From a virus, in IMG/VR virus record IMGVR_UViG_3300021225_000362, positions 13,966 through 77,965 of that record: DNA of 64,000 nt. One strand, 5' to 3'. Position numbers and translations under genes: made by a program. The notes under the pieces were generated by a model. That model was given only the letters and a program-made list of their open reading frames with translations. It was not told the DNA's origin and ran no database searches. Positions 1 to 64,000 of this stretch are shown piece after piece. Within the stretch, counting starts at the first letter, position 1. Each line of letters begins with the position of its first letter.

Positions 1-1
1 G

Positions 2-628
2 TTCTTCATTTATATTTATTCTCTCACCAATAAACCTACCATTTTCTCTTTTAATTGGAAATGGTTTTTTTTCAAAAAACTCATCATGAGTAAATTTATC
101 ATGTTCGAAAATTTTATATATTGATTTCAAAAATGTTTGGTCATTACCGTAAGTATGTTCTTTAGTTTTCTCAAAATCATCCAACATTTGTACGAATGGT
201 ATATTTGTTTTTTTGATACCCCACATTCCACCTAATATCCCTAATTGATTATTTCCTGCTGGTATTTTATGATATGGATGGTCTCTCATCACATGTAGTG
301 ATTTACCACTTTCTATCCATTCTTTTACCGCCAAACTTTCTCTTAATGATATTCTTGAATCAGCGTCTCTAAAAATTGCATACTCGTAATCAGGAAAATC
401 TAATACATAAAATCTCCAAAACATACCGTATATCGAATTATCAAAAATTTTGACTGTTTTGACGTTTAATTTTTCTAATTCATTAATTGTACTAATTGGT
501 ACTGAGTCATCATAGAAAACCATCATTTTCCAATCAGGATATATTTTATCCATCAATTCAGCATTTCTTATTGCTCCTACATTATATATTGGTTTATCCC
601 CCCACAATGAAAAACTTACATATTTCAT
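2..628 (-). CDS. Glycosyltransferase-cluster protein, truncated by the window edge
   Basis: Manual translation from the ATG at 628: MKYVSFSLWGDKPIYNVGAIRNA...IFRDADSRISLRE...HVMRDHPYH...ILGGMWG; the frame stays open to the window start; ATGA overlap with the next ORF. Confidence 0.6.
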   Translation of the reverse strand, partial: MKYVSFSLWGDKPIYNVGAIRNAELMDKIYPDWKMMVFYDDSVPISTINELEKLNVKTVKIFDNSIYGMFWRFYVLDFPDYEYAIFRDADSRISLRESLAVKEWIESGKSLHVMRDHPYHKIPAGNNQLGILGGMWGIKKTNIPFVQMLDDFEKTKEHTYGNDQTFLKSIYKIFEHDKFTHDEFFEKKPFPIKRENGRFIGERININEE

Positions 629-1383
629 GACAATAATTTTTTTAACATTTGTTGAGAACGTAAATTAGATAATGGTGAGGTTCCATGTGAATTTATTTGT
701 AAATGTTCCATAAAACCAATCGTTAAATGATATTTAATTTCATTTATGAAATGGTAAAAACTAATTGACCTTTCAAACATATGTCCACAATATTTATCAT
801 CTTTTATATCATCTATGTACGATTCAAACCAAGTAATATAGTTTTTTAAAACATCTACATTCCATGTAGAGTTACTTGATGATGACCATGAATAATTTTT
901 TGGTAATGAATTTATAATATTTATTACATCGATATTTGTTTTATTTTTTATTGAATTAATTAAAGGTGAACTATATTTTTCCATATCGATAAAAACAGGG
1001 TCAGAAACTGACATTGGGAAATATCCAATGAATTGTGTTTCCGAAAAATCAAACTCTTTCATGGATATATTTCTGTTAACAATAACATCATATTCAAAAA
1101 GATTTACAAATTCACTTTTAATTAAATCATTTTTACATAATGCGTACCAACCTGTAAACGAGGTAAATTTTGGATATTCTTCGATATTGTTTTCTAATTG
1201 GTTAACAATAATAAGATTACTTAAATTTTTAATTTTTTCGGTGTTTTTCATACCAAGAAAAACCCATGTTAAATTTTTAAATTGAGAAAACTTATTAGTA
1301 TGAATCAACTCTAATAATAAATCTTGGTCGTGTATAAAAACAAATGTTTCAATTTCATTTAACTTAAAAGTTCTTTTATCCAT
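625..1383 (-). CDS. Hypothetical protein of the glycosylation cluster (GT-A-like)
   Basis: 252 aa ORF coupled to its neighbours; EYDV motif and C-terminal GHMFERS, as seen in GT-associated proteins. Confidence 0.5.
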   Translation of the reverse strand: MDKRTFKLNEIETFVFIHDQDLLLELIHTNKFSQFKNLTWVFLGMKNTEKIKNLSNLIIVNQLENNIEEYPKFTSFTGWYALCKNDLIKSEFVNLFEYDVIVNRNISMKEFDFSETQFIGYFPMSVSDPVFIDMEKYSSPLINSIKNKTNIDVINIINSLPKNYSWSSSSNSTWNVDVLKNYITWFESYIDDIKDDKYCGHMFERSISFYHFINEIKYHLTIGFMEHLQINSHGTSPLSNLRSQQMLKKLLS

Positions 1384-2147
1384 AAATCTAATATTTCTTC
1401 GTTTGTTAATTTTGATACTTCATGGTCGGTCTCTTCATTTCCGAAAAATTCAGTGTTTGTTTGATAACATTCATCTTTGACTAAACACGCAACTTCTGCT
1501 AATGATGAATGAAAAACTTTAGATACAGAATCGTACATTCCTTGTTTATCTTCTGAGAAACCTAATATTTTAATATCATCATTTAAATATTGTTTGACAT
1601 GGTTATTAAAATAATCTTCCTCTCCAATCTTCCCATAAATGTTTATTTTTTTACAACCATGTGATATTGCTCTTTGAATTGATACGTGTGTTTGTTTTCT
1701 ATTTTCAATTGTACCTATAATACCACAAACGTCTTTGACATTTGATGATTTTTCATTAGCAACTAAATTTGCTTTTAAATTTGGTATTATAGAATATTCG
1801 CCCAAATAATCATTATGGAATTCCCTATGTTTATCATGTAAAAAAATTGCGTTATCCCAAAATTTTTTAATTTTACCTACAGGAAACCATCCTTTTTCGT
1901 GAATAGATAATAAAACTTTTTTTACGTCAGGTCTTTTTTCTAAATTCAAAAAATGTGTAATTATTCTATCGTTGTTATTTAATTGCACATTCTTAATACT
2001 ATCAGATTGACATTTATCTAAATGCCAATCATGCGGACCATACAGGGTACAATTAATACCATGTTTATTAAATGCGTTAGTTAAATTGATTAATGCAACC
2101 GTAGAACCACCTCTTTCACTATACCCTGTTATTATTTTAACTTTCAT
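1359..2147 (-). CDS. Glycosyltransferase, GT-B-like
   Basis: N-terminal GYSERGGST; C-terminal KVFHSSLAEVACLV resembles the GT4 E-x7-E region. Confidence 0.65.
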   Translation of the reverse strand: MKVKIITGYSERGGSTVALINLTNAFNKHGINCTLYGPHDWHLDKCQSDSIKNVQLNNNDRIITHFLNLEKRPDVKKVLLSIHEKGWFPVGKIKKFWDNAIFLHDKHREFHNDYLGEYSIIPNLKANLVANEKSSNVKDVCGIIGTIENRKQTHVSIQRAISHGCKKINIYGKIGEEDYFNNHVKQYLNDDIKILGFSEDKQGMYDSVSKVFHSSLAEVACLVKDECYQTNTEFFGNEETDHEVSKLTNEEILDLWIKELLS

Positions 2148-2761
2148 GATGATAATCCTTTGTAAAAATTATTTTGTTTTTCTTGTTTATCGATATTTTT
2201 TATATGTAATATACTATAATCATCATGTAAAGGAAAGGAACTCATTCTAAGTTTTCCTGATATTCTTTCATGTATTTTACCTGTCCAAACTAAATGTGAA
2301 CGGAAAAGTCGCGTCTGAAAATCGGGATAATTAATTCTACCATCATTTGATACTGACCATTTCCAATGCTTAATATGTTCTTCTGTTATTCCATCAACAA
2401 TATTAATTCTTGGAACTGCAAAAGCATCTGTTATTGTGCCATATAACTTCAAATGATTATTTACATTTTTTATTAAAAATTCACTAATCATTTCGTCAGC
2501 ATCTAATTGAAAAATAAAATCAGCACCATGTGACCTACAATTACTATTTAAATTATTTTTAAATTTTGAAAAATCATTATCAAATGGGTATGTATAAACA
2601 CTATTAGTATATTTTGCAATTTTTTTAAATAAATCCTCAGAGTATTTTTTCTCATCCATTTGAACAACAATCTTATCATTAGTATTATTCGATAATAATT
2701 CTAATAATCTGAGTACTTCAAATTCTTCATCTGCAACTGTTATTCCATATACTAAATTCAT
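2144..2761 (-). CDS. Glycosyltransferase family 2
   Basis: FDNDFSKFKN, FQLDADE (DxD), PDFQTRLF, WTGKIHE. Confidence 0.85.
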   Translation of the reverse strand: MNLVYGITVADEEFEVLRLLELLSNNTNDKIVVQMDEKKYSEDLFKKIAKYTNSVYTYPFDNDFSKFKNNLNSNCRSHGADFIFQLDADEMISEFLIKNVNNHLKLYGTITDAFAVPRINIVDGITEEHIKHWKWSVSNDGRINYPDFQTRLFRSHLVWTGKIHERISGKLRMSSFPLHDDYSILHIKNIDKQEKQNNFYKGLSS

Positions 2762-3960
2762 TTTTTATATTTTGAATATATTTTTAAAAATTCTTCTTTC
2801 ATTTTATCTATTGAAAAATCAGATGAATTATCATCTCTGAGTTCCTCAGATTTTTTTAAATAAGTTGGATAATCATCAATAACATTTTTCATTTTCTCAA
2901 TTGCTTTTAAGTAATCAACAGTAAACCATTTAGAATTTTTAATGATGAAATTATCAATAGCACTATCATGTACAGGTGTTATTGTTCCATCTAATAATAT
3001 TGATTTATTTGAGGGTAAAAAATCTAAATGTCCTGACCAATTAGATGCAATAACAGGTTTACCTGTCATGGTGAATTCTAACATAGGTCTACCAAATCCT
3101 TCACCTTTAGTAAATGTTACAAAAGTTTTAATTTTTTCGTGATTATATAAATTATTAATTTCATCGTCAGTAAGTTCACCAAACAACAAATAAATTGATG
3201 GTGGATTCACCATATCTTTTGTTATGTTTTCAATTTGTTTTTTTATTCTTTCCCTGTCAACAACTGAAAATCCTGCTGTGGATGTTTTGAGTAATAATGC
3301 GACATCTTTATTATTTTCGAATGCAACACAGAAAGTCTTAATTAACATACCAACATCTTTTCTGTCTTGACCCAAATCACCTTTTAACCAATGACCCAAA
3401 AACAAAAAGAGATTATTTTCTTTTATATTACTTAAATCAAAATTACTATTTGTTTTTTTGAATACGTCTGTGTTAATTCCTTCAAACAATACTTCTACAG
3501 GTTTATTTACAACATACTTATTAATTAATTGTCCTGTTGTTTGGTCTATTTCTTCAAGAACAGTATTCTCAAATACTTTTTTAGAAAAATTTGATGTGGT
3601 GATTACTAAATCCATTCTGTTACAACCTTCTACCCAATCTTTTGGTGCGACAGTTGTCTCAATCCCTGCTGTACAAGCAATATTTAAATTTCCTAATGGT
3701 GTAAATTCGCTCGGTATTGTTACTTGAAAATAAATGTCAGGTTTTCTATGTAATTCAGTTATAATATTTTGATTTACCCAATTATTAAATTCGTTTTTTT
3801 CATCCATGGCTGTCATTGGTGTCATTCCCCAAGGACAACTATCGATTTTTATTTCGAATAAATTTGTACTATATAACATCTTTAATAAATCCCTCGAATG
3901 TGCACCATAACCTGATACTGTTTTAACTGGTCCACGAAATAATAAAAATGGTTTTATCAT
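2758..3960 (-). CDS. Glycosyltransferase family 4 (GT-B)
   Basis: SGYGAHSRD; TKGEGFGRPMLEFTMTGKPVIASNWSGH. Confidence 0.9.
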   Translation of the reverse strand: MIKPFLLFRGPVKTVSGYGAHSRDLLKMLYSTNLFEIKIDSCPWGMTPMTAMDEKNEFNNWVNQNIITELHRKPDIYFQVTIPSEFTPLGNLNIACTAGIETTVAPKDWVEGCNRMDLVITTSNFSKKVFENTVLEEIDQTTGQLINKYVVNKPVEVLFEGINTDVFKKTNSNFDLSNIKENNLFLFLGHWLKGDLGQDRKDVGMLIKTFCVAFENNKDVALLLKTSTAGFSVVDRERIKKQIENITKDMVNPPSIYLLFGELTDDEINNLYNHEKIKTFVTFTKGEGFGRPMLEFTMTGKPVIASNWSGHLDFLPSNKSILLDGTITPVHDSAIDNFIIKNSKWFTVDYLKAIEKMKNVIDDYPTYLKKSEELRDDNSSDFSIDKMKEEFLKIYSKYKK

Positions 3961-5318
3961 ATAATCTTATATAAATCGTATTTTTTACGTTTAGTGTAAT
4001 TATTTAATGTTGTTTCAACACCTTCAATCAATTTATCACACATAATTTTTGAAGATAGATTTTTCTTCATCCATTCTCTACCAACCAAACCTCTTCTTTT
4101 TCTTTCCTCTCTACCCCAATTATAAACCCTCATGATTGCGTCAGAAACATCATCTAAATTGATTCTATCATCAAAGATGTATGGTGTCAAGGGTGAACCA
4201 TTAAGTGTGTGAGAAACCGACCATACGGGTTCTACCCATTCACCATGAGGTAAGAAATCCCATTTTTTCTTATCATGTAAGGAACCCAATTTGATATATT
4301 GGTCAGCATCAATTTGAAAACCACATTGGTCTTGTAGACCACCAGTTACATTTACAATGATAGGTGTACCTGCCATGACACTTTCTGCTGTTGTTAAACC
4401 AAAACCTTCGTTGTTTGCGATATTGATTGTACAATCAACAATATTATAGATATGATTTAATTCATCTTGTAATATATTCATGTTCATAAAATTCACATCG
4501 TAATCAGGACATAAATCATTTTTTACTGCATATAAATCGGTGCCGTTATTATCGACAGGTGTTGTGTACATTAACAAAAGACACTTATCGGATTTCTCTT
4601 TGGGTAATTGGTCGCAGAATAATTTATATGCATAAATAACATCTGCGGGTTGTTTTCTTCTAATATTTCTATTATTGAATAATAGTACAAAATCATATTT
4701 TTTATCCTTATGTATCATATCATAATAATCACTTGATATGATATCTAAAGGTTTGAATATGTTTTCATTTATACCATGAGGAACATAAGAAATCTGCCAA
4801 TCTTTTAGTGGTGTTTGTGTTTTACCATTATTTAATTTCCCAACTCTATGTACAATACCATATGTTTGTTTAGAAATACAACCAATCCAATCACAACTTT
4901 CGTAAAAGTTTTTATTCCAAATCGGGTCAGGTAAATCATCCCATATATGGTAAAACATTAATGGTACATGTTGTCTAACTTCATGTTCTGCTTCGTACAA
5001 CCAATACCAATAATGTGGGTCGGTGAAGTGTAATATAGCATCTGGTTTTTCTATTTCAAGTAACTGTCTTATTTGAAATATATTACCATAACCATTATTT
5101 CCATAAATTCTTACATTAGCATCTTCGATTCCCAAATTTTTCTTGATGTCATTACTAACATCAATTATTTTTCCTGATTCAGGATGGTTTACCGCAGCAC
5201 CTAATTGAACCCAATCGTACTTATGACAAGTCCCGATTACTAACTCTTTAGACATATTGGCAATTCCTGAAGTATATCTCATATCATCAGATAACAATAA
5301 TATCTTTTTCTTCATCAA
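3957..5318 (-). CDS. Glycosyltransferase family 4 (GT-B)
   Basis: NRNIRRKQ; ANNEGFGLTTAESVMAGTPIIVNVTGGLQDQ. Confidence 0.9.
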   Translation of the reverse strand: MMKKKILLLSDDMRYTSGIANMSKELVIGTCHKYDWVQLGAAVNHPESGKIIDVSNDIKKNLGIEDANVRIYGNNGYGNIFQIRQLLEIEKPDAILHFTDPHYWYWLYEAEHEVRQHVPLMFYHIWDDLPDPIWNKNFYESCDWIGCISKQTYGIVHRVGKLNNGKTQTPLKDWQISYVPHGINENIFKPLDIISSDYYDMIHKDKKYDFVLLFNNRNIRRKQPADVIYAYKLFCDQLPKEKSDKCLLLMYTTPVDNNGTDLYAVKNDLCPDYDVNFMNMNILQDELNHIYNIVDCTINIANNEGFGLTTAESVMAGTPIIVNVTGGLQDQCGFQIDADQYIKLGSLHDKKKWDFLPHGEWVEPVWSVSHTLNGSPLTPYIFDDRINLDDVSDAIMRVYNWGREERKRRGLVGREWMKKNLSSKIMCDKLIEGVETTLNNYTKRKKYDLYKII

Positions 5319-5515
5319 TATTTTGAATTTTTTACACCACCTGTTTCGTGATTATTGATTTTATTTTTAAATTCGGATTCTTTCAAATATAAATCGATTG
5401 CTCTGTTAACAAATTTTTGTAATGTTAAATCCATATTTAATGTGGATTTCTTAAACTCTAAATAATTCTTTTTTATTATCTTTACACTTGTCAGTTTTGT
5501 CACTTCATTCTTCAT
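5315..5515 (-). CDS. Small protein, possibly ribbon-helix-helix DNA-binding
   Basis: 66 aa, LTSVKI...LQKFVNRAIDLY beta-alpha-alpha pattern; heads the GT operon. Confidence 0.45.
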   Translation of the reverse strand: MKNEVTKLTSVKIIKKNYLEFKKSTLNMDLTLQKFVNRAIDLYLKESEFKNKINNHETGGVKNSKY

Positions 5516-5600
5516 AGAAAAAATATTTATAATATATATCAGATAAATAAATATATATTAAGAAAAAATAAAAATTTTATTAATTTTTGTTAATTAAAAA

Positions 5601-5768
5601 TTACGATTGAGTACCTTGAGTACTGTTTAGTTTTTTGATGATTTCACTAACTAACTTTGCCTTATCTTCTTCTGTAATATTTGTAGAAGATGAAGTTTGA
5701 TTATTAGTTGTGTTAGTTACTGTTTGAATTTGTTCTGTTTTTTTCTTCTTACATCCGCATCCAGCCAT
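5601..5768 (-). CDS. Small CGC-motif protein, 55 aa (not in ORF track)
   Basis: Manual translation MAGCGCKKKKTEQIQTVTNTTNNQ...KLNSTQGTQS*. Confidence 0.6.
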   Translation of the reverse strand: MAGCGCKKKKTEQIQTVTNTTNNQTSSSTNITEEDKAKLVSEIIKKLNSTQGTQS

Positions 5769-5784
5769 AAAATAGTTTTTTAAT

Positions 5785-6378
5785 TTAGTTTATTATTTTG
5801 AAATTATGTTTATAACATGTTTTTCTTATAGAACCATTATTATTTTTTCCATTATTAAGTTTTATACCTCTTAAACAATTAGATATTGTCATTCTTATAT
5901 TACGCAATTTTCCATTTGCGAATCCCTTTTCTTTTAAATAAATCGCACCTTCAACTAAGCTATCAAAAATGTGTTCTTCATTTGTCTTAATGTTTATCAA
6001 TGAATATTTTAAGAAATTACCGTTTTTATTAAGATTATATTTGGATAATTGTATTTTTACTTCATTATTTAAATTATTTCTTCTGAAATCATTAACTAAT
6101 GCTAAATTATAACCATAATCTTGAATGTTAGAATTATAATGTTTTATATAATAGTTTTCTGTTTCTATCAACGATTCTTCATCACATTCTTCAATTACCT
6201 CAAATTTAAAATAATTTTTACCGAATTTATTGTAGGAATTTTGTAGATGTTTGTTATCATGTTTATTATTATTTAACATCCAAAAATGTTTATATTCCCT
6301 ATTTTCCATATTTATAGAACTGCCAATATATTTTTTTTTGTCAAGTGTGTTTTCTATCATATAAACACCGCATCCCAT
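5785..6378 (-). CDS. GIY-YIG homing endonuclease
   Basis: GVYMIEN...KYIGSS...R...H; FKFEVIEEC; YNL; C-terminal NUMOD-like helix. Confidence 0.85.
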   Translation of the reverse strand: MGCGVYMIENTLDKKKYIGSSINMENREYKHFWMLNNNKHDNKHLQNSYNKFGKNYFKFEVIEECDEESLIETENYYIKHYNSNIQDYGYNLALVNDFRRNNLNNEVKIQLSKYNLNKNGNFLKYSLINIKTNEEHIFDSLVEGAIYLKEKGFANGKLRNIRMTISNCLRGIKLNNGKNNNGSIRKTCYKHNFKIIN

Positions 6379-6474
6379 ATCTATATTTTTTTAATTTTAT
6401 TTATTTTTTATAATATAATAGTAATTATTACAATAATAAATATTTTTTAATTAAATTAGATAAAAATTAGTAAA

Positions 6475-7158
6475 ATGTCGAACATAATCAAATCATTAAT
6501 AACAGGGACTGTCATGTCTCTATCAAGATTAAATCAAGTTAAACAGAGGGATTCATTCATTGAAGATATCGAAGAGGATACACACCAAGAACAAAAAGTT
6601 AAAAAACAAGAAATAAAAATTGTTTCTGAAAAAAGATTTTATGAACTTTTAAATGCTGCGGATGAGGCGCATAAACTAAGACACGAAGAAAGAACCGCAC
6701 AAATTTTAGAATCAAGGGGTATTGAGGGTAATTTTTTATCTTTTAAAAATATTACTTATCAACCACCATTACATGAACAATTATCGGGTAATAACCAACC
6801 AACATACAAGTTCAAAACAGATAACGATATTTGTAAATATTCTACTAATGTACACATAAAAGAAGAAGACGGAGTACTTACGTTGTCCTTTCTTATTAAT
6901 TTATTAGAACATCCAATTGTTAGAAAAATTGCAAACGATTTGTCAAATTTAACCGCATTCGCAATTAATGAAAATGCAAAAATATATGCATATGAGGTAA
7001 TATCTTTCAGAGGTATAATTAGACCAAATGAAAATGAAATATACGTTGTTTTTGAATCGGAATGTAAAATAAATGGTGAATATGCAAGAGAACTTTCATC
7101 TCAAAGTAGGACCATGTACAAAAATGATATAATTGACCCCAAAACTTTCAAATTGTAA
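6475..7158 (+). CDS. Hypothetical protein
   Basis: 227 aa ORF. Confidence 0.6.
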   Translation: MSNIIKSLITGTVMSLSRLNQVKQRDSFIEDIEEDTHQEQKVKKQEIKIVSEKRFYELLNAADEAHKLRHEERTAQILESRGIEGNFLSFKNITYQPPLHEQLSGNNQPTYKFKTDNDICKYSTNVHIKEEDGVLTLSFLINLLEHPIVRKIANDLSNLTAFAINENAKIYAYEVISFRGIIRPNENEIYVVFESECKINGEYARELSSQSRTMYKNDIIDPKTFKL

Positions 7159-7226
7159 ATTTTTTTTTAATCAAAAGATTGTCTACATTTACGTCATAGG
7201 AACGTAAAATACCAAACAAAAATAAA

Positions 7227-7916
7227 ATGGAAAATTTTAAACCAGTAAAAAGTGTATATACATCCAATTTTGATTGTATCAAAAATATCATGGAACTATA
7301 CAATATTGAAAGGTTTGATTTGGATTGTACATATTCTAAAGGTAATTTTTGGAAAAATTTACCCGAACCCATACACAAAACTGATTTATTTCCTGTAAAT
7401 GACTCTGTTATAATGGCGAATTCTGAAAGTCTTCCTTTTGGAAATGACAGTATGTCAAATATAATGTACGACCCCCCTTTTGTTATTTCAGGAAAAAGTT
7501 ATAAAGAAAACAAAGATGGTAGTTCGATTATCGCAAAAAGATTTGAGGGTTATAGTACGTATGAAAAATTGACAAAAAATTATTATGGTACATTAAAAGA
7601 GTTACATCGTGTATGTAAACCAAATGGGTTTGTTGTTATGAAATGTCAAGATACTGTATCAGGAGGAAAACAGTTTTTCACACATGTAAATGTAATAAAT
7701 ATGGGATATGGTATTGGATTTTATCCAAGAGATTTGTTTATCTTAACAAACAATGTTAGATTAAACAGTTTTGGTGGTAAATGGAAAAAACAAATGCACG
7801 CAAGAAAATACCATAGTTATTTTATTGTGTTTGAAAAAGTAAAACCTAAAGTAGAATATAATTTCTATAAAACTATTCAGATACAGGATTTTTCGGAGAA
7901 CCTAAATACATTCTAA
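7227..7916 (+). CDS. DNA methyltransferase (N6-A/N4-C type)
   Basis: LDCTYSKGNFW (SAM-binding-like), MYDPPF catalytic motif, ELHRVCKPNG. Confidence 0.8.
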   Translation: MENFKPVKSVYTSNFDCIKNIMELYNIERFDLDCTYSKGNFWKNLPEPIHKTDLFPVNDSVIMANSESLPFGNDSMSNIMYDPPFVISGKSYKENKDGSSIIAKRFEGYSTYEKLTKNYYGTLKELHRVCKPNGFVVMKCQDTVSGGKQFFTHVNVINMGYGIGFYPRDLFILTNNVRLNSFGGKWKKQMHARKYHSYFIVFEKVKPKVEYNFYKTIQIQDFSENLNTF

Positions 7917-8241
7917 CTTTATCACCAATCTTAAAATCTTTACAAGTACCGCCAGGAAATTCAATTACATGGTCACCGATACCTGTATATCTTGGTGGGT
8001 TTGAATCGTGGTCCTCAGCAGGAGGACAATTATGATGAATTTTACTTATACGATTATTGGATATAAACACAATATCAATTGGTATCAAACAATTACGCAT
8101 CCAAAAAGAATGATGTCCTTTGTTCATTTTGAATACCATACAACCATCTAAAGAATCTCTACCCATCATACCTCTTTCCTTTTCTTCAGGTGTGGTCAGA
8201 TATTCTGCCGAAAATATTTTATTTTGAATCATCACAGACAT
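7873..8241 (-). CDS. DUF192-family protein
   Basis: TPEEKERGMMGR...FWMRNCLIPIDIVFI...VIEFPGG. Confidence 0.85.
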   Translation of the reverse strand: MSVMIQNKIFSAEYLTTPEEKERGMMGRDSLDGCMVFKMNKGHHSFWMRNCLIPIDIVFISNNRISKIHHNCPPAEDHDSNPPRYTGIGDHVIEFPGGTCKDFKIGDKVRMYLGSPKNPVSE

Positions 8242-8310
8242 ATCAATAAATATTTATAATTAAAATAACGAAAACTTTTTTTTTCAATAAAAATTATATA
8301 CATTTAAAGT

Positions 8311-8514
8311 ATGAACATTAAAATTTTTGACGGAACATTTGAATTCGATAATAGTGTACAATTAGATGAGTTTCTTCATTCTATGAATAATGAAATGGCA
8401 TTAAAAATTATTCAAGTTGCTATCATGTATGCTCAACAAAATGGTTTGTTCACTATTGAAGAATCACATACACTTTATAAGTGTTTTCAGGAAATGAGAG
8501 ACAATGATGATTAA
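8311..8514 (+). CDS. Hypothetical protein
   Basis: 67 aa ORF behind a TACATTTA promoter-like element. Confidence 0.6.
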   Translation: MNIKIFDGTFEFDNSVQLDEFLHSMNNEMALKIIQVAIMYAQQNGLFTIEESHTLYKCFQEMRDNDD

Positions 8515-8543
8515 TTAAAATACTTATTGTAATATACAATAGT

Positions 8544-8819
8544 ATGAAACGAATATTATTTATCATTATATTTTTTTTATCTTCTTGTACAACTGTAACA
8601 AGAGTAATGTATCCTGATGACTTGTATTATGCAAGACCATATGATAGATATTACTTTTACAGAAAAAGTCTTTTATCGCTCAATAGATATAATTATTCTT
8701 ATCCATATTTTTATTATCAACCTCGAATTTATGTACAACCAAGACCACAACAACCGAGGATACATGATTTAAATCAACAAAAAAACAAACCAAGTGCGCC
8801 AATAAGAAAATTCAAGTAA
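8544..8819 (+). CDS. Putative lipoprotein
   Basis: MKRILFIIIFFLSSC lipobox-like signal; Tyr/Pro-rich. Confidence 0.6.
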   Translation: MKRILFIIIFFLSSCTTVTRVMYPDDLYYARPYDRYYFYRKSLLSLNRYNYSYPYFYYQPRIYVQPRPQQPRIHDLNQQKNKPSAPIRKFK

Positions 8820-8820
8820 C

Positions 8821-9039
8821 ATGAAGATTTTTTATGTTCAAAGATATAACTTCATGAAGAAGTTTGTGGGTGGTATTGGTGAGGATTGGTTACCATTCGG
8901 TTATACTAAAGATAAAACAAAAATTGAAGAAATGTTGAAAAATTCTCAAGACATCGAAATTTTTGACCATTTCGGAGATAGTTTTATACCAAAAAAAATC
9001 ATTAAAGAATACAGAATAATTGAAGTTGACGAGATTTAA
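8821..9039 (+). CDS. Hypothetical protein
   Basis: 72 aa ORF in operon. Confidence 0.55.
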   Translation: MKIFYVQRYNFMKKFVGGIGEDWLPFGYTKDKTKIEEMLKNSQDIEIFDHFGDSFIPKKIIKEYRIIEVDEI

Positions 9040-9050
9040 AATAATAATCT

Positions 9051-9248
9051 ATGACAAAATATAACACACATCATTGTATACTTGATTTACAGTCTAACCG
9101 ACAAGAAAAAAGTATCATTGCGGAAGATTGGGTAGTTGTTGGTAGTAGGATAGTGTTCCATATCGGAGACAGGGTAGTGGCGGATTTACCATATGACAAA
9201 ACGTTTTTGGTTAAAGTCGAACCAATGGACGATAGTTTGGAGTTTTAA
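9051..9248 (+). CDS. Hypothetical protein
   Basis: 65 aa ORF in operon. Confidence 0.55.
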   Translation: MTKYNTHHCILDLQSNRQEKSIIAEDWVVVGSRIVFHIGDRVVADLPYDKTFLVKVEPMDDSLEF

Positions 9249-9286
9249 TAAAAATATGGTATTTTTATACCAAATTTCATATTACC

Positions 9287-9919
9287 ATGAACGATATTAT
9301 AAAAGTCGTTATTTGTGAAGACCATGAATTGTTCATGAAAGGGGTCAAACATGCGTTATCCCACAAAGATGACATATGTTTTATTGGTGAGGCTGAAAAT
9401 GGTATGAAACTGTTTCAATTATTAAAACATGTGACACCTGATGTAGTTCTATTGGATATTAATATGCCGATAATGGATGGTAAAGCAACATTATTAAAAT
9501 TAAAAAAAGAATATCCAAATATAAAAGTGATTATGTTAACTATGAGAGACGAAATGTCAACAATAGTTGATATGATTAAAAACGGTGCAGATGCTTATTT
9601 AGTAAAAAATTGTGGAGAAGATAAAATATACGATGCAATAGTATCTTGTCATAAAACAGGAAAATATTTAGATGATAAAATTAGTACTGTTTTGATGTAT
9701 AAAGTTCAAGGAAAAATAGAAGAAGAAAATAGGAAACCAATATCCGAACCTGTAATCGAACCTAAATTAACAACAGTTAATAAAGTTAAATTCAATTGGA
9801 CAAATGTTATAAAAATGACGTTGATTACAACGATAATTGGTATAATTGTTATGGTAATTTTATTTTTAATAAAAAATTCCAAATCATTAAATTTTTTAGA
9901 AAATTATAGTACTCAATGA
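9287..9919 (+). CDS. NarL-type response-regulator receiver domain with a C-terminal transmembrane helix instead of the HTH
   Basis: VVICEDH, VLLDINMPIMDG (phospho-Asp), MLT, YLVK; C-terminal VIKMTLITTIIGIIVMVILFLI. Confidence 0.85.
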   Translation: MNDIIKVVICEDHELFMKGVKHALSHKDDICFIGEAENGMKLFQLLKHVTPDVVLLDINMPIMDGKATLLKLKKEYPNIKVIMLTMRDEMSTIVDMIKNGADAYLVKNCGEDKIYDAIVSCHKTGKYLDDKISTVLMYKVQGKIEEENRKPISEPVIEPKLTTVNKVKFNWTNVIKMTLITTIIGIIVMVILFLIKNSKSLNFLENYSTQ

Positions 9920-10233
9920 ATAAATTCAATTATAAACAGAAATCGATAGAATTTTCTATTGGTGTCATCATAGGATTTTTTGTTCTCACGTTGTTATTTA
10001 ACAACTTTTTTATTCGGTTATCAACAAATATAAATGGTAATTTAGAAAGAAATAATTTATATATAAATAAAAATATCGATAAATTAGATACCGTTATAAA
10101 AACTAATAATGATATCGTAATGAGACAAGAATATATTATAAACAAATTGTTTCAGATAGAAACTGAAATAGATAAATCAAATAAAAAATTGAATATACTA
10201 CATAATAAAGTTAGTGGTAGTTATCGACCCTGA
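9916..10233 (+). CDS. Membrane-anchored coiled-coil protein
   Basis: N-terminal hydrophobic helix followed by a heptad-rich segment; ATGA-coupled to the receiver gene. Confidence 0.6.
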   Translation: MNKFNYKQKSIEFSIGVIIGFFVLTLLFNNFFIRLSTNINGNLERNNLYINKNIDKLDTVIKTNNDIVMRQEYIINKLFQIETEIDKSNKKLNILHNKVSGSYRP

Positions 10234-10349
10234 CCTCTGTAGTTTTTTTCTGACCTATCGTGTTTGTTACTGGATTTTTTTGCTTTCCCTAATTTTCTTT
10301 TACCAAATGTAACTTTAATTTTTTCCGCAACACCTTTTCCTTTAGCCAT
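10221..10349 (-). CDS. Small basic protein, 42 aa (not in ORF track)
   Basis: Manual translation MAKGKGVAEKIKVTFGKRKLGKAKKSSNKHDRSEKNYRGQGR*. Confidence 0.65.
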   Translation of the reverse strand: MAKGKGVAEKIKVTFGKRKLGKAKKSSNKHDRSEKNYRGQGR

Positions 10350-10406
10350 ATACTGTTTTATAGATAATTATTTCACAATTCATTTCTAAATTAATTAATT
10401 GATAAC

Positions 10407-10712
10407 ATGACACAAGAAAATGGCAAATCACATCTAAATCTCACTAATTGTTGTCAATATGAAATTAAAACAACCAAAGTGTTGACTATGAAAGATGAAT
10501 TTACTATTATTTGTGATAACGAACCTATAATACTTGAAGTACAGATTTCTGCTGATTTCGAAAAAGTCCCTGAAAAACATCGAGAAATGTTTTTGAATAT
10601 GATGACTTCTAAATATATGAACATAGTTACTTTGGATAATAATATTTATTCGAATACATATGTTGAAAAGAAAGTAAAAAAGAATTTTTTTAGAAGAATA
10701 TTCAATCTCTAA
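10407..10712 (+). CDS. Hypothetical protein
   Basis: 101 aa ORF. Confidence 0.55.
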   Translation: MTQENGKSHLNLTNCCQYEIKTTKVLTMKDEFTIICDNEPIILEVQISADFEKVPEKHREMFLNMMTSKYMNIVTLDNNIYSNTYVEKKVKKNFFRRIFNL

Positions 10713-10738
10713 TAAATTAGATAAAATTCAATACACAT

Positions 10739-11017
10739 ATGCCGAGTTTTTCTTTTTCAAACGTAATCGACACAAAAACATTTATTGATTCTTGTAATCA
10801 TGATGAGATTCATGAATTAATTGATTATTTAATCAAAACAGGTCATCTCAAAAAATATTCAAATGATGTTGACCTTAGTGATGATACAAGAAAAATGACA
10901 AAAGAAGAAATGAAATATGAGGAGTCATTAAAACTACTTAAAGGTAAATTTAATATGATGTCTTATTTGGATGCTGTTATTATCACGGAGTTGTCAAAGA
11001 AATTTAACTCGGATTAA
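10739..11017 (+). CDS. Hypothetical protein
   Basis: 92 aa ORF. Confidence 0.55.
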   Translation: MPSFSFSNVIDTKTFIDSCNHDEIHELIDYLIKTGHLKKYSNDVDLSDDTRKMTKEEMKYEESLKLLKGKFNMMSYLDAVIITELSKKFNSD

Positions 11018-11031
11018 TAAAAAAATATAAT

Positions 11032-11065
11032 AATATGGGGTTCATAATATTATGAACCCCATATT
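11032..11065. repeat. Perfect loop-less 34-bp palindrome
   Basis: AATATGGGGTTCATAAT|ATTATGAACCCCATATT, intergenic. Confidence 0.9.
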
Positions 11066-11115
11066 TATGCGTATAATTTTACAAATTAAAACAAAAAAAT
11101 GATATATTTATTGTT

Positions 11116-12564
11116 ATGAGAAGAAAACTGAATGAACAGTTACATAGGATGTTCAAACTAATGAAAGTCGATGCGAATTTACAAGAAGAAAAAGTACCGA
11201 ATAAGGCAGAATTAGTTGACTCAAACGTTGATACATTTTATAATAATTTAGAGCAAATTGATACTCCCATATCTCAAGAAAAGTATGGGTCTATGCAGTA
11301 CAAAAAAAATGTTGAAACTGTTCAAATAGGGTTAAGTTTATTGGGTTACGATTTACCAAGATTTGGTATAGATGGTTTGTTTGGACCTGAGACTGCAGAA
11401 GCGGTTAAAAAGTTTAAAATCGATAATAATATATCAGATGATAAAAAAGAGAATAATTTTATTGGACCGATTGAAGAAATGAAATTGGTACAATTAAAAA
11501 GTACATCGTATTCTCATGTGAAATATGACACAGATGGTACTCAAAATGATTCTGTAAATAGCGCACTTCTTGATGATTTACAGAAAGCTGGTGAATCAAC
11601 GGATATAGTTATTACCATCACAACCGCAAAAACAGGACATAATAAAGAAACTAAAACAGGTAATTTAAGTAGACACAGTACTCAAACTGCAGTTGATATT
11701 GGTTTGCTAAACGGAATTGGTTCTGGTGGAGCATATAATCAATATACAGGTATTCCTGAATTCAGAAAACTTGGTAATGCTATAAAAAATGCGTTAGTAG
11801 ATTTAGGGTACGTATGGAACAAAGAATCGGGCAATCCAAAATCAGTACTATGGCAAACAGATGTAGGGGGGAATCATTTTAATCATCTTCATGTGTCTAA
11901 CAATTTAGGATTACCAAACAATCAAACGGTGTCATCAAATGTTGATAAAGTGGTAATCACACCTAATATGATAAAAGTCATGATAGATAAATTGAAGTCA
12001 AAAGGAATTACATCATCTGACTTGAAAAAATATTTGACAAAGTATGATGAAAAAAATCAAATTGATACATCAGGCATGTTTACTAATCTTGACATGAATG
12101 ATGAACAGGATTTTAATCTTTACAGAGATATGACTCAATCTTATATTAATACACAAACAAATCAATTAAATATTACAGGAGAGATGTTGGCTAATGCTGC
12201 TAAGAAATATTATAGTAAAGCGTATCTTCCACCTGAATTGGTATTAACACAATTGAAAGCCGAAGGTGGATTTTCAGATAAAAGTAGTGCAAGACCTATT
12301 AGAACGAGAAACCCATTTAATGTAGGTAACACTGAAACGGGTAGTAGGGTTATGTCAAGTGTTCAACAAGGTGTGGATGAATATTATAAATTAATATCCA
12401 ATAATTATTTAGTTGGAAGTAAAACACCAAGTGATTTGTTACAACAATTTAAAAATAAACGTGGTGAATCTTACGCAGTACCTGGTGTGTATGAGAAATT
12501 CTTGAGAAACATATTACCTGCTGTTAGAAGAGTAACAGAAAGAGTTAAATCAAAAAATAAATAA
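11116..12564 (+). CDS. Multidomain peptidoglycan hydrolase (PG-binding + M15/LAS-like Zn peptidase + lysozyme/glucosaminidase-like)
   Basis: VETVQIGLSLLGY...IDGLFGPETAEAVKKF; SRH...AVDI...HFNHLHVS; QLKAEGGF...NPFNVGN...YA. Confidence 0.75.
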   Translation: MRRKLNEQLHRMFKLMKVDANLQEEKVPNKAELVDSNVDTFYNNLEQIDTPISQEKYGSMQYKKNVETVQIGLSLLGYDLPRFGIDGLFGPETAEAVKKFKIDNNISDDKKENNFIGPIEEMKLVQLKSTSYSHVKYDTDGTQNDSVNSALLDDLQKAGESTDIVITITTAKTGHNKETKTGNLSRHSTQTAVDIGLLNGIGSGGAYNQYTGIPEFRKLGNAIKNALVDLGYVWNKESGNPKSVLWQTDVGGNHFNHLHVSNNLGLPNNQTVSSNVDKVVITPNMIKVMIDKLKSKGITSSDLKKYLTKYDEKNQIDTSGMFTNLDMNDEQDFNLYRDMTQSYINTQTNQLNITGEMLANAAKKYYSKAYLPPELVLTQLKAEGGFSDKSSARPIRTRNPFNVGNTETGSRVMSSVQQGVDEYYKLISNNYLVGSKTPSDLLQQFKNKRGESYAVPGVYEKFLRNILPAVRRVTERVKSKNK

Positions 12565-12586
12565 TTGACAATAAATAAAGAAAAAA

Positions 12587-13780
12587 ATGAGCATCATACC
12601 TAAAAAAATCTTATTAAATTTAATAAAAGAATCCATGAGTGACATGGATGAAATGGCGTTTAGAGCTAAAGGTGTCCAAGGACCTCGTAAAGATAAAGAA
12701 GGGAAATATATTATTCATAAATTCATACCTGTTTGGAAAGAAGGTAACCCAACACCTCAAGGTGGAAAAGGTGTTCCTGATGCTTGGATTATTAATCCTG
12801 ATAGAGTAGAAGGTGGTGCAAGATTAGTTGTCCCTATTGGATGTAAAGAATTATCTGAATTCATAAACGAAAATAAAGAATGGTTGGATAGTTTACATAT
12901 ATTACATAGAATTAAACCTGAATTATTGAATTGTAGAACAAAACAAAATCCAACAGGAATGTGGACAGACCAACCAAGAAATGTTAGACTTGGTACTGAG
13001 TACATTCCCACAGGATTACATTATGATGCAGAAGAAACAATCAAAAGAACTATGTTCGCAATGATACAATATTATTTGGGGGATAGTGAAGTAAATAAAA
13101 AACTTGAAGAATGTAGTATCCCTGTAATTTATGCAAGGGACGAGGCTCATTTGGATAGACACGGAATCATAAATAATGATGAGGTAAATTATCAAACACA
13201 TACATACAACGCATATGAAGACGATGAACAATTTTATAAATTTGTTATATCGAGAATGGCGGGTATAGATTTGGGTGAAGATTACAAAGAATATCACTTA
13301 GCAAGACAATTCAATAAAATTTATAACAATTGGATTGAGACCAAAAAACAAAAATCGGAATATAAAGGAAAAACAGAAAAATATCTTCTTGATAAAGAAG
13401 GTTTAGATGAATTGAATTTAAGTAACGTTGTTAGGACTGATTTGAAAATTAATGGTAAGTTGATGGGTGATAAATACGTTTGGACACTTCAATTTATTGT
13501 GAAATATGGTTCTAAATTAAAAGAAGAACCAAGAATAAAAGGAGGTTTAAAATTAGATAAGGATATCGTAATCAATAAAACTGCAAACGTGTCCCCAAGA
13601 ACAGTTTCAGGTGAAAGACCTTTTACTGATGACCCAAATATAAAGAACTATACTATAATTGATGATGGGAATATTAGAAATACTTTAGAAGAATGTTTAG
13701 AAGAATTAAGAAGTAGAATATTAAGTGACGAATTTAGTCCAATACAATCTGTTAGAGAACCAGTATCGATGATGAAATAA
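12587..13780 (+). CDS. Hypothetical protein, possibly virion-associated
   Basis: 397 aa ORF cotranscribed with the lysin gene and followed by a terminator. Confidence 0.6.
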   Translation: MSIIPKKILLNLIKESMSDMDEMAFRAKGVQGPRKDKEGKYIIHKFIPVWKEGNPTPQGGKGVPDAWIINPDRVEGGARLVVPIGCKELSEFINENKEWLDSLHILHRIKPELLNCRTKQNPTGMWTDQPRNVRLGTEYIPTGLHYDAEETIKRTMFAMIQYYLGDSEVNKKLEECSIPVIYARDEAHLDRHGIINNDEVNYQTHTYNAYEDDEQFYKFVISRMAGIDLGEDYKEYHLARQFNKIYNNWIETKKQKSEYKGKTEKYLLDKEGLDELNLSNVVRTDLKINGKLMGDKYVWTLQFIVKYGSKLKEEPRIKGGLKLDKDIVINKTANVSPRTVSGERPFTDDPNIKNYTIIDDGNIRNTLEECLEELRSRILSDEFSPIQSVREPVSMMK

Positions 13781-13782
13781 TA

Positions 13783-13815
13783 AAAAAAACCTCGTAAAAA
13801 AAACGAGGTTTTTTT
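13783..13815 (+). terminator. Intrinsic terminator, probably bidirectional
   Basis: AAAAAAACCTCG-loop-CGAGGTTTTTTT. Confidence 0.8.
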
Positions 13816-13858
13816 ATGCGTAATTTTTTTTATTGAATATTTTTTTTATATTTGATAT

Positions 13859-14098
13859 ATGACGTTAGATGAAATTTTGGATTATTATCCTGAAGAAGAA
13901 ATTCTCAAAGCAGATGGTTTTGATGATGCCGTTATTGGTATTGACCCTGAATCAATGAGATTAGTGTACGATAGAAACAAAATGTTTGATATCCTTGTTA
14001 ATCAAGGAATGACTATGGAAGAAGCGGTTGAATATTTAGAATTCAATACTTTTTGTGCTTACGTTGGAGAAAAAACCCCAATATACATTTTAATCTAA
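13859..14098 (+). CDS. Conserved small phage protein
   Basis: ADGFDDAVIG...VYD...EEAVEYLEFNTFCAYVGEKTP; upstream TATATTTG -7 box. Confidence 0.7.
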   Translation: MTLDEILDYYPEEEILKADGFDDAVIGIDPESMRLVYDRNKMFDILVNQGMTMEEAVEYLEFNTFCAYVGEKTPIYILI

Positions 14099-14102
14099 AA
14101 AA

Positions 14103-14384
14103 ATGAAAAAGCAGTACGTTATCAAAGACAATTATCATGACAATGAAATGTTTTTGTATGTGAATGTTGATACAACATCATTGGAAGACATTTGGCAAGG
14201 ATGTTGGATAAAAAAAGAACCAATTGATACACGTTATAGACCAAAATTATTTGAAGATATTAAAGAAGCAAAGAGATATTTGAAAGAAGTTAAAAGAAAA
14301 TCTGCAATCGATTGGAAAGAAAATGGACATATGTATCGTGTTTATGGAAAAAACAAATTTGAATGGGACATATATGAACATTAA
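14103..14384 (+). CDS. Hypothetical protein
   Basis: 93 aa ORF. Confidence 0.55.
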   Translation: MKKQYVIKDNYHDNEMFLYVNVDTTSLEDIWQGCWIKKEPIDTRYRPKLFEDIKEAKRYLKEVKRKSAIDWKENGHMYRVYGKNKFEWDIYEH

Positions 14385-14400
14385 CTCAATTATTAAAATA

Positions 14401-14432
14401 ATCCCCAACCATTTAAATTAGTGGTTGGGGAT
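14401..14432 (+). terminator. Hairpin / probable terminator
   Basis: ATCCCCAACCA-loop-TGGTTGGGGAT. Confidence 0.65.
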
Positions 14433-14455
14433 ATTTATTTATAAAACTATTAACT

Positions 14456-14734
14456 ATGTCAAAAATTATAAAATTAAAACAGAAAGATGTTGAAAATGTG
14501 GTCCTCAGAGTGATTAAGGAACAAGAACAAGAAAAACCTGAAGACACTGAGGTACAGGATGTTGAATTTGAACCAAGTACAGAAAAGATATTACAAAGTA
14601 AAAATTTAGAAGCAAGACCTGACGTTACACCTGAAACACCTGCTCACACAGGAGTTTACATCGGTAGGGATGCTCAAGGTAATTACTTTGTGGTTGATTA
14701 TAAGACAGGTGAAATTCTTGGAAAGAAAAGTTGA
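14456..14734 (+). CDS. Hypothetical protein
   Basis: 92 aa ORF, KIIKLKQKDVENVVLRVIKEQ N-terminus. Confidence 0.6.
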   Translation: MSKIIKLKQKDVENVVLRVIKEQEQEKPEDTEVQDVEFEPSTEKILQSKNLEARPDVTPETPAHTGVYIGRDAQGNYFVVDYKTGEILGKKS

Positions 14735-14767
14735 TTATAAGATAATTCAGACTATTTTAAATAATAT

Positions 14768-15253
14768 TTGGTAAACACATTTTTCTTGATTATGTTTGAT
14801 GTCAAATCGGAAATCATGAAAAAAATGAAGGAGTACATATCACCTTATGTTTTTGCGGGTTTGAAAACAACAGAGGATAAATTCTTATCACAAGTAATGT
14901 ACGAAAGAAATCGAAATAAAAGTACTTCACATGAAGAAGTGTTGAAAGTGGTTTCCGAAGAGTTTGGTGTTACCATGGAAGGAATCATTTCCAAATCAAG
15001 AAAAAAGGAATTGGTTAATGCGAGATTTGCTTTTTTTGCAGCATTAAGAATCAAAATGAATATCAACTTAACTGAAATAGGTAAAATAACATCATCAAGA
15101 GACCACACATCAATTATTCATGGTTTACAAGAATTTAAGAACAGATATGATACCGAAGATGAATTCAAAAAAACAGTATCAAGGATATTCGGTATGTTAA
15201 ATATAAAATATAACGGTGAAAAACTAACCGAATCTCAATACAAATACAAATGA
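14768..15253 (+). CDS. DnaA domain IV (C-terminal HTH)-like protein; ATG start probably 14816
   Basis: EEFGVTMEGIISKSRKKELVNAR...LTEIGKITSSRDHTSIIHG matches the DnaA C-terminal signature. Confidence 0.75.
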   Translation: MVNTFFLIMFDVKSEIMKKMKEYISPYVFAGLKTTEDKFLSQVMYERNRNKSTSHEEVLKVVSEEFGVTMEGIISKSRKKELVNARFAFFAALRIKMNINLTEIGKITSSRDHTSIIHGLQEFKNRYDTEDEFKKTVSRIFGMLNIKYNGEKLTESQYKYK

Positions 15254-15762
15254 GTTTAAGAGAAAATACCAAAGAGAGACATTCTTTTATTGAAAATATT
15301 GAATTCAATAAAAGACTTTTAAATGGAGAATTATCGGTTTATGAATATACGTTGTATTTACATCAATTTCAACATATATTCGAAATCTTAGAAACAAGAT
15401 TAGTTCTTCCACAAAATCTGTTAAGGGTTGATAAAATTAAAGAAGACATCAATGAGTTGAAAGTTGAAAATGAAACATATAAAGTTTTACCCTCAACATT
15501 GAATTATGGTAATCTTCTCACCAATCAAAAAATTGGTGAACTAATGCCACATGTTTATCTTAATTATATGGCATTCATGTTTGGTGGTCAAATTATAAAA
15601 AAGAAAATACATGGTAGTGGTAGAATATATGATTTCGATGATATAAAAGAATTAATCACATTTATCAGAATACAACAACAAGATGAATGGTCTGATGAAG
15701 TGAATAATGGATATGATTTCCTAATTAAAATTTATGACGAATTACAAAAAAGTATTAGATAA
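15250..15762 (+). CDS. hemO: Heme oxygenase (phage HemO-like)
   Basis: LRENTKERH (proximal His), HVY...GGQII distal helix, EVNNGYDF. Confidence 0.8.
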   Translation: MSLRENTKERHSFIENIEFNKRLLNGELSVYEYTLYLHQFQHIFEILETRLVLPQNLLRVDKIKEDINELKVENETYKVLPSTLNYGNLLTNQKIGELMPHVYLNYMAFMFGGQIIKKKIHGSGRIYDFDDIKELITFIRIQQQDEWSDEVNNGYDFLIKIYDELQKSIR

Positions 15763-16360
15763 GACATCGAATGATATAAAAAAAATTATAGAATCACACG
15801 AAGTTCATGAAATTGAGACTGAGAATTTTGGATGGGAGAACCATAGGTATGTCTCAAAAAAATGTAGATTGATTCATTTGGAAAAATACTCTGATAAAAA
15901 TTTGACCGTTCTCCATTTAACGGGATTTCCGAAAGAATGGTCAGAAGACCCAATATTTGGATTTGACATAATAGTTACAGAAAAAAAACCCTTAGCGTCT
16001 TTTTGTGATTGGTCACCTGTACTTAATGACAAAACATATATATCAACATATAAGTTTGAAATTAATTATGATTTACCTGATTGGACAAAAGAAATTTTTT
16101 CACAAAATGCTATCGCAATCGTACCACAAGAAGATGAACTTGAAATAGTTTGTGGTATTGCTATAGATTCTTTTAGATTATTCTTATCTGAACTTACAGA
16201 CGAAAAATCAGATAGATTACATGAGATAAAGGATAAACAAAATCTGTATTGTTCTCAACAACACAAAAATCAAAGTACAATGAATGTGTTGAAATCAAAA
16301 TTAGGGGAGGACAGAGCAAAGTTTTTCATGGAATCCATTTTATTCCCAAAAATACCATAA
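15734..16360 (+). CDS. pcyX: Ferredoxin-dependent bilin reductase, PcyX/PcyA-like
   Basis: GWENHRY...VLH(His)...FP...PIFGFD(Asp)II...DWSP...LPDW...IFS...Q.KN..T..VL...LG; overlaps the heme oxygenase gene. Confidence 0.75.
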   Translation: MTNYKKVLDKTSNDIKKIIESHEVHEIETENFGWENHRYVSKKCRLIHLEKYSDKNLTVLHLTGFPKEWSEDPIFGFDIIVTEKKPLASFCDWSPVLNDKTYISTYKFEINYDLPDWTKEIFSQNAIAIVPQEDELEIVCGIAIDSFRLFLSELTDEKSDRLHEIKDKQNLYCSQQHKNQSTMNVLKSKLGEDRAKFFMESILFPKIP

Positions 16361-16361
16361 G

Positions 16362-16637
16362 ATGAATAATCAAATAATCAATAATGAAGTTTTAGAAAGT
16401 TTATCTGAAATTGGGTATAATGGTGAACCTGTTTTATTTGAGATATTAAATTGGTTTATTACTGACAAAGGTTTGATACCTGAGATACTTTTATGGTCAC
16501 AAACAAAAAACGAGTGGTATTTTAGAATAACATCAAACTATGGTCATATTTTTAGAGAATTTTCAAACAATAAGTACTCTTATAACGATGTATATAAACA
16601 TTGTATTTTATATATGATAAAGTTATCCAAAAAATAA
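16362..16637 (+). CDS. Hypothetical protein
   Basis: 91 aa ORF. Confidence 0.55.
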   Translation: MNNQIINNEVLESLSEIGYNGEPVLFEILNWFITDKGLIPEILLWSQTKNEWYFRITSNYGHIFREFSNNKYSYNDVYKHCILYMIKLSKK

Positions 16638-16733
16638 TTTTTTTTTGGTTATATCGGTTCAAACTCTTATCTTCGTTTTCTCTTTTATCAACATCGTTTA
16701 ACAACATTGTAAAGAACTACTAATCATTCAATT

Positions 16734-16985
16734 ATGGTACTTGATTACTGTAAGAATGGGTTACCTATTGTATATGACAAACCCACAAATAGAGTCATAT
16801 ATAAGGACAATAAGGTTGATTTTTCACTATTAAAACGAGCATATGATTCACAAATGGACAGGGTAGAATTGGGAAACAATCTTAGGATGCGAAAGTGTGA
16901 TTATTTCATTAACTTCGGATGTCTTAGACTTACACACGAACAATGTCAATCAATAATTAAAAAAGTCAAAAATGCAACAAATTAA
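16734..16985 (+). CDS. Hypothetical protein coupled to the AAA+ ATPase
   Basis: 83 aa, overlaps the ATPase start; upstream TTTG...TATCTTCG promoter at ~16646-16677. Confidence 0.6.
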   Translation: MVLDYCKNGLPIVYDKPTNRVIYKDNKVDFSLLKRAYDSQMDRVELGNNLRMRKCDYFINFGCLRLTHEQCQSIIKKVKNATN

Positions 16986-18366
16986 GTTGGCGCAGGAAGC
17001 TTGGGACCAAGAGAAAAAACAAGAACTGGTTACTCTCGGTAACTCCCCCAAAACTTATAATCAAATTTTGGGCTACCTTGAAAATGAAATTCAGAAATCC
17101 AAAAGGATGACTAATTTCGATTACAAGATTCCTTGCTTTAAGAATGATGGTGTTTATCAATTGTACAGAGCAATTGAGGAAATCATCGGGGTTTCTACTG
17201 TAAAGGAAGAAAGTTCACCGTCAAATGGAAAAGAACCTGTCGATACGGTTGATGTCGTTTTGGCAAATGGTGTTCGCAAGAAAATCCCATATGGCACGAT
17301 TCAACTTCCTGACATGGGAGAGGATGCATGTATTGATATTGGATATAACATGCCACATAAAATTCTCCATGTTCGTGGTGTATGTCAATTTAAGTTCAAT
17401 GGATTGATTGACCAAATTATCACACGAACAATTGAACTTCTGAAAACTGATTCAATTTATAAGAATCAGGCTTTTGAAATCAATGAGATAATCAATAACG
17501 GTCAACCCGAAATTCTTGACTTGTCGAACATTGATAAAGAGGTGATGATTCTTTCTGATGAGACGGAATACGCACTTTCTCCTTTGAAGGCAAGGATTAA
17601 CCATCCTGAGAAATGTATCAGTAACGGTATTCAACTGAAGTTTGGTTGTATCCTCGAAGGACCGTATGGTACGGGTAAAACTCTTCTCGCATTCAAATTG
17701 GCAAAAGAAGCAATCGCAAATAATTGGTCTTTTGTTTATTTGAAGTCACCCAAACTTCTTGCTGAGACATTGAGAATGTCCAAGATGCTCGATAAGAATG
17801 GTAATGGTATTATCCTTTTTGTTGAGGACATCGACCAAGTGACAAGGGGTGAAAGGAATGACGCTCTTCAAGATATTTTGAACACTCTTGATGGTGGTGA
17901 TACCAAGAACATGAATGTCATTTCTCTTTTCACTACTAACCACATCAGTTTGATTGAACCGACCTTCCTCCGTGGTAAGAGAATCGGCAGCATCATTTCC
18001 ATGGGATTTCTGAATTGCAAGACCGCAGAGAAGTACATCAAATATTTCTGTGAGGGTATTGAGTTGGAAGGAGATTTCGAACCCATCTACAAGATGATTG
18101 AAGAGAATGATATTGCACCTGCGTTCATGGCTGAAATCATTGAAAATGTGAAAAGCAATATGGTGATTCGTGGTGACAAAAATATCAACGCACTCCATTT
18201 CAAAATTTGCATTGATTCTTACCTCCGTCAAGTGAATCTTTCAAAGACCAAGGATGTGACTGTAACCAAAGAAGCACGTTTCGCATCCGCAATGAAAGAA
18301 ATCCTTCATGACGATGGATATTTCAATAAGGTTCAGAACGTTATTGAAACGGTAGTTAACGAATAA
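16972..18366 (+). CDS. AAA+ ATPase with a long N-terminal domain
   Basis: Walker A GPYGTGKT, Walker B ILFVEDID, ILNTLDG, TTN, FLRGKRIG (Arg finger region). Confidence 0.9.
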   Translation: MQQIKLAQEAWDQEKKQELVTLGNSPKTYNQILGYLENEIQKSKRMTNFDYKIPCFKNDGVYQLYRAIEEIIGVSTVKEESSPSNGKEPVDTVDVVLANGVRKKIPYGTIQLPDMGEDACIDIGYNMPHKILHVRGVCQFKFNGLIDQIITRTIELLKTDSIYKNQAFEINEIINNGQPEILDLSNIDKEVMILSDETEYALSPLKARINHPEKCISNGIQLKFGCILEGPYGTGKTLLAFKLAKEAIANNWSFVYLKSPKLLAETLRMSKMLDKNGNGIILFVEDIDQVTRGERNDALQDILNTLDGGDTKNMNVISLFTTNHISLIEPTFLRGKRIGSIISMGFLNCKTAEKYIKYFCEGIELEGDFEPIYKMIEENDIAPAFMAEIIENVKSNMVIRGDKNINALHFKICIDSYLRQVNLSKTKDVTVTKEARFASAMKEILHDDGYFNKVQNVIETVVNE

Positions 18367-18373
18367 AAAAAAT

Positions 18374-18398
18374 GTGGGGAGATGTTACGTCTCCCCAC
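18374..18398 (+). terminator. Hairpin / terminator after the ATPase
   Basis: GTGGGGAGA-loop-TCTCCCCAC. Confidence 0.7.
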
Positions 18399-18420
18399 TA
18401 TTTATTACAAAAAAACAAAC

Positions 18421-18589
18421 TATGTACAAGTGTAACACTTTTTTCAAATCAATCAATGGTAAGAATTATAGTAAAGGAATGTTAATAACTTTTGAAGAGT
18501 ACTATCGTATTGGGGAAGATGAAAGAAAATATTTTGTTTTTCAACAAGACCCAAATGTTGTAAAAAAATATGAAGATAAGATTAAATAA
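18421..18589 (+). CDS. Small hypothetical protein
   Basis: MYKCNTFFKSINGKNYSKG... (ATG at 18421 within the track ORF 18374..18589). Confidence 0.5.
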
Positions 18590-18621
18590 TTAAAAAATAT
18601 TCATTATATTTATTCTTATCA

Positions 18622-18648
18622 GGTAGGGTACTCAAGTGGTTTAAGAGA
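18622..18648 (+). pseudogene. Orphan 5' fragment of a tRNA gene (acceptor strand + D-arm)
   Basis: GGTAGGG-TA-CTC-AAGTGGTTTAA-GAG-A, class II tRNA-like; no anticodon arm, T arm or CCCTACC seen downstream. Confidence 0.6.
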
Positions 18649-18741
18649 ATAATCAAATGTTACTAAAATATTTTGGTTTATTTGAACAATATTTAATACT
18701 TTTAGTATCAACCGACATATTTATTATAAATAATAATAAAT

Positions 18742-19155
18742 ATGCCAGGAATATACTCAGAAAAAACTTGTCCTACTTGTGGTAAAAAATCAAGAAGACG
18801 AGGAACGTATTGTTCTCAAACTTGTGTCGCAAAACCAAAAAGAGATGAAAAAATTAAACAATGGTTAGAAGGTAACCATAATGGTATGAGGGGAAAAACA
18901 CAAACCGCAAAATGGATTAAAAAATATATGATTGATACTTTTGGTGAAAAATGTATGAAATGTGGTTGGGATGAAAGAAATCCACACACCAAAAATGTAC
19001 CAATAGAATTAAGTCATAAAGATGGTGATTTTACAAACAATGATATAAATAATCTTGAATTAATTTGTCCTAATTGTCATAGTTTAACTGATAGTTATAA
19101 AGGTGCGAATAAGAAGAAAGGAAGACCTCGTAACAAATATTACAGGGGTTTATAA
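18742..19155 (+). CDS. HNH endonuclease (homing-endonuclease-like)
   Basis: CxxC...YCSxxC, CMKCG, IELSHKDGDFTNNDINNLELICPNCHS. Confidence 0.9.
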   Translation: MPGIYSEKTCPTCGKKSRRRGTYCSQTCVAKPKRDEKIKQWLEGNHNGMRGKTQTAKWIKKYMIDTFGEKCMKCGWDERNPHTKNVPIELSHKDGDFTNNDINNLELICPNCHSLTDSYKGANKKKGRPRNKYYRGL

Positions 19156-19159
19156 TAAT

Positions 19160-19249
19160 GGAAGTGTGGCAGAGTTTGGTTTATTGCAGCACTCTTGAAA
19201 AGTGCCGGGTGTTACAGCCCCATTGGTTCGAATCCAATCACTTCCGCCA
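19160..19249 (+). tRNA. trnS: tRNA-Ser(UGA)
   Basis: GGAAGTG/CACTTCC acceptor stem, anticodon arm GCACT-CTTGAAA-AGTGC, long variable arm, GGTTCGAATCC, discriminator G, encoded CCA. Confidence 0.95.
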
Positions 19250-19282
19250 ATTTTTTTTTAATGTTAATTCAAAATTAAATGT

Positions 19283-19510
19283 ATGCCAACCCCAATGAGA
19301 AAGTTATTAAATTGGATGGAAGAAAATCCATTCAATTTAGACATTCCTGTCGAATGTGTTGATATGGTTAAGATTTTATGTGAAGAAGAAAAAATTGAAT
19401 TAATTAAGGCGAGAGAAGATGGGATTTATACCATGATAAATGGTACTGTCCAAGAAAAACAAATAACCTCTGAGGAATACTACAACAAACTTAACGAAGA
19501 AAAAAACTAA
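19283..19510 (+). CDS. Hypothetical protein
   Basis: 75 aa ORF. Confidence 0.55.
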   Translation: MPTPMRKLLNWMEENPFNLDIPVECVDMVKILCEEEKIELIKAREDGIYTMINGTVQEKQITSEEYYNKLNEEKN

Positions 19511-19512
19511 CT

Positions 19513-19869
19513 ATGGGTTATCTAACAACATTTACCATTTATAATGATGGTGCTGACCAACTGACCAATAATACGGAAAAGTTTTGTAAGAAGTTACAAG
19601 AGGGTTGTTATGGTGTTTATACCAAAGATGGTGAAAGTGGAAGTTTTGGACATGGATATCATGGGAATCTTGTAACGGTTCAGAAACCGAGACACGCTGA
19701 TGACCACACTTGCTATGTCCATATGGGGAATACGTTGACTGAAATGAATCCATTCAGTCAACAAACGAAAAGGTTGATGGAGTCAAATCCCGAATTTTTT
19801 GATGGTTTGTTGAAACACATGGAAAATACCATCAAAGAATTGAAAAAAATGAAAAAAGAAAAATCATGA
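19513..19869 (+). CDS. Conserved phage hypothetical protein
   Basis: MGYLTTFTIYNDG...HAD. Confidence 0.65.
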   Translation: MGYLTTFTIYNDGADQLTNNTEKFCKKLQEGCYGVYTKDGESGSFGHGYHGNLVTVQKPRHADDHTCYVHMGNTLTEMNPFSQQTKRLMESNPEFFDGLLKHMENTIKELKKMKKEKS

Positions 19870-20021
19870 TTGGTATTTTATTATTGATATTTTGTTTTCT
19901 TTTACTCATCGTTTGGTTATGGGTTGGTGGTATTGATTACATGATGAAACACCACAAAGATTATAAAGGAGAAGATTTCCTAAATTGGAAAAACGATAAA
20001 AACAACAATACAGAATCTTAA
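19866..20021 (+). CDS. Small membrane protein, 51 aa (not in ORF track)
   Basis: MIGILLLIFCFLLLIVWLWVGGIDYMMKHHKDYKGEDF... Confidence 0.6.
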   Translation: MIGILLLIFCFLLLIVWLWVGGIDYMMKHHKDYKGEDFLNWKNDKNNNTES

Positions 20022-20039
20022 CATCAAACTACAACAATT

Positions 20040-20603
20040 ATGAAACAGTTTTTTTTGTCCTTGGTTTTCTTGTTTTCGGTTTCTTTTGTGAACTCACAGG
20101 TTTTTAATGGTGTGCCGATATCAGGAAATCTGCAAACCTGTGTATCAAATTTCAAACAGAGGGGGTTTACATTTGTAAAATACAATCCGCATGGAGCAAC
20201 TATGTCAGGTATGGTATCAAACAAACAAGTTGAGTTATATATTGTGGTGACACCGAAATCTAAAACGGTATGTAAGGTTGCAATTTATTTTCCAAAAAGA
20301 AGTAGTTGGTCGAAATTGTATTCAGAATATATCGATATGAAAGACATGATAACAACTAAATACGGTGACCCTGATTATAATGTTGAAAAATTCAATTATC
20401 CATATGAATTGGGAGATGGATTTGAAACAACCGCAATTTCTATGGAAAAATGTGAATACACTACCATATGGTTAGAGAGAGGTAACACAAATATTATTGT
20501 TGAAATATCCGAATTTTTACAGACATATATTGCGTATGAAAATAAAAAGAATATGGATTTAAGGGAAAGAGAAGAGCAGACCATAAACATGACGACTTTT
20601 TAA
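20040..20603 (+). CDS. Exported protein, Bacteroidota-like
   Basis: Signal peptide MKQFFLSLVFLFSVSFVNS; FNGVPISG...KYGDP. Confidence 0.65.
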   Translation: MKQFFLSLVFLFSVSFVNSQVFNGVPISGNLQTCVSNFKQRGFTFVKYNPHGATMSGMVSNKQVELYIVVTPKSKTVCKVAIYFPKRSSWSKLYSEYIDMKDMITTKYGDPDYNVEKFNYPYELGDGFETTAISMEKCEYTTIWLERGNTNIIVEISEFLQTYIAYENKKNMDLREREEQTINMTTF

Positions 20604-20612
20604 AAAAAACAT

Positions 20613-20798
20613 ATGTTAAAGTTAGGTAGAAATCTTATAATATTTTATCTCGGTGTTAATTATGCATATGTAAAATTAGGATTCGAAGTAGAAACTTTAA
20701 AATGGGTGTTGTTAATCTCTCTTTTAGTTTTTACTAATGTCTTAATAATGTTCAACGAAAACAAAATAAATGTAAAAATAAATGTAGATGATGAATGA
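20613..20798 (+). CDS. Small membrane protein
   Basis: Two hydrophobic segments. Confidence 0.5.
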   Translation: MLKLGRNLIIFYLGVNYAYVKLGFEVETLKWVLLISLLVFTNVLIMFNENKINVKINVDDE

Positions 20799-21021
20799 GC
20801 ATAATATTCAGAAAAATTTTATAATCTATAAATTGAATGAAATTATGGACGATTATGAAATTAATTTGGATGATGCCATTGATTTTCTAATGGATAGATT
20901 TCTTTATTTTTATATGTTCGAATCTTTAACTATTCTCTTAGAAATTCAACACGAAGTACGTACCCTCAGAGAAAACATAGTTTCATTGTTTTTTATCAAT
21001 ATGTACAAATACAGACTTTAA
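20788..21021 (+). CDS. Hypothetical protein
   Basis: 77 aa ORF. Confidence 0.5.
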   Translation: MMNEHNIQKNFIIYKLNEIMDDYEINLDDAIDFLMDRFLYFYMFESLTILLEIQHEVRTLRENIVSLFFINMYKYRL

Positions 21022-21074
21022 TTTTTTCAATAACGAAAAATGTCGTATCTTGTTATCACTAAAAAATCAAACAA

Positions 21075-21626
21075 ATGAAAGTTTATCCTGAAATTATCAA
21101 GGTGCAAGGTTTTTGCGAGTACAAAAGTAAAACAAAAAACGTTGTAATTTTCACAAAAGAAGTAAATGATGATTTATTGTTTATCATTACATGGAATGGA
21201 GACACAAATAGAGTTTCTGTTCATCGATGGCAAAATAACAATAATTCGGATATAAGTTTTGAAATGGTTACCAAATTGTTTTTGGTGAAATGTTCTTTAC
21301 AGATGGAATTAAATAATTTTAATTTTACCGAAGATGACCCTTCAGTAGTTTTTGATGGTGAAATCAAAAATATAATACAATTATTTAAACTTTTTGTTGA
21401 TGTAAATATCATGGACAATGATGTAAACATCCCAAATAATATTGATGAGAATTTTTTTAATGATGAATATGAATATGATGAAATGACTTTTGATTTGACT
21501 TCTAAGATGCTTATTTCAATGTTTAACGGACAAGAAGAATACGAAAAGTCAAAAAAGATTTGGAATCATTATCTTGCAATTAGAGAGAAAAACAATTGGA
21601 CGAATACATTTTGTGAAATCATTTAA
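21075..21626 (+). CDS. Hypothetical protein
   Basis: 183 aa ORF; upstream TATCTTG promoter-like element. Confidence 0.6.
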   Translation: MKVYPEIIKVQGFCEYKSKTKNVVIFTKEVNDDLLFIITWNGDTNRVSVHRWQNNNNSDISFEMVTKLFLVKCSLQMELNNFNFTEDDPSVVFDGEIKNIIQLFKLFVDVNIMDNDVNIPNNIDENFFNDEYEYDEMTFDLTSKMLISMFNGQEEYEKSKKIWNHYLAIREKNNWTNTFCEII

Positions 21627-21636
21627 ATTAAATAAG

Positions 21637-22209
21637 ATGAAAAAATTCACTATAGAAAAAATTCTTGTCTTTGGTAAGTTAGATGATGATAAAGGTTTAG
21701 ATATTGGAGAAACCTTTTATATGGATGAATCGTTGACAATACCACTATTACAATATGGTGGTGAAATATCAGATTGTACAGATGATACAAAAGTTGGTCA
21801 AAAAGTCTTCGAATTAGATTTAGAAAACCATGAGGTTGATTTGTTGAATGAAGAAGAGTCAGGTTTGGATACATATGTTGTCGAAAGTAAAAATTATAGA
21901 CCAAGACTTGCAGTTCAATCTGAGATTGATTTAATCAATGATTACTTGGTCAAAGAAATGTCTTGTCAGGAAAAGGATTTGATTACATTGGGTTTGAACC
22001 CAATCGTCTATGACATCAATGAAGATTTCAAACTGTTGGTGTCAACACAAATCTCAAGGTGTGTACTGAGTGACGGTAAAGTGATGATTAATTTCAATGC
22101 AATTAAATACGCCATAAAACATGGTCACGTATATGAATATGAAAACTATGATGATTTGTGGGATGATGAAAATGTAAACATCAATCAAATCATGGAAATA
22201 CTAAAATAG
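21637..22209 (+). CDS. Hypothetical acidic protein
   Basis: ATG at MKKFTIEK within the track ORF 21574..22209. Confidence 0.6.
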   Translation: MKKFTIEKILVFGKLDDDKGLDIGETFYMDESLTIPLLQYGGEISDCTDDTKVGQKVFELDLENHEVDLLNEEESGLDTYVVESKNYRPRLAVQSEIDLINDYLVKEMSCQEKDLITLGLNPIVYDINEDFKLLVSTQISRCVLSDGKVMINFNAIKYAIKHGHVYEYENYDDLWDDENVNINQIMEILK

Positions 22210-22255
22210 TTTTTTATTACCAAAAAAAATCGTTACATTTAAAAAAACAATAATC

Positions 22256-22624
22256 ATGAGTGAAACATTCGAAACTACGTTTAAATCTGCAAATGATTTG
22301 AGCGACATGAAAGGTGCTTTCGTTGAAAGTCTCAAGAGGAATGCAAAACAAATCAAATCGGATAGAGCAATTGCAATTGCTGAAGATGCTGAGACCGAAA
22401 TGAAAAGGAGGATTGAAGACCTTATCAGAGATATCAGAAAGTTGGAAAGAGAGAGGGAATCAAGATTGGATATGTCTCCCGATAACGTAACAAGTTTGAA
22501 ATTGGCAACAGAGTTTGATGCAAGTCAATTTGTAAACGCAGAACTTGAATATGGTGAGAAACTTTTCATCATGACAAGAAGGCTTCAGATTCTTCAGGAA
22601 AGATACAATTACCTTTTTAAATAA
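22256..22624 (+). CDS. Coiled-coil protein heading the vWA/PurA-like operon
   Basis: 122 aa helical; LDMSP; TACATTTA promoter upstream. Confidence 0.65.
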   Translation: MSETFETTFKSANDLSDMKGAFVESLKRNAKQIKSDRAIAIAEDAETEMKRRIEDLIRDIRKLERERESRLDMSPDNVTSLKLATEFDASQFVNAELEYGEKLFIMTRRLQILQERYNYLFK

Positions 22625-22631
22625 TTAACAC

Positions 22632-23504
22632 ATGGGAAGTTCAGTATATAATTCAGAATTAAGGTCAGAGAGAGCATTTAGTCGTGGTTATCACACCAAA
22701 ACAACAAATGAAATCTTCGAGCAAAATAAACTCCGAAGAATTCATGAGTCGATGGAACCAAAGAAAGCGTTGATTCGTGAATCAAGGGATTCCGAAACGC
22801 ACCCTAACAGTGTTCCTATTATCATTGCTCTTGATGTGACAGGGTCCATGGGAAAAATCCCACATCATCTTGTTAAAGATGGTCTTCCCACACTTATGTC
22901 GGGTATCATTCAAAATGGTATTCCTGACCCGCAAGTGTTATTCCTTGCGGTTGGTGATGTCACATGTGACCACCATCCTCTTCAAGTTGGTCAATTTGAA
23001 AGTGGTGATGAGGAACTTGATATGTGGTTGACAAGAACCTACCTTGAAGGTGGTGGCGGTGGGAATGATGGTGAGAGTTATTCTCTTGCTTGGCACTACG
23101 CAGCAAACCATACCGTAACAGATGCGTGGGAAAAAAGAAAACAGAAAGGATTTCTATTTACCATCGGAGATGAACCTATCCATTCCTCATTTACCAAGAA
23201 ATATCTGAACGAAATCTTCGGTCAGGATTATCAGGGAAATACCAAGAATGAGGATTTGTTGGAAGCAGCACAGAAGATGTACAATGTTTATCACATCCAT
23301 GTTGCTGAAACATCTGCAGGTAGAAGAAGTTTGGAGTTTTGGAAAAACCTGATGGGTCAACATTGTATTTCTGTTGAAAGTCACACAGACATCCCGAAGG
23401 TGATAGCAAACATCGTTTCTTCTAACGTCAGCACATCCACACCTCAAACCGATGTGAAAGTAGATGTTGATGTTGTGGTAGATGACGAAAAAATGTTGCT
23501 CTGA
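22632..23504 (+). CDS. vWA (MIDAS) domain protein
   Basis: IIIALDVTGSMG (DxTxS), EGGGGGNDGESY, FLFTIGDEP. Confidence 0.9.
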   Translation: MGSSVYNSELRSERAFSRGYHTKTTNEIFEQNKLRRIHESMEPKKALIRESRDSETHPNSVPIIIALDVTGSMGKIPHHLVKDGLPTLMSGIIQNGIPDPQVLFLAVGDVTCDHHPLQVGQFESGDEELDMWLTRTYLEGGGGGNDGESYSLAWHYAANHTVTDAWEKRKQKGFLFTIGDEPIHSSFTKKYLNEIFGQDYQGNTKNEDLLEAAQKMYNVYHIHVAETSAGRRSLEFWKNLMGQHCISVESHTDIPKVIANIVSSNVSTSTPQTDVKVDVDVVVDDEKMLL

Positions 23505-23524
23505 TATCAAAATTTTATTTTTTT

Positions 23525-23560
23525 AATCCCTCCAAGTTTATTATATTTGGGGGGATTTTT
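23525..23560 (+). terminator. Intrinsic terminator
   Basis: AATCCCTCCAA-loop-TTGGGGGGATT followed by a T-run. Confidence 0.65.
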
Positions 23561-23579
23561 TATTAAAAAACATAATAAC

Positions 23580-24710
23580 ATGACAGCGAATATTGTTTGT
23601 GGAACACAATGGGGAGATGAAGGTAAGGGCAGGGTCGTTAGTTGGTTGATAGATAGCAATGATTCAAGTAAGATTGTGGTGAGGTATTCAGGTGGTCACC
23701 AAGCAGGTCACACCGTCATTCATAATGGAATAAAACATATTTTCTCAAATTTTGGTAGTGGATGTTTACAAAATGTTCCAACATATTTCAGTGAACACTG
23801 CACCGTATACCCGAATACTCTTTATAATGAATCTAAAATATTGCAAGCCAAAACCAATCAGGTGCACAAAATAATTGTGCATCCGTTGACTATGATAACC
23901 ACACCATATGATGTGATTTATAACAGGGTCACAGAAATGAAGAACAGACATGGGAGTGTAGGTCTTGGTGTCGGTGCAACGATGAAAAGAAATATTGAAA
24001 CTCCATACAAGTTATACGCTATTGATATTTTATATCCCGAACTTTTCAAAGAAAAATTAAAACAAATATATCGTTATTATAGTAACATCCTTGGTGCATT
24101 GGAATTCTCTAACCTTTGTGTTTCTAAATTGGGTGATTTGGATTTCAAATATGAAATAGAAAAGTTCCATGATATATTCACACAAAACATCATGATTGAT
24201 GATTATTTATCTCTTGTTTTTTATGATGAAATCATATTTGAAGGTTCACAAGGTATTATGCTTGATATGGACCACGGAGTATTCCCAAATGTTACATATG
24301 GAAATACAACAACCAAGAATGCAATAAAAATATGTGAGAATATTCGTATTGATGAAATCAATAATTATTATGTGACTCGTTGTTATCAAACAAGACATGG
24401 TAATGGTTGGATGAGTAATGAACGTGAAATAAATCTAATCAATAACCATGAAGAAATAAATGTACAAAATCAATGGCAAGGTAATTTCAGAGTTGGTGAG
24501 TTTGATTTGAAACTATTCAATCATGCGTATTTGATTGATAAAATTTATAATTCAAACATAAATAATGACAATTTAGTGGTGACATGTGTTGACCAAAGAC
24601 CTGATTTAAAATTTAATGAACAATTCGGGGAAATAATAAGAAAACACACAACAATAAAAAACATATACGAATCATTTTCACCTAACACACAAGACATAAG
24701 ATTAATATGA
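23580..24710 (+). CDS. Divergent adenylosuccinate-synthetase (PurA)-like protein
   Basis: QWGDEGKG, RYSGGHQAGHT, HGSVGLG, FEGSQGIMLDMDHGVFPNVT, YVTRCYQTRHGNG. Confidence 0.85.
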   Translation: MTANIVCGTQWGDEGKGRVVSWLIDSNDSSKIVVRYSGGHQAGHTVIHNGIKHIFSNFGSGCLQNVPTYFSEHCTVYPNTLYNESKILQAKTNQVHKIIVHPLTMITTPYDVIYNRVTEMKNRHGSVGLGVGATMKRNIETPYKLYAIDILYPELFKEKLKQIYRYYSNILGALEFSNLCVSKLGDLDFKYEIEKFHDIFTQNIMIDDYLSLVFYDEIIFEGSQGIMLDMDHGVFPNVTYGNTTTKNAIKICENIRIDEINNYYVTRCYQTRHGNGWMSNEREINLINNHEEINVQNQWQGNFRVGEFDLKLFNHAYLIDKIYNSNINNDNLVVTCVDQRPDLKFNEQFGEIIRKHTTIKNIYESFSPNTQDIRLI

Positions 24711-25300
24711 CAGACAATTTTAAATTAATATCTGAATTCATAGAAGGTAAAACACAGAAAGGTGATTTTTATTTTCTTCAGATATTAAAAAGAAGAAAAG
24801 ACAATCCGAAAATGGATGTTGACATGGTTCCAATTAATTTTTACTATGTCAAAGACCATCATCATCTGATGAGATTGAAACCACATATCATTGCAGATTG
24901 TAATGCCCACAATGCAAGAGCATATTTCAATCTAAATAAAAGGAATGAAAAAAAGATTGCTCTTCAAACATTACGGATAATCGCAGATTCTATTTCAAGT
25001 GAAATATATGATGTGAAAAATGCATATCATGGTGCTTGTGGTAAGTTTTCTTCGGATGATGATAAAAAATGGATTATTGATGTTGATGGTGATTTTAACA
25101 ACACCACAATTATAAATCATCCGATATATGATTTGGTAAAAAAGTTGCAACAACAAGCAACCAATGAACCATTAAATCTACTTGTACCAACAAAAAACGG
25201 AATTCACATAATTACAAGACCATTCAATCTACAGGAATTCAGGAAACATTATCCACATACCGATATCCATAAGGACAATCCAACAATCTTATATTGTTAG
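24707..25300 (+). CDS. AEP (primase-polymerase)-like protein
   Basis: WIIDVD (DxD), PTKNGIHII (motif II His), IHKD. Confidence 0.55.
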   Translation: MTDNFKLISEFIEGKTQKGDFYFLQILKRRKDNPKMDVDMVPINFYYVKDHHHLMRLKPHIIADCNAHNARAYFNLNKRNEKKIALQTLRIIADSISSEIYDVKNAYHGACGKFSSDDDKKWIIDVDGDFNNTTIINHPIYDLVKKLQQQATNEPLNLLVPTKNGIHIITRPFNLQEFRKHYPHTDIHKDNPTILYC

Positions 25301-25355
25301 TGATGTTTTTTGGTAATTAAAGAATTTTTTTTTACATTTACAAAAAGAAAAATTT

Positions 25356-26234
25356 ATGAATACATTTTTGAAAACAATTGCAAGTTCGTTACTTATGACA
25401 TTTATCGCCCTTGTGTCATATGGTGTTTACAATCTATTTGAATTGAATTATTTCAAATCAAATTTATTTACAGGGGTGATTGCACTCATATTTGGAGTCG
25501 CAGCAATGTATTATGGTTTTAATTTGTTAAGAAAAATTTGGACAATAAGTATTTTATTTTTGATTGTTATATTGCAAGGATGTTCATATGCTAAATCAAA
25601 CCAACAAGTGGTAGTATCAAGTGATTGTGGTGTAACATGGCAGAAAATTAATATGGGTGAAGCGGTCCCTCGTCCAGGTGTCAATCCTTGCTACATGAAA
25701 GTGGTTATACCTAACTTTCCAATGCAAGGAGAAAGTAAATTCATTACGAACCTTAAAGATAAAGTCAGGACAGTTACACATATTGATTATGATTATACGA
25801 TTATAGAACCATTGGCGTTCATTAAACAGGCAAAGTTCTTAGGTAAAGCAAATACAGATGCCGATGATGAAGCTGCTATTGGGTCCAATTTTGAAGGTGC
25901 TGAGAATATGGTGATAGACAAAAGGATTAAGGATGTTGCAAAGGATATTTTTGTAAGTGAAGATATTGTAGAATTGGACCAATCAGAATTGGAAGATAGA
26001 CTCCTCTCAGAAAGCAATAAAGTACTTGAACCACTTGGTATAAAATTGAATTTTATCACACTTACCTTTGACCTTGATGAACAAACACGAATGGCAATTG
26101 ATATTGCAACTGCAATGAAAATTTATCAAAGCCGTGGACTTGTCGATGTTGGTAAAGAAGTAATGAAAGAGAGAGCGGGTGCAACCAAAATAACTGTAGA
26201 AAATAAACCCGATAACACAAATAAATCTGAATAA
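25356..26234 (+). CDS. Membrane protein, SPFH/band-7-like
   Basis: Three N-terminal hydrophobic helices; LEPLGIKLNFITLTFDLDEQTRMAID. Confidence 0.55.
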   Translation: MNTFLKTIASSLLMTFIALVSYGVYNLFELNYFKSNLFTGVIALIFGVAAMYYGFNLLRKIWTISILFLIVILQGCSYAKSNQQVVVSSDCGVTWQKINMGEAVPRPGVNPCYMKVVIPNFPMQGESKFITNLKDKVRTVTHIDYDYTIIEPLAFIKQAKFLGKANTDADDEAAIGSNFEGAENMVIDKRIKDVAKDIFVSEDIVELDQSELEDRLLSESNKVLEPLGIKLNFITLTFDLDEQTRMAIDIATAMKIYQSRGLVDVGKEVMKERAGATKITVENKPDNTNKSE

Positions 26235-26235
26235 T

Positions 26236-26493
26236 ATGTGGCCATTCAACAGGAAAAAAAAGAAAAAAGAAGAAAAAAAGAATTCATCTTACTATTCTTC
26301 TTATACACCATCAGACTCAACCATGTTTAATCCGTCAGTCTTTAGTTTTGATGATGATTCATCGTCATATAAATCAAGTAACACAGATTATGGTGGTGGT
26401 GATTTTGGTGGTGCAGGTGCAGGTAGCAGTTGGGACAGTGGTTCATCAGATTCGGGTGGTGACTCAGGTGGCGGAGATGGTGGTGGAGACTAA
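26236..26493 (+). CDS. Gly/Ser/Asp-rich small protein
   Basis: GGGDFGGAGAGSSW...GGDGGGD low-complexity tail. Confidence 0.7.
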   Translation: MWPFNRKKKKKEEKKNSSYYSSYTPSDSTMFNPSVFSFDDDSSSYKSSNTDYGGGDFGGAGAGSSWDSGSSDSGGDSGGGDGGGD

Positions 26494-26551
26494 AAAGGCG
26501 ATAATTTGAAAATATCGACAATAAACACGAATTTAAATCAAAACCAAGTTT

Positions 26552-26887
26552 ATGAAAAAGTATCTTATCATCTTATTTGTTTTTACACTTTTCGGTTGTT
26601 CGACATTGAAGAATTTCTTTGACTCAGAAAAGAACGCACCGAAAGAAAAGTTTTCAGTGGATAAAAATGTTATTCTCTTTGAAAACAAACCATTTGCTGA
26701 ACTTCAAGCAATGACATGGAGTTTGGATGGTGGTGAATTGGTCAGGGAAATGAATTTCAAATTGTTGGATAAGCATGATTTATCAATCATTGGTGGTATG
26801 ATTGATTTTCTCTCTGACAGGCATCAAGGTGATGAGATTGAGGTGGAGTTTGAAATACCACATAATAACGAACAATTCAAATTATAA
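26552..26887 (+). CDS. Putative lipoprotein
   Basis: MKKYLIILFVFTLFGC lipobox. Confidence 0.65.
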   Translation: MKKYLIILFVFTLFGCSTLKNFFDSEKNAPKEKFSVDKNVILFENKPFAELQAMTWSLDGGELVREMNFKLLDKHDLSIIGGMIDFLSDRHQGDEIEVEFEIPHNNEQFKL

Positions 26888-26888
26888 A

Positions 26889-27527
26889 ATGAAAAAGTTT
26901 ATAGTATTCATTCTTCTATTACAATTTCAAACAATATATTCTCAAGATGTGATTACGCTCAAACACAGGGCGTATATCACATCTTTTGATGTTCATAAGA
27001 AATATCCCGTCATGGTGCAATGGTGGGTGACAAAAAAGATGTTTTCATGTGATTATAGGAACAATCGTATCAGTACGTTCTCTGCCGACCCTAAATTGAA
27101 GGAACACACTAACCTGAATGATATGTACAAACATTCGGGATATGACCGTGGACACGTATTTCCCGCTCTCTACGGGGAATGTGATTACAGAACCATGAAA
27201 GAATCCTTTTATTATTCCAACATGTTGCCACAAACACCATCATTAAATCGTGGTGATTGGAAAATGGTTGAGGAATTGACAAAGTTGGAGTGTTTGAAAT
27301 ATGATTCTGTTTATGTATGGGCGGGTGGTATTGGTGAAGTCAAGAAATTGGGTACAATGTCGGTTCCTGAGTATTGTTGGAAAGTCATTTACATAAAGAA
27401 GACGAAGGAATATTTTTGTTTTTTATTTAAGAATGATTTTTCAAGACCGAATGGAATTAACGATAATAAAGTTGAAATTGGTGTGATAGAAAAAATGACA
27501 GGATTTAACTTCAACACAAAAAATTAA
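26889..27527 (+). CDS. DNA/RNA non-specific endonuclease (NucA/EndA family) with signal peptide
   Basis: YDRGHVFP, ESFYYSNMLPQTPSLNRGDWK..E, VPEYCWKV; ATG at 26889. Confidence 0.9.
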   Translation: MKKFIVFILLLQFQTIYSQDVITLKHRAYITSFDVHKKYPVMVQWWVTKKMFSCDYRNNRISTFSADPKLKEHTNLNDMYKHSGYDRGHVFPALYGECDYRTMKESFYYSNMLPQTPSLNRGDWKMVEELTKLECLKYDSVYVWAGGIGEVKKLGTMSVPEYCWKVIYIKKTKEYFCFLFKNDFSRPNGINDNKVEIGVIEKMTGFNFNTKN

Positions 27528-27531
27528 ATCG

Positions 27532-28104
27532 ATGCCAACTTTAACAGTTACTGAAGAACAATTAAGATTGATTGAACATGCTCTTGAATTTTATTCAAGA
27601 GTTGGTATAGCACAGATGTGGGTAATCAAAGACCATCCGACATTTCAAAATGTTTTGGGTGATAAACTTCGTGTAAAAAAACCGTTGGAAGTTGGTGATG
27701 AAACTGAAAGAGGCACTGTAACTGAAATCGGGAAAGGATACGTAAAGACGAAAGGATTTTGGAGCGCAAAAGAGGAAGAGAGAACATGGAAAGATGTTGA
27801 GAATATCAAACATTCAATAGATTACGGTCAATTCCATGATATCCGAGAAAGAGCCGATAAATTATTTAATGAGGCTAAGAACTTGTTGTTGCAGGAAGAT
27901 ATGCACAAAAATGGTTCATATGGTATCCATAATTCAAATGTCCATGAATCCTGCAGAACTGCGTTTGATATCAAGCAAGTGATAAGACATGAGTTTTGGA
28001 AAAGAAATCCTAATAGACGTGAAATGACTGTAGATTCACACATTCATTTTACTTCAACTGTAGATTCACATAAAATTAAATGTAACCTCGATGAGAACGA
28101 ATAA
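27532..28104 (+). CDS. Hypothetical protein
   Basis: 190 aa ORF. Confidence 0.6.
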   Translation: MPTLTVTEEQLRLIEHALEFYSRVGIAQMWVIKDHPTFQNVLGDKLRVKKPLEVGDETERGTVTEIGKGYVKTKGFWSAKEEERTWKDVENIKHSIDYGQFHDIRERADKLFNEAKNLLLQEDMHKNGSYGIHNSNVHESCRTAFDIKQVIRHEFWKRNPNRREMTVDSHIHFTSTVDSHKIKCNLDENE

Positions 28105-28345
28105 AGAACTATTGGAATTGATGTTGGAAAATCAACAAAATTTTCATTCTGGTTTATGTGCTTGGATAATAAGTATGTATCTGCGAGGTATAATAACAAC
28201 AGAGGAGTATTATGAATTTAAAAAGTATTTAAATCAAAATAAACCAATAACTTTCCATAGAATATTTAGTGCATTTTGGTGGAAGCAAGGAGATATTAAT
28301 CCTCGTATTAAATGGATTAAAAAACACATCAAAAAGTTGTCATGA
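28091..28345 (+). CDS. Hypothetical protein
   Basis: 84 aa coupled ORF. Confidence 0.6.
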   Translation: MRTNKELLELMLENQQNFHSGLCAWIISMYLRGIITTEEYYEFKKYLNQNKPITFHRIFSAFWWKQGDINPRIKWIKKHIKKLS

Positions 28346-28572
28346 AACCTATTCATAAGTTTAATGGCGGGTTGGGTGCTACCTTATGTCACTCTTGCAA
28401 TGTTATCATAACCACAGGTTTAACAGAAGACCTCTATTGTGAATTCTGTAACCCTGATTTTATGAAGGATAAAACACCCGATGAATGGTTGGAGATTGTT
28501 TTAAATAAACAGGGTTACATATCCCGAAGTCAACAAGAAATTTATGAAAAATTACTAAAAAAAGTTTTGTAA
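28342..28572 (+). CDS. Small Zn-finger-like protein
   Basis: KFNGGLGATLCHSCNVII...CEFC. Confidence 0.6.
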   Translation: MKPIHKFNGGLGATLCHSCNVIITTGLTEDLYCEFCNPDFMKDKTPDEWLEIVLNKQGYISRSQQEIYEKLLKKVL

Positions 28573-28600
28573 TATTAAAACTTTGATATAATTTTGTTCT

Positions 28601-28900
28601 ATGGAACAGAAAGACATTCTTGACTTGGCAAGTGAAGAGGTGTGGAATCACCTCACCAATGGCAATCCCGAAGGGGATTTTATGCATTCTACTATAGGTG
28701 CTGCAGATAAAATTTTATGGTGGTACAAAGGGTATAAAAAGTGTCAAGAAACTCATCCCATCACTAAGGAAGCGATAAAGCCGTTACAGGAATTGTTAGA
28801 TGAGGGTTATGACCCCTATGACTCGGCACATCATTTACAAGTTCAGAAGATGTTGAAGGTTATTGAACAATTTATTTCAAACTTAAAACTTGATATATGA
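28601..28900 (+). CDS. Hypothetical protein ending ISNLKLDI
   Basis: 99 aa; shares its C-terminus and junction with 29135..29455. Confidence 0.6.
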   Translation: MEQKDILDLASEEVWNHLTNGNPEGDFMHSTIGAADKILWWYKGYKKCQETHPITKEAIKPLQELLDEGYDPYDSAHHLQVQKMLKVIEQFISNLKLDI

Positions 28901-29124
28901 CACAAGAAGAGCAAATATTTAATGAAATTTATAAAAAGAATATTAATGAATGTATTGAACATGGTCGTAAATATAATATAAGCTACGAGTATTCTGAGCA
29001 ACGAAGAGATGATGCATTAACATTAACTTATTATGAAATAAGAGATTATAGGTGGAAAGAAGCAAAACTTGTAGAATATGCAACTAAAAAATATTTAGAT
29101 TATTTTTCTATCGTTCCTAATTAA
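28897..29124 (+). CDS. Hypothetical protein
   Basis: 75 aa ORF between junction repeats. Confidence 0.55.
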   Translation: MTQEEQIFNEIYKKNINECIEHGRKYNISYEYSEQRRDDALTLTYYEIRDYRWKEAKLVEYATKKYLDYFSIVPN

Positions 29125-29134
29125 AACTTGATAT

Positions 29135-29455
29135 ATGAACAACGAGTACATCATTGTTAACAAGACTGCTATTCAGAAAAGAATAGAAGAGTTGGAGAGA
29201 CAAATAAAAGAATCTTCCATTGAAGAAACAGGTGAATATGATTTTCAGTGCGAAGATAAAATAGAAGAACTGAATTGGGTTCTTTCTCAATCAACTCCTT
29301 TAATTCCTGAGATTGAAGAGGCTATTCAATTTGGTAAAGACATTAGAAGTGAAAAATCGTTCATAAACAATAATTTTGGAATCCCATTTTTAGATTATGA
29401 AGATTCAACAGAAGAAACTAATAATTACATCTCAAACTTAAAACTTGATATATGA
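29135..29455 (+). CDS. Hypothetical protein ending ISNLKLDI
   Basis: 106 aa ORF between junction repeats. Confidence 0.6.
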   Translation: MNNEYIIVNKTAIQKRIEELERQIKESSIEETGEYDFQCEDKIEELNWVLSQSTPLIPEIEEAIQFGKDIRSEKSFINNNFGIPFLDYEDSTEETNNYISNLKLDI

Positions 29456-29871
29456 CACCTACTAAACAAACAGTTTATTTACCTGTAAAGGTAGAAGATG
29501 AATTACCTAATTCTAAAGATGAATCTGAAATTGAAGTTTTATTTCAATACAAAGGAATTTTATTTTTGGGTTGGTTTAATCCTGAAACAAAGTTTTTTTC
29601 AACGTCTAACGGACTTGCAGAATACTATACAGATGTTGATTTGTGGTTTAAGTTGCAAGAAGCATTTGTCTTCACACCCGAACAACTCAACGAATACACA
29701 CAGAGTGTAATCAAGCAAGCACTTGAAACTGCTGCTGAGAAAGCTGAAATTAAAGAAAGAAAAGTATCATATAGCTCAAGCTCTGGTTCTGAGTATGGTT
29801 ATGTTCAATCTATAAATAAACAATCAATCATATACACGTTTGAAGAAACCTATAAAAAGTATAAGGTATGA
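29452..29871 (+). CDS. Hypothetical protein
   Basis: 139 aa, PVKVEDELP...IKQALETAAEKA. Confidence 0.6.
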   Translation: MTPTKQTVYLPVKVEDELPNSKDESEIEVLFQYKGILFLGWFNPETKFFSTSNGLAEYYTDVDLWFKLQEAFVFTPEQLNEYTQSVIKQALETAAEKAEIKERKVSYSSSSGSEYGYVQSINKQSIIYTFEETYKKYKV

Positions 29872-30215
29872 TTTGGAATATCTTTAAATCAAAAGAAGAG
29901 AAAGCTAAAGTAAAAAGAGAAAATCTTGAAAAAGAATTAGAAGATTTTACAAAAAAATATAAGGAATATTTTAATTCCTATGCTTTTACGGGGAGACAGG
30001 TAGTCATTTATAGAGAACCCGAAATAAAAGATGGTAAGTTAATAATAAATTATATTACGGAAAGTACAACTCAAGGATATACGAATTATTATGGATTATG
30101 GCGTATTCAAGCAATGTATGGTGAAGATTTTATAAAACAACATAGAATTAACTTCTTACGTTTAAAAAATCAATTTGAACGGTTGGGTTTAAAAATAGAA
30201 AAAATAAAACAATGA
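29868..30215 (+). CDS. Hypothetical protein
   Basis: 115 aa coupled ORF. Confidence 0.55.
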   Translation: MIWNIFKSKEEKAKVKRENLEKELEDFTKKYKEYFNSYAFTGRQVVIYREPEIKDGKLIINYITESTTQGYTNYYGLWRIQAMYGEDFIKQHRINFLRLKNQFERLGLKIEKIKQ

Positions 30216-30574
30216 ACGAAAAAGAAATACTTGAATACAATAAAAGATGTGCTGAGTTTTTAGGATGGAAAAACTTAAACGATGATTCTTTTCCTGAGTA
30301 TGTAAATCCATTAGGAGATTTTTACCAATTAAAAGAATTAAAATTCCATTCAGATTGGAATTGGATAATGGAAGTGGTTGAGGCTATTGAGAAGTTAAAA
30401 TTTAATGTTAGAATAACTATCGCCTGCATTACAATAGAAAATGCTTTTGATAATGATTCTAATTTAAGTCCAATTTATAAGTTTCATTCAATGCAAGGTG
30501 AATTTGAAAGTAAAAAAGAAGCAGTTGTAGAAGCAATCAATCAATTCTTAATTTGGTACGAACAAAATAAATAA
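30212..30574 (+). CDS. Conserved phage protein (FHSDWNWIMEVVEAIE type)
   Basis: 120 aa coupled ORF. Confidence 0.6.
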   Translation: MNEKEILEYNKRCAEFLGWKNLNDDSFPEYVNPLGDFYQLKELKFHSDWNWIMEVVEAIEKLKFNVRITIACITIENAFDNDSNLSPIYKFHSMQGEFESKKEAVVEAINQFLIWYEQNK

Positions 30575-30576
30575 AA

Positions 30577-30816
30577 ATGGAATATAGAATCATTAAACGC
30601 AAAGGATGTGATGACAAGATTGTGTACGAGTGTCAACAAGAAATTATGGGTAGATTTCGTACAATGGATATCATCAAAAGTAACCCTTCTGGTTGGGAGG
30701 TTTGGTGTGGGACTAACATTCGTCCAGCGGTATTCAATACCCCAGATGAAGCGAAAGCATTTATCGAATATTACAAAAAGGAAATTGCAGAAGAGGTGGT
30801 ATATAGAACAAAATAA
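30577..30816 (+). CDS. Hypothetical protein
   Basis: 79 aa ORF. Confidence 0.55.
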   Translation: MEYRIIKRKGCDDKIVYECQQEIMGRFRTMDIIKSNPSGWEVWCGTNIRPAVFNTPDEAKAFIEYYKKEIAEEVVYRTK

Positions 30817-30823
30817 ATAAGGT

Positions 30824-31216
30824 ATGAATACACCTGTAAGTTTTCCATTAGCAAAGTTGGTAAAAGAAAAAGGTTTTGATATACCCTGTACAGAAGGTTG
30901 GATAAACTATTTAACATCATTTACAGGAGAAACAGGAATGCCTGATGACGAATCTAATTTGGTTTTAGATAGATTAGGAAACCCCCATTTAATAGAAAGA
31001 CCAACCATTGATGATGTAGTGATGTGGTTGTATGAGAAACACGGTATTTGGGTTTATCCAAGACCAGTTTTAGACGAAGATGGGGGATGGATTTTTAAAG
31101 GTTATGTAAAGCTTATGGCTAATTTTAAAGCCAAAGAAATTCAGACGAAACTAATGAGACAACCAACAGAAGCCTACGAAGCTGCTATTGAGTACACCCT
31201 AAATAATTTGATATGA
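30824..31216 (+). CDS. MNTPVSF-family paralog 1
   Basis: MNTPVSFPLAKLVKEKGF...PTIDDVVMWLYEKHGIWV...TEAYEAAIEYTLNNLI. Confidence 0.7.
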   Translation: MNTPVSFPLAKLVKEKGFDIPCTEGWINYLTSFTGETGMPDDESNLVLDRLGNPHLIERPTIDDVVMWLYEKHGIWVYPRPVLDEDGGWIFKGYVKLMANFKAKEIQTKLMRQPTEAYEAAIEYTLNNLI

Positions 31217-31593
31217 ACACACCTGTAAGTTTCCCAATAGCTAAGTTGTTAAAAGAGAAAGAGTTTAATTTAAAAGTGATGAGCTTTTATGATTATGAAA
31301 GATTATCCACACCTTTTGATAAACAAAGACAATTGGATGGTTTAATTAATTATAACCCTATCAATTGGAATAGTACTAAAAACCACTATACATCAGCTCC
31401 AACTATAGCAGATGTAGTGATGTGGTTGTATAAGAACCACAAAATATGGATTAGTGTTGACCCTGAGAATGACACTGACACATGGTTCCATACTATAACT
31501 CATGGGAAGTCTGTAACTGTTTTTGGTAATTACAGTTCATTGACAGAAGCATACGAAAAAGGTATTGAACATATATTAAATGAAATAATATGA
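31213..31593 (+). CDS. MNTPVSF-family paralog 2
   Basis: MNTPVSFPIAKLLKEKEF...PTIADVVMWLYKNHKIWI...TEAYEKGIEHILNEII. Confidence 0.7.
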   Translation: MNTPVSFPIAKLLKEKEFNLKVMSFYDYERLSTPFDKQRQLDGLINYNPINWNSTKNHYTSAPTIADVVMWLYKNHKIWISVDPENDTDTWFHTITHGKSVTVFGNYSSLTEAYEKGIEHILNEII

Positions 31594-31611
31594 AATATAA
31601 ACAAAGACAAT

Positions 31612-31977
31612 GTGGCGGATTTATTTTTAAATACAAAAAAAATGAAAATATTTAAAGAATTAAACAAGATTGGTTATAAACATTACACGGAAAATACCAT
31701 TGAAGAATTAGATAATTTACCATTAGATTCTGAAGAAAGAATAATGGAACAATCCTTAGCTTTCCGTTGGTTTAGAGAGAAGCATCAGATAGTATGTGTT
31801 ATAGATTTTTACAATGATGGAGACCTATGGGAAGATACTATGTATACGGTGACTATAAGTGAGTTTGAACACTTTAAAAGTCATGACTCATTTGTACAAT
31901 TTGAATACAAAACCTATGAAGAAGCAGAACATGCTTGTCTTAGAAAACTAATTGAAATCTGTCGTAAAATAGAATAA
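31612..31977 (+). CDS. Related FRWFREKH-family protein; its 3' end appears remodelled by the endonuclease insertion
   Basis: SLAFRWFREKHQI...TYEEAEHACLRKLIE. Confidence 0.65.
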   Translation: MADLFLNTKKMKIFKELNKIGYKHYTENTIEELDNLPLDSEERIMEQSLAFRWFREKHQIVCVIDFYNDGDLWEDTMYTVTISEFEHFKSHDSFVQFEYKTYEEAEHACLRKLIEICRKIE

Positions 31978-32006
31978 TCGGCATATTTATATAGAAATAA
32001 TATACT

Positions 32007-32930
32007 ATGATAGGCATTTATAAAATCACATCACCCTCAGGTAGAGTTTATATTGGACAGTCAAAAAACTTGGAAAGAAGAAAAAGAGATTACGAAAAAT
32101 ATATTAAAAATTCTAATAGACAAGTAAAGTTATTAGCCTCTTTAAACAAATATGGATGGGAAAATCATACATTTGAAATTATTGAAGAATGTAATTTTGA
32201 TGATTTGAACAAATGTGAAAGATATTGGCAAGAGTTTTATGATTCTATAGAAAATGGTCTAAATTGCATATACACTAAAACTGAAAATAAACCAGCACAA
32301 TTTAGCGAAACTTCAAAATTAAAAATGAAACAATCTAGAATCGGTAAAAAAGCTTCTGAGGAAACTAAAAAGAAAATGTCTGAATCTAGAAAAGGGTATA
32401 AATTTTCAGAAGATATTAAAAAGAAAATGTCTGAAATTAAAATATCAAAAAGGCCTCCGCATTTTAAAATAAAAACACACAACAAAAAAAATTATAAGTC
32501 AATATCGTGTATTTCTAATGATAACATACTATACGAATTTGAAAGTATTAAAGATGCCGCTAAAAAAATTGGGGTAACAAGTTCAGCTATTTACAATGTT
32601 TTATATAAGTCCATAACAGGTAAGGTAAAAGGATGGCATAGTTTTAAAATGCTAAAACCAAATGAAAAGTATTTAGCCAATTTAGATATTATAAAACAAG
32701 GTAAGCCTAAAATATCTGAATTATGTAAGAAAATATCGGCAGCTAATTGTAAGAGATTATTTAGTAAGCGAATAATTCAGTATGATAAATCAATGAATGT
32801 TGTCGCTGAATATGAATCGTTATCAGAAGCATCTAGACAAACAAATATAAATGCACAAAACATATCCGCAGTTTGTTTAGGTAAAAATAAATCAGCAGGT
32901 GGATATAAATGGGAGTATAAAACTAATTGA
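32007..32930 (+). CDS. GIY-YIG homing endonuclease with NUMOD3/NUMOD1-like DNA-binding repeats
   Basis: GIYKITSPSGRVYIGQS; SEETKKKMSESRKG; EYESLSEASRQTNINAQNISAVC...SAGGYKW. Confidence 0.9.
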   Translation: MIGIYKITSPSGRVYIGQSKNLERRKRDYEKYIKNSNRQVKLLASLNKYGWENHTFEIIEECNFDDLNKCERYWQEFYDSIENGLNCIYTKTENKPAQFSETSKLKMKQSRIGKKASEETKKKMSESRKGYKFSEDIKKKMSEIKISKRPPHFKIKTHNKKNYKSISCISNDNILYEFESIKDAAKKIGVTSSAIYNVLYKSITGKVKGWHSFKMLKPNEKYLANLDIIKQGKPKISELCKKISAANCKRLFSKRIIQYDKSMNVVAEYESLSEASRQTNINAQNISAVCLGKNKSAGGYKWEYKTN

Positions 32931-32948
32931 ATTTCTAAAAACAAAACA

Positions 32949-33563
32949 ATGATAGTATCAAAAATTGAATTTCCGAATTTCACGGGTGTGAAATGCAACA
33001 TGATGCCTTTTATACAAGGTGACAGTACTTCTCTTCCTGAAGTATATAAACCTTATTCATCAATCATTGATTCTATTTTTCTTGAACAAGGTGAAATAGG
33101 GTTTTTGACCATAGATGAGTCCTATGTAAAAGCCAAAACATCTCAGAGAGGTTATAATTCAAAAGGTATCAACAGGAATGTACATATTGAAGTAGGTAGA
33201 AATGAATCCTCAAATTATTGGGGTGGTGGTGGAGGTTCATCTTGGGGTGGACATAACAAAACTATTCTTGACGATTCAACTATGGTTCTGATTGCCAATA
33301 GTATTTCAGACACTTGTAGATATTGGGATGTCAAGGAAATGTCATATACTAAAGATGGTGACCTTAGTGATTACATCACAAAATACCCTGAAGAAACAGG
33401 TCAACTCATGAAAAAAGGTGAAGTTGCTAAGATATCAATTTTCACGCCACATGAGTGTGTAACACAACAAAATGATGATTACAGACAATTTTTTAGAATT
33501 GTAGGTAAAGGTGTTAAAGGACGAGAAGATTATTTTACTGTCAATCCACTTGTAAGGTATTAA
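32949..33563 (+). CDS. Hypothetical protein
   Basis: 204 aa; RNVHIE...WG, TPHEC. Confidence 0.6.
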   Translation: MIVSKIEFPNFTGVKCNMMPFIQGDSTSLPEVYKPYSSIIDSIFLEQGEIGFLTIDESYVKAKTSQRGYNSKGINRNVHIEVGRNESSNYWGGGGGSSWGGHNKTILDDSTMVLIANSISDTCRYWDVKEMSYTKDGDLSDYITKYPEETGQLMKKGEVAKISIFTPHECVTQQNDDYRQFFRIVGKGVKGREDYFTVNPLVRY

Positions 33564-33575
33564 AAACAAAATAAC

Positions 33576-34595
33576 ATGGGAAGTTTTTATGTGAATTGTT
33601 CTATCACTAACAAAACTATTAGTGATGATGATGATATGGTCGTTCAGTTTATGGTGCCAGCAAAGTGGGGACAATATTGTTCTGAAGATAAAACAGAATC
33701 GTACAACAATTTGACAATATCTCTATTTCTTTCAATGGTTAAAATGAAAGGATTGGAAGAAGCAATGAAAGAGCATCAAGTTTACTTGACAGAAAAGAAT
33801 GATGATGATTTTTTGGCACCAAAAGGTCTTATTGTTTCCGATAGTGTTTTAAGTAATTGGGTTCCAATTGGACCTGCTATCAGAGGAAAGTACGATGATT
33901 ATGGAAATATTGCACCTTCTGGTGATGAAGAAAATATCAGAAGAATAAAGATATTGGAGACCATTTTTTATGGTGTCCCTTTTCAATCAATCATGAAAGC
34001 AGCAACCGATGATAGGTGGTTTAGACTTGGAATAAAAGAAAATAATGAAAGTTGGAAAGTCAAAGGTTTGGATAAGAATTTATCAGACGAGGCAATGATG
34101 TTATTTAAAAATCTTTCGGTAACTTACATACATCAACCTGTGTACGATGAAATCAAACAATTTGATTTTTGTGCTGAGGAGGGTGTAATGAAAGATGATT
34201 ATTCCATGAAATGGAAAAATGACCATATAAATCCTGTTAGGGAAAGTTTTGTCGATGTTTTGAAAACTATGAATGAACCTGATGAAGATACAGAGAAATC
34301 TGTATGGACAAGAATAAATAAATGGAAGATTGAAGAAAAATTGGGGCGTGTTACGATAATAAGCAATTTGCCTGATAATATTAAGCAAGAATATCTCATT
34401 CGTTTACAAACAGTTATTGATGAAACCGATTTTGAGTGGTTCTTTGAAACAATAACATTTGTATATAGTTTATCAGGGTTAAGAGTTCAACTGAATCAAT
34501 CATATTATGGTTCTCAAAGCAGAAATTGGAATGGGTGGTTACGAATTGAATCAGCACTGAATCCAATTTTGGAAGAAAAACTGAAAGAAGAATAA
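33576..34595 (+). CDS. Hypothetical protein
   Basis: 339 aa; MGSFYVNCSIT...IRGKYDDYG. Confidence 0.65.
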   Translation: MGSFYVNCSITNKTISDDDDMVVQFMVPAKWGQYCSEDKTESYNNLTISLFLSMVKMKGLEEAMKEHQVYLTEKNDDDFLAPKGLIVSDSVLSNWVPIGPAIRGKYDDYGNIAPSGDEENIRRIKILETIFYGVPFQSIMKAATDDRWFRLGIKENNESWKVKGLDKNLSDEAMMLFKNLSVTYIHQPVYDEIKQFDFCAEEGVMKDDYSMKWKNDHINPVRESFVDVLKTMNEPDEDTEKSVWTRINKWKIEEKLGRVTIISNLPDNIKQEYLIRLQTVIDETDFEWFFETITFVYSLSGLRVQLNQSYYGSQSRNWNGWLRIESALNPILEEKLKEE

Positions 34596-34610
34596 ATTCG
34601 CAGCAGTACA

Positions 34611-34862
34611 ATGAACAAGATAAAAAAAATGCATTTGGACGCTATTAAAGATTCTTATCACACTTATAGATTAGATGAGGAAGATGATTCTATAGTAGAT
34701 ACTGTTTTTTTAGAAAATAAAGCAGCGTCCAAATCATCAGAGATAACAGGACAAATTGCTGTTGAGTTTGTGCGATGGTATGAAAATAGAGATAAATCTA
34801 TTGATGAGAATATGCTCACATGGGAAGATTATTATAAAGAATTTCTAAAAACAAAACAATGA
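34611..34862 (+). CDS. Hypothetical protein ending EFLKTKQ
   Basis: 83 aa; its junction is identical to 32929-32952. Confidence 0.6.
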   Translation: MNKIKKMHLDAIKDSYHTYRLDEEDDSIVDTVFLENKAASKSSEITGQIAVEFVRWYENRDKSIDENMLTWEDYYKEFLKTKQ

Positions 34863-34954
34863 AAATACTTTTGGTTATCTCTTTATTGCTCGGTGTGATT
34901 GGTGTTATGTATTCATTTTATACTACTTTTATAGTAAAAAATAAAAAACAATGA
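34859..34954 (+). CDS. 31-aa single-TM micro-protein (not in ORF track)
   Basis: MKILLVISLLLGVIGVMYSFYTTFIVKNKKQ*, ATGA-coupled at both ends. Confidence 0.5.
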   Translation: MKILLVISLLLGVIGVMYSFYTTFIVKNKKQ

Positions 34955-35157
34955 AAATTTATCATTTAACAATACTCGGATATTACAACAACTCAGACAC
35001 AACACATCAAACATCCATAAAGTGTGATGGAATGAGTTACTCACATGAAGGATTCTATAAGTTTTGGGTCAAAATAGAGGCAAATAGATATGAAGATATT
35101 GCATATTACCCAATCAGAAACACAATCATTACAAGTATAGAAAACGTAAAAGAATAA
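34951..35157 (+). CDS. Hypothetical protein
   Basis: 68 aa ORF. Confidence 0.55.
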   Translation: MKIYHLTILGYYNNSDTTHQTSIKCDGMSYSHEGFYKFWVKIEANRYEDIAYYPIRNTIITSIENVKE

Positions 35158-35159
35158 CT

Positions 35160-35420
35160 ATGAAAAAACTATTACTGTCACTCATCATCCTATCTTTTTC
35201 AGGATGCTTTAGTTATTCAGAGAAGAGTGGGAAGCTGATGCTGTATAAACCTTTAGTTGTGCTTGGTAAAGATAGAGTCGCAACAAAGATGGGTACGCTG
35301 TATTCTTTTGATTTTTATATTAATGGAACTACATACTCAGTTTCTACAACAAAGGAATTGTATGATTGGTACAATGTAGGAGACACGCTTCATGAATATC
35401 AACTCATTCCTAACGAATAA
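35160..35420 (+). CDS. Putative lipoprotein
   Basis: MKKLLLSLIILSFSGC. Confidence 0.6.
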   Translation: MKKLLLSLIILSFSGCFSYSEKSGKLMLYKPLVVLGKDRVATKMGTLYSFDFYINGTTYSVSTTKELYDWYNVGDTLHEYQLIPNE

Positions 35421-35429
35421 AACAAAACA

Positions 35430-35714
35430 ATGAAAAAATTAATTCCTTTTATTCTCATACTAATTGGATGTGGGAATAATGACCAGATTGTAATCAGTAA
35501 AGAAGAATACAAAAAATTGAAAGGTGACACAATAAAACCTGAATATCCAAAGCCATTTAAACTTTTAGGTAAAAGGAGAGGTGAATCACAAATTGTATTG
35601 GGTTCAGATGGACATGAATACATTGAGTTAAATTGGAGTAACAACACATATAATGTTCTTCATTCTCCAGAATGCATCAAATGTAAAGGTGACACAATAA
35701 AAACAAAACAATGA
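35430..35714 (+). CDS. Putative lipoprotein with an internal 18-bp direct repeat
   Basis: MKKLIPFILILIGC; AAAGGTGACACAATAAAA at 35520 and 35685 (KGDTIK twice). Confidence 0.6.
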   Translation: MKKLIPFILILIGCGNNDQIVISKEEYKKLKGDTIKPEYPKPFKLLGKRRGESQIVLGSDGHEYIELNWSNNTYNVLHSPECIKCKGDTIKTKQ

Positions 35715-36148
35715 AAACAAGAATCTACAACTTTATAAAGTATGTATTTGATGAGATGCCTTATTATAAGGTGTTCATCTTATTTACACTACTGATTCAA
35801 CCTATTTCTATTCCTTTAATTATGTTCCTTTTTGAAGTGGGAATTATTAAAGGTTTGATTTCTTCTATTCTTATATCAATGCTATCTTCAAGTTATGTCT
35901 CATTGATAATTCTTGAAATGAGAAGAGTTACAATATTTTGGAATGCTGTTCATGATTTCCAAGGTGATTTAAATGAGGTTAAAACAAAACAAGATGTGCT
36001 ATCACTAAATAGTAAATTCAATCAACTCAAAAAACTTTCTACTGGTCTTAAAACACATAGTGATAAGTTGAATGAATTACAAACAGTAATGACTGTTAAG
36101 TTTGAATTACTGCCCGATTCTGATACTAATAGTGTTACAAACCAATAA
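35711..36148 (+). CDS. Membrane protein
   Basis: Two TM helices followed by a helical tail. Confidence 0.6.
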   Translation: MKTRIYNFIKYVFDEMPYYKVFILFTLLIQPISIPLIMFLFEVGIIKGLISSILISMLSSSYVSLIILEMRRVTIFWNAVHDFQGDLNEVKTKQDVLSLNSKFNQLKKLSTGLKTHSDKLNELQTVMTVKFELLPDSDTNSVTNQ

Positions 36149-36161
36149 AAAATAAACCGTT

Positions 36162-36338
36162 ATGACAATTACAATAGTTTTAGAAAGAGATGATATGGTT
36201 ATTAGTAAAAAGAATGTATCTAAAGATGAGATAGATTTTAGTTGTTTTAATATTTCTCACATGTTTATTGAACGTGCTCACACTATACATTTTGTTGATG
36301 ATGACCAATCGATAATAGTTCTAAAAGAAAGAAGTTAA
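36162..36338 (+). CDS. Small hypothetical protein (not in ORF track)
   Basis: MTITIVLERDDMVISKKNVSKDE..., 58 aa. Confidence 0.5.
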   Translation: MTITIVLERDDMVISKKNVSKDEIDFSCFNISHMFIERAHTIHFVDDDQSIIVLKERS

Positions 36339-36346
36339 AATAAACT

Positions 36347-36949
36347 ATGTTAATGAAAAAACTATCTGAAGACCATTACATTATTTGTGATGATTCAGAG
36401 ATTACGACTGGAGATATAGTAGCAGAAAAACTACTTACAGGTAAGTATGAGCTATTTACAATCCATACTCTGAATGATATAGACAAATCAACACAGAAGA
36501 AAATCACCCACTCTACACAACCGTTAGGATTCTTGAATGAAGTTGGATTAACTACCGCTAATTTGAAACCTGATTGGACTAATGTAGAATATCTTCCTTT
36601 ATCAGAAGTAAAAGAACTTCTTGGTGTGGTGGATGTGGAGAAGAAGGCACATAATTGGTCAACAAGACAAACCACAAGAAGTACAGACTATTGGAGAAGT
36701 ATGGTTTCGACTTATGTTGAGGCATACAACCAAGCCCTTGAAGATAACAAGGAGAAGAAGTACACAGAGGAGGATATGAGGAAAGCTATTGAGATAGCAC
36801 AAACAACCTCTTATGTAAGCACCCAACTTTTTTCTGACCAATCATCAGTTAAACACAACTTTAGTGCAGAAGAAATAATTCAATCCCTCCAACCCAAAAC
36901 AGAATGGGAAGTAGAATTTATTGATGGTAAACTAAAACTCAAGTCATGA
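36347..36949 (+). CDS. Hypothetical protein (YTEEDMRKA type)
   Basis: 200 aa ORF. Confidence 0.6.
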   Translation: MLMKKLSEDHYIICDDSEITTGDIVAEKLLTGKYELFTIHTLNDIDKSTQKKITHSTQPLGFLNEVGLTTANLKPDWTNVEYLPLSEVKELLGVVDVEKKAHNWSTRQTTRSTDYWRSMVSTYVEAYNQALEDNKEKKYTEEDMRKAIEIAQTTSYVSTQLFSDQSSVKHNFSAEEIIQSLQPKTEWEVEFIDGKLKLKS

Positions 36950-37167
36950 AAAATATAATCTTAGTACTGGTAATCCTGTTAATATCATGTAACGAAAGAA
37001 AACAAAGGGAATACAAAGTTCATACAAGTTACGGAAGTGGTTTCAATTCACCGTCTACCACGGTAAATTGTGACTCCGTTAAATTAATTACACCTAAACA
37101 TGCCCGTGTATATGTAGATGGTGTCGCAACAGACTTATATGCTGACCAAATACTTGTTAGTAACTAA
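36946..37167 (+). CDS. Putative lipoprotein
   Basis: MKNIILVLVILLISC. Confidence 0.6.
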   Translation: MKNIILVLVILLISCNERKQREYKVHTSYGSGFNSPSTTVNCDSVKLITPKHARVYVDGVATDLYADQILVSN

Positions 37168-37177
37168 AATGTAATTT

Positions 37178-37522
37178 ATGAAACTTTGGAAGTGGCAAAA
37201 CGGAAGACAGGCGGATTGTGAGTATAAAAAGTTACCATTGTGGTACTTCAAAATTGGTAAATTCGGATTCGATTGTTATATTTTGAAATATAACGATAAA
37301 CAATTTTTACCGTTACATGTTGACCCAATAGAAAATGGAAAACATTGGAGATTAAACATTGGTTGGGGTGAATCTGAATTTTATTGTAAAAAATTGATAT
37401 TCGGGAAAAAATTTGGGAAATTATCATTATATTTGTTTAGACCTGACCTATACAAACATTCTCTATATACCATGACAAGGACAACAAAGATTTCGTTTGG
37501 TTTTGCAAGGTTTAAAAAATAA
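37178..37522 (+). CDS. 2OG-Fe(II) oxygenase-like protein
   Basis: PLHVDP (HxD), HWRLNI, FRPDLYKHSL (distal His). Confidence 0.6.
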   Translation: MKLWKWQNGRQADCEYKKLPLWYFKIGKFGFDCYILKYNDKQFLPLHVDPIENGKHWRLNIGWGESEFYCKKLIFGKKFGKLSLYLFRPDLYKHSLYTMTRTTKISFGFARFKK

Positions 37523-37525
37523 AAT

Positions 37526-37924
37526 ATGAAAGAACTTTACTTATTGAGAGGTTTACCAGGAAATGGTAAATCAACAATCGCAAAAATGTTGGTTGGAGAT
37601 AAAGATTATTGCCACAAAGAAGCCGATATGTATTTTGTTGATTTAAATGGTAATTACAAATTCGAACCGTCCAAAATAAAAGATGCACATCAGTGGTGTA
37701 AAGATGAGATTGAGTTTGCTATGAAATATGAACACTCACCAGTTGTTGTATCAAACACATTTACTCAGGAATGGGAAATGGATGATTACTATCTATTGGC
37801 TGAGAAATATGGTTATCGTGTACATAGTCTTATTGTTGAAAATCGCCATGGTGGTGTTAATCTGCATGGTGTTCCAATAGAGAAGTTACAACAAATGCGT
37901 GACAGGTTCGATATTAAATTGTAG
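37526..37924 (+). CDS. P-loop kinase (polynucleotide-kinase/AAA_33-like)
   Basis: LLRGLPGNGKST, EADMYF, VVVSNTFT, HGVP. Confidence 0.85.
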   Translation: MKELYLLRGLPGNGKSTIAKMLVGDKDYCHKEADMYFVDLNGNYKFEPSKIKDAHQWCKDEIEFAMKYEHSPVVVSNTFTQEWEMDDYYLLAEKYGYRVHSLIVENRHGGVNLHGVPIEKLQQMRDRFDIKL

Positions 37925-37927
37925 ATT

Positions 37928-38968
37928 TTGAAATATTCATTAGACATATTGGAAGACTACATTGGTAAAGGTATGGTGGTAAAACAAACACATCCAACTT
38001 TACCTTTGTCCATTTATAATTATTCTCGTACATGTCAGTATGGCAGATATTGGGATGATATAACTTTAAATTGTCGTGCGCTGATTTTGGATAATGATGG
38101 TAATGTTGTTGCCAAATCATTTCAAAAATTCTTCAATATGGAAGAATTGGAACCAAATCAAATCCCGAATGAACCATTTGAGGTATTTGAAAAAATGGAT
38201 GGTTCATTGGGTATTTTCTTCCATTACCATGGTAAATGGCACATGTCAACTAAGGGTTCCTTTACTTCTGAGCAATCAGTGAAGGGTATGCAAATAGCAA
38301 GGAAATATAACCTTGATAAAATTTGCATTCCTGGTTACACATATCTATTCGAGATAATTTATCCTGAAAATATGATATGTGTAAATTACGGTGAATCAGA
38401 AAGATTGGTGTTATTATCAATCATGGATTCTGAAGGTGTTGAAATACCATATAAAGATATTGTAGAATCGGGTGAATGGGATTTGGTGAAAAAATACGAT
38501 GGTATTTCTGATTTCTCTGTATTGAAAGGTATGATAGCAGATAATGCTGAAGGGTTTGTTGTTCGTTTCAAATCTGGAATGAGAATGAAAATCAAAAGCG
38601 AAGAATATATCAGGTTGCATGCCATAATGACAAATATTTCAACAACATCCATATGGGAGACATTATCGAATGGTGGAACTATGGAAGATATTTTGAATCT
38701 TGTACCTGATGAAGTTGCAGAAAAGGTTGTCGAAATAATTAAAGATTTGGCGATACGTTTTGATAATATTCGAAAAGATTATCTTTCATATTATGCTGAC
38801 ATAACATTAAAGATAGGAACCGAAGACAGGAAAGCGTTTGCTGAGCAAGCTCTAAGGTATAATCATTCATCAATTTTATTTTCTTTGTTAAATGGTAGAG
38901 ATATAAATCCAATTATTTGGAAAATTATTAAACCAAAATGGAGAAAAATATTCGCAACAGACAAATAA
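37928..38968 (+). CDS. RNA ligase, T4 Rnl1-like
   Basis: CRALILD, KFFN, EKMDGSLG (motif I), TKGSF, FEII, EGFVV, MKIKSEEY. Confidence 0.9.
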   Translation: MKYSLDILEDYIGKGMVVKQTHPTLPLSIYNYSRTCQYGRYWDDITLNCRALILDNDGNVVAKSFQKFFNMEELEPNQIPNEPFEVFEKMDGSLGIFFHYHGKWHMSTKGSFTSEQSVKGMQIARKYNLDKICIPGYTYLFEIIYPENMICVNYGESERLVLLSIMDSEGVEIPYKDIVESGEWDLVKKYDGISDFSVLKGMIADNAEGFVVRFKSGMRMKIKSEEYIRLHAIMTNISTTSIWETLSNGGTMEDILNLVPDEVAEKVVEIIKDLAIRFDNIRKDYLSYYADITLKIGTEDRKAFAEQALRYNHSSILFSLLNGRDINPIIWKIIKPKWRKIFATDK

Positions 38969-38974
38969 TATAAA

Positions 38975-39310
38975 ATGAAAATTGTTTATGCATTGTTATT
39001 AAGTTTACTTGCACAAGTAATTTCTTTTGTGCAGTTACAAGGACAGATGATATGGAAATTCCCCAAAGAAAATCCATATATTATGATGTTTTTGGGATTA
39101 CCAATATCCTTAATTTTTATAAGGACAACAAAAATTTTCAATGAACAATTTGATGCAAATTGGCCTGGCAGATTGATTGGATTTGGTGTAGGTGTCATAG
39201 TGTTTACCATAATGAGTTGGTTGATGTTTAACGAACACCCAACACCCAAAACAATAACTTGTTTGGTTCTTGCATTCACAATTGTTTTGTTACAAATATT
39301 TTGGAAATAA
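38975..39310 (+). CDS. Small 4-TM membrane protein (SMR/DMT-like)
   Basis: Four hydrophobic helices in 111 aa. Confidence 0.6.
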   Translation: MKIVYALLLSLLAQVISFVQLQGQMIWKFPKENPYIMMFLGLPISLIFIRTTKIFNEQFDANWPGRLIGFGVGVIVFTIMSWLMFNEHPTPKTITCLVLAFTIVLLQIFWK

Positions 39311-39323
39311 AAAAAACAAAGCC

Positions 39324-39641
39324 ATGATTATCGCAATTGCAATTTGTGTGTTAATTATTATGATTGTTATTGAATTATTAATCACATGGATATGTGGTAA
39401 TTTCATCAAAGAAGAGATAGTAACCAAGTATTTAGATGAAAAAGAAGATGAATTCCGTCTTAATTTTTTTTCGGATAGTATTATTCAAAATCCGAATGAT
39501 GTAACATTTATTACCAACCATCCAGGATTATCATTTTTTTCAGAATATTATGTTTATGGTATAGGTAGAGTTTACAGATGGTCAGAAGGTCACAGAAGGA
39601 TTGAAAAATTATTTGAAGAATTAAAAAATAAAAACTCATGA
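39324..39641 (+). CDS. Membrane-anchored hypothetical protein
   Basis: MIIAIAICVLII... within the track ORF 39270..39641. Confidence 0.55.
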   Translation: MIIAIAICVLIIMIVIELLITWICGNFIKEEIVTKYLDEKEDEFRLNFFSDSIIQNPNDVTFITNHPGLSFFSEYYVYGIGRVYRWSEGHRRIEKLFEELKNKNS

Positions 39642-39901
39642 AAGAAAAAATTTTTACCCAACTTGGTTTCAATAAAGAAATTGTTACCAAAGAAGAATCA
39701 GGTGGTAAAAGTGGTTATTACTATTACAGTATCGACATTGGTGACATAACCTTATTATCATGTGCAAATGATGAACTTGATAAAGGTGAGTGGTATTGTA
39801 AAATTTTGGACTATAATTCTATCGTTATTAAATCTGAAAAACATTTGGTATCTTTAATTGAGACATTGAAATCTTGTTTGGTAATAAAGAAAAAAAATTA
39901 A
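39638..39901 (+). CDS. Hypothetical protein
   Basis: 87 aa coupled ORF. Confidence 0.6.
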   Translation: MKEKIFTQLGFNKEIVTKEESGGKSGYYYYSIDIGDITLLSCANDELDKGEWYCKILDYNSIVIKSEKHLVSLIETLKSCLVIKKKN

Positions 39902-39902
39902 C

Positions 39903-40154
39903 ATGTCCAATCTTGAATATTTCAAAAAAGAATTGGAACCATTTAAAAACACATTAGTTATTTTAAATTTCGAAATCGTTAATCTTATTGATGTGGTTGA
40001 AGATGATGACGATTGTTATTGGGTTGTAGATAATTCTAACGTAACAAATCTTGTTTCATGTGTTATTGGTTGGTATCCTTTAAAAAATAAAATTGATGAT
40101 TACCAAAAATTGGTAAACAAATGGAATTTATTTTCAACAATAAAAGCAGAATAA
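39903..40154 (+). CDS. Hypothetical protein
   Basis: 83 aa ORF. Confidence 0.55.
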   Translation: MSNLEYFKKELEPFKNTLVILNFEIVNLIDVVEDDDDCYWVVDNSNVTNLVSCVIGWYPLKNKIDDYQKLVNKWNLFSTIKAE

Positions 40155-40206
40155 CATGGGGAGAGTGTGGCGTTGGTCTGAATCAAACAAATTCATTAAG
40201 AATTAA

Positions 40207-40452
40207 TTGAAAAGACGGTGCAAAATGATAACAATAAATAATACAAATATGAAACAATGTAAATGTTGCGGTAGAGAAATGGAATTAAGATTGGGTTATT
40301 GTTTTGACTGCGTTGAGTCCGAGTCAATAATCAAAGATGGTGTTGATATGTACGATAAGGAAATACCAATCAAAGAAGGTTTAACCGAAGGAATGTCAAG
40401 ACTTCAACACATTTTAAGAAAATATATAAAACATGGCACAGCAAATATTTAG
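40207..40452 (+). CDS. Small Zn-ribbon protein
   Basis: CKCCG...GYCFDC; start codon uncertain. Confidence 0.5.
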   Translation: MKRRCKMITINNTNMKQCKCCGREMELRLGYCFDCVESESIIKDGVDMYDKEIPIKEGLTEGMSRLQHILRKYIKHGTANI

Positions 40453-40645
40453 TGTAAAAGAAAAATTACCAAACGTTGAACATGGAAGTTTTTTGGTTTA
40501 CGCACCAAAAAGTTTTCCAAAAAACAGTCGTTGGTTAGTGGCAGAATATTACGATGACGTTAAAGGATTTTATAGTGAATCGTCTGAAAATTTTTTAGAT
40601 GATGTGACACATTGGACAACACTTCCTGATGAACCAATAAATTAA
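40433..40645 (+). CDS. DUF551-like protein
   Basis: SVKEKLP...VTHWTTLPDEP. Confidence 0.7.
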   Translation: MAQQIFSVKEKLPNVEHGSFLVYAPKSFPKNSRWLVAEYYDDVKGFYSESSENFLDDVTHWTTLPDEPIN

Positions 40646-40653
40646 ATATACAC

Positions 40654-40977
40654 ATGGCACAACAAAAACTATACACAGAAGAGCAAGTACTTGGGTTTCT
40701 TAATTTTTATGAATCTGCAAATCCAAGAGAGTATGGTGGTTACCAACACCCAACTATGGATGGGTCAGAACGCTTACATAACAACCAAACAACTAAGAAT
40801 ATACTCAACGCATATACAAATAGTATAACTCCAATAGAACTACCAAGTGATGAGGAGATAAATGAATTTTCGCCATACGTTCCTCAAGATGCAAGTATAG
40901 ATTTTTGGGCAAACAAAGAGGGTTTTATTGAAGGTGCTAAGTGGTTGAGAGATAAAATACAAGGAGGTAACAAATGA
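40654..40977 (+). CDS. Hypothetical protein (LYTEEQV / ELPSDEEI type)
   Basis: 107 aa; FIEGAKWLRDKIQGG. Confidence 0.6.
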   Translation: MAQQKLYTEEQVLGFLNFYESANPREYGGYQHPTMDGSERLHNNQTTKNILNAYTNSITPIELPSDEEINEFSPYVPQDASIDFWANKEGFIEGAKWLRDKIQGGNK

Positions 40978-41246
40978 ACAATATTCAAAGTAGCGATGAC
41001 TACATGGAATCAGTAGCCGAAGAATTAAGACTTAACGGAGTTGAAAAGGTAGTAGTGAATGGAGGCACAATAAATGTAATGTCATTAGGTGTTTCAATGC
41101 GTTATGATTATATTTACAAACCAGATGTAATGTCTGATGTTTATAGATGTTTGAGTAATTTAGGGCTAAAAATACACAATGAACATTTAAATAATAAATT
41201 GCATTCATTAAAATCTTTTGAACAATTGCAAATACTAAACAAATAA
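40974..41246 (+). CDS. Hypothetical protein
   Basis: 90 aa coupled ORF. Confidence 0.5.
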   Translation: MNNIQSSDDYMESVAEELRLNGVEKVVVNGGTINVMSLGVSMRYDYIYKPDVMSDVYRCLSNLGLKIHNEHLNNKLHSLKSFEQLQILNK

Positions 41247-41247
41247 C

Positions 41248-41484
41248 ATGGCACAGCAAACGGCAGTTGAATGGTTATACAGTCATTTATTCCCTAAACA
41301 ATTGGATGGATTTAGTGATGAAGAATGGGGTAAAATTGATAAAGCATTTGAACAAGCCAAAAAAATTGAGAAGGAGCAGATAAAAAAATCATGGTTTGAT
41401 TCTACTTTACAGTTTGACAATGCAGCAAGTATTGATAAAAAAGAATTTGAACAATACTACAACGAAACATATGGAACAGAATAA
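41248..41484 (+). CDS. TAVEW-family paralog
   Basis: MAQQTAVEWLY...EQAKKIEKEQI...YYNETYGTE. Confidence 0.7.
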   Translation: MAQQTAVEWLYSHLFPKQLDGFSDEEWGKIDKAFEQAKKIEKEQIKKSWFDSTLQFDNAASIDKKEFEQYYNETYGTE

Positions 41485-41731
41485 CATGACAGCTGTTGAA
41501 TGGTTTTTTGAAGTATTGGCACACAATGATATTATTGACCATAAAAGGCTTTGTGTTGATGAAAACCTTTATAATCTATTGTACTCATTGAAAAACCAAG
41601 CAAAACAAATGGAGAGAGAGCAGCACAATGAAACATGGTTAACTGCTCAAGAAGAAAGTTTACATGAAAATTATTTTGGTAGGTCAAGACTATTTTTAGA
41701 ATATTTCAAAGAAACATATGAACGAAAATAA
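41471..41731 (+). CDS. TAVEW-family paralog
   Basis: MEQNNMTAVEWFF...QAKQMEREQ...YFKETYERK. Confidence 0.7.
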   Translation: MEQNNMTAVEWFFEVLAHNDIIDHKRLCVDENLYNLLYSLKNQAKQMEREQHNETWLTAQEESLHENYFGRSRLFLEYFKETYERK

Positions 41732-41948
41732 ACAGCAAACAGCAATGAATGAACTTTTGGTGTGGGTTCGGAAAACTTTACCAATGGACTTGGATTATCC
41801 AAGGATGATTGAAGATAAGATTGAATCATTAATACCAAAAGAGAAGGAGCAGATATGCGATGCTTTTGACAAAGGGAAATGGGATACAATGGCTTTTAAA
41901 GGAACATTAAAAGAACAATACTACAATCAAACTTATGGCACAGACTAA
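41718..41948 (+). CDS. TAVEW-family paralog (divergent)
   Basis: MNENKQQTAMNEL...KEKEQICDAF...YYNQTYGTD. Confidence 0.7.
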   Translation: MNENKQQTAMNELLVWVRKTLPMDLDYPRMIEDKIESLIPKEKEQICDAFDKGKWDTMAFKGTLKEQYYNQTYGTD

Positions 41949-42396
41949 CATGACGGCAGTTGAATGGTATGCTAAAGAACACCACAAACTTTTGATTCAA
42001 CTGGAGAATAAGGAATTAAGTTTAGGAGCATATGTTGTAAAGCACTCTGATATTCTAAAACAAGCCAAACAAATGGAGGCAGAACAAAAGAAACTGCTTA
42101 CAGAAATAATGGAAGCAGACCAAAAAAGTGGGTTGTATGAAGACCATATTGGTGACACCAACAAAATGGTCACGGCAGTTGAATGGTTCATAGATGCAAT
42201 TACAGAAAGTGGTCATCTGTGGATGACAGATAAGCCAAACGATATGTTAGAGCTTGCTAAATTTATTGAACAAGCCAAACAAATGGAGAAGAGGCAAATA
42301 GTAAAAGCATATAATGCATATTACAGCGAAAAAACGTTTATAGATGGGGATTATCTGAAAGGAGAAGAGTATTATAATCAAACATATGGAAAATAA
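41935..42396 (+). CDS. TAVEW-family protein with two tandem domains
   Basis: MTAVEWY...QAKQME and MVTAVEWF...QAKQMEK...YYNQTYGK. Confidence 0.7.
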   Translation: MAQTNMTAVEWYAKEHHKLLIQLENKELSLGAYVVKHSDILKQAKQMEAEQKKLLTEIMEADQKSGLYEDHIGDTNKMVTAVEWFIDAITESGHLWMTDKPNDMLELAKFIEQAKQMEKRQIVKAYNAYYSEKTFIDGDYLKGEEYYNQTYGK

Positions 42397-42838
42397 GCAG
42401 ACGGCAGTAGAATGGTTTGCAAAAGAGATAAACAATATGAATGTTTCAAGAGAAGCAACATTGTTTATTAATAAATTAAAGGACCAAGCCAAAAAAATGG
42501 AGTATGAACAAAACAAAGTCACTGAAGATACTTCAGATGGTTACCATACATTCAAGGAACTCTATGATTTCCGCATGCTTTACAATGCTGCACTCTTTAA
42601 TGAATGGGCATTGCAAAACAAATATGAAGTTCATAAGAGTTGGTTACATCATGATGGTGAACTCTGTCTTGGTGGCGGTTGGTTCATTGTTGTGGCAATA
42701 TTACCAACAGGACAAATAAGTAATCACTATAGTGCAGAATATTGGGATTTGTTCAAGATTCCTGAAACAGTAAAAGCATTGTATCCTTTTGACGGACATA
42801 CTTCACAAGACGTTTTAAACAGATTGAAAAATTTATGA
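42386..42838 (+). CDS. TAVEW domain fused to an SDGYHTF/DGH phage domain
   Basis: QTAVEWF...QAKKME + TSDGYHTFKELYDFR...WFIVVAILPTGQISNHY...FDGHTSQDVLNRL. Confidence 0.7.
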   Translation: MENKQTAVEWFAKEINNMNVSREATLFINKLKDQAKKMEYEQNKVTEDTSDGYHTFKELYDFRMLYNAALFNEWALQNKYEVHKSWLHHDGELCLGGGWFIVVAILPTGQISNHYSAEYWDLFKIPETVKALYPFDGHTSQDVLNRLKNL

Positions 42839-43056
42839 AACAAATTGAAACAAAAACGCATTATTGGTTTTTCAAAAAAACTAATGACAGGTACGATTAC
42901 TATTTCATAAGGTCAATGACAGAAGGACTTGACAAAGTGAATTGGTTTATAGGTTATGAGAATAGTTTCGGTTTAGTATCATCCGTTGGTGGACCAATAA
43001 CAGAAGAGAAACAGAAAGAACTTGAAAGTGAATTTCAATTAGAATTGAAAAAATAA
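42835..43056 (+). CDS. Hypothetical protein
   Basis: 73 aa coupled ORF. Confidence 0.55.
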   Translation: MKQIETKTHYWFFKKTNDRYDYYFIRSMTEGLDKVNWFIGYENSFGLVSSVGGPITEEKQKELESEFQLELKK

Positions 43057-43060
43057 AATT

Positions 43061-43309
43061 ATGATAGAATATATCATCATATACGTTATCAGTGCAATCG
43101 GGACTTATTTCGGGATACATAAAACACATTCAAAAGGAGGTTCGTTTGACAGTATAAATCCTTCATTTGCGGATTTAATATTTACATTCTTACCTATTGT
43201 CAACACTGGCTTTGCTCTAATTTATTTTTGTGGTTGGGTAATTTACAAGATTGATAAAATATTCCATTCAGGTGATTTTATATCAAATTTCTTTCGTATC
43301 AAAAAATAA
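43061..43309 (+). CDS. Small membrane protein
   Basis: Hydrophobic; FLPIVNT. Confidence 0.55.
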   Translation: MIEYIIIYVISAIGTYFGIHKTHSKGGSFDSINPSFADLIFTFLPIVNTGFALIYFCGWVIYKIDKIFHSGDFISNFFRIKK

Positions 43310-43403
43310 AACAAATTATAGTGTTATAACAAAAGTATCCACATTTTCATGTGATTTTTTTTATTGAATTAATTACTTACATTTACCTTAAACTTCAAAT
43401 ATC

Positions 43404-44213
43404 ATGAAAGTAAACATGGAAAGTTTGCTCAAAGAGCAAAAACAGAAAGACCAAGCGATTCTGAACAGCGACCCTGTTAAGGATGTGAAACTTCTTTTAG
43501 AGGGAGATTCACAGGAAGACCTCAGAATCCTTCGTAATCTATCCAATTCATCGCAATTGTCTCAGGTTGAAACAATTAGGGGGAGACAGATTGAGTTGGA
43601 GAATTTGGAGAAAAATTATGTGGGTGATGTCTATACCATTGACCAAATTAAAAAATTGTGTATAGATTATCATTTGAGATTTCTCTCATCAAATTTATAC
43701 ACAGGTTCATTTGATGTAGAACTTACTTCAAAGTTGAAACAATTTTCAGCAGATGCGAAAGTTGAGTTGAATGAATGGAACTTAAAGAATAAGTTCTTCA
43801 TTATGGCTCCGCAAGAAATGTTTCAATTAAGAGATGAAAAATATCTCACAAAGAGACAATTGGACCCTGTTATCTTTTATAAAATTAATGACACCCATTA
43901 CAGAATGGTTCACAAGTGGGGCAATGATTTTACCATTTTCAGATTGATTGATGGTTTCAGGTGGAAATCATGGTGGAATTATCAATTATTCAATACATTC
44001 ATGTTAATGCCGATTTTTGGGTTAATCATTGGTTTGTTTTCCGATATTCATGATATAACACACCGTACAATCCTCATACCAACATTAATCACGATTTTTT
44101 CATTTATTTCAGCTTATTTCATTTTTGCTTTCGAAAAACATGATGAAGGTGAAGAAATTCATGGATTTTTCAGCAATAACAATTGGTGTTCAGAATCAAA
44201 ATTAAAAAGATAA
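43404..44213 (+). CDS. Conserved membrane-associated protein
   Basis: 269 aa; YHLRFL, DPVIFY, HKWGNDF, C-terminal TM pair; TACATTTA promoter upstream. Confidence 0.65.
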   Translation: MKVNMESLLKEQKQKDQAILNSDPVKDVKLLLEGDSQEDLRILRNLSNSSQLSQVETIRGRQIELENLEKNYVGDVYTIDQIKKLCIDYHLRFLSSNLYTGSFDVELTSKLKQFSADAKVELNEWNLKNKFFIMAPQEMFQLRDEKYLTKRQLDPVIFYKINDTHYRMVHKWGNDFTIFRLIDGFRWKSWWNYQLFNTFMLMPIFGLIIGLFSDIHDITHRTILIPTLITIFSFISAYFIFAFEKHDEGEEIHGFFSNNNWCSESKLKR

Positions 44214-44497
44214 TGAAAAAGGTAATCATTCTCGGATTTTTTGTTTCAATGGTTTTTTTGTCATATTCATCAATAAAATTCGTTGTGTATCTATTTTCGG
44301 ATGACATGGAAATTGAATATGTTGAAAAAGAAAATCATCTCACATATTTAGAAGAGGAAAAGAGAAATATCCAACATAAGAGTGACCATCATGTTCATGA
44401 ATTTATCGATTTAAGATATACCTATATCAAGAAAAATTTTGGTTGGGACATGAAGATTGATACATTGGGTACATCTACTTATTATGAAAAAAATTAG
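44213..44497 (+). CDS. Membrane-anchored hypothetical protein
   Basis: MKKVIILGFFVSMVF... within the track ORF 44183..44497. Confidence 0.55.
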   Translation: MKKVIILGFFVSMVFLSYSSIKFVVYLFSDDMEIEYVEKENHLTYLEEEKRNIQHKSDHHVHEFIDLRYTYIKKNFGWDMKIDTLGTSTYYEKN

Positions 44498-44502
44498 TAG
44501 TT

Positions 44503-44715
44503 ATGTCGAATGAATATCCATATGACATGATGGATAACGATGAAAGATTTAAGATATTTGCATCGAAAGAGCAAGTAAATAGATTTCATCTTTGTAGTGG
44601 TGAAGTTGTTAACGGTGTATTCGTATCTTCGGATACACTGTTAACAAATGCCACAATATCCGATTGTTACGCTATGATTCAACTCATTGAAAAAGGTTAC
44701 CTACTAAATTTGTAA
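44503..44715 (+). CDS. Hypothetical protein
   Basis: 70 aa ORF. Confidence 0.55.
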   Translation: MSNEYPYDMMDNDERFKIFASKEQVNRFHLCSGEVVNGVFVSSDTLLTNATISDCYAMIQLIEKGYLLNL

Positions 44716-44717
44716 AG

Positions 44718-44939
44718 ATGGTAGTATCAGAGTTAATTGAAATTTTGCAAAAACTTGACCCTGATTTAAGAGTTTTTGTTCAAGGTTATGAATCAGGTTT
44801 CGATGATATTAAAATATCTGATGAAACCAATTTTTCGTTGTATATTAACGAAGAATGGTACTATGGACCACATGAGAAGGATAAAAACGGACCGATTAAA
44901 GGTATTGTACTCGAAAGAGCAAGAAATAAAAATAATTAA
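44718..44939 (+). CDS. Conserved small phage protein
   Basis: MVVSELIEILQKLDPDLRVFVQGYESGFDD. Confidence 0.65.
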   Translation: MVVSELIEILQKLDPDLRVFVQGYESGFDDIKISDETNFSLYINEEWYYGPHEKDKNGPIKGIVLERARNKNN

Positions 44940-44950
44940 TGATTTGAATT

Positions 44951-45124
44951 ATGAATAATCATTTTTCACCACATTTTAATTTATTCTTTGATGAATTGGG
45001 TTCAGAGGTGACAACAACATATGAAATCGTTAATACAGATAATATATTTGATAAAGTTGTTAATACTGTCATAAGAGAGGAGTTTGCACAATTGGGTACG
45101 GAAATAACACGAATTAATAGATGA
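44951..45124 (+). CDS. Array ORF 1 (not in track)
   Basis: MNNHFSPHFNLFFDELG...EFAQLGTEITRINR*. Confidence 0.55.
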   Translation: MNNHFSPHFNLFFDELGSEVTTTYEIVNTDNIFDKVVNTVIREEFAQLGTEITRINR

Positions 45125-45321
45125 AAAATAAAAAATATAAAATGGAATCATTTGTTAGATATTTTTACGGAATCAACCCAAGAGTAGAAAACGAAAAACA
45201 TATTAACGAAAAACAATTTATACGTGCATTTGATAATTTTAATAATGAATATAATACATTAAGTGATTTAAATATAGAAATAAAACGACTAACAGATGAC
45301 ATTAATAAGAGACGACATTGA
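45121..45321 (+). CDS. Array ORF 2
   Basis: ...LSDLNIEIKRLTDDINKRRH*. Confidence 0.55.
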   Translation: MKNKKYKMESFVRYFYGINPRVENEKHINEKQFIRAFDNFNNEYNTLSDLNIEIKRLTDDINKRRH

Positions 45322-45466
45322 AAAATTCTTTTTAGAGTTTTTTCAGAACAAACATCAATCATCAATGGACGAAATGTTTATTGATGATTTTGAATTTTTA
45401 TACAATGATTTATCAGATATGTCAACTGAAATTGACATCATATTAGACAATCGAATTTATGAATGA
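45296..45466 (+). CDS. Array ORF 3 (not in track)
   Basis: MTLIRDDIEKFF...DLSDMSTEIDIILDNRIYE*. Confidence 0.55.
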   Translation: MTLIRDDIEKFFLEFFQNKHQSSMDEMFIDDFEFLYNDLSDMSTEIDIILDNRIYE

Positions 45467-45647
45467 ACACATTGACATGGAAGGACTTATTGAGAATAAT
45501 ATGCCATTTATAGACAGCACATCAGAAAGAGAATTAACTTATAATATGGTGATGTTGTTTATGAAAAATGATAAAGAAAGAGTGATGAGGTGGAGATTAA
45601 ATGCGGAATTTCGTGATATAGAAACAGAAATAACCAATTTAATATGA
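45459..45647 (+). CDS. Array ORF 4
   Basis: MNEHID...EFRDIETEITNLI*. Confidence 0.6.
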   Translation: MNEHIDMEGLIENNMPFIDSTSERELTYNMVMLFMKNDKERVMRWRLNAEFRDIETEITNLI

Positions 45648-45853
45648 GTATGTTATTTAATTTTAAACTATCATTACATAATTTTGATATTGATGTAAAA
45701 TCAGATAGATTTTTACTTTATGATAGAACTTTGAATAATGCATACAATGATGTTTTTGATGAACTCGTTGAATTGGAGGATGAAATTGGTCAGTTTGGGA
45801 TAAAAATGAATCAAAAATCAGTTGGAAAAAAATTTTCGTTGGAAAATTCATGA
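45644..45853 (+). CDS. Array ORF 5
   Basis: ...DELVELEDEIGQF... Confidence 0.55.
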   Translation: MSMLFNFKLSLHNFDIDVKSDRFLLYDRTLNNAYNDVFDELVELEDEIGQFGIKMNQKSVGKKFSLENS

Positions 45854-46020
45854 AACACATAAAACTTGATGAAGAATTTTTTGAACCTCATAGTGAATTT
45901 ACTACTATGTTAGTGTCATTAAATGGGGTTACAAATACAAACATAAGGACAAATGAAGAAACAGAAGAATTTTTTACTGTAATTATGGAATTACATAGTT
46001 TAATAAATAGTTTATCGTAA
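45850..46020 (+). CDS. Array ORF 6 (not in track)
   Basis: MKHIKLDEEFF...IMELHSLINSLS*. Confidence 0.55.
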   Translation: MKHIKLDEEFFEPHSEFTTMLVSLNGVTNTNIRTNEETEEFFTVIMELHSLINSLS

Positions 46021-46022
46021 AC

Positions 46023-46211
46023 ATGGAATATCAAGAACAGAGAAATGACGCAGAATTTTGGCGTTCTCATTATGAATTAAAAGAATCAATCAATAACTAT
46101 TTATATGATTTTTTTATTAGTACAAATGAAAATTCATTTAATGACCAATTTCCTGAATTTAGGCGTTTAGAATTAGAAATATCATACTTTCTATCAAAAA
46201 AACATCCATGA
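46023..46211 (+). CDS. Array ORF 7
   Basis: ...EFRRLELEISYFL... Confidence 0.55.
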   Translation: MEYQEQRNDAEFWRSHYELKESINNYLYDFFISTNENSFNDQFPEFRRLELEISYFLSKKHP

Positions 46212-46423
46212 CCAAAATTACTGAAGAATTATCAGAATCAATGAATTCGGTAATCATCAGACCAATACATGATGAACTGATTTATTTTAAAATAAGTAAT
46301 AATATTATTCTTCGTGACTCAGATTGGAATGAATTATTTAATATAATGGAAGATTTAAAAATACAGACAGATGAATTATTTATGGATGAAAAAATAAAAT
46401 CAATTTTGAATGCGAATAGATAA
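46208..46423 (+). CDS. Array ORF 8
   Basis: ...MEDLKIQTDELF... Confidence 0.55.
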   Translation: MTKITEELSESMNSVIIRPIHDELIYFKISNNIILRDSDWNELFNIMEDLKIQTDELFMDEKIKSILNANR

Positions 46424-46595
46424 GACATTTATTGACATAAATCGTTTTGATAATTTTATCGTTGACCATCTACAAATTTTTATGAAAACCAATTCTGATA
46501 TTTTTAACAATGATGTTTTTCAATCATTTACAAATTTGTGCGTTGATTTTAGGGAACTTCGAAGTGAAAATGATAATTTAATACCCAATGTTTAA
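46410..46595 (+). CDS. Array ORF 9
   Basis: ...DFRELRSENDNLI... Confidence 0.55.
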   Translation: MRIDKTFIDINRFDNFIVDHLQIFMKTNSDIFNNDVFQSFTNLCVDFRELRSENDNLIPNV

Positions 46596-46776
46596 AAATA
46601 ATAGTGAAGACTTTCAAGTGTTTTATACCTCATTTATTAAAGAATTAGAATATAATATAGGTTGTGGTATGCGTAATGGATTGACAATAGAAATCGATAA
46701 CAATTTTCAAACCAATGAAATGTATGAAGGTTTATACAGTGAAATTAATGATTTAATTAATGAAGAAATGAAATAA
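46588..46776 (+). CDS. Array ORF 10
   Basis: ...YEGLYSEINDLINEEMK*. Confidence 0.6.
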   Translation: MFKNNSEDFQVFYTSFIKELEYNIGCGMRNGLTIEIDNNFQTNEMYEGLYSEINDLINEEMK

Positions 46777-46787
46777 AATCCATTTAT

Positions 46788-46967
46788 ATGAAAAATTCAA
46801 GGTCAATACATTCAACATTGATTAATTTCGATAACAAACTATATTATGGAATACAAAATTATATTCATTTAGAAATAGATTGGGAATTACACAAGAAAAT
46901 TAATGAAATTTTAAATATTGATTTGGAACCATTGCAAGATTTGTTGGATGATTTAATAGATTATTAA
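46788..46967 (+). CDS. Array ORF 11 (not in track)
   Basis: MKNSRSIH...DLEPLQDLLDDLIDY*. Confidence 0.55.
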   Translation: MKNSRSIHSTLINFDNKLYYGIQNYIHLEIDWELHKKINEILNIDLEPLQDLLDDLIDY

Positions 46968-46992
46968 TCAGATATAAAAATTTGAAAAAACT

Positions 46993-47190
46993 ATGTACAA
47001 TTCTATCTTACGTGACATTACACAGAAGTTGTTTGAAACAATGACAAACCCAAAACATAAAGAAATTGAATCTATTGCGTACACAATTAAAAGATATGTT
47101 GAATTAAAACGAGATTTATATGTTTCTCCTGATTCAGAAATGGATGAATTAACCGATGCAATTGATGAACTATACAAAATCAAAAAATGA
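46993..47190 (+). CDS. Array ORF 12
   Basis: ...EMDELTDAIDELY... Confidence 0.55.
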   Translation: MYNSILRDITQKLFETMTNPKHKEIESIAYTIKRYVELKRDLYVSPDSEMDELTDAIDELYKIKK

Positions 47191-47366
47191 ATAACAGATT
47201 TTCAATACATCACTCAATAAATACATTTGACACCGATTTTTTTAGAAAAGGGAATTTCGTCCCAATTTACGAAGACGATGTTATGAATAAAGTAAAAGAA
47301 GAAATGTCGATGTTAGATTTTCATCCATTGGATGATGAAATAGACAAATTTATTGACCATGAATAA
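47187..47366 (+). CDS. Array ORF 13 (not in track)
   Basis: MNNRF...DFHPLDDEIDKFIDHE*. Confidence 0.6.
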   Translation: MNNRFSIHHSINTFDTDFFRKGNFVPIYEDDVMNKVKEEMSMLDFHPLDDEIDKFIDHE

Positions 47367-47517
47367 TAAAATTTACTTACCGTTGACGGAAAAAATGTTC
47401 TATTTTGGTACGAATCACACAATCTTGAATCAAACTAATGATTCTTGGTGGACATTACGTATGGAAATTGAATCAGATTTAAAAAGAGAAATAACAAACC
47501 TCATTTATTATGAATAA
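47359..47517 (+). CDS. Array ORF 14 (not in track)
   Basis: MNNKIY...DLKREITNLIYYE*. Confidence 0.6.
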   Translation: MNNKIYLPLTEKMFYFGTNHTILNQTNDSWWTLRMEIESDLKREITNLIYYE

Positions 47518-47692
47518 AAAAATTAACATAAAAGAATTCAATTTTAATGAAATAATTTATTCAGAAGAAGAAATTAAAGAAATTCATTTTTTAGTTCAAG
47601 AAATTTATTTACCATATTACCAACCAATTTTTTTTGAAGCAAATTTTTTGAAACGTGAAATCAATTTTTTGGCATATAGACAAGAAAATTAA
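47510..47692 (+). CDS. Array ORF 15
   Basis: MNKKINI...FLKREINFLAYRQEN*. Confidence 0.6.
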   Translation: MNKKINIKEFNFNEIIYSEEEIKEIHFLVQEIYLPYYQPIFFEANFLKREINFLAYRQEN

Positions 47693-47837
47693 ACTCGAAG
47701 TCGTGTTGTATTTACCTGATGAACCTATAGATACAGAAGTAACACAGATTTTATCGGAAGATTTTTATGAAGCGGATAATTTGTTCTTTCAATTAGAACG
47801 ACAAATCGAAAACATCATTCATGAACAAAAAAATTGA
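47655..47837 (+). CDS. Array ORF 16; the canonical junction start appears mutated (ATAGACAAG in place of ATGAACAAG)
   Basis: ...IDKKIKL...FFQLERQIENIIHEQKN*. Confidence 0.5.
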   Translation: MKSIFWHIDKKIKLEVVLYLPDEPIDTEVTQILSEDFYEADNLFFQLERQIENIIHEQKN

Positions 47838-48021
47838 CCTGAATCCGCCACTAATAGGTGAAGTTATTGGGTTTATGAATGGAATACACGATATACACTT
47901 CATATTAGATTTTGATTTACATTCCGCATTGTATTTTAATTTATTTTCTTATTCTTTAGAAATACATAGACTGAGAGATAACATAAATGAAATTATCGAT
48001 GAACAAGGAAATTATAAATAA
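47821..48021 (+). CDS. Array ORF 17
   Basis: MNKKIDL...EIHRLRDNINEIIDEQ... Confidence 0.6.
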   Translation: MNKKIDLNPPLIGEVIGFMNGIHDIHFILDFDLHSALYFNLFSYSLEIHRLRDNINEIIDEQGNYK

Positions 48022-48169
48022 AGTTGCGATGAAATTACATCATTCTTTAAATTCTGAATTAACAATCAATACGGATTTAATTTTGTTATATGGTGAATTT
48101 TATTCCAAATCTTCGATTGAAATAAATGAATTGAAATCTGAAATAAATGATTTTATCGATGAACAATAA
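47999..48169 (+). CDS. Array ORF 18
   Basis: MNKEII...EINELKSEINDFIDEQ*. Confidence 0.6.
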   Translation: MNKEIINKVAMKLHHSLNSELTINTDLILLYGEFYSKSSIEINELKSEINDFIDEQ

Positions 48170-48323
48170 AATTGAATTGGATAATGAGAAGTATGATGAT
48201 TTATGCGATGTCACGTCTGAATCAATTAAGGAAGATGTATATCTTAAATTATGTCTCGATTTTAACTTCGAACTGATGGAAATTAAAAATTTCACAACCT
48301 TTTACATAAACCATGAACAATAA
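48159..48323 (+). CDS. Array ORF 19 (not in track)
   Basis: MNNKIEL...ELMEIKNFTTFYINHEQ*. Confidence 0.6.
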   Translation: MNNKIELDNEKYDDLCDVTSESIKEDVYLKLCLDFNFELMEIKNFTTFYINHEQ

Positions 48324-48483
48324 AATTAAAATTAAACTCAAACAGATAAACGATATATTCTATCTAAATAAAGATGTGGAAGAATTAATACAATTGATAA
48401 CTGTATATGGGTTTGAAAATAATTTAAATTTTGAAATCCATGAAATTACCGACCAAATAAATGTTCTTTGTGGTGAACAATAA
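48313..48483 (+). CDS. Array ORF 20 (not in track)
   Basis: MNNKIKI...EIHEITDQINVLCGEQ*. Confidence 0.6.
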   Translation: MNNKIKIKLKQINDIFYLNKDVEELIQLITVYGFENNLNFEIHEITDQINVLCGEQ

Positions 48484-48658
48484 TAAAATATCACTTTTTG
48501 AACCTGTACATAAAAATTTTAATTTGGATATCAATCCCATATATAATGATTCTTTTGATGTTACGTTATATCTTGGATTACATGACGAACTTAAATTTAC
48601 AATTGAGACAGAATTCAATCAATTAAATGTTGAAATAGATGAAATACAAAAAATGTGA
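48473..48658 (+). CDS. Array ORF 21 (GTG start at the junction)
   Basis: VNNNKISL...EFNQLNVEIDEIQKM*. Confidence 0.55.
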   Translation: MNNNKISLFEPVHKNFNLDINPIYNDSFDVTLYLGLHDELKFTIETEFNQLNVEIDEIQKM

Positions 48659-48806
48659 AATAGATGAAAAAATTCTGTTTGAATTGTTTTCTTATGATAC
48701 CCATGAATATATACAATGGTTATGTATTCCTAAGTTATTTTTCCAATTAAGAGTACCAATTGAATTGGAATTTATGAATTTAAAATCTCAAATAGATGGA
48801 TTATAA
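48639..48806 (+). CDS. Array ORF 22 (not in track)
   Basis: MKYKKCEI...FFQLRVPIELEFMNLKSQIDGL*; close to ORF 23. Confidence 0.6.
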   Translation: MKYKKCEIDEKILFELFSYDTHEYIQWLCIPKLFFQLRVPIELEFMNLKSQIDGL

Positions 48807-48984
48807 TAAATGCAGATTCAATAAAAATAAGTTGAAAGAATTTGTATCTTTCGATATCAATACTTGGATACATTGGGTGCTTCCTTATCAAATATTTAAC
48901 CAATTAAGAGAACCAACGGAAATGGAATATATGGAATTGGAATCTGAAATAAACGTCTTTTGTAAAAAACAAATCAATGAATAA
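48796..48984 (+). CDS. Array ORF 23
   Basis: MDYNKC...FNQLREPTEMEYMELESEINVFCKKQINE*. Confidence 0.6.
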   Translation: MDYNKCRFNKNKLKEFVSFDINTWIHWVLPYQIFNQLREPTEMEYMELESEINVFCKKQINE

Positions 48985-49138
48985 GAGAATTGATTTAACG
49001 GATATACGACTGAATCATTTTGCACTTGAAATTGTTATCACATTTGAAGTGTGGTGTGAATTGAATGAATTACTATACGAGATGATTTTTAATGAATTAA
49101 AAGAAATTGAAGAACAAATCGATGAACAACAAAATTGA
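48977..49138 (+). CDS. Array ORF 24 (not in track)
   Basis: MNKRIDL...ELKEIEEQIDEQQN*. Confidence 0.6.
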   Translation: MNKRIDLTDIRLNHFALEIVITFEVWCELNELLYEMIFNELKEIEEQIDEQQN

Positions 49139-49307
49139 ACCACATTTTTTCATGAACACATATAGTTTATCTCCAATAGAAGACTATAATACCGAAAGAT
49201 TATTTGATGAACTTTACGAATCACAAAATCAAGGGATACACAGAGAATTCCATGAACTATATTTCGAAATAAAAAATATCTCCAATGAACAAATCATTTA
49301 TCAATAG
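49122..49307 (+). CDS. Array ORF 25
   Basis: MNNKIEP...EFHELYFEIKNISNEQ... Confidence 0.6.
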   Translation: MNNKIEPHFFMNTYSLSPIEDYNTERLFDELYESQNQGIHREFHELYFEIKNISNEQIIYQ

Positions 49308-49461
49308 TTCATCCACCATTATATTTGAGTCACTTCACACAGAACTAAATGAAAATTTAAATTTAGATTTATATATTAACTTACATCTTAAATTGAAAAG
49401 TCAATTAGAATTAAATACCAGACAACTAAATTTTGAAATAAAAGAAATCTGCAATGAATAA
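49285..49461 (+). CDS. Array ORF 26 (not in track)
   Basis: MNKSF...RQLNFEIKEICNE*. Confidence 0.6.
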   Translation: MNKSFINSSSTIIFESLHTELNENLNLDLYINLHLKLKSQLELNTRQLNFEIKEICNE

Positions 49462-49630
49462 TAATACACGTTTACAATTCTTGGAAAAATTACCATTCTT
49501 TACACCAACCATAGACAACCCTTTTGACCTACTATTATTCCAAGAACTACATGTATCAATGAATCAAACAACAAATAAAGAAATGAATGAATTATGTTTC
49601 GCCATAAAACAAGTTATCAATGAACAATAA
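49454..49630 (+). CDS. Array ORF 27, NPFD subgroup (not in track)
   Basis: MNNNTRL...DNPFDLLL...EMNELCFAIKQVINEQ*. Confidence 0.65.
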   Translation: MNNNTRLQFLEKLPFFTPTIDNPFDLLLFQELHVSMNQTTNKEMNELCFAIKQVINEQ

Positions 49631-49796
49631 TATACGTTCAGAATTCTCGGAAAAAGTATTAACCATGACACCACATTACAAAAACCCTTTTGACGATTTA
49701 TTACACAAAGAACTATATGTATCCCTAATTCAAACAACAACTACAGAAATGATAGAATTACAATATACAATAAAAGAAATCTGCAATGAACAGTAA
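49620..49796 (+). CDS. Array ORF 28, NPFD subgroup (not in track)
   Basis: MNNNIRS...KNPFDDLL...EMIELQYTIKEICNEQ*. Confidence 0.65.
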   Translation: MNNNIRSEFSEKVLTMTPHYKNPFDDLLHKELYVSLIQTTTTEMIELQYTIKEICNEQ

Positions 49797-49962
49797 ATTA
49801 ATGGAAGACTTGAAAGAAAATATACCAGACTTTACATCAAACATCGAAAACCCTTTTGACAATTTATTATTTGATAATCTATATTTCACATTAAGACAAA
49901 GAGTTATCTGGGAAATGAATCAATTAGAAACCACCATAACAAGAATCACCAATGAACAATAA
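49786..49962 (+). CDS. Array ORF 29, NPFD subgroup (not in track)
   Basis: MNSKL...ENPFDNLL...EMNQLETTITRITNEQ*. Confidence 0.65.
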   Translation: MNSKLMEDLKENIPDFTSNIENPFDNLLFDNLYFTLRQRVIWEMNQLETTITRITNEQ

Positions 49963-50125
49963 GTTAAATTTAACCAAATTACATGATAACTTATATACCA
50001 ATTTATTTCACAAAGATATATTCCCAGAAGACCTCGTATTCTATATAGAAGTAATCCCAAATAATCAACTAACAGAATTAGTTGATTTAGAATTACGAAT
50101 AAATGAAATCTACAATGAACGATAA
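49952..50125 (+). CDS. Array ORF 30 (not in track)
   Basis: MNNKLNL...ELVDLELRINEIYNER*. Confidence 0.6.
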   Translation: MNNKLNLTKLHDNLYTNLFHKDIFPEDLVFYIEVIPNNQLTELVDLELRINEIYNER

Positions 50126-50294
50126 AATAGTTATCAGTTCAATTTTAATACGTGAACCAACATCCTTTATCTACACTAAGATAAATACTGATTTATACAC
50201 GCAGTTAAAAATGGAACTACTACGTACAATTAATATGGAAATAATTGAATTAGAATCCCAAATAAAAGATATCTGCAATGAATCAAATCGATGA
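50115..50294 (+). CDS. Array ORF 31
   Basis: MNDKIV...EIIELESQIKDICNESNR*. Confidence 0.6.
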   Translation: MNDKIVISSILIREPTSFIYTKINTDLYTQLKMELLRTINMEIIELESQIKDICNESNR

Positions 50295-50427
50295 TAAACC
50301 AAATACAGAACATATCATCAAAGAAATATAATCTGTATTAAATTACATAGATAACGATACACAAAAAATACTCGTTAATATGATTTTGAATGAAATTGTT
50401 GACATAAAATTGGATATAGATGCATAA
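50278..50427 (+). pseudogene. Array ORF 32 with an in-frame TAA at 50329
   Basis: MNQIDDKPNTEHIIKEI*SVLN...NEIVDIKLDIDA*; paralog ORF 34 has EI-K(AAA)-SV at this position. Confidence 0.65.
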
Positions 50428-50590
50428 TGACATCACAAAATTCAACATAGATTTTGATACACAAGAAATCACTTTTCATATACAATGGGATTTACTTTTC
50501 CTATTATTCACCCACATACGAGATTCACCTGAAACAGAACTCGGTGAACTGCAAATACAAATAGGAAATATATCAGAAATTAAAAAATAA
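50420..50590 (+). CDS. Array ORF 33 (not in track)
   Basis: MHNDIT...ELGELQIQIGNISEIKK*. Confidence 0.55.
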   Translation: MHNDITKFNIDFDTQEITFHIQWDLLFLLFTHIRDSPETELGELQIQIGNISEIKK

Positions 50591-50601
50591 TTATACAAAA
50601 C

Positions 50602-50760
50602 ATGAACAAATCTGATACCTCAGATATCGTACAAGAAATAAAATCTGTATCAAGTCATATCAATACCCCTCTCTTAAATGAACTCCATGATTTACTTATG
50701 AACCAAACTTATAATGAAATAATCGATATAAAATTTGAAATAGATATTATCTTATCCTAA
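50602..50760 (+). CDS. Array ORF 34 (not in track)
   Basis: MNKSD...QEIKSV...NEIIDIKFEIDIILS*. Confidence 0.6.
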   Translation: MNKSDTSDIVQEIKSVSSHINTPLLNELHDLLMNQTYNEIIDIKFEIDIILS

Positions 50761-50771
50761 AATGAAATTAA

Positions 50772-50951
50772 ATGAACATAGATGAAACCGATAAGTTTAT
50801 AAGAGATAAATTACGTCTAATCGAATTGGCCGAATTCTACAATGAACCATATTTTACATATGTAGATAATCAAATTGGTATCGAAATTGATGAACTATAT
50901 CATGAACTATATGACTCCTTTGGAATGCCCCTGAATTATAGTTCTAAATGA
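50772..50951 (+). CDS. Array ORF 35 (not in track)
   Basis: MNIDE...EIDELYHELYDSF... Confidence 0.55.
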   Translation: MNIDETDKFIRDKLRLIELAEFYNEPYFTYVDNQIGIEIDELYHELYDSFGMPLNYSSK

Positions 50952-51243
50952 TTAACATTGTCGTAAATGAATACAAAATCCTGTATTACAGAAAATAAAT
51001 AAAAAATCCCTCTGGGATATACAAAAACAGGAATAAATATAGTGTGAGAAAAACCAGGAACCAGTATTGGGGATTGTCCCCTGTGTGAGACTGTAATACC
51101 CCCTAATTTTTTTAAAATTTCAGACTAAAAAAAGTCCCGTTTTTGATATCAGAAACGACAATTTTTTAGGGGTATCGATGCAATATACCAGAACGGGGTT
51201 TTTATGTACCTGTAATACGTGTATACCTGAAACAGGTTTATAT

Positions 51244-51362
51244 GTCATACGTTAGGGGGTAATGTATATTGTCATACGTGATATAGATTTACGTTTCCGT
51301 CATACATAATGGTGTCTGTCATACGTATAGGGACCTGTCATACACCCGAAGGGTTGTCATAC
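51244..51362. repeat. Six copies of GTCATAC in the intergenic convergence zone
   Basis: Starts at 51244, 51271, 51299, 51318, 51337, 51356 (spacing 27, 28, 19, 19, 19). Confidence 0.9.
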
Positions 51363-51418
51363 GTACATAAAAAAACCGTCCCAGAAATGGAACGGTTTTA
51401 TTTTTGTGTAACAAACTA

Positions 51419-51625
51419 TTACGCTTGTTGTGATTGTCTCTGGAGTTCATTTCTGAACTGTACTGCGGACTTCTTAGAGGAGAAGTTTTTACTGTAACGA
51501 ACACCATCGATAGACATTCTTACACGGTAAGAGAATCCATCGAAATAGATGTTCCTACCTACGGAACGATAGGTTGTTTTTGTCTGGTTAGTTTTTTTTG
51601 ATTGTGATGTTGTTTTCTTTGTCAT
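51419..51625 (-). CDS. Small AP2/integrase-arm-like DNA-binding protein
   Basis: MTKKTT...NIYFDGFSYRVRMSIDGVRYSKNFSSKKSAVQFRNEL: a three-strand-plus-helix pattern, basic; ATG at 51625. Confidence 0.55.
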   Translation of the reverse strand: MTKKTTSQSKKTNQTKTTYRSVGRNIYFDGFSYRVRMSIDGVRYSKNFSSKKSAVQFRNELQRQSQQA

Positions 51626-51707
51626 AACATAATGTTTTATAATTAAAATATACGGAATAATCATGGAACAAAAAAATTTTGCCATATATTTTTTAAAATT
51701 ATTTTCC

Positions 51708-52003
51708 GAATATTCTTTGGCAACCTGATTGTTAATATTGTGTTAAATAGAACGAATGTTCTTTGGCAGGGGGATATGTTAAAGATAATATAATTCGTCT
51801 GAATATTCTTTGGCACTCCCCTACTGTTAATGAAATCACAATTCGTCTGAATGTTCCTTGGCAGGTCCCCTGTTAAATAAATCCTAATTTATCTGAATGT
51901 TCCTTGGCACTCCCCTACTGTTAATGAAATCACAATTCATCTGAATATTCTTTGGCAGGGTGGGTGTTAAATAAATCAGAATTCATCTGAATATTCTTTG
52001 GCA
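51708..52003. repeat. Seven-unit tandem repeat, core GAATRTTCYTTGGCA, usually followed by N7-9-TGTTAA, period 46-48 bp
   Basis: Cores at 51708, 51754, 51801, 51849, 51895, 51943, 51989; units 3 and 5 differ at 3 of 48 nt. Confidence 0.95.
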
Positions 52004-52011
52004 GGGTGGGG

Positions 52012-52044
52012 GAAAAAAGAAACGGGGATTAGTTGTCCCCGTTT
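52012..52044 (-). terminator. Intrinsic terminator
   Basis: AAACGGGGA-loop-TCCCCGTTT with a T-run on the minus strand. Confidence 0.75.
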
Positions 52045-52158
52045 AATTTTGTTTTATATCTATCACCCCATCTGTTTACCATGTACTTAATGTACCGATG
52101 TTTTTTATGTGGGTTGTAGAGGAAGTAGAATAGGTAGTAATCCACGAACCACTTCAGG

Positions 52159-52473
52159 TTATTCAGTAGTTTCTTTGTCATACACTGTAATGAATGAGTG
52201 GTACATTGCAGATACGATAACTCTGAGATGGTTGATACATTTGGTATCTGCCATACTAACTGCTGTCCTCAAATCATTATTGACAACAGACGTTACGAAA
52301 CCACCACCTTGCATGTAATTGTCCCTGGTCATCATCACGGACTGTGTAATACTTACGATGTGTGGGTCAGTGACACCCCAATCTTTGCAATGTTCGACAG
52401 CGCGATTGTAATACGTGTCATATAATGATTTGTCCATTTTATTTCTTTTTAAGTTTTTGGCTCCTTGTGACAA
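52159..52473 (-). CDS. Hypothetical protein
   Basis: ...GGGFVTSVVNNDLRTAVSMAD...; real start probably at MDKSLY. Confidence 0.6.
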   Translation of the reverse strand: MSQGAKNLKRNKMDKSLYDTYYNRAVEHCKDWGVTDPHIVSITQSVMMTRDNYMQGGGFVTSVVNNDLRTAVSMADTKCINHLRVIVSAMYHSFITVYDKETTE

Positions 52474-52936
52474 TCTCTTCTTCCATTGCTCTTATGAGTT
52501 TATCAGAAGCTTTCTCCATGAAGTCTTTATGTTTCCTCAGGTCATCAACTCCTGTTTTGATTTTGTCTTGCCAGAATTCAAGAGGGTCCACAACTACACG
52601 AATATCCTTTGCAACCTTCTCTTTCCTGTAGAAGTTGCTACGTGCATAGATGTACTGTGAAGTTCCTGAACTCCCTCCTCCTGCAATGGATAATTTGATT
52701 TCCATGTCTTCCTTGGACCTGAGTTGCATAATCAGTTCCTCAAGCACGGAAAGTCTGCTGAACTCTTTTCTGAATTTGTCCACTGTTGCTTTATAATCCT
52801 GTACAAATGTCGATAAGGTCTCAGACATCTCCTTAGGATTATTGTTGTTGATGAAGACATCGAAAGCACTGATTTTCTCGTCACTCCCAACCAACTCAAC
52901 AAACACACCTTCATTCTTCTTGTTAACACGTCCCAT
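52439..52936 (-). CDS. Hypothetical protein
   Basis: 165 aa ORF with its own promoter cassette. Confidence 0.6.
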   Translation of the reverse strand: MGRVNKKNEGVFVELVGSDEKISAFDVFINNNNPKEMSETLSTFVQDYKATVDKFRKEFSRLSVLEELIMQLRSKEDMEIKLSIAGGGSSGTSQYIYARSNFYRKEKVAKDIRVVVDPLEFWQDKIKTGVDDLRKHKDFMEKASDKLIRAMEEEIVTRSQKLKKK

Positions 52937-52999
52937 TTAAAACCGTTTTATTTTTCTTTTCTTTTTCCGATTCAGTAAAGGTAATACAGGTAGATTGAT

Positions 53000-53245
53000 T
53001 TAACAAACAATTGTCTTATCCTTCAACATCCTGAACATGTTCCACACAAAACCCAGTGCGTGAACATCATCCACGAAATATGTATCGGGTGTTATTAAAT
53101 CATGCGGGTCGGTGTCCTTCAACTGATTAACAACATTTTGATACTCAGGTTTAATCATTTGTGATACCTGATTAATCAATGCGGGGTACTTCTGAATAAA
53201 TTGAATTGAGTCCATAACTTTTTTTATTGTAAAGATATTAAACAA
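53000..53245 (-). CDS. Hypothetical protein
   Basis: Probable start MDSIQF; promoter cassette upstream. Confidence 0.55.
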   Translation of the reverse strand: MFNIFTIKKVMDSIQFIQKYPALINQVSQMIKPEYQNVVNQLKDTDPHDLITPDTYFVDDVHALGFVWNMFRMLKDKTIVC

Positions 53246-53355
53246 TTATCGTTATACCAAATTTATTTATGGTGAATATGGTGTTACCCATATGAATTTT
53301 TAATTGTCTTGTAAAAATAAAAAGGATAGATGAATATACCAACTATTTTTTTTTC

Positions 53356-53409
53356 AAATATTCTTTGGCAAGTGGATGGGTAAAAAAAACCCACCTATAT
53401 TTGGTGGGT
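53356..53409 (-). terminator. TTGGCA motif copy plus terminator hairpin
   Basis: AAATATTCTTTGGCA at 53356; ACCCACC-loop-GGTGGGT with A8. Confidence 0.7.
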
Positions 53410-54189
53410 CCGTATTACGAATTTATTTGATGAGTCCAACTTGTTTCGGACTTTTTTGAACTTGAGTCCGACAATCACGTTCGGTTCATCGATGTATCTC
53501 ATGTCATACTTGTCCCCGTCAATAACCTTGTACCCTTCAAACGTTTCGGGTAATTTGTCAAAAACAACGGATATCCGAACGTTCTTTTTTAACATTTCCT
53601 TACACACGTCCCAATTATGTCCACTGAACGAAAATGTAAGGTCATAGTTAGGATATTTCTCCAAAACCTTAGTACGGGTCGGAACTTTGGTATAATCGTA
53701 AAATTGGACATCTGGAAACATCTGGAGGATATTCACGTTTTTCCCGTTCTCATTCACATAAAACATCTCAGGGGAAATATCGGATGTATTATTCAGACGA
53801 ACCGAAAAACGATACCCCAATTTTTGTGAACGTTTAATTCCCGATTTAATCTCATCGATAATCCAACGGACGGTAAATTCCCGTTCATTAAAAAACAATT
53901 GTGTTTTACTGATACGGGACTTGTTAATTTTGTTCTTATGAATATCCATCCTGTTCTGTCCACTTTCATTCAGACATACGGACGTACATTCAGGGGTACG
54001 GGACGGACATACTTCAAACCCGCTCATTTTGGCTGGGGCGAAGTAAATTGTGTACACCAGTTCGTTGTACTTATAAGCTTTCTCATGTTTGGTTGAATTG
54101 TTCACCATACCAAAATAAGAAAACCCCGTTAACTGTCTGGCTTGTTTCTTGTTCTTGTAAATTAACATATAAATTGATTTAGGATACAA
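53395..54189 (-). CDS. Phage GP88-like protein with a CxxxxxxCxxxC Cys cluster
   Basis: VCPSRTPECTSVCLNESG, VRLNNTSDI, QFYDYTK, LTFSFS, IDGDKYDMR, VGLKFK. Confidence 0.7.
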   Translation of the reverse strand: MYPKSIYMLIYKNKKQARQLTGFSYFGMVNNSTKHEKAYKYNELVYTIYFAPAKMSGFEVCPSRTPECTSVCLNESGQNRMDIHKNKINKSRISKTQLFFNEREFTVRWIIDEIKSGIKRSQKLGYRFSVRLNNTSDISPEMFYVNENGKNVNILQMFPDVQFYDYTKVPTRTKVLEKYPNYDLTFSFSGHNWDVCKEMLKKNVRISVVFDKLPETFEGYKVIDGDKYDMRYIDEPNVIVGLKFKKVRNKLDSSNKFVIRTHQI

Positions 54190-54239
54190 AGATAAAACGA
54201 ATATTTGAAACCACCAAATTTAAATTGAATTTATTTTTA

Positions 54240-54390
54240 AAATATTCCTTGGCAACCTGACTGTTAATAAAACTTTAATTCTTCTGAATATTCTTTGGCA
54301 CGTCCTGTGTTAAATGATACCCAATATTTCTGAATATTCTTTGGCACGTGGGTTGGGAATAAAAAAAGGGGGAATATAGAAATATCCCCC
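54240..54390. repeat. Three-unit TTGGCA/TGTTAA repeat (46-bp period) plus terminator hairpin
   Basis: Cores at 54240, 54286, 54332; hairpin GGGGGA...TCCCCC at 54368-54390. Confidence 0.9.
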
Positions 54391-54416
54391 CATCTTCATA
54401 TTAACCCTAAATAGTT

Positions 54417-55175
54417 TCAGAGACGCAGGGACATCTTCTCATCATTCTTTCTACGATAGTTGTAGATATCCTCAATCATGAGTGAGTAAGATTTCTTATC
54501 CCCACAAAGTTGAAGTAAATCAGGACGTACCTTAACCTTATGAAGGAACTCATCAAATTTAAATCCTTTTTTCTTTTCCATAATGGAAAGGAGAGTACGG
54601 ACAAAGTTTGAACGGTTGTATCCTTTTTCAAAATATGGTTTGAGTTGAAGAAGATTGTTTGCCCACTTTTCTGCAGTCTGAAGATTCTTGACACTGAATT
54701 TACCGTCAGCAAACTCTTTTTTGTTTGCGTGTTTTGTACCACTATTCTGAAGTAACATCAATCGTTCGGTCAATGAGAACATGGGGAACTTCTCACCAAA
54801 CTCATCCAATATACGGTAAGATTCGTTACCTTGGTTTGCGTACCCTGTTATATAATCTTTCTTACTCCACTCCTTGGCGTTCTTGTTAAGTTCCTTGGCA
54901 GCTTCGAAAATCCCTTTGGCGGTGTTTGTAATACTTTCATCGATGATATAGAAAATACCACATCCAGCAATCTCAGCTGCTTTCACCCGATGTTGTCCGT
55001 CAACAATAACCATTTTGGTGGTCACAATGATGGGGTGTTTTTTCAGCTCCTTTTTCATGGATTCGGATATCCTGAATATCCTGTTTTGTGATTGTGGGTT
55101 ATTGATATCCCTGTTCACTTGATGGAACTTAAAAATACTCAAATCTTTGGTGTAGAGAACCTTGAATTCTTTCAT
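54417..55175 (-). CDS. ParB/Srx-like N-terminal domain protein
   Basis: FHQVNRDIN, PIIVTTKMVIVDGQHRVKAAE. Confidence 0.75.
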   Translation of the reverse strand: MKEFKVLYTKDLSIFKFHQVNRDINNPQSQNRIFRISESMKKELKKHPIIVTTKMVIVDGQHRVKAAEIAGCGIFYIIDESITNTAKGIFEAAKELNKNAKEWSKKDYITGYANQGNESYRILDEFGEKFPMFSLTERLMLLQNSGTKHANKKEFADGKFSVKNLQTAEKWANNLLQLKPYFEKGYNRSNFVRTLLSIMEKKKGFKFDEFLHKVKVRPDLLQLCGDKKSYSLMIEDIYNYRRKNDEKMSLRL

Positions 55176-55232
55176 ATAAACTTAGTTTTACCAAAAATAA
55201 TAACAAGTTATTTAACCACCAAATTATTTTTT

Positions 55233-55260
55233 AAAAAAAATCCCCCGTGTATGACGGGGG
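55233..55260 (-). terminator. Terminator hairpin CCCCCGT-CATAC-ACGGGGG (minus strand) + T-run
   Basis: Same hairpin recurs at 55762-55789; contains GTCATAC on the minus strand. Confidence 0.75.
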
Positions 55261-55267
55261 TGTTAAA

Positions 55268-55663
55268 TTAGTACCAAAGAGTCGTGTTATCCTCAATCAA
55301 TTTAGATAATTTACGGATATCCTCAACACTCATTTTATCCTTACAGAACTCCGAAATATCCTTGGTTAAGTTTTCCTTTATGTTATCAAAAACAATCTGA
55401 GAATTAATGTGGTTAAACAACCTCGGACGATACTTCTTGATTTCCTTAAATGTCGGATGACGAACTTCTGAAGGTGAACACATCCCCCACATATCTGTCC
55501 TTACATCACCGTCAGAAAAGGTTTGAATAACCACACCAATTTCTATGGGACATTTTTCATCGTCATATTCTTTCAAAAGAACATCCCCCAACTGAAACGT
55601 TTCACATGGTTCATTCTCATATTCAAACATTTTAAAACGATTGTGGTCACGTACTACGAACAT
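55268..55663 (-). CDS. Hypothetical protein
   Basis: 131 aa ORF with its own promoter cassette. Confidence 0.6.
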   Translation of the reverse strand: MFVVRDHNRFKMFEYENEPCETFQLGDVLLKEYDDEKCPIEIGVVIQTFSDGDVRTDMWGMCSPSEVRHPTFKEIKKYRPRLFNHINSQIVFDNIKENLTKDISEFCKDKMSVEDIRKLSKLIEDNTTLWY

Positions 55664-55761
55664 TTTATTTTAATTTAGATTACAAAGATAAAACGAATAT
55701 TTGATATTACCAAATTTATTTTTAATTCCTACCTGCCAAAGAACATTTAAAACAGATAAAT

Positions 55762-55789
55762 AAAAACCCCCCGTGTATGACGGGGGGTT
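55762..55789 (-). terminator. Terminator hairpin, second copy
   Basis: AACCCCCCGTGTATGACGGGGGGTT. Confidence 0.75.
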
Positions 55790-55796
55790 GTGGGAG

Positions 55797-56657
55797 TTAG
55801 ACCAAGGATACCAAGGAATCAAAGATTTCCCGTTCCCTTTTACCATAGACCCCGAAGAGTTTCTTTTCGGTGTTGTTCTCACCCTTACCGACCGTATGGG
55901 TTGTGAACTTTGTGACACCTGAGAAGAGTCCCCAAAGGTTGTCTCCCTTTTGTTTCAGTTCTCCGTTCAGGTCAAGATAGAACCGACTGATATCGTTCCT
56001 TTTCCTTGTGGAGATTTCCTCACTTGTAAGGTCAAGTTTGTCGGTAACATCGAACAGAGCTCTTGTCACCAATTCTTTTACCTTGTCATCCATCTTCACC
56101 TCACTCATCCTTTTGATACGTTGGAAGAGTTTCTTTTCGTCCTCAACAAGGACATCAAGACGATGACAGATTTCGTCAACCTTGATACCCATGTTCTCTG
56201 TGTGACGAACCTTTGAGGACACCTCACGGTAAGCCCCAAAGAATGTGTTCTGACAAGAGATGGTGATGGTTGAGTTACCGAAACCAAGGGACGTTGACCC
56301 GTCAAAAGAATTGATACCTGTGATGTACCCTTCCACCTTGTCCTTACCCAACTTCAGGTCATTGGTCTTGAGTTGAATATAGACTTTCTGTCCGTCACCG
56401 AAATACCCACCATTGTGGATGTCAAGACCCGTCTTGTGGGATACCCTTTCAAGGAGAGTGAGGAGTTCCTCATTCTGATAGGGTTGATACTTCGCCCCCA
56501 TAACGGAAAGGGGAATGTTGGAATCGGTACGGATGATAGCCGCAAATTCGGGAATCTCAATACCTGTGGACGTTTGGATAGGTTGTTTCTCAACTTTCCA
56601 ATTCAGACCTACTTTCTCAAGGATGGAGGTCACTTCGGGGGATGTCTGTTCTTTCAT
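55797..56657 (-). CDS. DUF932-family protein
   Basis: GLNWKVEKQP, RTDSNIPLSVMGAKYQPYQNEE, GGYFGDGQKVYI, NSFDGS, CQNT, VRHT, NLWGLFSGVT; ATG at 56657. Confidence 0.85.
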   Translation of the reverse strand: MKEQTSPEVTSILEKVGLNWKVEKQPIQTSTGIEIPEFAAIIRTDSNIPLSVMGAKYQPYQNEELLTLLERVSHKTGLDIHNGGYFGDGQKVYIQLKTNDLKLGKDKVEGYITGINSFDGSTSLGFGNSTITISCQNTFFGAYREVSSKVRHTENMGIKVDEICHRLDVLVEDEKKLFQRIKRMSEVKMDDKVKELVTRALFDVTDKLDLTSEEISTRKRNDISRFYLDLNGELKQKGDNLWGLFSGVTKFTTHTVGKGENNTEKKLFGVYGKREREIFDSLVSLV

Positions 56658-56739
56658 ATTTGAATCATTTAGAACACAAAGATAAAACAATTTTTTATAT
56701 CACCAAATTTTTATTCAACTTTTTTTCAGACAATTTTAA

Positions 56740-56837
56740 ATATATTCTTTGGCAGGGTTCTATCCTATGGGGATTCAAATATTCTTTGGCACGTGGGTGG
56801 GGTAAAAAAAAAGGGGGTAGTGTAGAAACACTCCCCC
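56740..56837. repeat. Two TTGGCA motif copies plus terminator hairpin
   Basis: ATATATTCTTTGGCA at 56740, AAATATTCTTTGGCA at 56777; GGGGG...CCCCC hairpin at 56813-56837. Confidence 0.85.
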
Positions 56838-57057
56838 GCACCTTTACTCTAAAACAAATTACCCTATCATTATTTCAGACAATAGTTTTCCGTCCTTTGA
56901 AAATTCTTTCCTTACAATGAATGTAAATGAAAAATCGGACTTCTCAACACGTTTAAACCTGTCTTCCGCTTCTTTCAAATCTTTTGTGTCCGTGTATTCC
57001 CCATTGAGGAATACCCCATATTGTACTTTGGTCATATTGGAATTTTTTGCAAAGATA

Positions 57058-57270
57058 TTATTTATTTGTTTTTATGAAACGAATGAATATGGAATTTTTG
57101 ATATGGTCGTAATTATATTCACGTTCAAAGTCTTTTAATGACCAAACGTTTCCTTGTTCTTGACTTATCTCAATAAATTCATCATCTGTTAAACTTCCAC
57201 CAACAAGTTTGGTTAATTCAGTCGAATCAGTCAGTTTATAACTATCAATACCATAGACACTATATTCCAT
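57058..57270 (-). CDS. Small phage protein
   Basis: DDEFIEISQEQGNVWSLKDFEREYN. Confidence 0.65.
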   Translation of the reverse strand: MEYSVYGIDSYKLTDSTELTKLVGGSLTDDEFIEISQEQGNVWSLKDFEREYNYDHIKNSIFIRFIKTNK

Positions 57271-57306
57271 AATTGTTTGTTTTTGAATTTAAAAAAAGGT
57301 GAGGGA

Positions 57307-57720
57307 TTATTCCCCCACCGTTTCGTCCTTTGTTTCCCACATAAATACGGAATTCGATTCCAAAGTGAACCCACACTCAATTTCACACACTTCGTTATCC
57401 TCTATGTATAATTTGACGTACACACCACCCCTTGATAAGAATGTTTCCCTTTCTTCAATTTTTCCGTCATTGGTTAGTTTAATACCATCAATGATTTTGA
57501 AAGCATCCTCAAACAAACCGATTGCCGTGTCTTTCAGGTCATTCACGGAAGGGGTTTTATCATTGGTTGTTACCCATGTCCAATTCAAATCCTTCATGAC
57601 CTTGCGTATTTTGTGCCAATCTACGAACAAGACACATTCGTATATCGCTTCCATACGGGTCTTCATGCGATGTTCTTGTTCAAACACATTTTTCTGTGCT
57701 TTAACTTTCTTCTTTGCCAT
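57307..57720 (-). CDS. Conserved phage hypothetical protein
   Basis: VDWHKIRKVMKDLNWTW...P...LK; promoter cassette upstream. Confidence 0.7.
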   Translation of the reverse strand: MAKKKVKAQKNVFEQEHRMKTRMEAIYECVLFVDWHKIRKVMKDLNWTWVTTNDKTPSVNDLKDTAIGLFEDAFKIIDGIKLTNDGKIEERETFLSRGGVYVKLYIEDNEVCEIECGFTLESNSVFMWETKDETVGE

Positions 57721-57774
57721 GATTTGTTTGTTTTAGAATGTAAAGGTAATATCTTTATATGAATCTGCCAAATT

Positions 57775-58056
57775 TTATTTGTCAGGTAATACGGCATAAT
57801 CATCATCCGCATCCAAATCAACTATAAATTTTTCGTTTGTGATTTCGTCACTGACATCGTAAACCATGTCAAATGCGTTCCCTTGACCATCATCTTCAAC
57901 CAACCACTTTGCCACAATCTTTGCCGCTTCCAATGGGTTCTTTGCATCCACACAATCAAACGTAATACTAACCGTAAATGATTTCTTATTGGAAGACACT
58001 TCAATGTTATCGGAGTTGTGTTTTCCATCCTCCATACCGTCAAGATAGTTTGCCAT
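57775..58056 (-). CDS. Hypothetical acidic protein
   Basis: 93 aa; promoter cassette upstream. Confidence 0.6.
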   Translation of the reverse strand: MANYLDGMEDGKHNSDNIEVSSNKKSFTVSITFDCVDAKNPLEAAKIVAKWLVEDDGQGNAFDMVYDVSDEITNEKFIVDLDADDDYAVLPDK

Positions 58057-58108
58057 TGTTATTTGTTTTAGATTGTAAAGGTAATATGTTTATGTGATAT
58101 GACCAAAT

Positions 58109-58327
58109 TTAATTTTCTTCAATTTCAAAATCAATTCCGCACTCACTCAAATTATCCTTAACAAATTCAATTATTTCAGATAATTGTTCTCCATCAATCC
58201 ATCTTTCAAATTGTATTAACATACCTTCAGAACCTAATAAAGCAAGGAGTTTATTATATTCCTCAACATCTTTTTTATCATGTGATGCCACACCTGCAAT
58301 ACCGAGATACTCTGATTTGTTTGCCAT
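58109..58327 (-). CDS. Hypothetical acidic protein
   Basis: 72 aa; promoter cassette upstream. Confidence 0.6.
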   Translation of the reverse strand: MANKSEYLGIAGVASHDKKDVEEYNKLLALLGSEGMLIQFERWIDGEQLSEIIEFVKDNLSECGIDFEIEEN

Positions 58328-58383
58328 TTTATTTGTTTTAGAATGTAAAGATAAAACGAATATTTGATATTACCAAATTTATT

Positions 58384-58641
58384 TTAGGTGGTGAAAAATA
58401 ATTCTCCGTTATTCTTGTAGGTTCTGTCAAAGTTATTTTCGACAATAGTTACAAGGGTTTTGTTTCTCAAGCCATCGGAATAGAATTTTGCATATGTATC
58501 TGATGATTCATCCAATACCTTTAAGATAGGTTCGGAATTCACTTCACGGCAACCAATAATGGGCGTATGTGTGAAAGCAATTCGGACTGCGGGATACTTG
58601 TCACCTATGATTGTTCTGTAATGTCCTTTGGGTGGGTTCAT
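58384..58641 (-). CDS. Hypothetical protein
   Basis: 85 aa ORF. Confidence 0.55.
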   Translation of the reverse strand: MNPPKGHYRTIIGDKYPAVRIAFTHTPIIGCREVNSEPILKVLDESSDTYAKFYSDGLRNKTLVTIVENNFDRTYKNNGELFFTT

Positions 58642-58642
58642 T

Positions 58643-58852
58643 TTATTTGATTAATATTTCATGAAGAAAAACTTCCGCTTCGCTTCTCCCATTGTTGTAT
58701 TGAATTGAGATAGGGGTATCTTCGTCAAAATCATCATCAATATTCACAATGTAAGATATGGTATAATCATTCCCCTTAATCGGGTCAGGGTCATTCCAAA
58801 TCAATTCAACATTATTGCTGATTGCTTCCTTCAGTTCTTGAATAGTTTTCAT
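58643..58852 (-). CDS. Hypothetical acidic protein
   Basis: WNDPDPIKGNDY...SEAEV. Confidence 0.6.
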   Translation of the reverse strand: MKTIQELKEAISNNVELIWNDPDPIKGNDYTISYIVNIDDDFDEDTPISIQYNNGRSEAEVFLHEILIK

Positions 58853-58863
58853 TTTGTTTTATT

Positions 58864-59100
58864 TTAGTTTATGACATAATCAATGTTATCAGCAATGACA
58901 TCCCAATTCACACCAACGTTGGCATCAAAGGAGTTTTCAATACTTTCCACAACTTCATTGACTTGTTCTTCGGTCAGGGTAATGTTAAATCGGGATTGTG
59001 CCGACACCTCAATATCTTCTTTGTTCCAAAATACTTTGATGAAACCTCTGTTGCAAAGTTCTTGAATGAGTTCATCGGTTTGAATTTCTTTCAGGTTCAT
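58864..59100 (-). CDS. Hypothetical acidic protein
   Basis: WNKEDI...LTEEQVNEVVESIENSFDANVGVNWDVI; promoter cassette upstream. Confidence 0.65.
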   Translation of the reverse strand: MNLKEIQTDELIQELCNRGFIKVFWNKEDIEVSAQSRFNITLTEEQVNEVVESIENSFDANVGVNWDVIADNIDYVIN

Positions 59101-59139
59101 AACTTGTTTGTTTTAGAATGTAAAGGTAATACGTTTATA

Positions 59140-59364
59140 TCAGTCCGCCAAATTTATTTTCAATTTACATTCATCAATAATCTTGTTTAACATTTCTTTA
59201 ACATTCCATGTTTTCACATCTTGAACATCACCGATACCCCAATACCTACCATCATCGGACAAACCAATTATGTAACATGAAAATTCTATCCTCCAATATG
59301 GATTATCTGTGTACCCGTTATATGTTTTCTCATTCCAACATTCACGTTTGATTGAATAACTCAT
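59140..59364 (-). CDS. Hypothetical protein
   Basis: 74 aa; promoter cassette upstream. Confidence 0.6.
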   Translation of the reverse strand: MSYSIKRECWNEKTYNGYTDNPYWRIEFSCYIIGLSDDGRYWGIGDVQDVKTWNVKEMLNKIIDECKLKINLAD

Positions 59365-59415
59365 TTTGTTTGTTTTAGAATGTAAAGGTAATACGTTTAT
59401 ATCAGTCTGCCAAAT

Positions 59416-59649
59416 TTATTTTGAATTTTTCAGAACTTCATCAATAGCAGTTCTCAAATCTTTCAACGCCTCTCGGCTCATGGTAGGTATCATCATGGTA
59501 TTGTACCCCATATCCCTTCGATGTGTTCTACTATCATCGTCAGGGTATAAACCATTGTCGGTGATTGATAACATACCGACATCACCTATTAGACTTACGT
59601 CTATGACGTGATGATTTGACACCACTTGTCTTTGTGCCAATTTTTTCAT
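59416..59649 (-). CDS. Hypothetical protein
   Basis: 77 aa, coupled to 59646..59924. Confidence 0.55.
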   Translation of the reverse strand: MKKLAQRQVVSNHHVIDVSLIGDVGMLSITDNGLYPDDDSRTHRRDMGYNTMMIPTMSREALKDLRTAIDEVLKNSK

Positions 59650-59924
59650 ACATCTTTATTTAAGAAAGTTCCATCGCATCGGCAACCGAAACCATCAACC
59701 GCAGGACATTCAGGATGATGCGGGTTGAGGATTTCATTTTTCAGACGTTGGAAATTCCTGATGTTCTTTCTTGTCACCCGTGTAACCAATGTTTCTTTCT
59801 GTGGGAACTTCGCAAATATCATTTTATCCCCATTTCTGTTTGTCATGATAAAATAGTTCAGTTCCACATCTGCGGGGATTGTGTATTGGAAACACGGAAC
59901 TTCTTTTTTCAGTACAATTTTCAT
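59646..59924 (-). CDS. Hypothetical protein with an HHPECP...CRC motif
   Basis: 92 aa ORF. Confidence 0.55.
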   Translation of the reverse strand: MKIVLKKEVPCFQYTIPADVELNYFIMTNRNGDKMIFAKFPQKETLVTRVTRKNIRNFQRLKNEILNPHHPECPAVDGFGCRCDGTFLNKDV

Positions 59925-59936
59925 TTCATTTGAATT

Positions 59937-60182
59937 TTAATATATTTCATCTGATTGTGTAATACTTAATACATATCCTGAACGGTCATCGTCATAAAAA
60001 CCATCTTCAACATACATATCCATATCTTCTTTGGGAATCCTGAATTTAGAATTCAGGATTGACTTGAATTTTTCTACCGCATTTTTAGTAACACTTTCAA
60101 TTGATTTTTCATTGACACAACAAAAACTTGTGATGTGTTGAACTGAATTGTTCTGACTTTCAATGATGTTGATGATTTTCAT
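59937..60182 (-). CDS. Hypothetical protein
   Basis: ATG at MKIINII within the track ORF. Confidence 0.55.
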   Translation of the reverse strand: MKIINIIESQNNSVQHITSFCCVNEKSIESVTKNAVEKFKSILNSKFRIPKEDMDMYVEDGFYDDDRSGYVLSITQSDEIY

Positions 60183-60183
60183 T

Positions 60184-60330
60184 TCAATTGGTTTTATTTG
60201 ATTCTTCAAATTCGTTTACCCTTTCGATAATCATATTACATACCAAATCCATTTCTTCTTTATCAATGAAATCTCCCAAAAAGGTAATGATGTCCTCTTG
60301 TAATTGTTCTTTCAGTTCTTTCGTTGTCAT
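60184..60330 (-). CDS. Small acidic protein (not in ORF track)
   Basis: MTTKELKEQLQEDIITFLGDFIDKEEMDLVCNMIIERVNEFEESNKTN*. Confidence 0.55.
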   Translation of the reverse strand: MTTKELKEQLQEDIITFLGDFIDKEEMDLVCNMIIERVNEFEESNKTN

Positions 60331-60340
60331 ACGATTTGAT

Positions 60341-60547
60341 TTAGAATATTTCGTTATTGTTTAACACTTCCATTTCTTCTGATGTGAAATCGGATGAATC
60401 AACAGACACTTCAACCCTTTTGTAACCCGTACCCTTTACTTCATCATCAATTTTTGAAATAAGGTCGGGAATGTCATTGAATGTCAATCCAATGACGGTG
60501 CTGTCTGAACCTTTCATGTTTACAATAGTAACACTTGTCGTTCTCAT
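60341..60547 (-). CDS. Hypothetical protein
   Basis: 68 aa ORF. Confidence 0.55.
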   Translation of the reverse strand: MRTTSVTIVNMKGSDSTVIGLTFNDIPDLISKIDDEVKGTGYKRVEVSVDSSDFTSEEMEVLNNNEIF

Positions 60548-60578
60548 AAATTATTTCATTTAGAATATGAAGGTAATT

Positions 60579-60764
60579 TTATCCGTTCAGTTCCTTGTCT
60601 TCACGGATGAAATCAAAATTCTCCTCAAGTTCCTCAATAGTTTTCTCCACTTCCTCTGCATCCACGTCATACCCTGATTCGTTCCTGATTGAACTCAACA
60701 TACCCTTCAGGTCAAGGTAAGCGTAAAGGATAGTTTTCTTTTGAATTTCTGTCAAGGTTTCCAT
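60579..60764 (-). CDS. Hypothetical acidic protein
   Basis: 61 aa; promoter cassette upstream. Confidence 0.6.
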   Translation of the reverse strand: METLTEIQKKTILYAYLDLKGMLSSIRNESGYDVDAEEVEKTIEELEENFDFIREDKELNG

Positions 60765-60816
60765 TGTTGTTCTGTTTAGAATATAAAGGTAAAACGAATA
60801 TTTGATATTACCAAAT

Positions 60817-60996
60817 TTAATCGAATTTTTTTACATAATTTACTTCATATTCTGTTTTATGTGTTTCGGTAAAATCAGAAAAGGATGATGCATGATTGAC
60901 ACCTTTATCCATTGCATCCTGTTCGTTTTCACCTTCAACTTCAACCATAACCTGAGCGTAAGAAATCTTTGTTACCCAAACTTGATACTTTTCCAT
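60817..60996 (-). CDS. Small acidic protein (not in ORF track)
   Basis: MEKYQVWVTKISYAQVMVEVEGENEQDAMDKG...; promoter cassette upstream. Confidence 0.6.
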   Translation of the reverse strand: MEKYQVWVTKISYAQVMVEVEGENEQDAMDKGVNHASSFSDFTETHKTEYEVNYVKKFD

Positions 60997-61068
60997 TGTT
61001 ATTTTATTTAGAAATCAAAGATAAAACAAATATTTGAAACTACCAAATTTAATTTGAATTTATTTTTC

Positions 61069-61123
61069 AAATATTCTTTGGCACGTGGGACATAAAAGAA
61101 AAAATCCCCGATGAAGGGGATTT
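61069..61123 (-). terminator. TTGGCA motif copy plus terminator hairpin
   Basis: AAATATTCTTTGGCA at 61069; AAATCCCC-loop-GGGGATTT. Confidence 0.7.
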
Positions 61124-61127
61124 CTTT

Positions 61128-61310
61128 TCAATCCAATATGACGTACTTATCAAGTTCGGGTAACAAACCAAGGGTTGAACCGTTATCCCATTTGACGTGA
61201 ATAACGTTCATATCGTCCACGTTTGTTATGGTTCCTTTGGTTTTCGGGGGAACTGCGAAGTTATCCTCCATGTAGATTAACAAAACCCTTTTACCGATGA
61301 TGTCGTTCAT
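61128..61310 (-). CDS. DUF4314-like protein
   Basis: VPPKTKGTITNVDDMNVIHVKWDNGSTLGLLPELD. Confidence 0.8.
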   Translation of the reverse strand: MNDIIGKRVLLIYMEDNFAVPPKTKGTITNVDDMNVIHVKWDNGSTLGLLPELDKYVILD

Positions 61311-61321
61311 TTTGATTTATT

Positions 61322-61627
61322 TTAGATGTACCCCAAGAAATCTGAAGGAAGAAACCCACCATTCTTTTCTTTGAATGATTCAATCAATTGTTTTGAAACA
61401 ACCTTTGATTGTTCATTACGGGGGTCTGTTCTGTACTCATCCTGACTGACGTGTTCCAACCACTTCAAACAGAGACGTGTGAAGGATTGTTGGAGTGTTC
61501 TGTGTTGAAGAGACATGGCGGAATTGAATTCATCTCTCCTTGAGAACGTGTTTACATAGTCTGTGATTGTCTCCACCAATTCTGTTGCCTGTTCTTTTGT
61601 GTCCATTTCGTTTGTTTTAGGATACAA
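61322..61627 (-). CDS. Conserved phage hypothetical protein
   Basis: HRTLQQSFTRLCLKWLE...DPRN; real start probably MDTKEQ. Confidence 0.65.
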   Translation of the reverse strand: MYPKTNEMDTKEQATELVETITDYVNTFSRRDEFNSAMSLQHRTLQQSFTRLCLKWLEHVSQDEYRTDPRNEQSKVVSKQLIESFKEKNGGFLPSDFLGYI

Positions 61628-61757
61628 AGATAAAACGGATAATTGATATTACCAAATTTATTTCAGATTTATTTTTTGGATATTCTTTGGCAGGGACATG
61701 GGGAAAACAAAAAACCCATCCTTTTGGGACGGGAATTTTGCCTAAATCAAACAAAAC

Positions 61758-62102
61758 TTATGAATTCCACCCTAACTTATATTCTTCATCTTGACGGTTG
61801 TAACTTCTTTCGTTACGATTTCTGAAACGGTCATATCCTTCTTTGATGGTATGTTTTACCGTTTGGGTAAAGTCCACCGTTTGTGAACCGTTGGTTCTGA
61901 TTTCGTTGATGATGTTGGTAATTTCTTCAATCGTTTCGGTCACATTGATAAAATCTTCAAACCTCGGAGAACTTGACTTGAAAACGATTTTTGTTGTAAA
62001 ACAATTCTCCTCCTTGTTGTAAACCTCATAAACGGTTTTGATTTCATCAAGATTTACAATTGTCTTCTTCTGATTTCCCTGATACGTTAAAACAGTTAAC
62101 AT
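61758..62102 (-). CDS. Hypothetical protein (FlbD-like short beta domain possible)
   Basis: IVNLDEIKTVYE...INVTETIEEI. Confidence 0.5.
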   Translation of the reverse strand: MLTVLTYQGNQKKTIVNLDEIKTVYEVYNKEENCFTTKIVFKSSSPRFEDFINVTETIEEITNIINEIRTNGSQTVDFTQTVKHTIKEGYDRFRNRNERSYNRQDEEYKLGWNS

Positions 62103-62149
62103 TCTTGTTTATTTTTATTTAATTAACAGATTGCAAAGGTAAAAGGTTC

Positions 62150-62443
62150 TTACTTACTTTCCAAGTTTTCTTCGATGTTTTTTATTTCTTCATTTGACAT
62201 TGAAAGATACTTCAAAGGGAAATTCAATGTGAAGGTCATCAGTTCACCCATAATCGGGTGTTCATCACAAGATTCAACCTCCACCACATTACTGTGTCTG
62301 TTGATGAATCTACGTATTACTTCACTGTCACCCATAGGGTACGAACGTCTATTGATACCATGTAACAAATAAGACACTTCATCAATACGTTCGTTCACCC
62401 TTTTCCCTGAATCCAAAAACAGTTCTATTTCTTGTTGTGTCAT
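62150..62443 (-). CDS. Hypothetical protein
   Basis: 97 aa ORF. Confidence 0.55.
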   Translation of the reverse strand: MTQQEIELFLDSGKRVNERIDEVSYLLHGINRRSYPMGDSEVIRRFINRHSNVVEVESCDEHPIMGELMTFTLNFPLKYLSMSNEEIKNIEENLESK

Positions 62444-62453
62444 ACGTTTTTAT

Positions 62454-62819
62454 TTAATCATCATCACCATCATCGTAAAAATACCCTTGGTCGGGACAAT
62501 GTTCAGGAACTTCATTTCTCCATTCCCAATTTACATCTTCAGATAAATTGGGGTGTTTTACTTTTGGATTATTTCCCCCATGATGTTCACCATCAAAAGC
62601 CATTGTGATACCTACACTTCTGTCTGAAGGACCTCCGTTCATCTCAGAAAGGAGTTCATAATAATCCTTCCCACCGAAATCACCATACCCTTCATATTCT
62701 TCTTCAATCCATCGGTTACCCTTGTCATCGGTCATACAGACCGTGAAAGGTTTCCGTGAAGAATAGGTTGAGGGAATTGAACGGTTCGTGTCCATTGTCT
62801 TCCAACTAAAGAATCCCAT
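62454..62819 (-). CDS. Conserved phage hypothetical protein
   Basis: MGFFSWKTMDTNRSI...YEGYGDFGGKDYYELL...CPDQGYFY. Confidence 0.7.
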   Translation of the reverse strand: MGFFSWKTMDTNRSIPSTYSSRKPFTVCMTDDKGNRWIEEEYEGYGDFGGKDYYELLSEMNGGPSDRSVGITMAFDGEHHGGNNPKVKHPNLSEDVNWEWRNEVPEHCPDQGYFYDDGDDD

Positions 62820-62853
62820 AGTTTGTTTGTTTTAGAATGTAAAGATAATAAAG

Positions 62854-63360
62854 TTATATCGTAACAACAAATTTATTTCTGAAATTATTTTTATATTTAT
62901 CTCCTTCCTTCACATTGTCAAGTTCAATCAATACATCCATTACTGCCATCAGACCATTAAATTGGTCTTCCATGATTTGTTCAGGTGTGTAAAAATTGTA
63001 ATCATCAAATGATATTATTGTATTTTTTTCAAAGGCATTTTCCACTTTGGCAAGTTCTCTCCATGTGTAACCCGTAAGGTTTAAGATTTTTTTTCTTAAT
63101 TGTTTTACCTTATTATTTTCTGAAATTTTTATAATTCTTTGTCCACATTGTGTTGTAAAAAACAAATCATTCCACCAATAATTATTATTGCTACAACGAA
63201 ATTTGATAGAAGAATCATCTTGTTGTGAATATACTTTTGCACCCATAGCATCAGCAACAATATTGCCAACTGCACAAGCAACACAAGTACCTTTTGCAAG
63301 GGTATCATTCATGAAGGCATTGTAAAGGGCGTTGTACGCTTTTTCAAATCTCGGTGTCAT
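62854..63360 (-). CDS. Conserved phage hypothetical protein
   Basis: RFEKAYNALYNAF...CVACAVGNIV...ELAKVENAFE...GLMAVMDVL. Confidence 0.7.
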   Translation of the reverse strand: MTPRFEKAYNALYNAFMNDTLAKGTCVACAVGNIVADAMGAKVYSQQDDSSIKFRCSNNNYWWNDLFFTTQCGQRIIKISENNKVKQLRKKILNLTGYTWRELAKVENAFEKNTIISFDDYNFYTPEQIMEDQFNGLMAVMDVLIELDNVKEGDKYKNNFRNKFVVTI

Positions 63361-63419
63361 GATTTATTTGTTTTAGAATGTAAAGATAAATTGATTATTT
63401 TGAATTACCAAATTTATTA

Positions 63420-63686
63420 TTAAGACCAAGTAAATTTTATTTCAACTTTTTCACCAAAATATTCCACACAAGGTCTTGAGGGTGATGCCCCATAATTAAT
63501 TGCAACAAAGATGTTCGTTTCCTTTTCCACAATATCCCTAACATCTCTTTGTACATCTCTGCCCAAAATTACGTACTTATATCTTTTTCCTTCTTGTGCT
63601 GCTCTTTGACACTCTGACACAACATATTTTACACTTTCGTCAATTTTTGTTTGCCTTGCGCTTTCGTTGGTGCTAATCGTAATCAT
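63420..63686 (-). CDS. Hypothetical protein
   Basis: 88 aa between two identical 52-bp promoter cassettes. Confidence 0.6.
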   Translation of the reverse strand: MITISTNESARQTKIDESVKYVVSECQRAAQEGKRYKYVILGRDVQRDVRDIVEKETNIFVAINYGASPSRPCVEYFGEKVEIKFTWS

Positions 63687-63718
63687 TTTATTTGTTTTAG
63701 AATGTAAAGATAAATTGA

Positions 63719-63982
63719 TTATTTTGAATTACCAAATTCTTCCAACACCATATCTTTGATATCATCAAGAATTTTATCCCCGATATCATCGGTATTGATT
63801 GAACTGATGATTTCAAGTTTCTTTTCAAATGTGATTTTCTCTTTGATTTCTTCAATCAAATCACCTTCCAATTCATCAATGGAAATGTCCACATCGTGAA
63901 TTGAAAGAATAAGGTCGGTGATGAAACCACGGGATTTCAATTCTTGCAAAAGTTCTTTGTCACTGAAATTTTTGAGTTCCAT
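63719..63982 (-). CDS. Hypothetical acidic protein, related to 58864..59100
   Basis: MELKNFSDKELLQELKSRGF versus MNLKEIQTDELIQELCNRGF. Confidence 0.6.
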   Translation of the reverse strand: MELKNFSDKELLQELKSRGFITDLILSIHDVDISIDELEGDLIEEIKEKITFEKKLEIISSINTDDIGDKILDDIKDMVLEEFGNSK

Positions 63983-64000
63983 ATTCGTTTGATTTAGAAT

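What the first reader, a model, noticed from the sequence alone, without database searches (positions are those of the whole stretch)
44951..50951. Six-kilobase array of about 35 coupled, hypervariable acidic mini-genes
Seen: about 35 consecutive plus-strand ORFs of 50-71 codons with almost no intergenic DNA, roughly half invisible to the 60-aa ORF track. From 47.2 kb on, most boundaries are variants of one 11-mer, ATGAACAATAA, which reads (N/D/H)-E-Q-stop for one gene and M-N-N-K for the next in a shifted frame. Most products share an amphipathic acidic C-terminal helix (E-L-x-x-E-I-x-x-I-x-N-E-Q) but have very different N-terminal/central parts. Only one in-frame stop was found in 6 kb of very AT-rich DNA, which argues for selection on coding. 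Inference: an accordion-like gene library generated by unequal recombination at the junction, encoding variable-specificity binders or decoys (for example anti-defence proteins, DNA mimics, or competitors of a host coiled-coil). I recognise no described family or system matching this; that needs a database check.
Basis: partly seen in the sequence, partly recalled or inferred. Interest (0 to 1): 0.88.

Follow-up and report, generated by a model that had tools for sequence, protein, structure and literature searches.

The report
Tandem mini-gene array in jumbo phage
An uncultured freshwater giant phage carries a 6-kb row of 35 back-to-back genes for related ~58-residue acidic helical proteins; selection keeps them open, related strains carry 22 to 35 copies, their function is unknown, and similar rows of small genes were already noted in two other giant phages.

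Summary
Window 44951-50951 carries 34 intact plus-strand genes of 52-71 codons and one unit broken by a single TAA. Of the 34 junctions, 29 overlap by 4-38 nt. Open frames cover 97% of the strand, against 14.5% in a Markov null.

Leave-one-out profiles place 30 of 34 products in one family. It has a variable N-terminal part and a 33-35-residue amphipathic C-terminal helix. Conserved positions use different synonymous codons, so the constraint is on the protein.

Eighteen related metagenome contigs (freshwater, wastewater, groundwater) carry the same array. Units are missing, fused or chimeric, complete arrays hold 22, 32 or 35 units, and the array sits at two positions relative to a neighbouring gene block.

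Between strains no stop codon arose where about 13 are expected. dN/dS is 0.6-0.8 against 0.21 in flanking genes, and 0.44 at hydrophobic core positions.

The family matches no Pfam, PHROG, PDB or isolated-phage sequence. A search of 1.84 billion proteins found only this lineage.

The contig is about 24% of a jumbo phage. Tandem arrays of more than 30 similar genes were reported in jumbo phages G and 121Q, and this scan noted two such arrays in jumbo coliphages on other DNA. This is therefore a new family and a new variant of a known pattern. Function (small binders for host takeover or counter-defence) is inferred, not shown.

The parts
44951..47190 (+). Units 1-12 of the array: 12 genes of 56-71 codons. 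Junctions are mostly ATGA-type 4-nt overlaps, with three short gaps (2, 11, 25 nt).
   Evidence: ORF chain. Leave-one-out profile recognises units 1, 2, 4, 5, 7, 8, 11 and 12; units 3, 6, 9 and 10 are not shown to be homologous. Orthologues are present in L001, L002, L005 and L015.
47187..50294 (+). Units 13-31: 19 genes of 52-66 codons. Each junction overlaps by 8-38 nt, and each gene is shifted +1 in frame relative to the previous one. The typical junction is ATGAAyAAnnAA, which reads (N/D/H)-E-Q-stop for one gene and M-N-(N/K)-K for the next.
   Evidence: Strongest mutual homology is here. The 166-bp-period triplet of units 27-29 lies at 49454-49962.
50278..50427 (+). Unit 32, a pseudogene in this genome. 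It has one premature TAA at 50329-50331; the orthologue in L001 (7398-7559) has AAA there and is an intact 53-aa gene.
50420..50951 (+). Units 33-35 (56, 52 and 59 codons), separated by 11-nt gaps. This is the end of the array.
47999..48169 (+). Unit 18, present in the window and L003 but absent from most relatives. It is flanked by 62-nt direct repeats (47952-48013 and 48112-48173, 74% identical), which marks an unequal crossover site.
46023..46211 (+). Unit 7, absent from L001, L005 and L006 but present in L002 (where unit 7 is the best match, at 73% identity) and L015: single-unit presence/absence variation.
47655..47837 (+). Unit 16, the most conserved unit: 98-100% identical protein in all ten first-fetched loci. 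Neighbouring units 13 and 17 have alleles of only 45-52% identity.
   Evidence: AF2 model: C-terminal helix 27-59 with high confidence, N-terminal part uncertain.
50952..51418 (.). Convergent intergenic region that ends the plus-strand transcription unit. It holds terminator-like hairpins and a cluster of TGTCATAC repeats.

Best explanation
SHOWN. The region is a tandem family of 35 translationally coupled genes (34 intact, one with a nonsense mutation). They lie in a 79-kb fragment of an uncultured freshwater jumbo phage that lacks Shine-Dalgarno sequences and has Bacteroidota-type promoters. Each gene encodes an acidic, non-membrane protein of about 58 residues: a short variable N-terminal element followed by one long amphipathic helix with a heptad-like hydrophobic stripe. 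The family grew by local tandem duplication. It is still reshaped by unequal homologous recombination between units, both at the conserved stop/start junction and at conserved internal motifs. This gives strains with 22 to 35 units, fusion genes and chimeras. Selection keeps every frame open and keeps the hydrophobic core, but lets the remaining residues drift quickly.

INFERRED (translation). The overlapping stop/start junctions, in a genome without ribosome-binding sites, let ribosomes terminate and restart a few bases upstream. One long mRNA would then yield all products.

INFERRED (function, about one chance in three). A single long amphipathic helix cannot be stable alone, so each product probably works by packing its conserved hydrophobic face against a partner, either another copy or a common target, while the variable surface and N-terminus set specificity. 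The array would then be a repertoire of small cytoplasmic binders used during infection for host takeover or counter-defence, and strains would differ in which binders they carry.
For: Coding, not chance:
- ORF coverage is 97% against a 14.5% null.
- Twenty-seven genes carry 234 substitutions against L001 with no stop created. Simulation with the same spectrum expects 13.5 stops, with a minimum of 5 in 2000 runs.
- Conserved residues use mixed synonymous codons, for example L as TTA 15, TTG 7, CTA 2, CTG 2, CTT 1.

One family:
-; 30 of 34 units reach p <= 0.01 against 1020 shuffles.

Fold:
- AF2 model of unit 27: pLDDT 81, helices 3-12 and 23-57.
- AF2 model of unit 16: helix 27-59.
- Hydrophobic positions are spaced 3-4-3.
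- Core dN/dS is 0.44 against 0.71 for surface positions.

Protein properties:
- 33 of 34 products are acidic and none has a long hydrophobic stretch.

Duplication and recombination:
- Nearest paralogues are neighbours.
- Unit gain and loss, fusions and array sizes of 22, 32 and 35.
- P0004 equals unit 27 residues 1-25 joined to unit 28 residues 26-58, found on two contigs from different sources.
- Contigs break and show unit-sized skips in three metagenomes.

Fast evolution:
- dN/dS is 0.6-0.8 against 0.21 for seven flanking genes compared with the same relative.
- Deeply diverged alleles of units 2, 13 and 25 show dN/dS of 0.16-0.37, which indicates long-term purifying selection.

Phage context:
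- CheckV completeness is 24% for 79 kb. A relative of the neighbouring gene lies on a 292-kb contig.
- No SD-like 4-mer precedes any of 34 array genes or 38 other genes. TTTG...TAnnTTTG promoters are present.
- An AAA_33 kinase plus T4-type RNA ligase pair lies 6 kb upstream. In T4 such a pair repairs tRNA cut by a host defence (established knowledge).

Precedent:
- Arrays of more than 30 similar genes occur in jumbo phages G and 121Q (PMC5646251).
Against: There is no expression or proteomic evidence. No RNA run holds the region; the single 'RNA?' run is probably DNA and covers 163 nt.

There is no evidence for any binding partner. The homodimer prediction gave no verdict, and structure searches return only generic long helices.

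Aggregate dN/dS below 1 and even use of the three codon positions (83/72/79) fit relaxed constraint as well as diversifying selection.

One unit is a pseudogene and strains lose units freely, so individual units are dispensable.

Four units are not demonstrably homologous to the rest.

No promoter was identified for the array, so its timing in infection is unknown.
Confidence: 0.6

Rival explanations
1. Virion cargo with a shared targeting helix. The conserved C-terminal helix would be a common docking signal that loads all 35 variable proteins into the capsid or onto an ejection apparatus. They would enter the host with the DNA, in the manner of the T4 internal proteins, which share a capsid-targeting sequence and are hypervariable between T-even phages (established knowledge).
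For: One conserved terminal module sits on an otherwise variable small acidic protein. Jumbo phages package many proteins (general knowledge). Strain-to-strain replacement of units resembles the polymorphic T-even IP locus.
Against: The array lies among non-structural genes (kinase, RNA ligase, PurA-like enzyme) and far from the tail-fibre and virion genes at the contig start. No protease-site motif or conserved N-terminal leader beyond M-N-N-K-I is present. No virion proteomics exists.
Confidence: 0.12
2. Largely functionless by-product of runaway tandem duplication. The units would persist because they are cheap in a head-full-packaging jumbo genome, and their products would do little.
For: dN/dS is 0.6-0.8 and substitutions are spread evenly over codon positions. 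There is a pseudogene. Units are lost, fused or replaced between strains. Hua et al. interpret such arrays as a route to genome expansion.
Against: No stop arose where 13.5 are expected. All 34 old, highly diverged paralogues (at most 55% identity) are still open. Hydrophobic core positions are more constrained (0.44 against 0.71). Deep allele pairs show dN/dS of 0.16-0.37. Unit 16 is 98-100% identical across ten loci.
Confidence: 0.15
3. One long polyprotein made by repeated programmed +1 frameshifting or stop-codon recoding across the junctions, rather than 35 separate proteins.
For: From unit 13 to unit 33 every junction shifts the frame by exactly +1, and the junction sequence is conserved.
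Against: Every unit has its own ATG (one GTG) placed 4-38 nt before the previous stop, which is the standard geometry for termination-reinitiation. All three stop codons are used (22 TAA, 12 TGA, 1 TAG). The left part of the array uses -4 overlaps and gaps of 2-25 nt. No slippery heptamer is shared. Unit gain and loss always removes whole start-to-stop units.
Confidence: 0.02
4. The repeat is a DNA- or RNA-level element (iterons, packaging or recombination signals, structured RNA) and the open frames are incidental. Alternatively, the variation is written by a diversity-generating retroelement.
For: A conserved 11-mer recurs at regular intervals. A 166-bp exact period occurs in units 27-29.
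Against: Conservation is at the amino-acid level with synonymous codon variety. ORF coverage is far above the null on one strand only. DNA repeats are only 60-80% alike. No reverse transcriptase is present in the 79-kb contig, though the rest of the genome is unseen.
Confidence: 0.03

Closest known systems
[quoted passage not shown] 2017, mBio, PMC5646251; read)
   Same: Jumbo-phage setting. More than 30 head-to-tail copies of one small gene. Interpreted as tandem duplication. Function unknown. This scan's earlier notes e1-147436 and e1-249165 describe such arrays in jumbo coliphages.
   Different: No sequence relationship: the profile search of 1.84 billion proteins and tblastn against 50,697 phage records found only this lineage. 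The copies here are highly diverged rather than 'very similar'. The products are about 58 residues with one long helix. The junctions are overlapping stop/start sites in an SD-less genome. The host signals are Bacteroidota-type and the habitat is freshwater.
Genomic accordions: amplification of a host-antagonist gene in poxviruses (Elde et al. 2012, cited in PMC13359090), and segmental amplification of tifA or anti-defence loci in T4/T6 (PMC9391042, PMC13096335; titles and abstracts seen)
   Same: Copy number of a tandem gene block changes by homologous recombination between repeats, and close relatives differ in copy number.
   Different: Accordions are recent, near-identical and reversible amplifications of a known antagonist under acute selection. 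Here the copies are old (at most 55% protein identity), each is maintained as a distinct gene, and no antagonist function is known.
T4 internal proteins (IPI, IPII, IPIII) and the polymorphic IP locus of T-even phages (established knowledge, not tested with a paper here)
   Same: Small proteins with a short conserved targeting module and an otherwise hypervariable sequence. They are clustered, swapped between related phages and used against host defences.
   Different: The T4 module is an N-terminal capsid-targeting sequence removed by the prohead protease. Here the conserved module is a C-terminal helix, there are ten times more copies, and virion association is unknown.
Host-takeover clusters of small early genes, for example SPO1 genes 37-60 and T7 class I genes such as gp2 and gp0.4 (established knowledge)
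   Same: Dense runs of small, often acidic, non-enzymatic proteins that bind host proteins.
   Different: Those clusters consist of unrelated genes, each usually with its own promoter or ribosome-binding site. Here the genes are paralogues chained by overlapping junctions.

Membership tests
Jumbo-phage tandem arrays of >30 small similar genes (phage G / 121Q type) | Located in a jumbo phage genome (>200 kb) | tested here: inconclusive
   The contig is 79,457 bp, linear, with CheckV completeness 24%, which implies roughly 300 kb. A 52%-identical relative of the neighbouring gene lies on a 292-kb contig. The complete genome was not seen.
Jumbo-phage tandem arrays of >30 small similar genes (phage G / 121Q type) | At least 30 head-to-tail copies of one small gene | tested here: met
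   35 units; 30 of 34 intact ones are statistically recognisable as one family.
Jumbo-phage tandem arrays of >30 small similar genes (phage G / 121Q type) | Sequence homology to the array proteins of phage G or 121Q | tested here: not met
   The profile search of 1.84 billion representatives gave 13 hits, all orthologues from this lineage. tblastn of a member against all isolated phages at E <= 1 gave no match. The likeness is one of kind, not common descent.
Genomic accordion (recent adaptive amplification) | Copies near-identical, indicating recent amplification | tested here: not met
   The youngest paralogues (units 27/28) are 55% identical with dS 0.43. DNA repeat families are 60-80% identical.
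Genomic accordion (recent adaptive amplification) | Copy number differs among close relatives through recombination between repeats | tested here: met
   Complete arrays of 35, 32 and 22 units. Single-unit deletions are flanked by repeats. A 27/28 chimera was found.
Genomic accordion (recent adaptive amplification) | Amplified gene is a demonstrated antagonist of host defence | not testable with these tools
   No functional data exist. No hit to any annotated family.
T4-type internal proteins | Conserved N-terminal capsid-targeting sequence ending in a prohead-protease site | tested here: not met
   The N-terminal conservation is only M-N-(N/K)-K-(I/F). The conserved module is C-terminal.
T4-type internal proteins | Presence in the virion | not testable with these tools
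   The phage is uncultured and has no proteomics.
Diversity-generating retroelement target | Reverse transcriptase and template repeat nearby | tested here: not met
   No RVT_1 match in the 79-kb contig. About three quarters of the genome is unseen.
Any curated protein family (Pfam-A, PHROGs) or solved or predicted fold | Significant profile or fold match | tested here: not met
   All 34 members were scanned. No PHROG matched at E <= 0.01, and one sub-threshold Pfam hit was found. Foldseek found nothing in PDB; BFVD and the ESM Atlas returned only generic helices.

The most novel reading that the evidence does not exclude
The array is a combinatorial adaptor library. All units use the same conserved C-terminal amphipathic helix to dock onto one hub, either each other as mixed coiled coils or a single phage or host protein. 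Their fast-evolving surfaces and N-termini each capture a different member of a large host protein family, for example the many defence proteins or ECF sigma/anti-sigma pairs typical of Bacteroidota. Unequal recombination and chimera formation would then be the phage's way of generating new specificities. Large tandem mini-gene arrays would be a convergent hallmark of jumbo phages (G, 121Q and this lineage).
Probability: 0.15. Interest if true: 0.85.

Novelty: new variant of a known kind. Interest (0 to 1): 0.58.

Why it matters
Most genes of large phages are small and of unknown function, and gene finders miss many of them; half of these units fall under a 60-codon cut-off.

This array is one of the largest paralogous gene families yet seen in a phage. 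It arose independently of the arrays in phages G and 121Q, which suggests that massive tandem expansion of small helical proteins is a recurrent route by which jumbo phages grow and adapt.

More than ten natural variants of the array are already in public metagenomes, with unit gain, loss, fusion and chimeras. It therefore offers a ready natural experiment on how phages build and edit a repertoire of small proteins.

It is also a clean example of long chains of termination-reinitiation coupling in a Shine-Dalgarno-free genome.

If the products prove to be host- or defence-binding modules, the family would supply about 35 or more new small binders with a common scaffold.

Tried and rejected
- blastn of the array against 50,697 phage records found no match. 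tblastn of a member found no match.
- Pfam and PHROG scans of ten members, then of all 34, found nothing.
- The ESM Atlas search by features gave no usable hit.
- Foldseek against PDB found nothing. BFVD and Atlas shape searches returned only generic long helices, for example the IS66 leucine zipper and FecR or zf-HC2 anti-sigma helices. I treat these as non-specific.
- The search for related loci could not use alignment A1 because no stretch was conserved enough. Viral-contig scans with the neighbouring 269-aa gene and with unit 16 found no relative.
- Homodimer prediction for unit 28 gave no verdict: score 0.00, own fold uncertain without an alignment. It is evidence neither for nor against self-association.
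- Expression: no run on record as RNA holds the region. The one 'RNA?' run is probably DNA and covers 163 nt.
- Promoter search: no Bacteroidota-consensus promoter lies inside or just upstream of the array, and the sigma-70 scan gave fewer hits than shuffles.
- Search for a progenitor gene in more distant relatives (L016, 70%, and L017, 52% identity in the marker gene): no ORF within 10 kb scores better than E = 0.02.
- Positive selection: aggregate dN/dS never exceeded 1 in any class of site. A few single-gene values above 1 rest on fewer than 5 synonymous changes.
- Polyprotein/frameshift, DNA-element and retroelement readings were considered and rejected (see rivals).
- Literature searches for described arrays of this type in phages found only the Hua et al. 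sentence and the accordion papers.

Full report
WHAT IS THERE

Window 44951-50951 holds an unbroken chain of 34 plus-strand ORFs of 52-71 codons. A 35th unit lies at 50278-50427. It is interrupted by one TAA at 50329-50331, where a related contig has AAA and an intact 53-codon gene.

Stop-to-stop frames of at least 50 codons cover 97.4% of the plus strand. In 500 first-order Markov simulations of this 26%-GC DNA the mean was 14.5% and the maximum 43.5%.

Using the conserved M-N-(N/K)-K starts, 29 of 34 junctions overlap. Seven overlap by 8 nt, seven by 11 nt and five by the ATGA 4 nt. Five junctions have gaps of 2-25 nt. From unit 13 to unit 33 each gene is shifted +1 relative to the one before.

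The exact 11-mer ATGAACAATAA occurs four times in the 64-kb window, always at an array junction, and seven more junctions match with one mismatch. No gene in the array, and none of 38 other genes tested, has a Shine-Dalgarno-like 4-mer upstream; the upstream region is A-rich.

ONE PROTEIN FAMILY

- Pairwise phmmer links 19 units.
- An iterated profile recruits 20 units and hits no other ORF of the 79-kb contig and no shuffled or reversed decoy.
- In a leave-one-out test, 25 of 34 units outscore all 1020 composition-matched shuffles and 30 of 34 reach p <= 0.01. Units 3, 6, 9 and 10 are not demonstrably related.
- The alignment shows the motif E-phi-x-x-L-x-x-E-I-x-x-phi near the C-terminus. 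One column is 100% hydrophobic, another is isoleucine in 30 of 34, and further hydrophobic positions run back through the protein at 3-4 spacing.
- At the conserved positions the codons differ synonymously, so the constraint is on the protein and not on the DNA.
- AlphaFold models give a long C-terminal helix: residues 23-57 in unit 27 (pLDDT 81) and 27-59 in unit 16. The N-terminal element is short and variable.
- Thirty-three of 34 products are net acidic, median pI is 4.63, and none looks membrane-bound.

WHERE IT COMES FROM

The window is part of a single 79,457-bp linear viral record that CheckV rates 24% complete. The record starts inside a tail-fibre gene and carries glycosyltransferases, methyltransferases, a PurA-like enzyme, an AAA_33 kinase and a T4-type RNA ligase. 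It is a fragment of a jumbo phage.

Bacteroidota-type promoters (TTTG...TAnnTTTG) precede minus-strand genes downstream. The array DNA occurs in freshwater, wastewater, groundwater and wetland metagenomes from at least 12 studies.

RELATIVES AND DYNAMICS

Eighteen contigs carrying the same array were fetched (L001-L010, L013-L015, L018-L020). They are 82-97% identical to the window in alignable parts. They differ in several ways:

- Whole units are missing in some contigs, namely units 7, 15, 18, 23, 27 and 30-32.
- Some genes are fused, for example units 4 and 5 in L015.
- One chimera has residues 1-25 from unit 27 and residues 26-58 from unit 28. It is present in two independent samples.
- Complete arrays have 35 units (window), 32 (L001) and 22 (L015).
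- The array follows a block headed by a 269-codon membrane-protein gene in the window and L001, but precedes that block in L013, L015 and L020.
- Metagenome contigs break and show unit-sized skips inside the array.

Within the window, a unit's best paralogue lies within two units for 15 of 29 units, where 3.4 are expected. This is the signature of local tandem duplication.

The copies are nevertheless old. The youngest pair is 55% identical with dS 0.43, and DNA repeats are 60-80% alike. More distant phages, at 70% and 52% identity in the neighbouring gene, have no family member within 10 kb.

SELECTION

Against L001, 27 alignable genes carry 234 substitutions spread evenly over codon positions (83/72/79), yet none creates a stop. 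Placing the same substitution spectrum at random yields 13.5 stops on average and never fewer than 5 in 2000 trials.

Orthologue dN/dS is 0.6-0.8, against 0.21 for seven flanking genes compared with the same relative. It is 0.44 at the 13 hydrophobic core columns and 0.71 elsewhere. Deeply diverged allele pairs of units 2, 13 and 25 give 0.16-0.37. Unit 16 is 98-100% identical in ten loci, while its neighbours have alleles of 45-52% identity.

The picture is firm selection for an open, helical, amphipathic product together with weak constraint on exposed residues. Diversifying selection is possible but not demonstrated.

DATABASE CHECK

- All 34 members gave no PHROG and no credible Pfam match.
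- A profile search of 1.84 billion representative proteins found 13 hits, all orthologues from this lineage. A second search of 5.8 billion proteins found 11.
- There was no match in 50,697 isolated phage genomes.
- There was no specific structural match.
- No reverse transcriptase is present in the contig.

INTERPRETATION

Shown: a real, lineage-restricted, tandemly duplicated family of coupled mini-genes whose copy number and composition vary among natural strains through unequal recombination.

Inferred from the junction geometry and the absence of ribosome-binding sites: translation passes from gene to gene by termination-reinitiation.

Inferred from the fold: a lone 35-residue amphipathic helix must pack against something, so the products are probably small binders. 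The most likely use is host takeover or counter-defence during infection. This is a guess at about one in three, and no partner is known.

Rivals are virion cargo with a shared docking helix, and a nearly neutral by-product of runaway duplication. Much less likely are a frameshifted polyprotein or a DNA-level element.

COMPARISON AND NOVELTY

Hua et al. [quoted passage not shown] Earlier notes of this scan (e1-147436, e1-249165) describe comparable arrays in jumbo coliphages.

The present array shares the kind but not the ancestry. It is an unrelated protein family with much older copies and a distinctive overlapping junction, in a different phage lineage and habitat.

It also differs from poxvirus- or T4-type accordions, whose copies are recent and near-identical.

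I therefore rate it a new variant of a known kind. It is moderately interesting in itself. It is more so as evidence that giant tandem mini-gene families are a convergent feature of jumbo phages.

Noticed in passing
window 51243-51362: Five exact copies of TGTCATAC (plus CGTCATAC at about 51298) are clustered in 120 bp of the convergent intergenic region just after the array. There are 9 copies in the whole window against 2.4 expected. They could be binding sites for a regulator or an origin-like element.
   Followed up: partly
window 43404-44939 versus L013, L015, L020: A four-gene block lies upstream of the array in the window and L001 but downstream of it in L013, L015 and L020. The block is a 269-aa protein with C-terminal hydrophobic helices, a 104-aa protein with an N-terminal hydrophobic helix, and genes of 70 and 73 aa. 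This is a rearrangement between otherwise 83-90% identical phages.
   Followed up: partly
window 37526-38968: An AAA_33 kinase (132 aa) sits directly before a T4 Rnl1-type RNA ligase (346 aa). The pairing resembles the T4 PNK + Rnl1 tRNA-repair counter-defence. It is conserved in L015.
   Followed up: no
whole contig G000:C1 (79,457 bp); L011 3-1367: The record is only about 24% complete by CheckV and begins inside a tail-fibre-like gene. The phage is probably about 300 kb. A 52%-identical homologue of the 269-aa gene sits on a 292-kb metagenome contig.
   Followed up: partly
window 54187-61656, minus strand: Seven near-identical TTTGGT...TTTTATCTTTG promoter-like modules (Bacteroidota -33/-7 type) precede minus-strand genes. 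No gene tested in the window has a Shine-Dalgarno-like sequence.
   Followed up: partly
window 47655-47837 versus 47187-47366 and 47821-48021: Within the array, unit 16 is 98-100% identical across ten metagenome loci. Units 13 and 17 beside it occur as alleles of only 45-52% identity. This sharp mosaic suggests cassette-like replacement of single units.
   Followed up: partly
window 42386-42838: A 150-aa protein has a strong WDGH-domain match (E = 6e-36). A second WDGH protein lies in L015 at 13675-14112.
   Followed up: no
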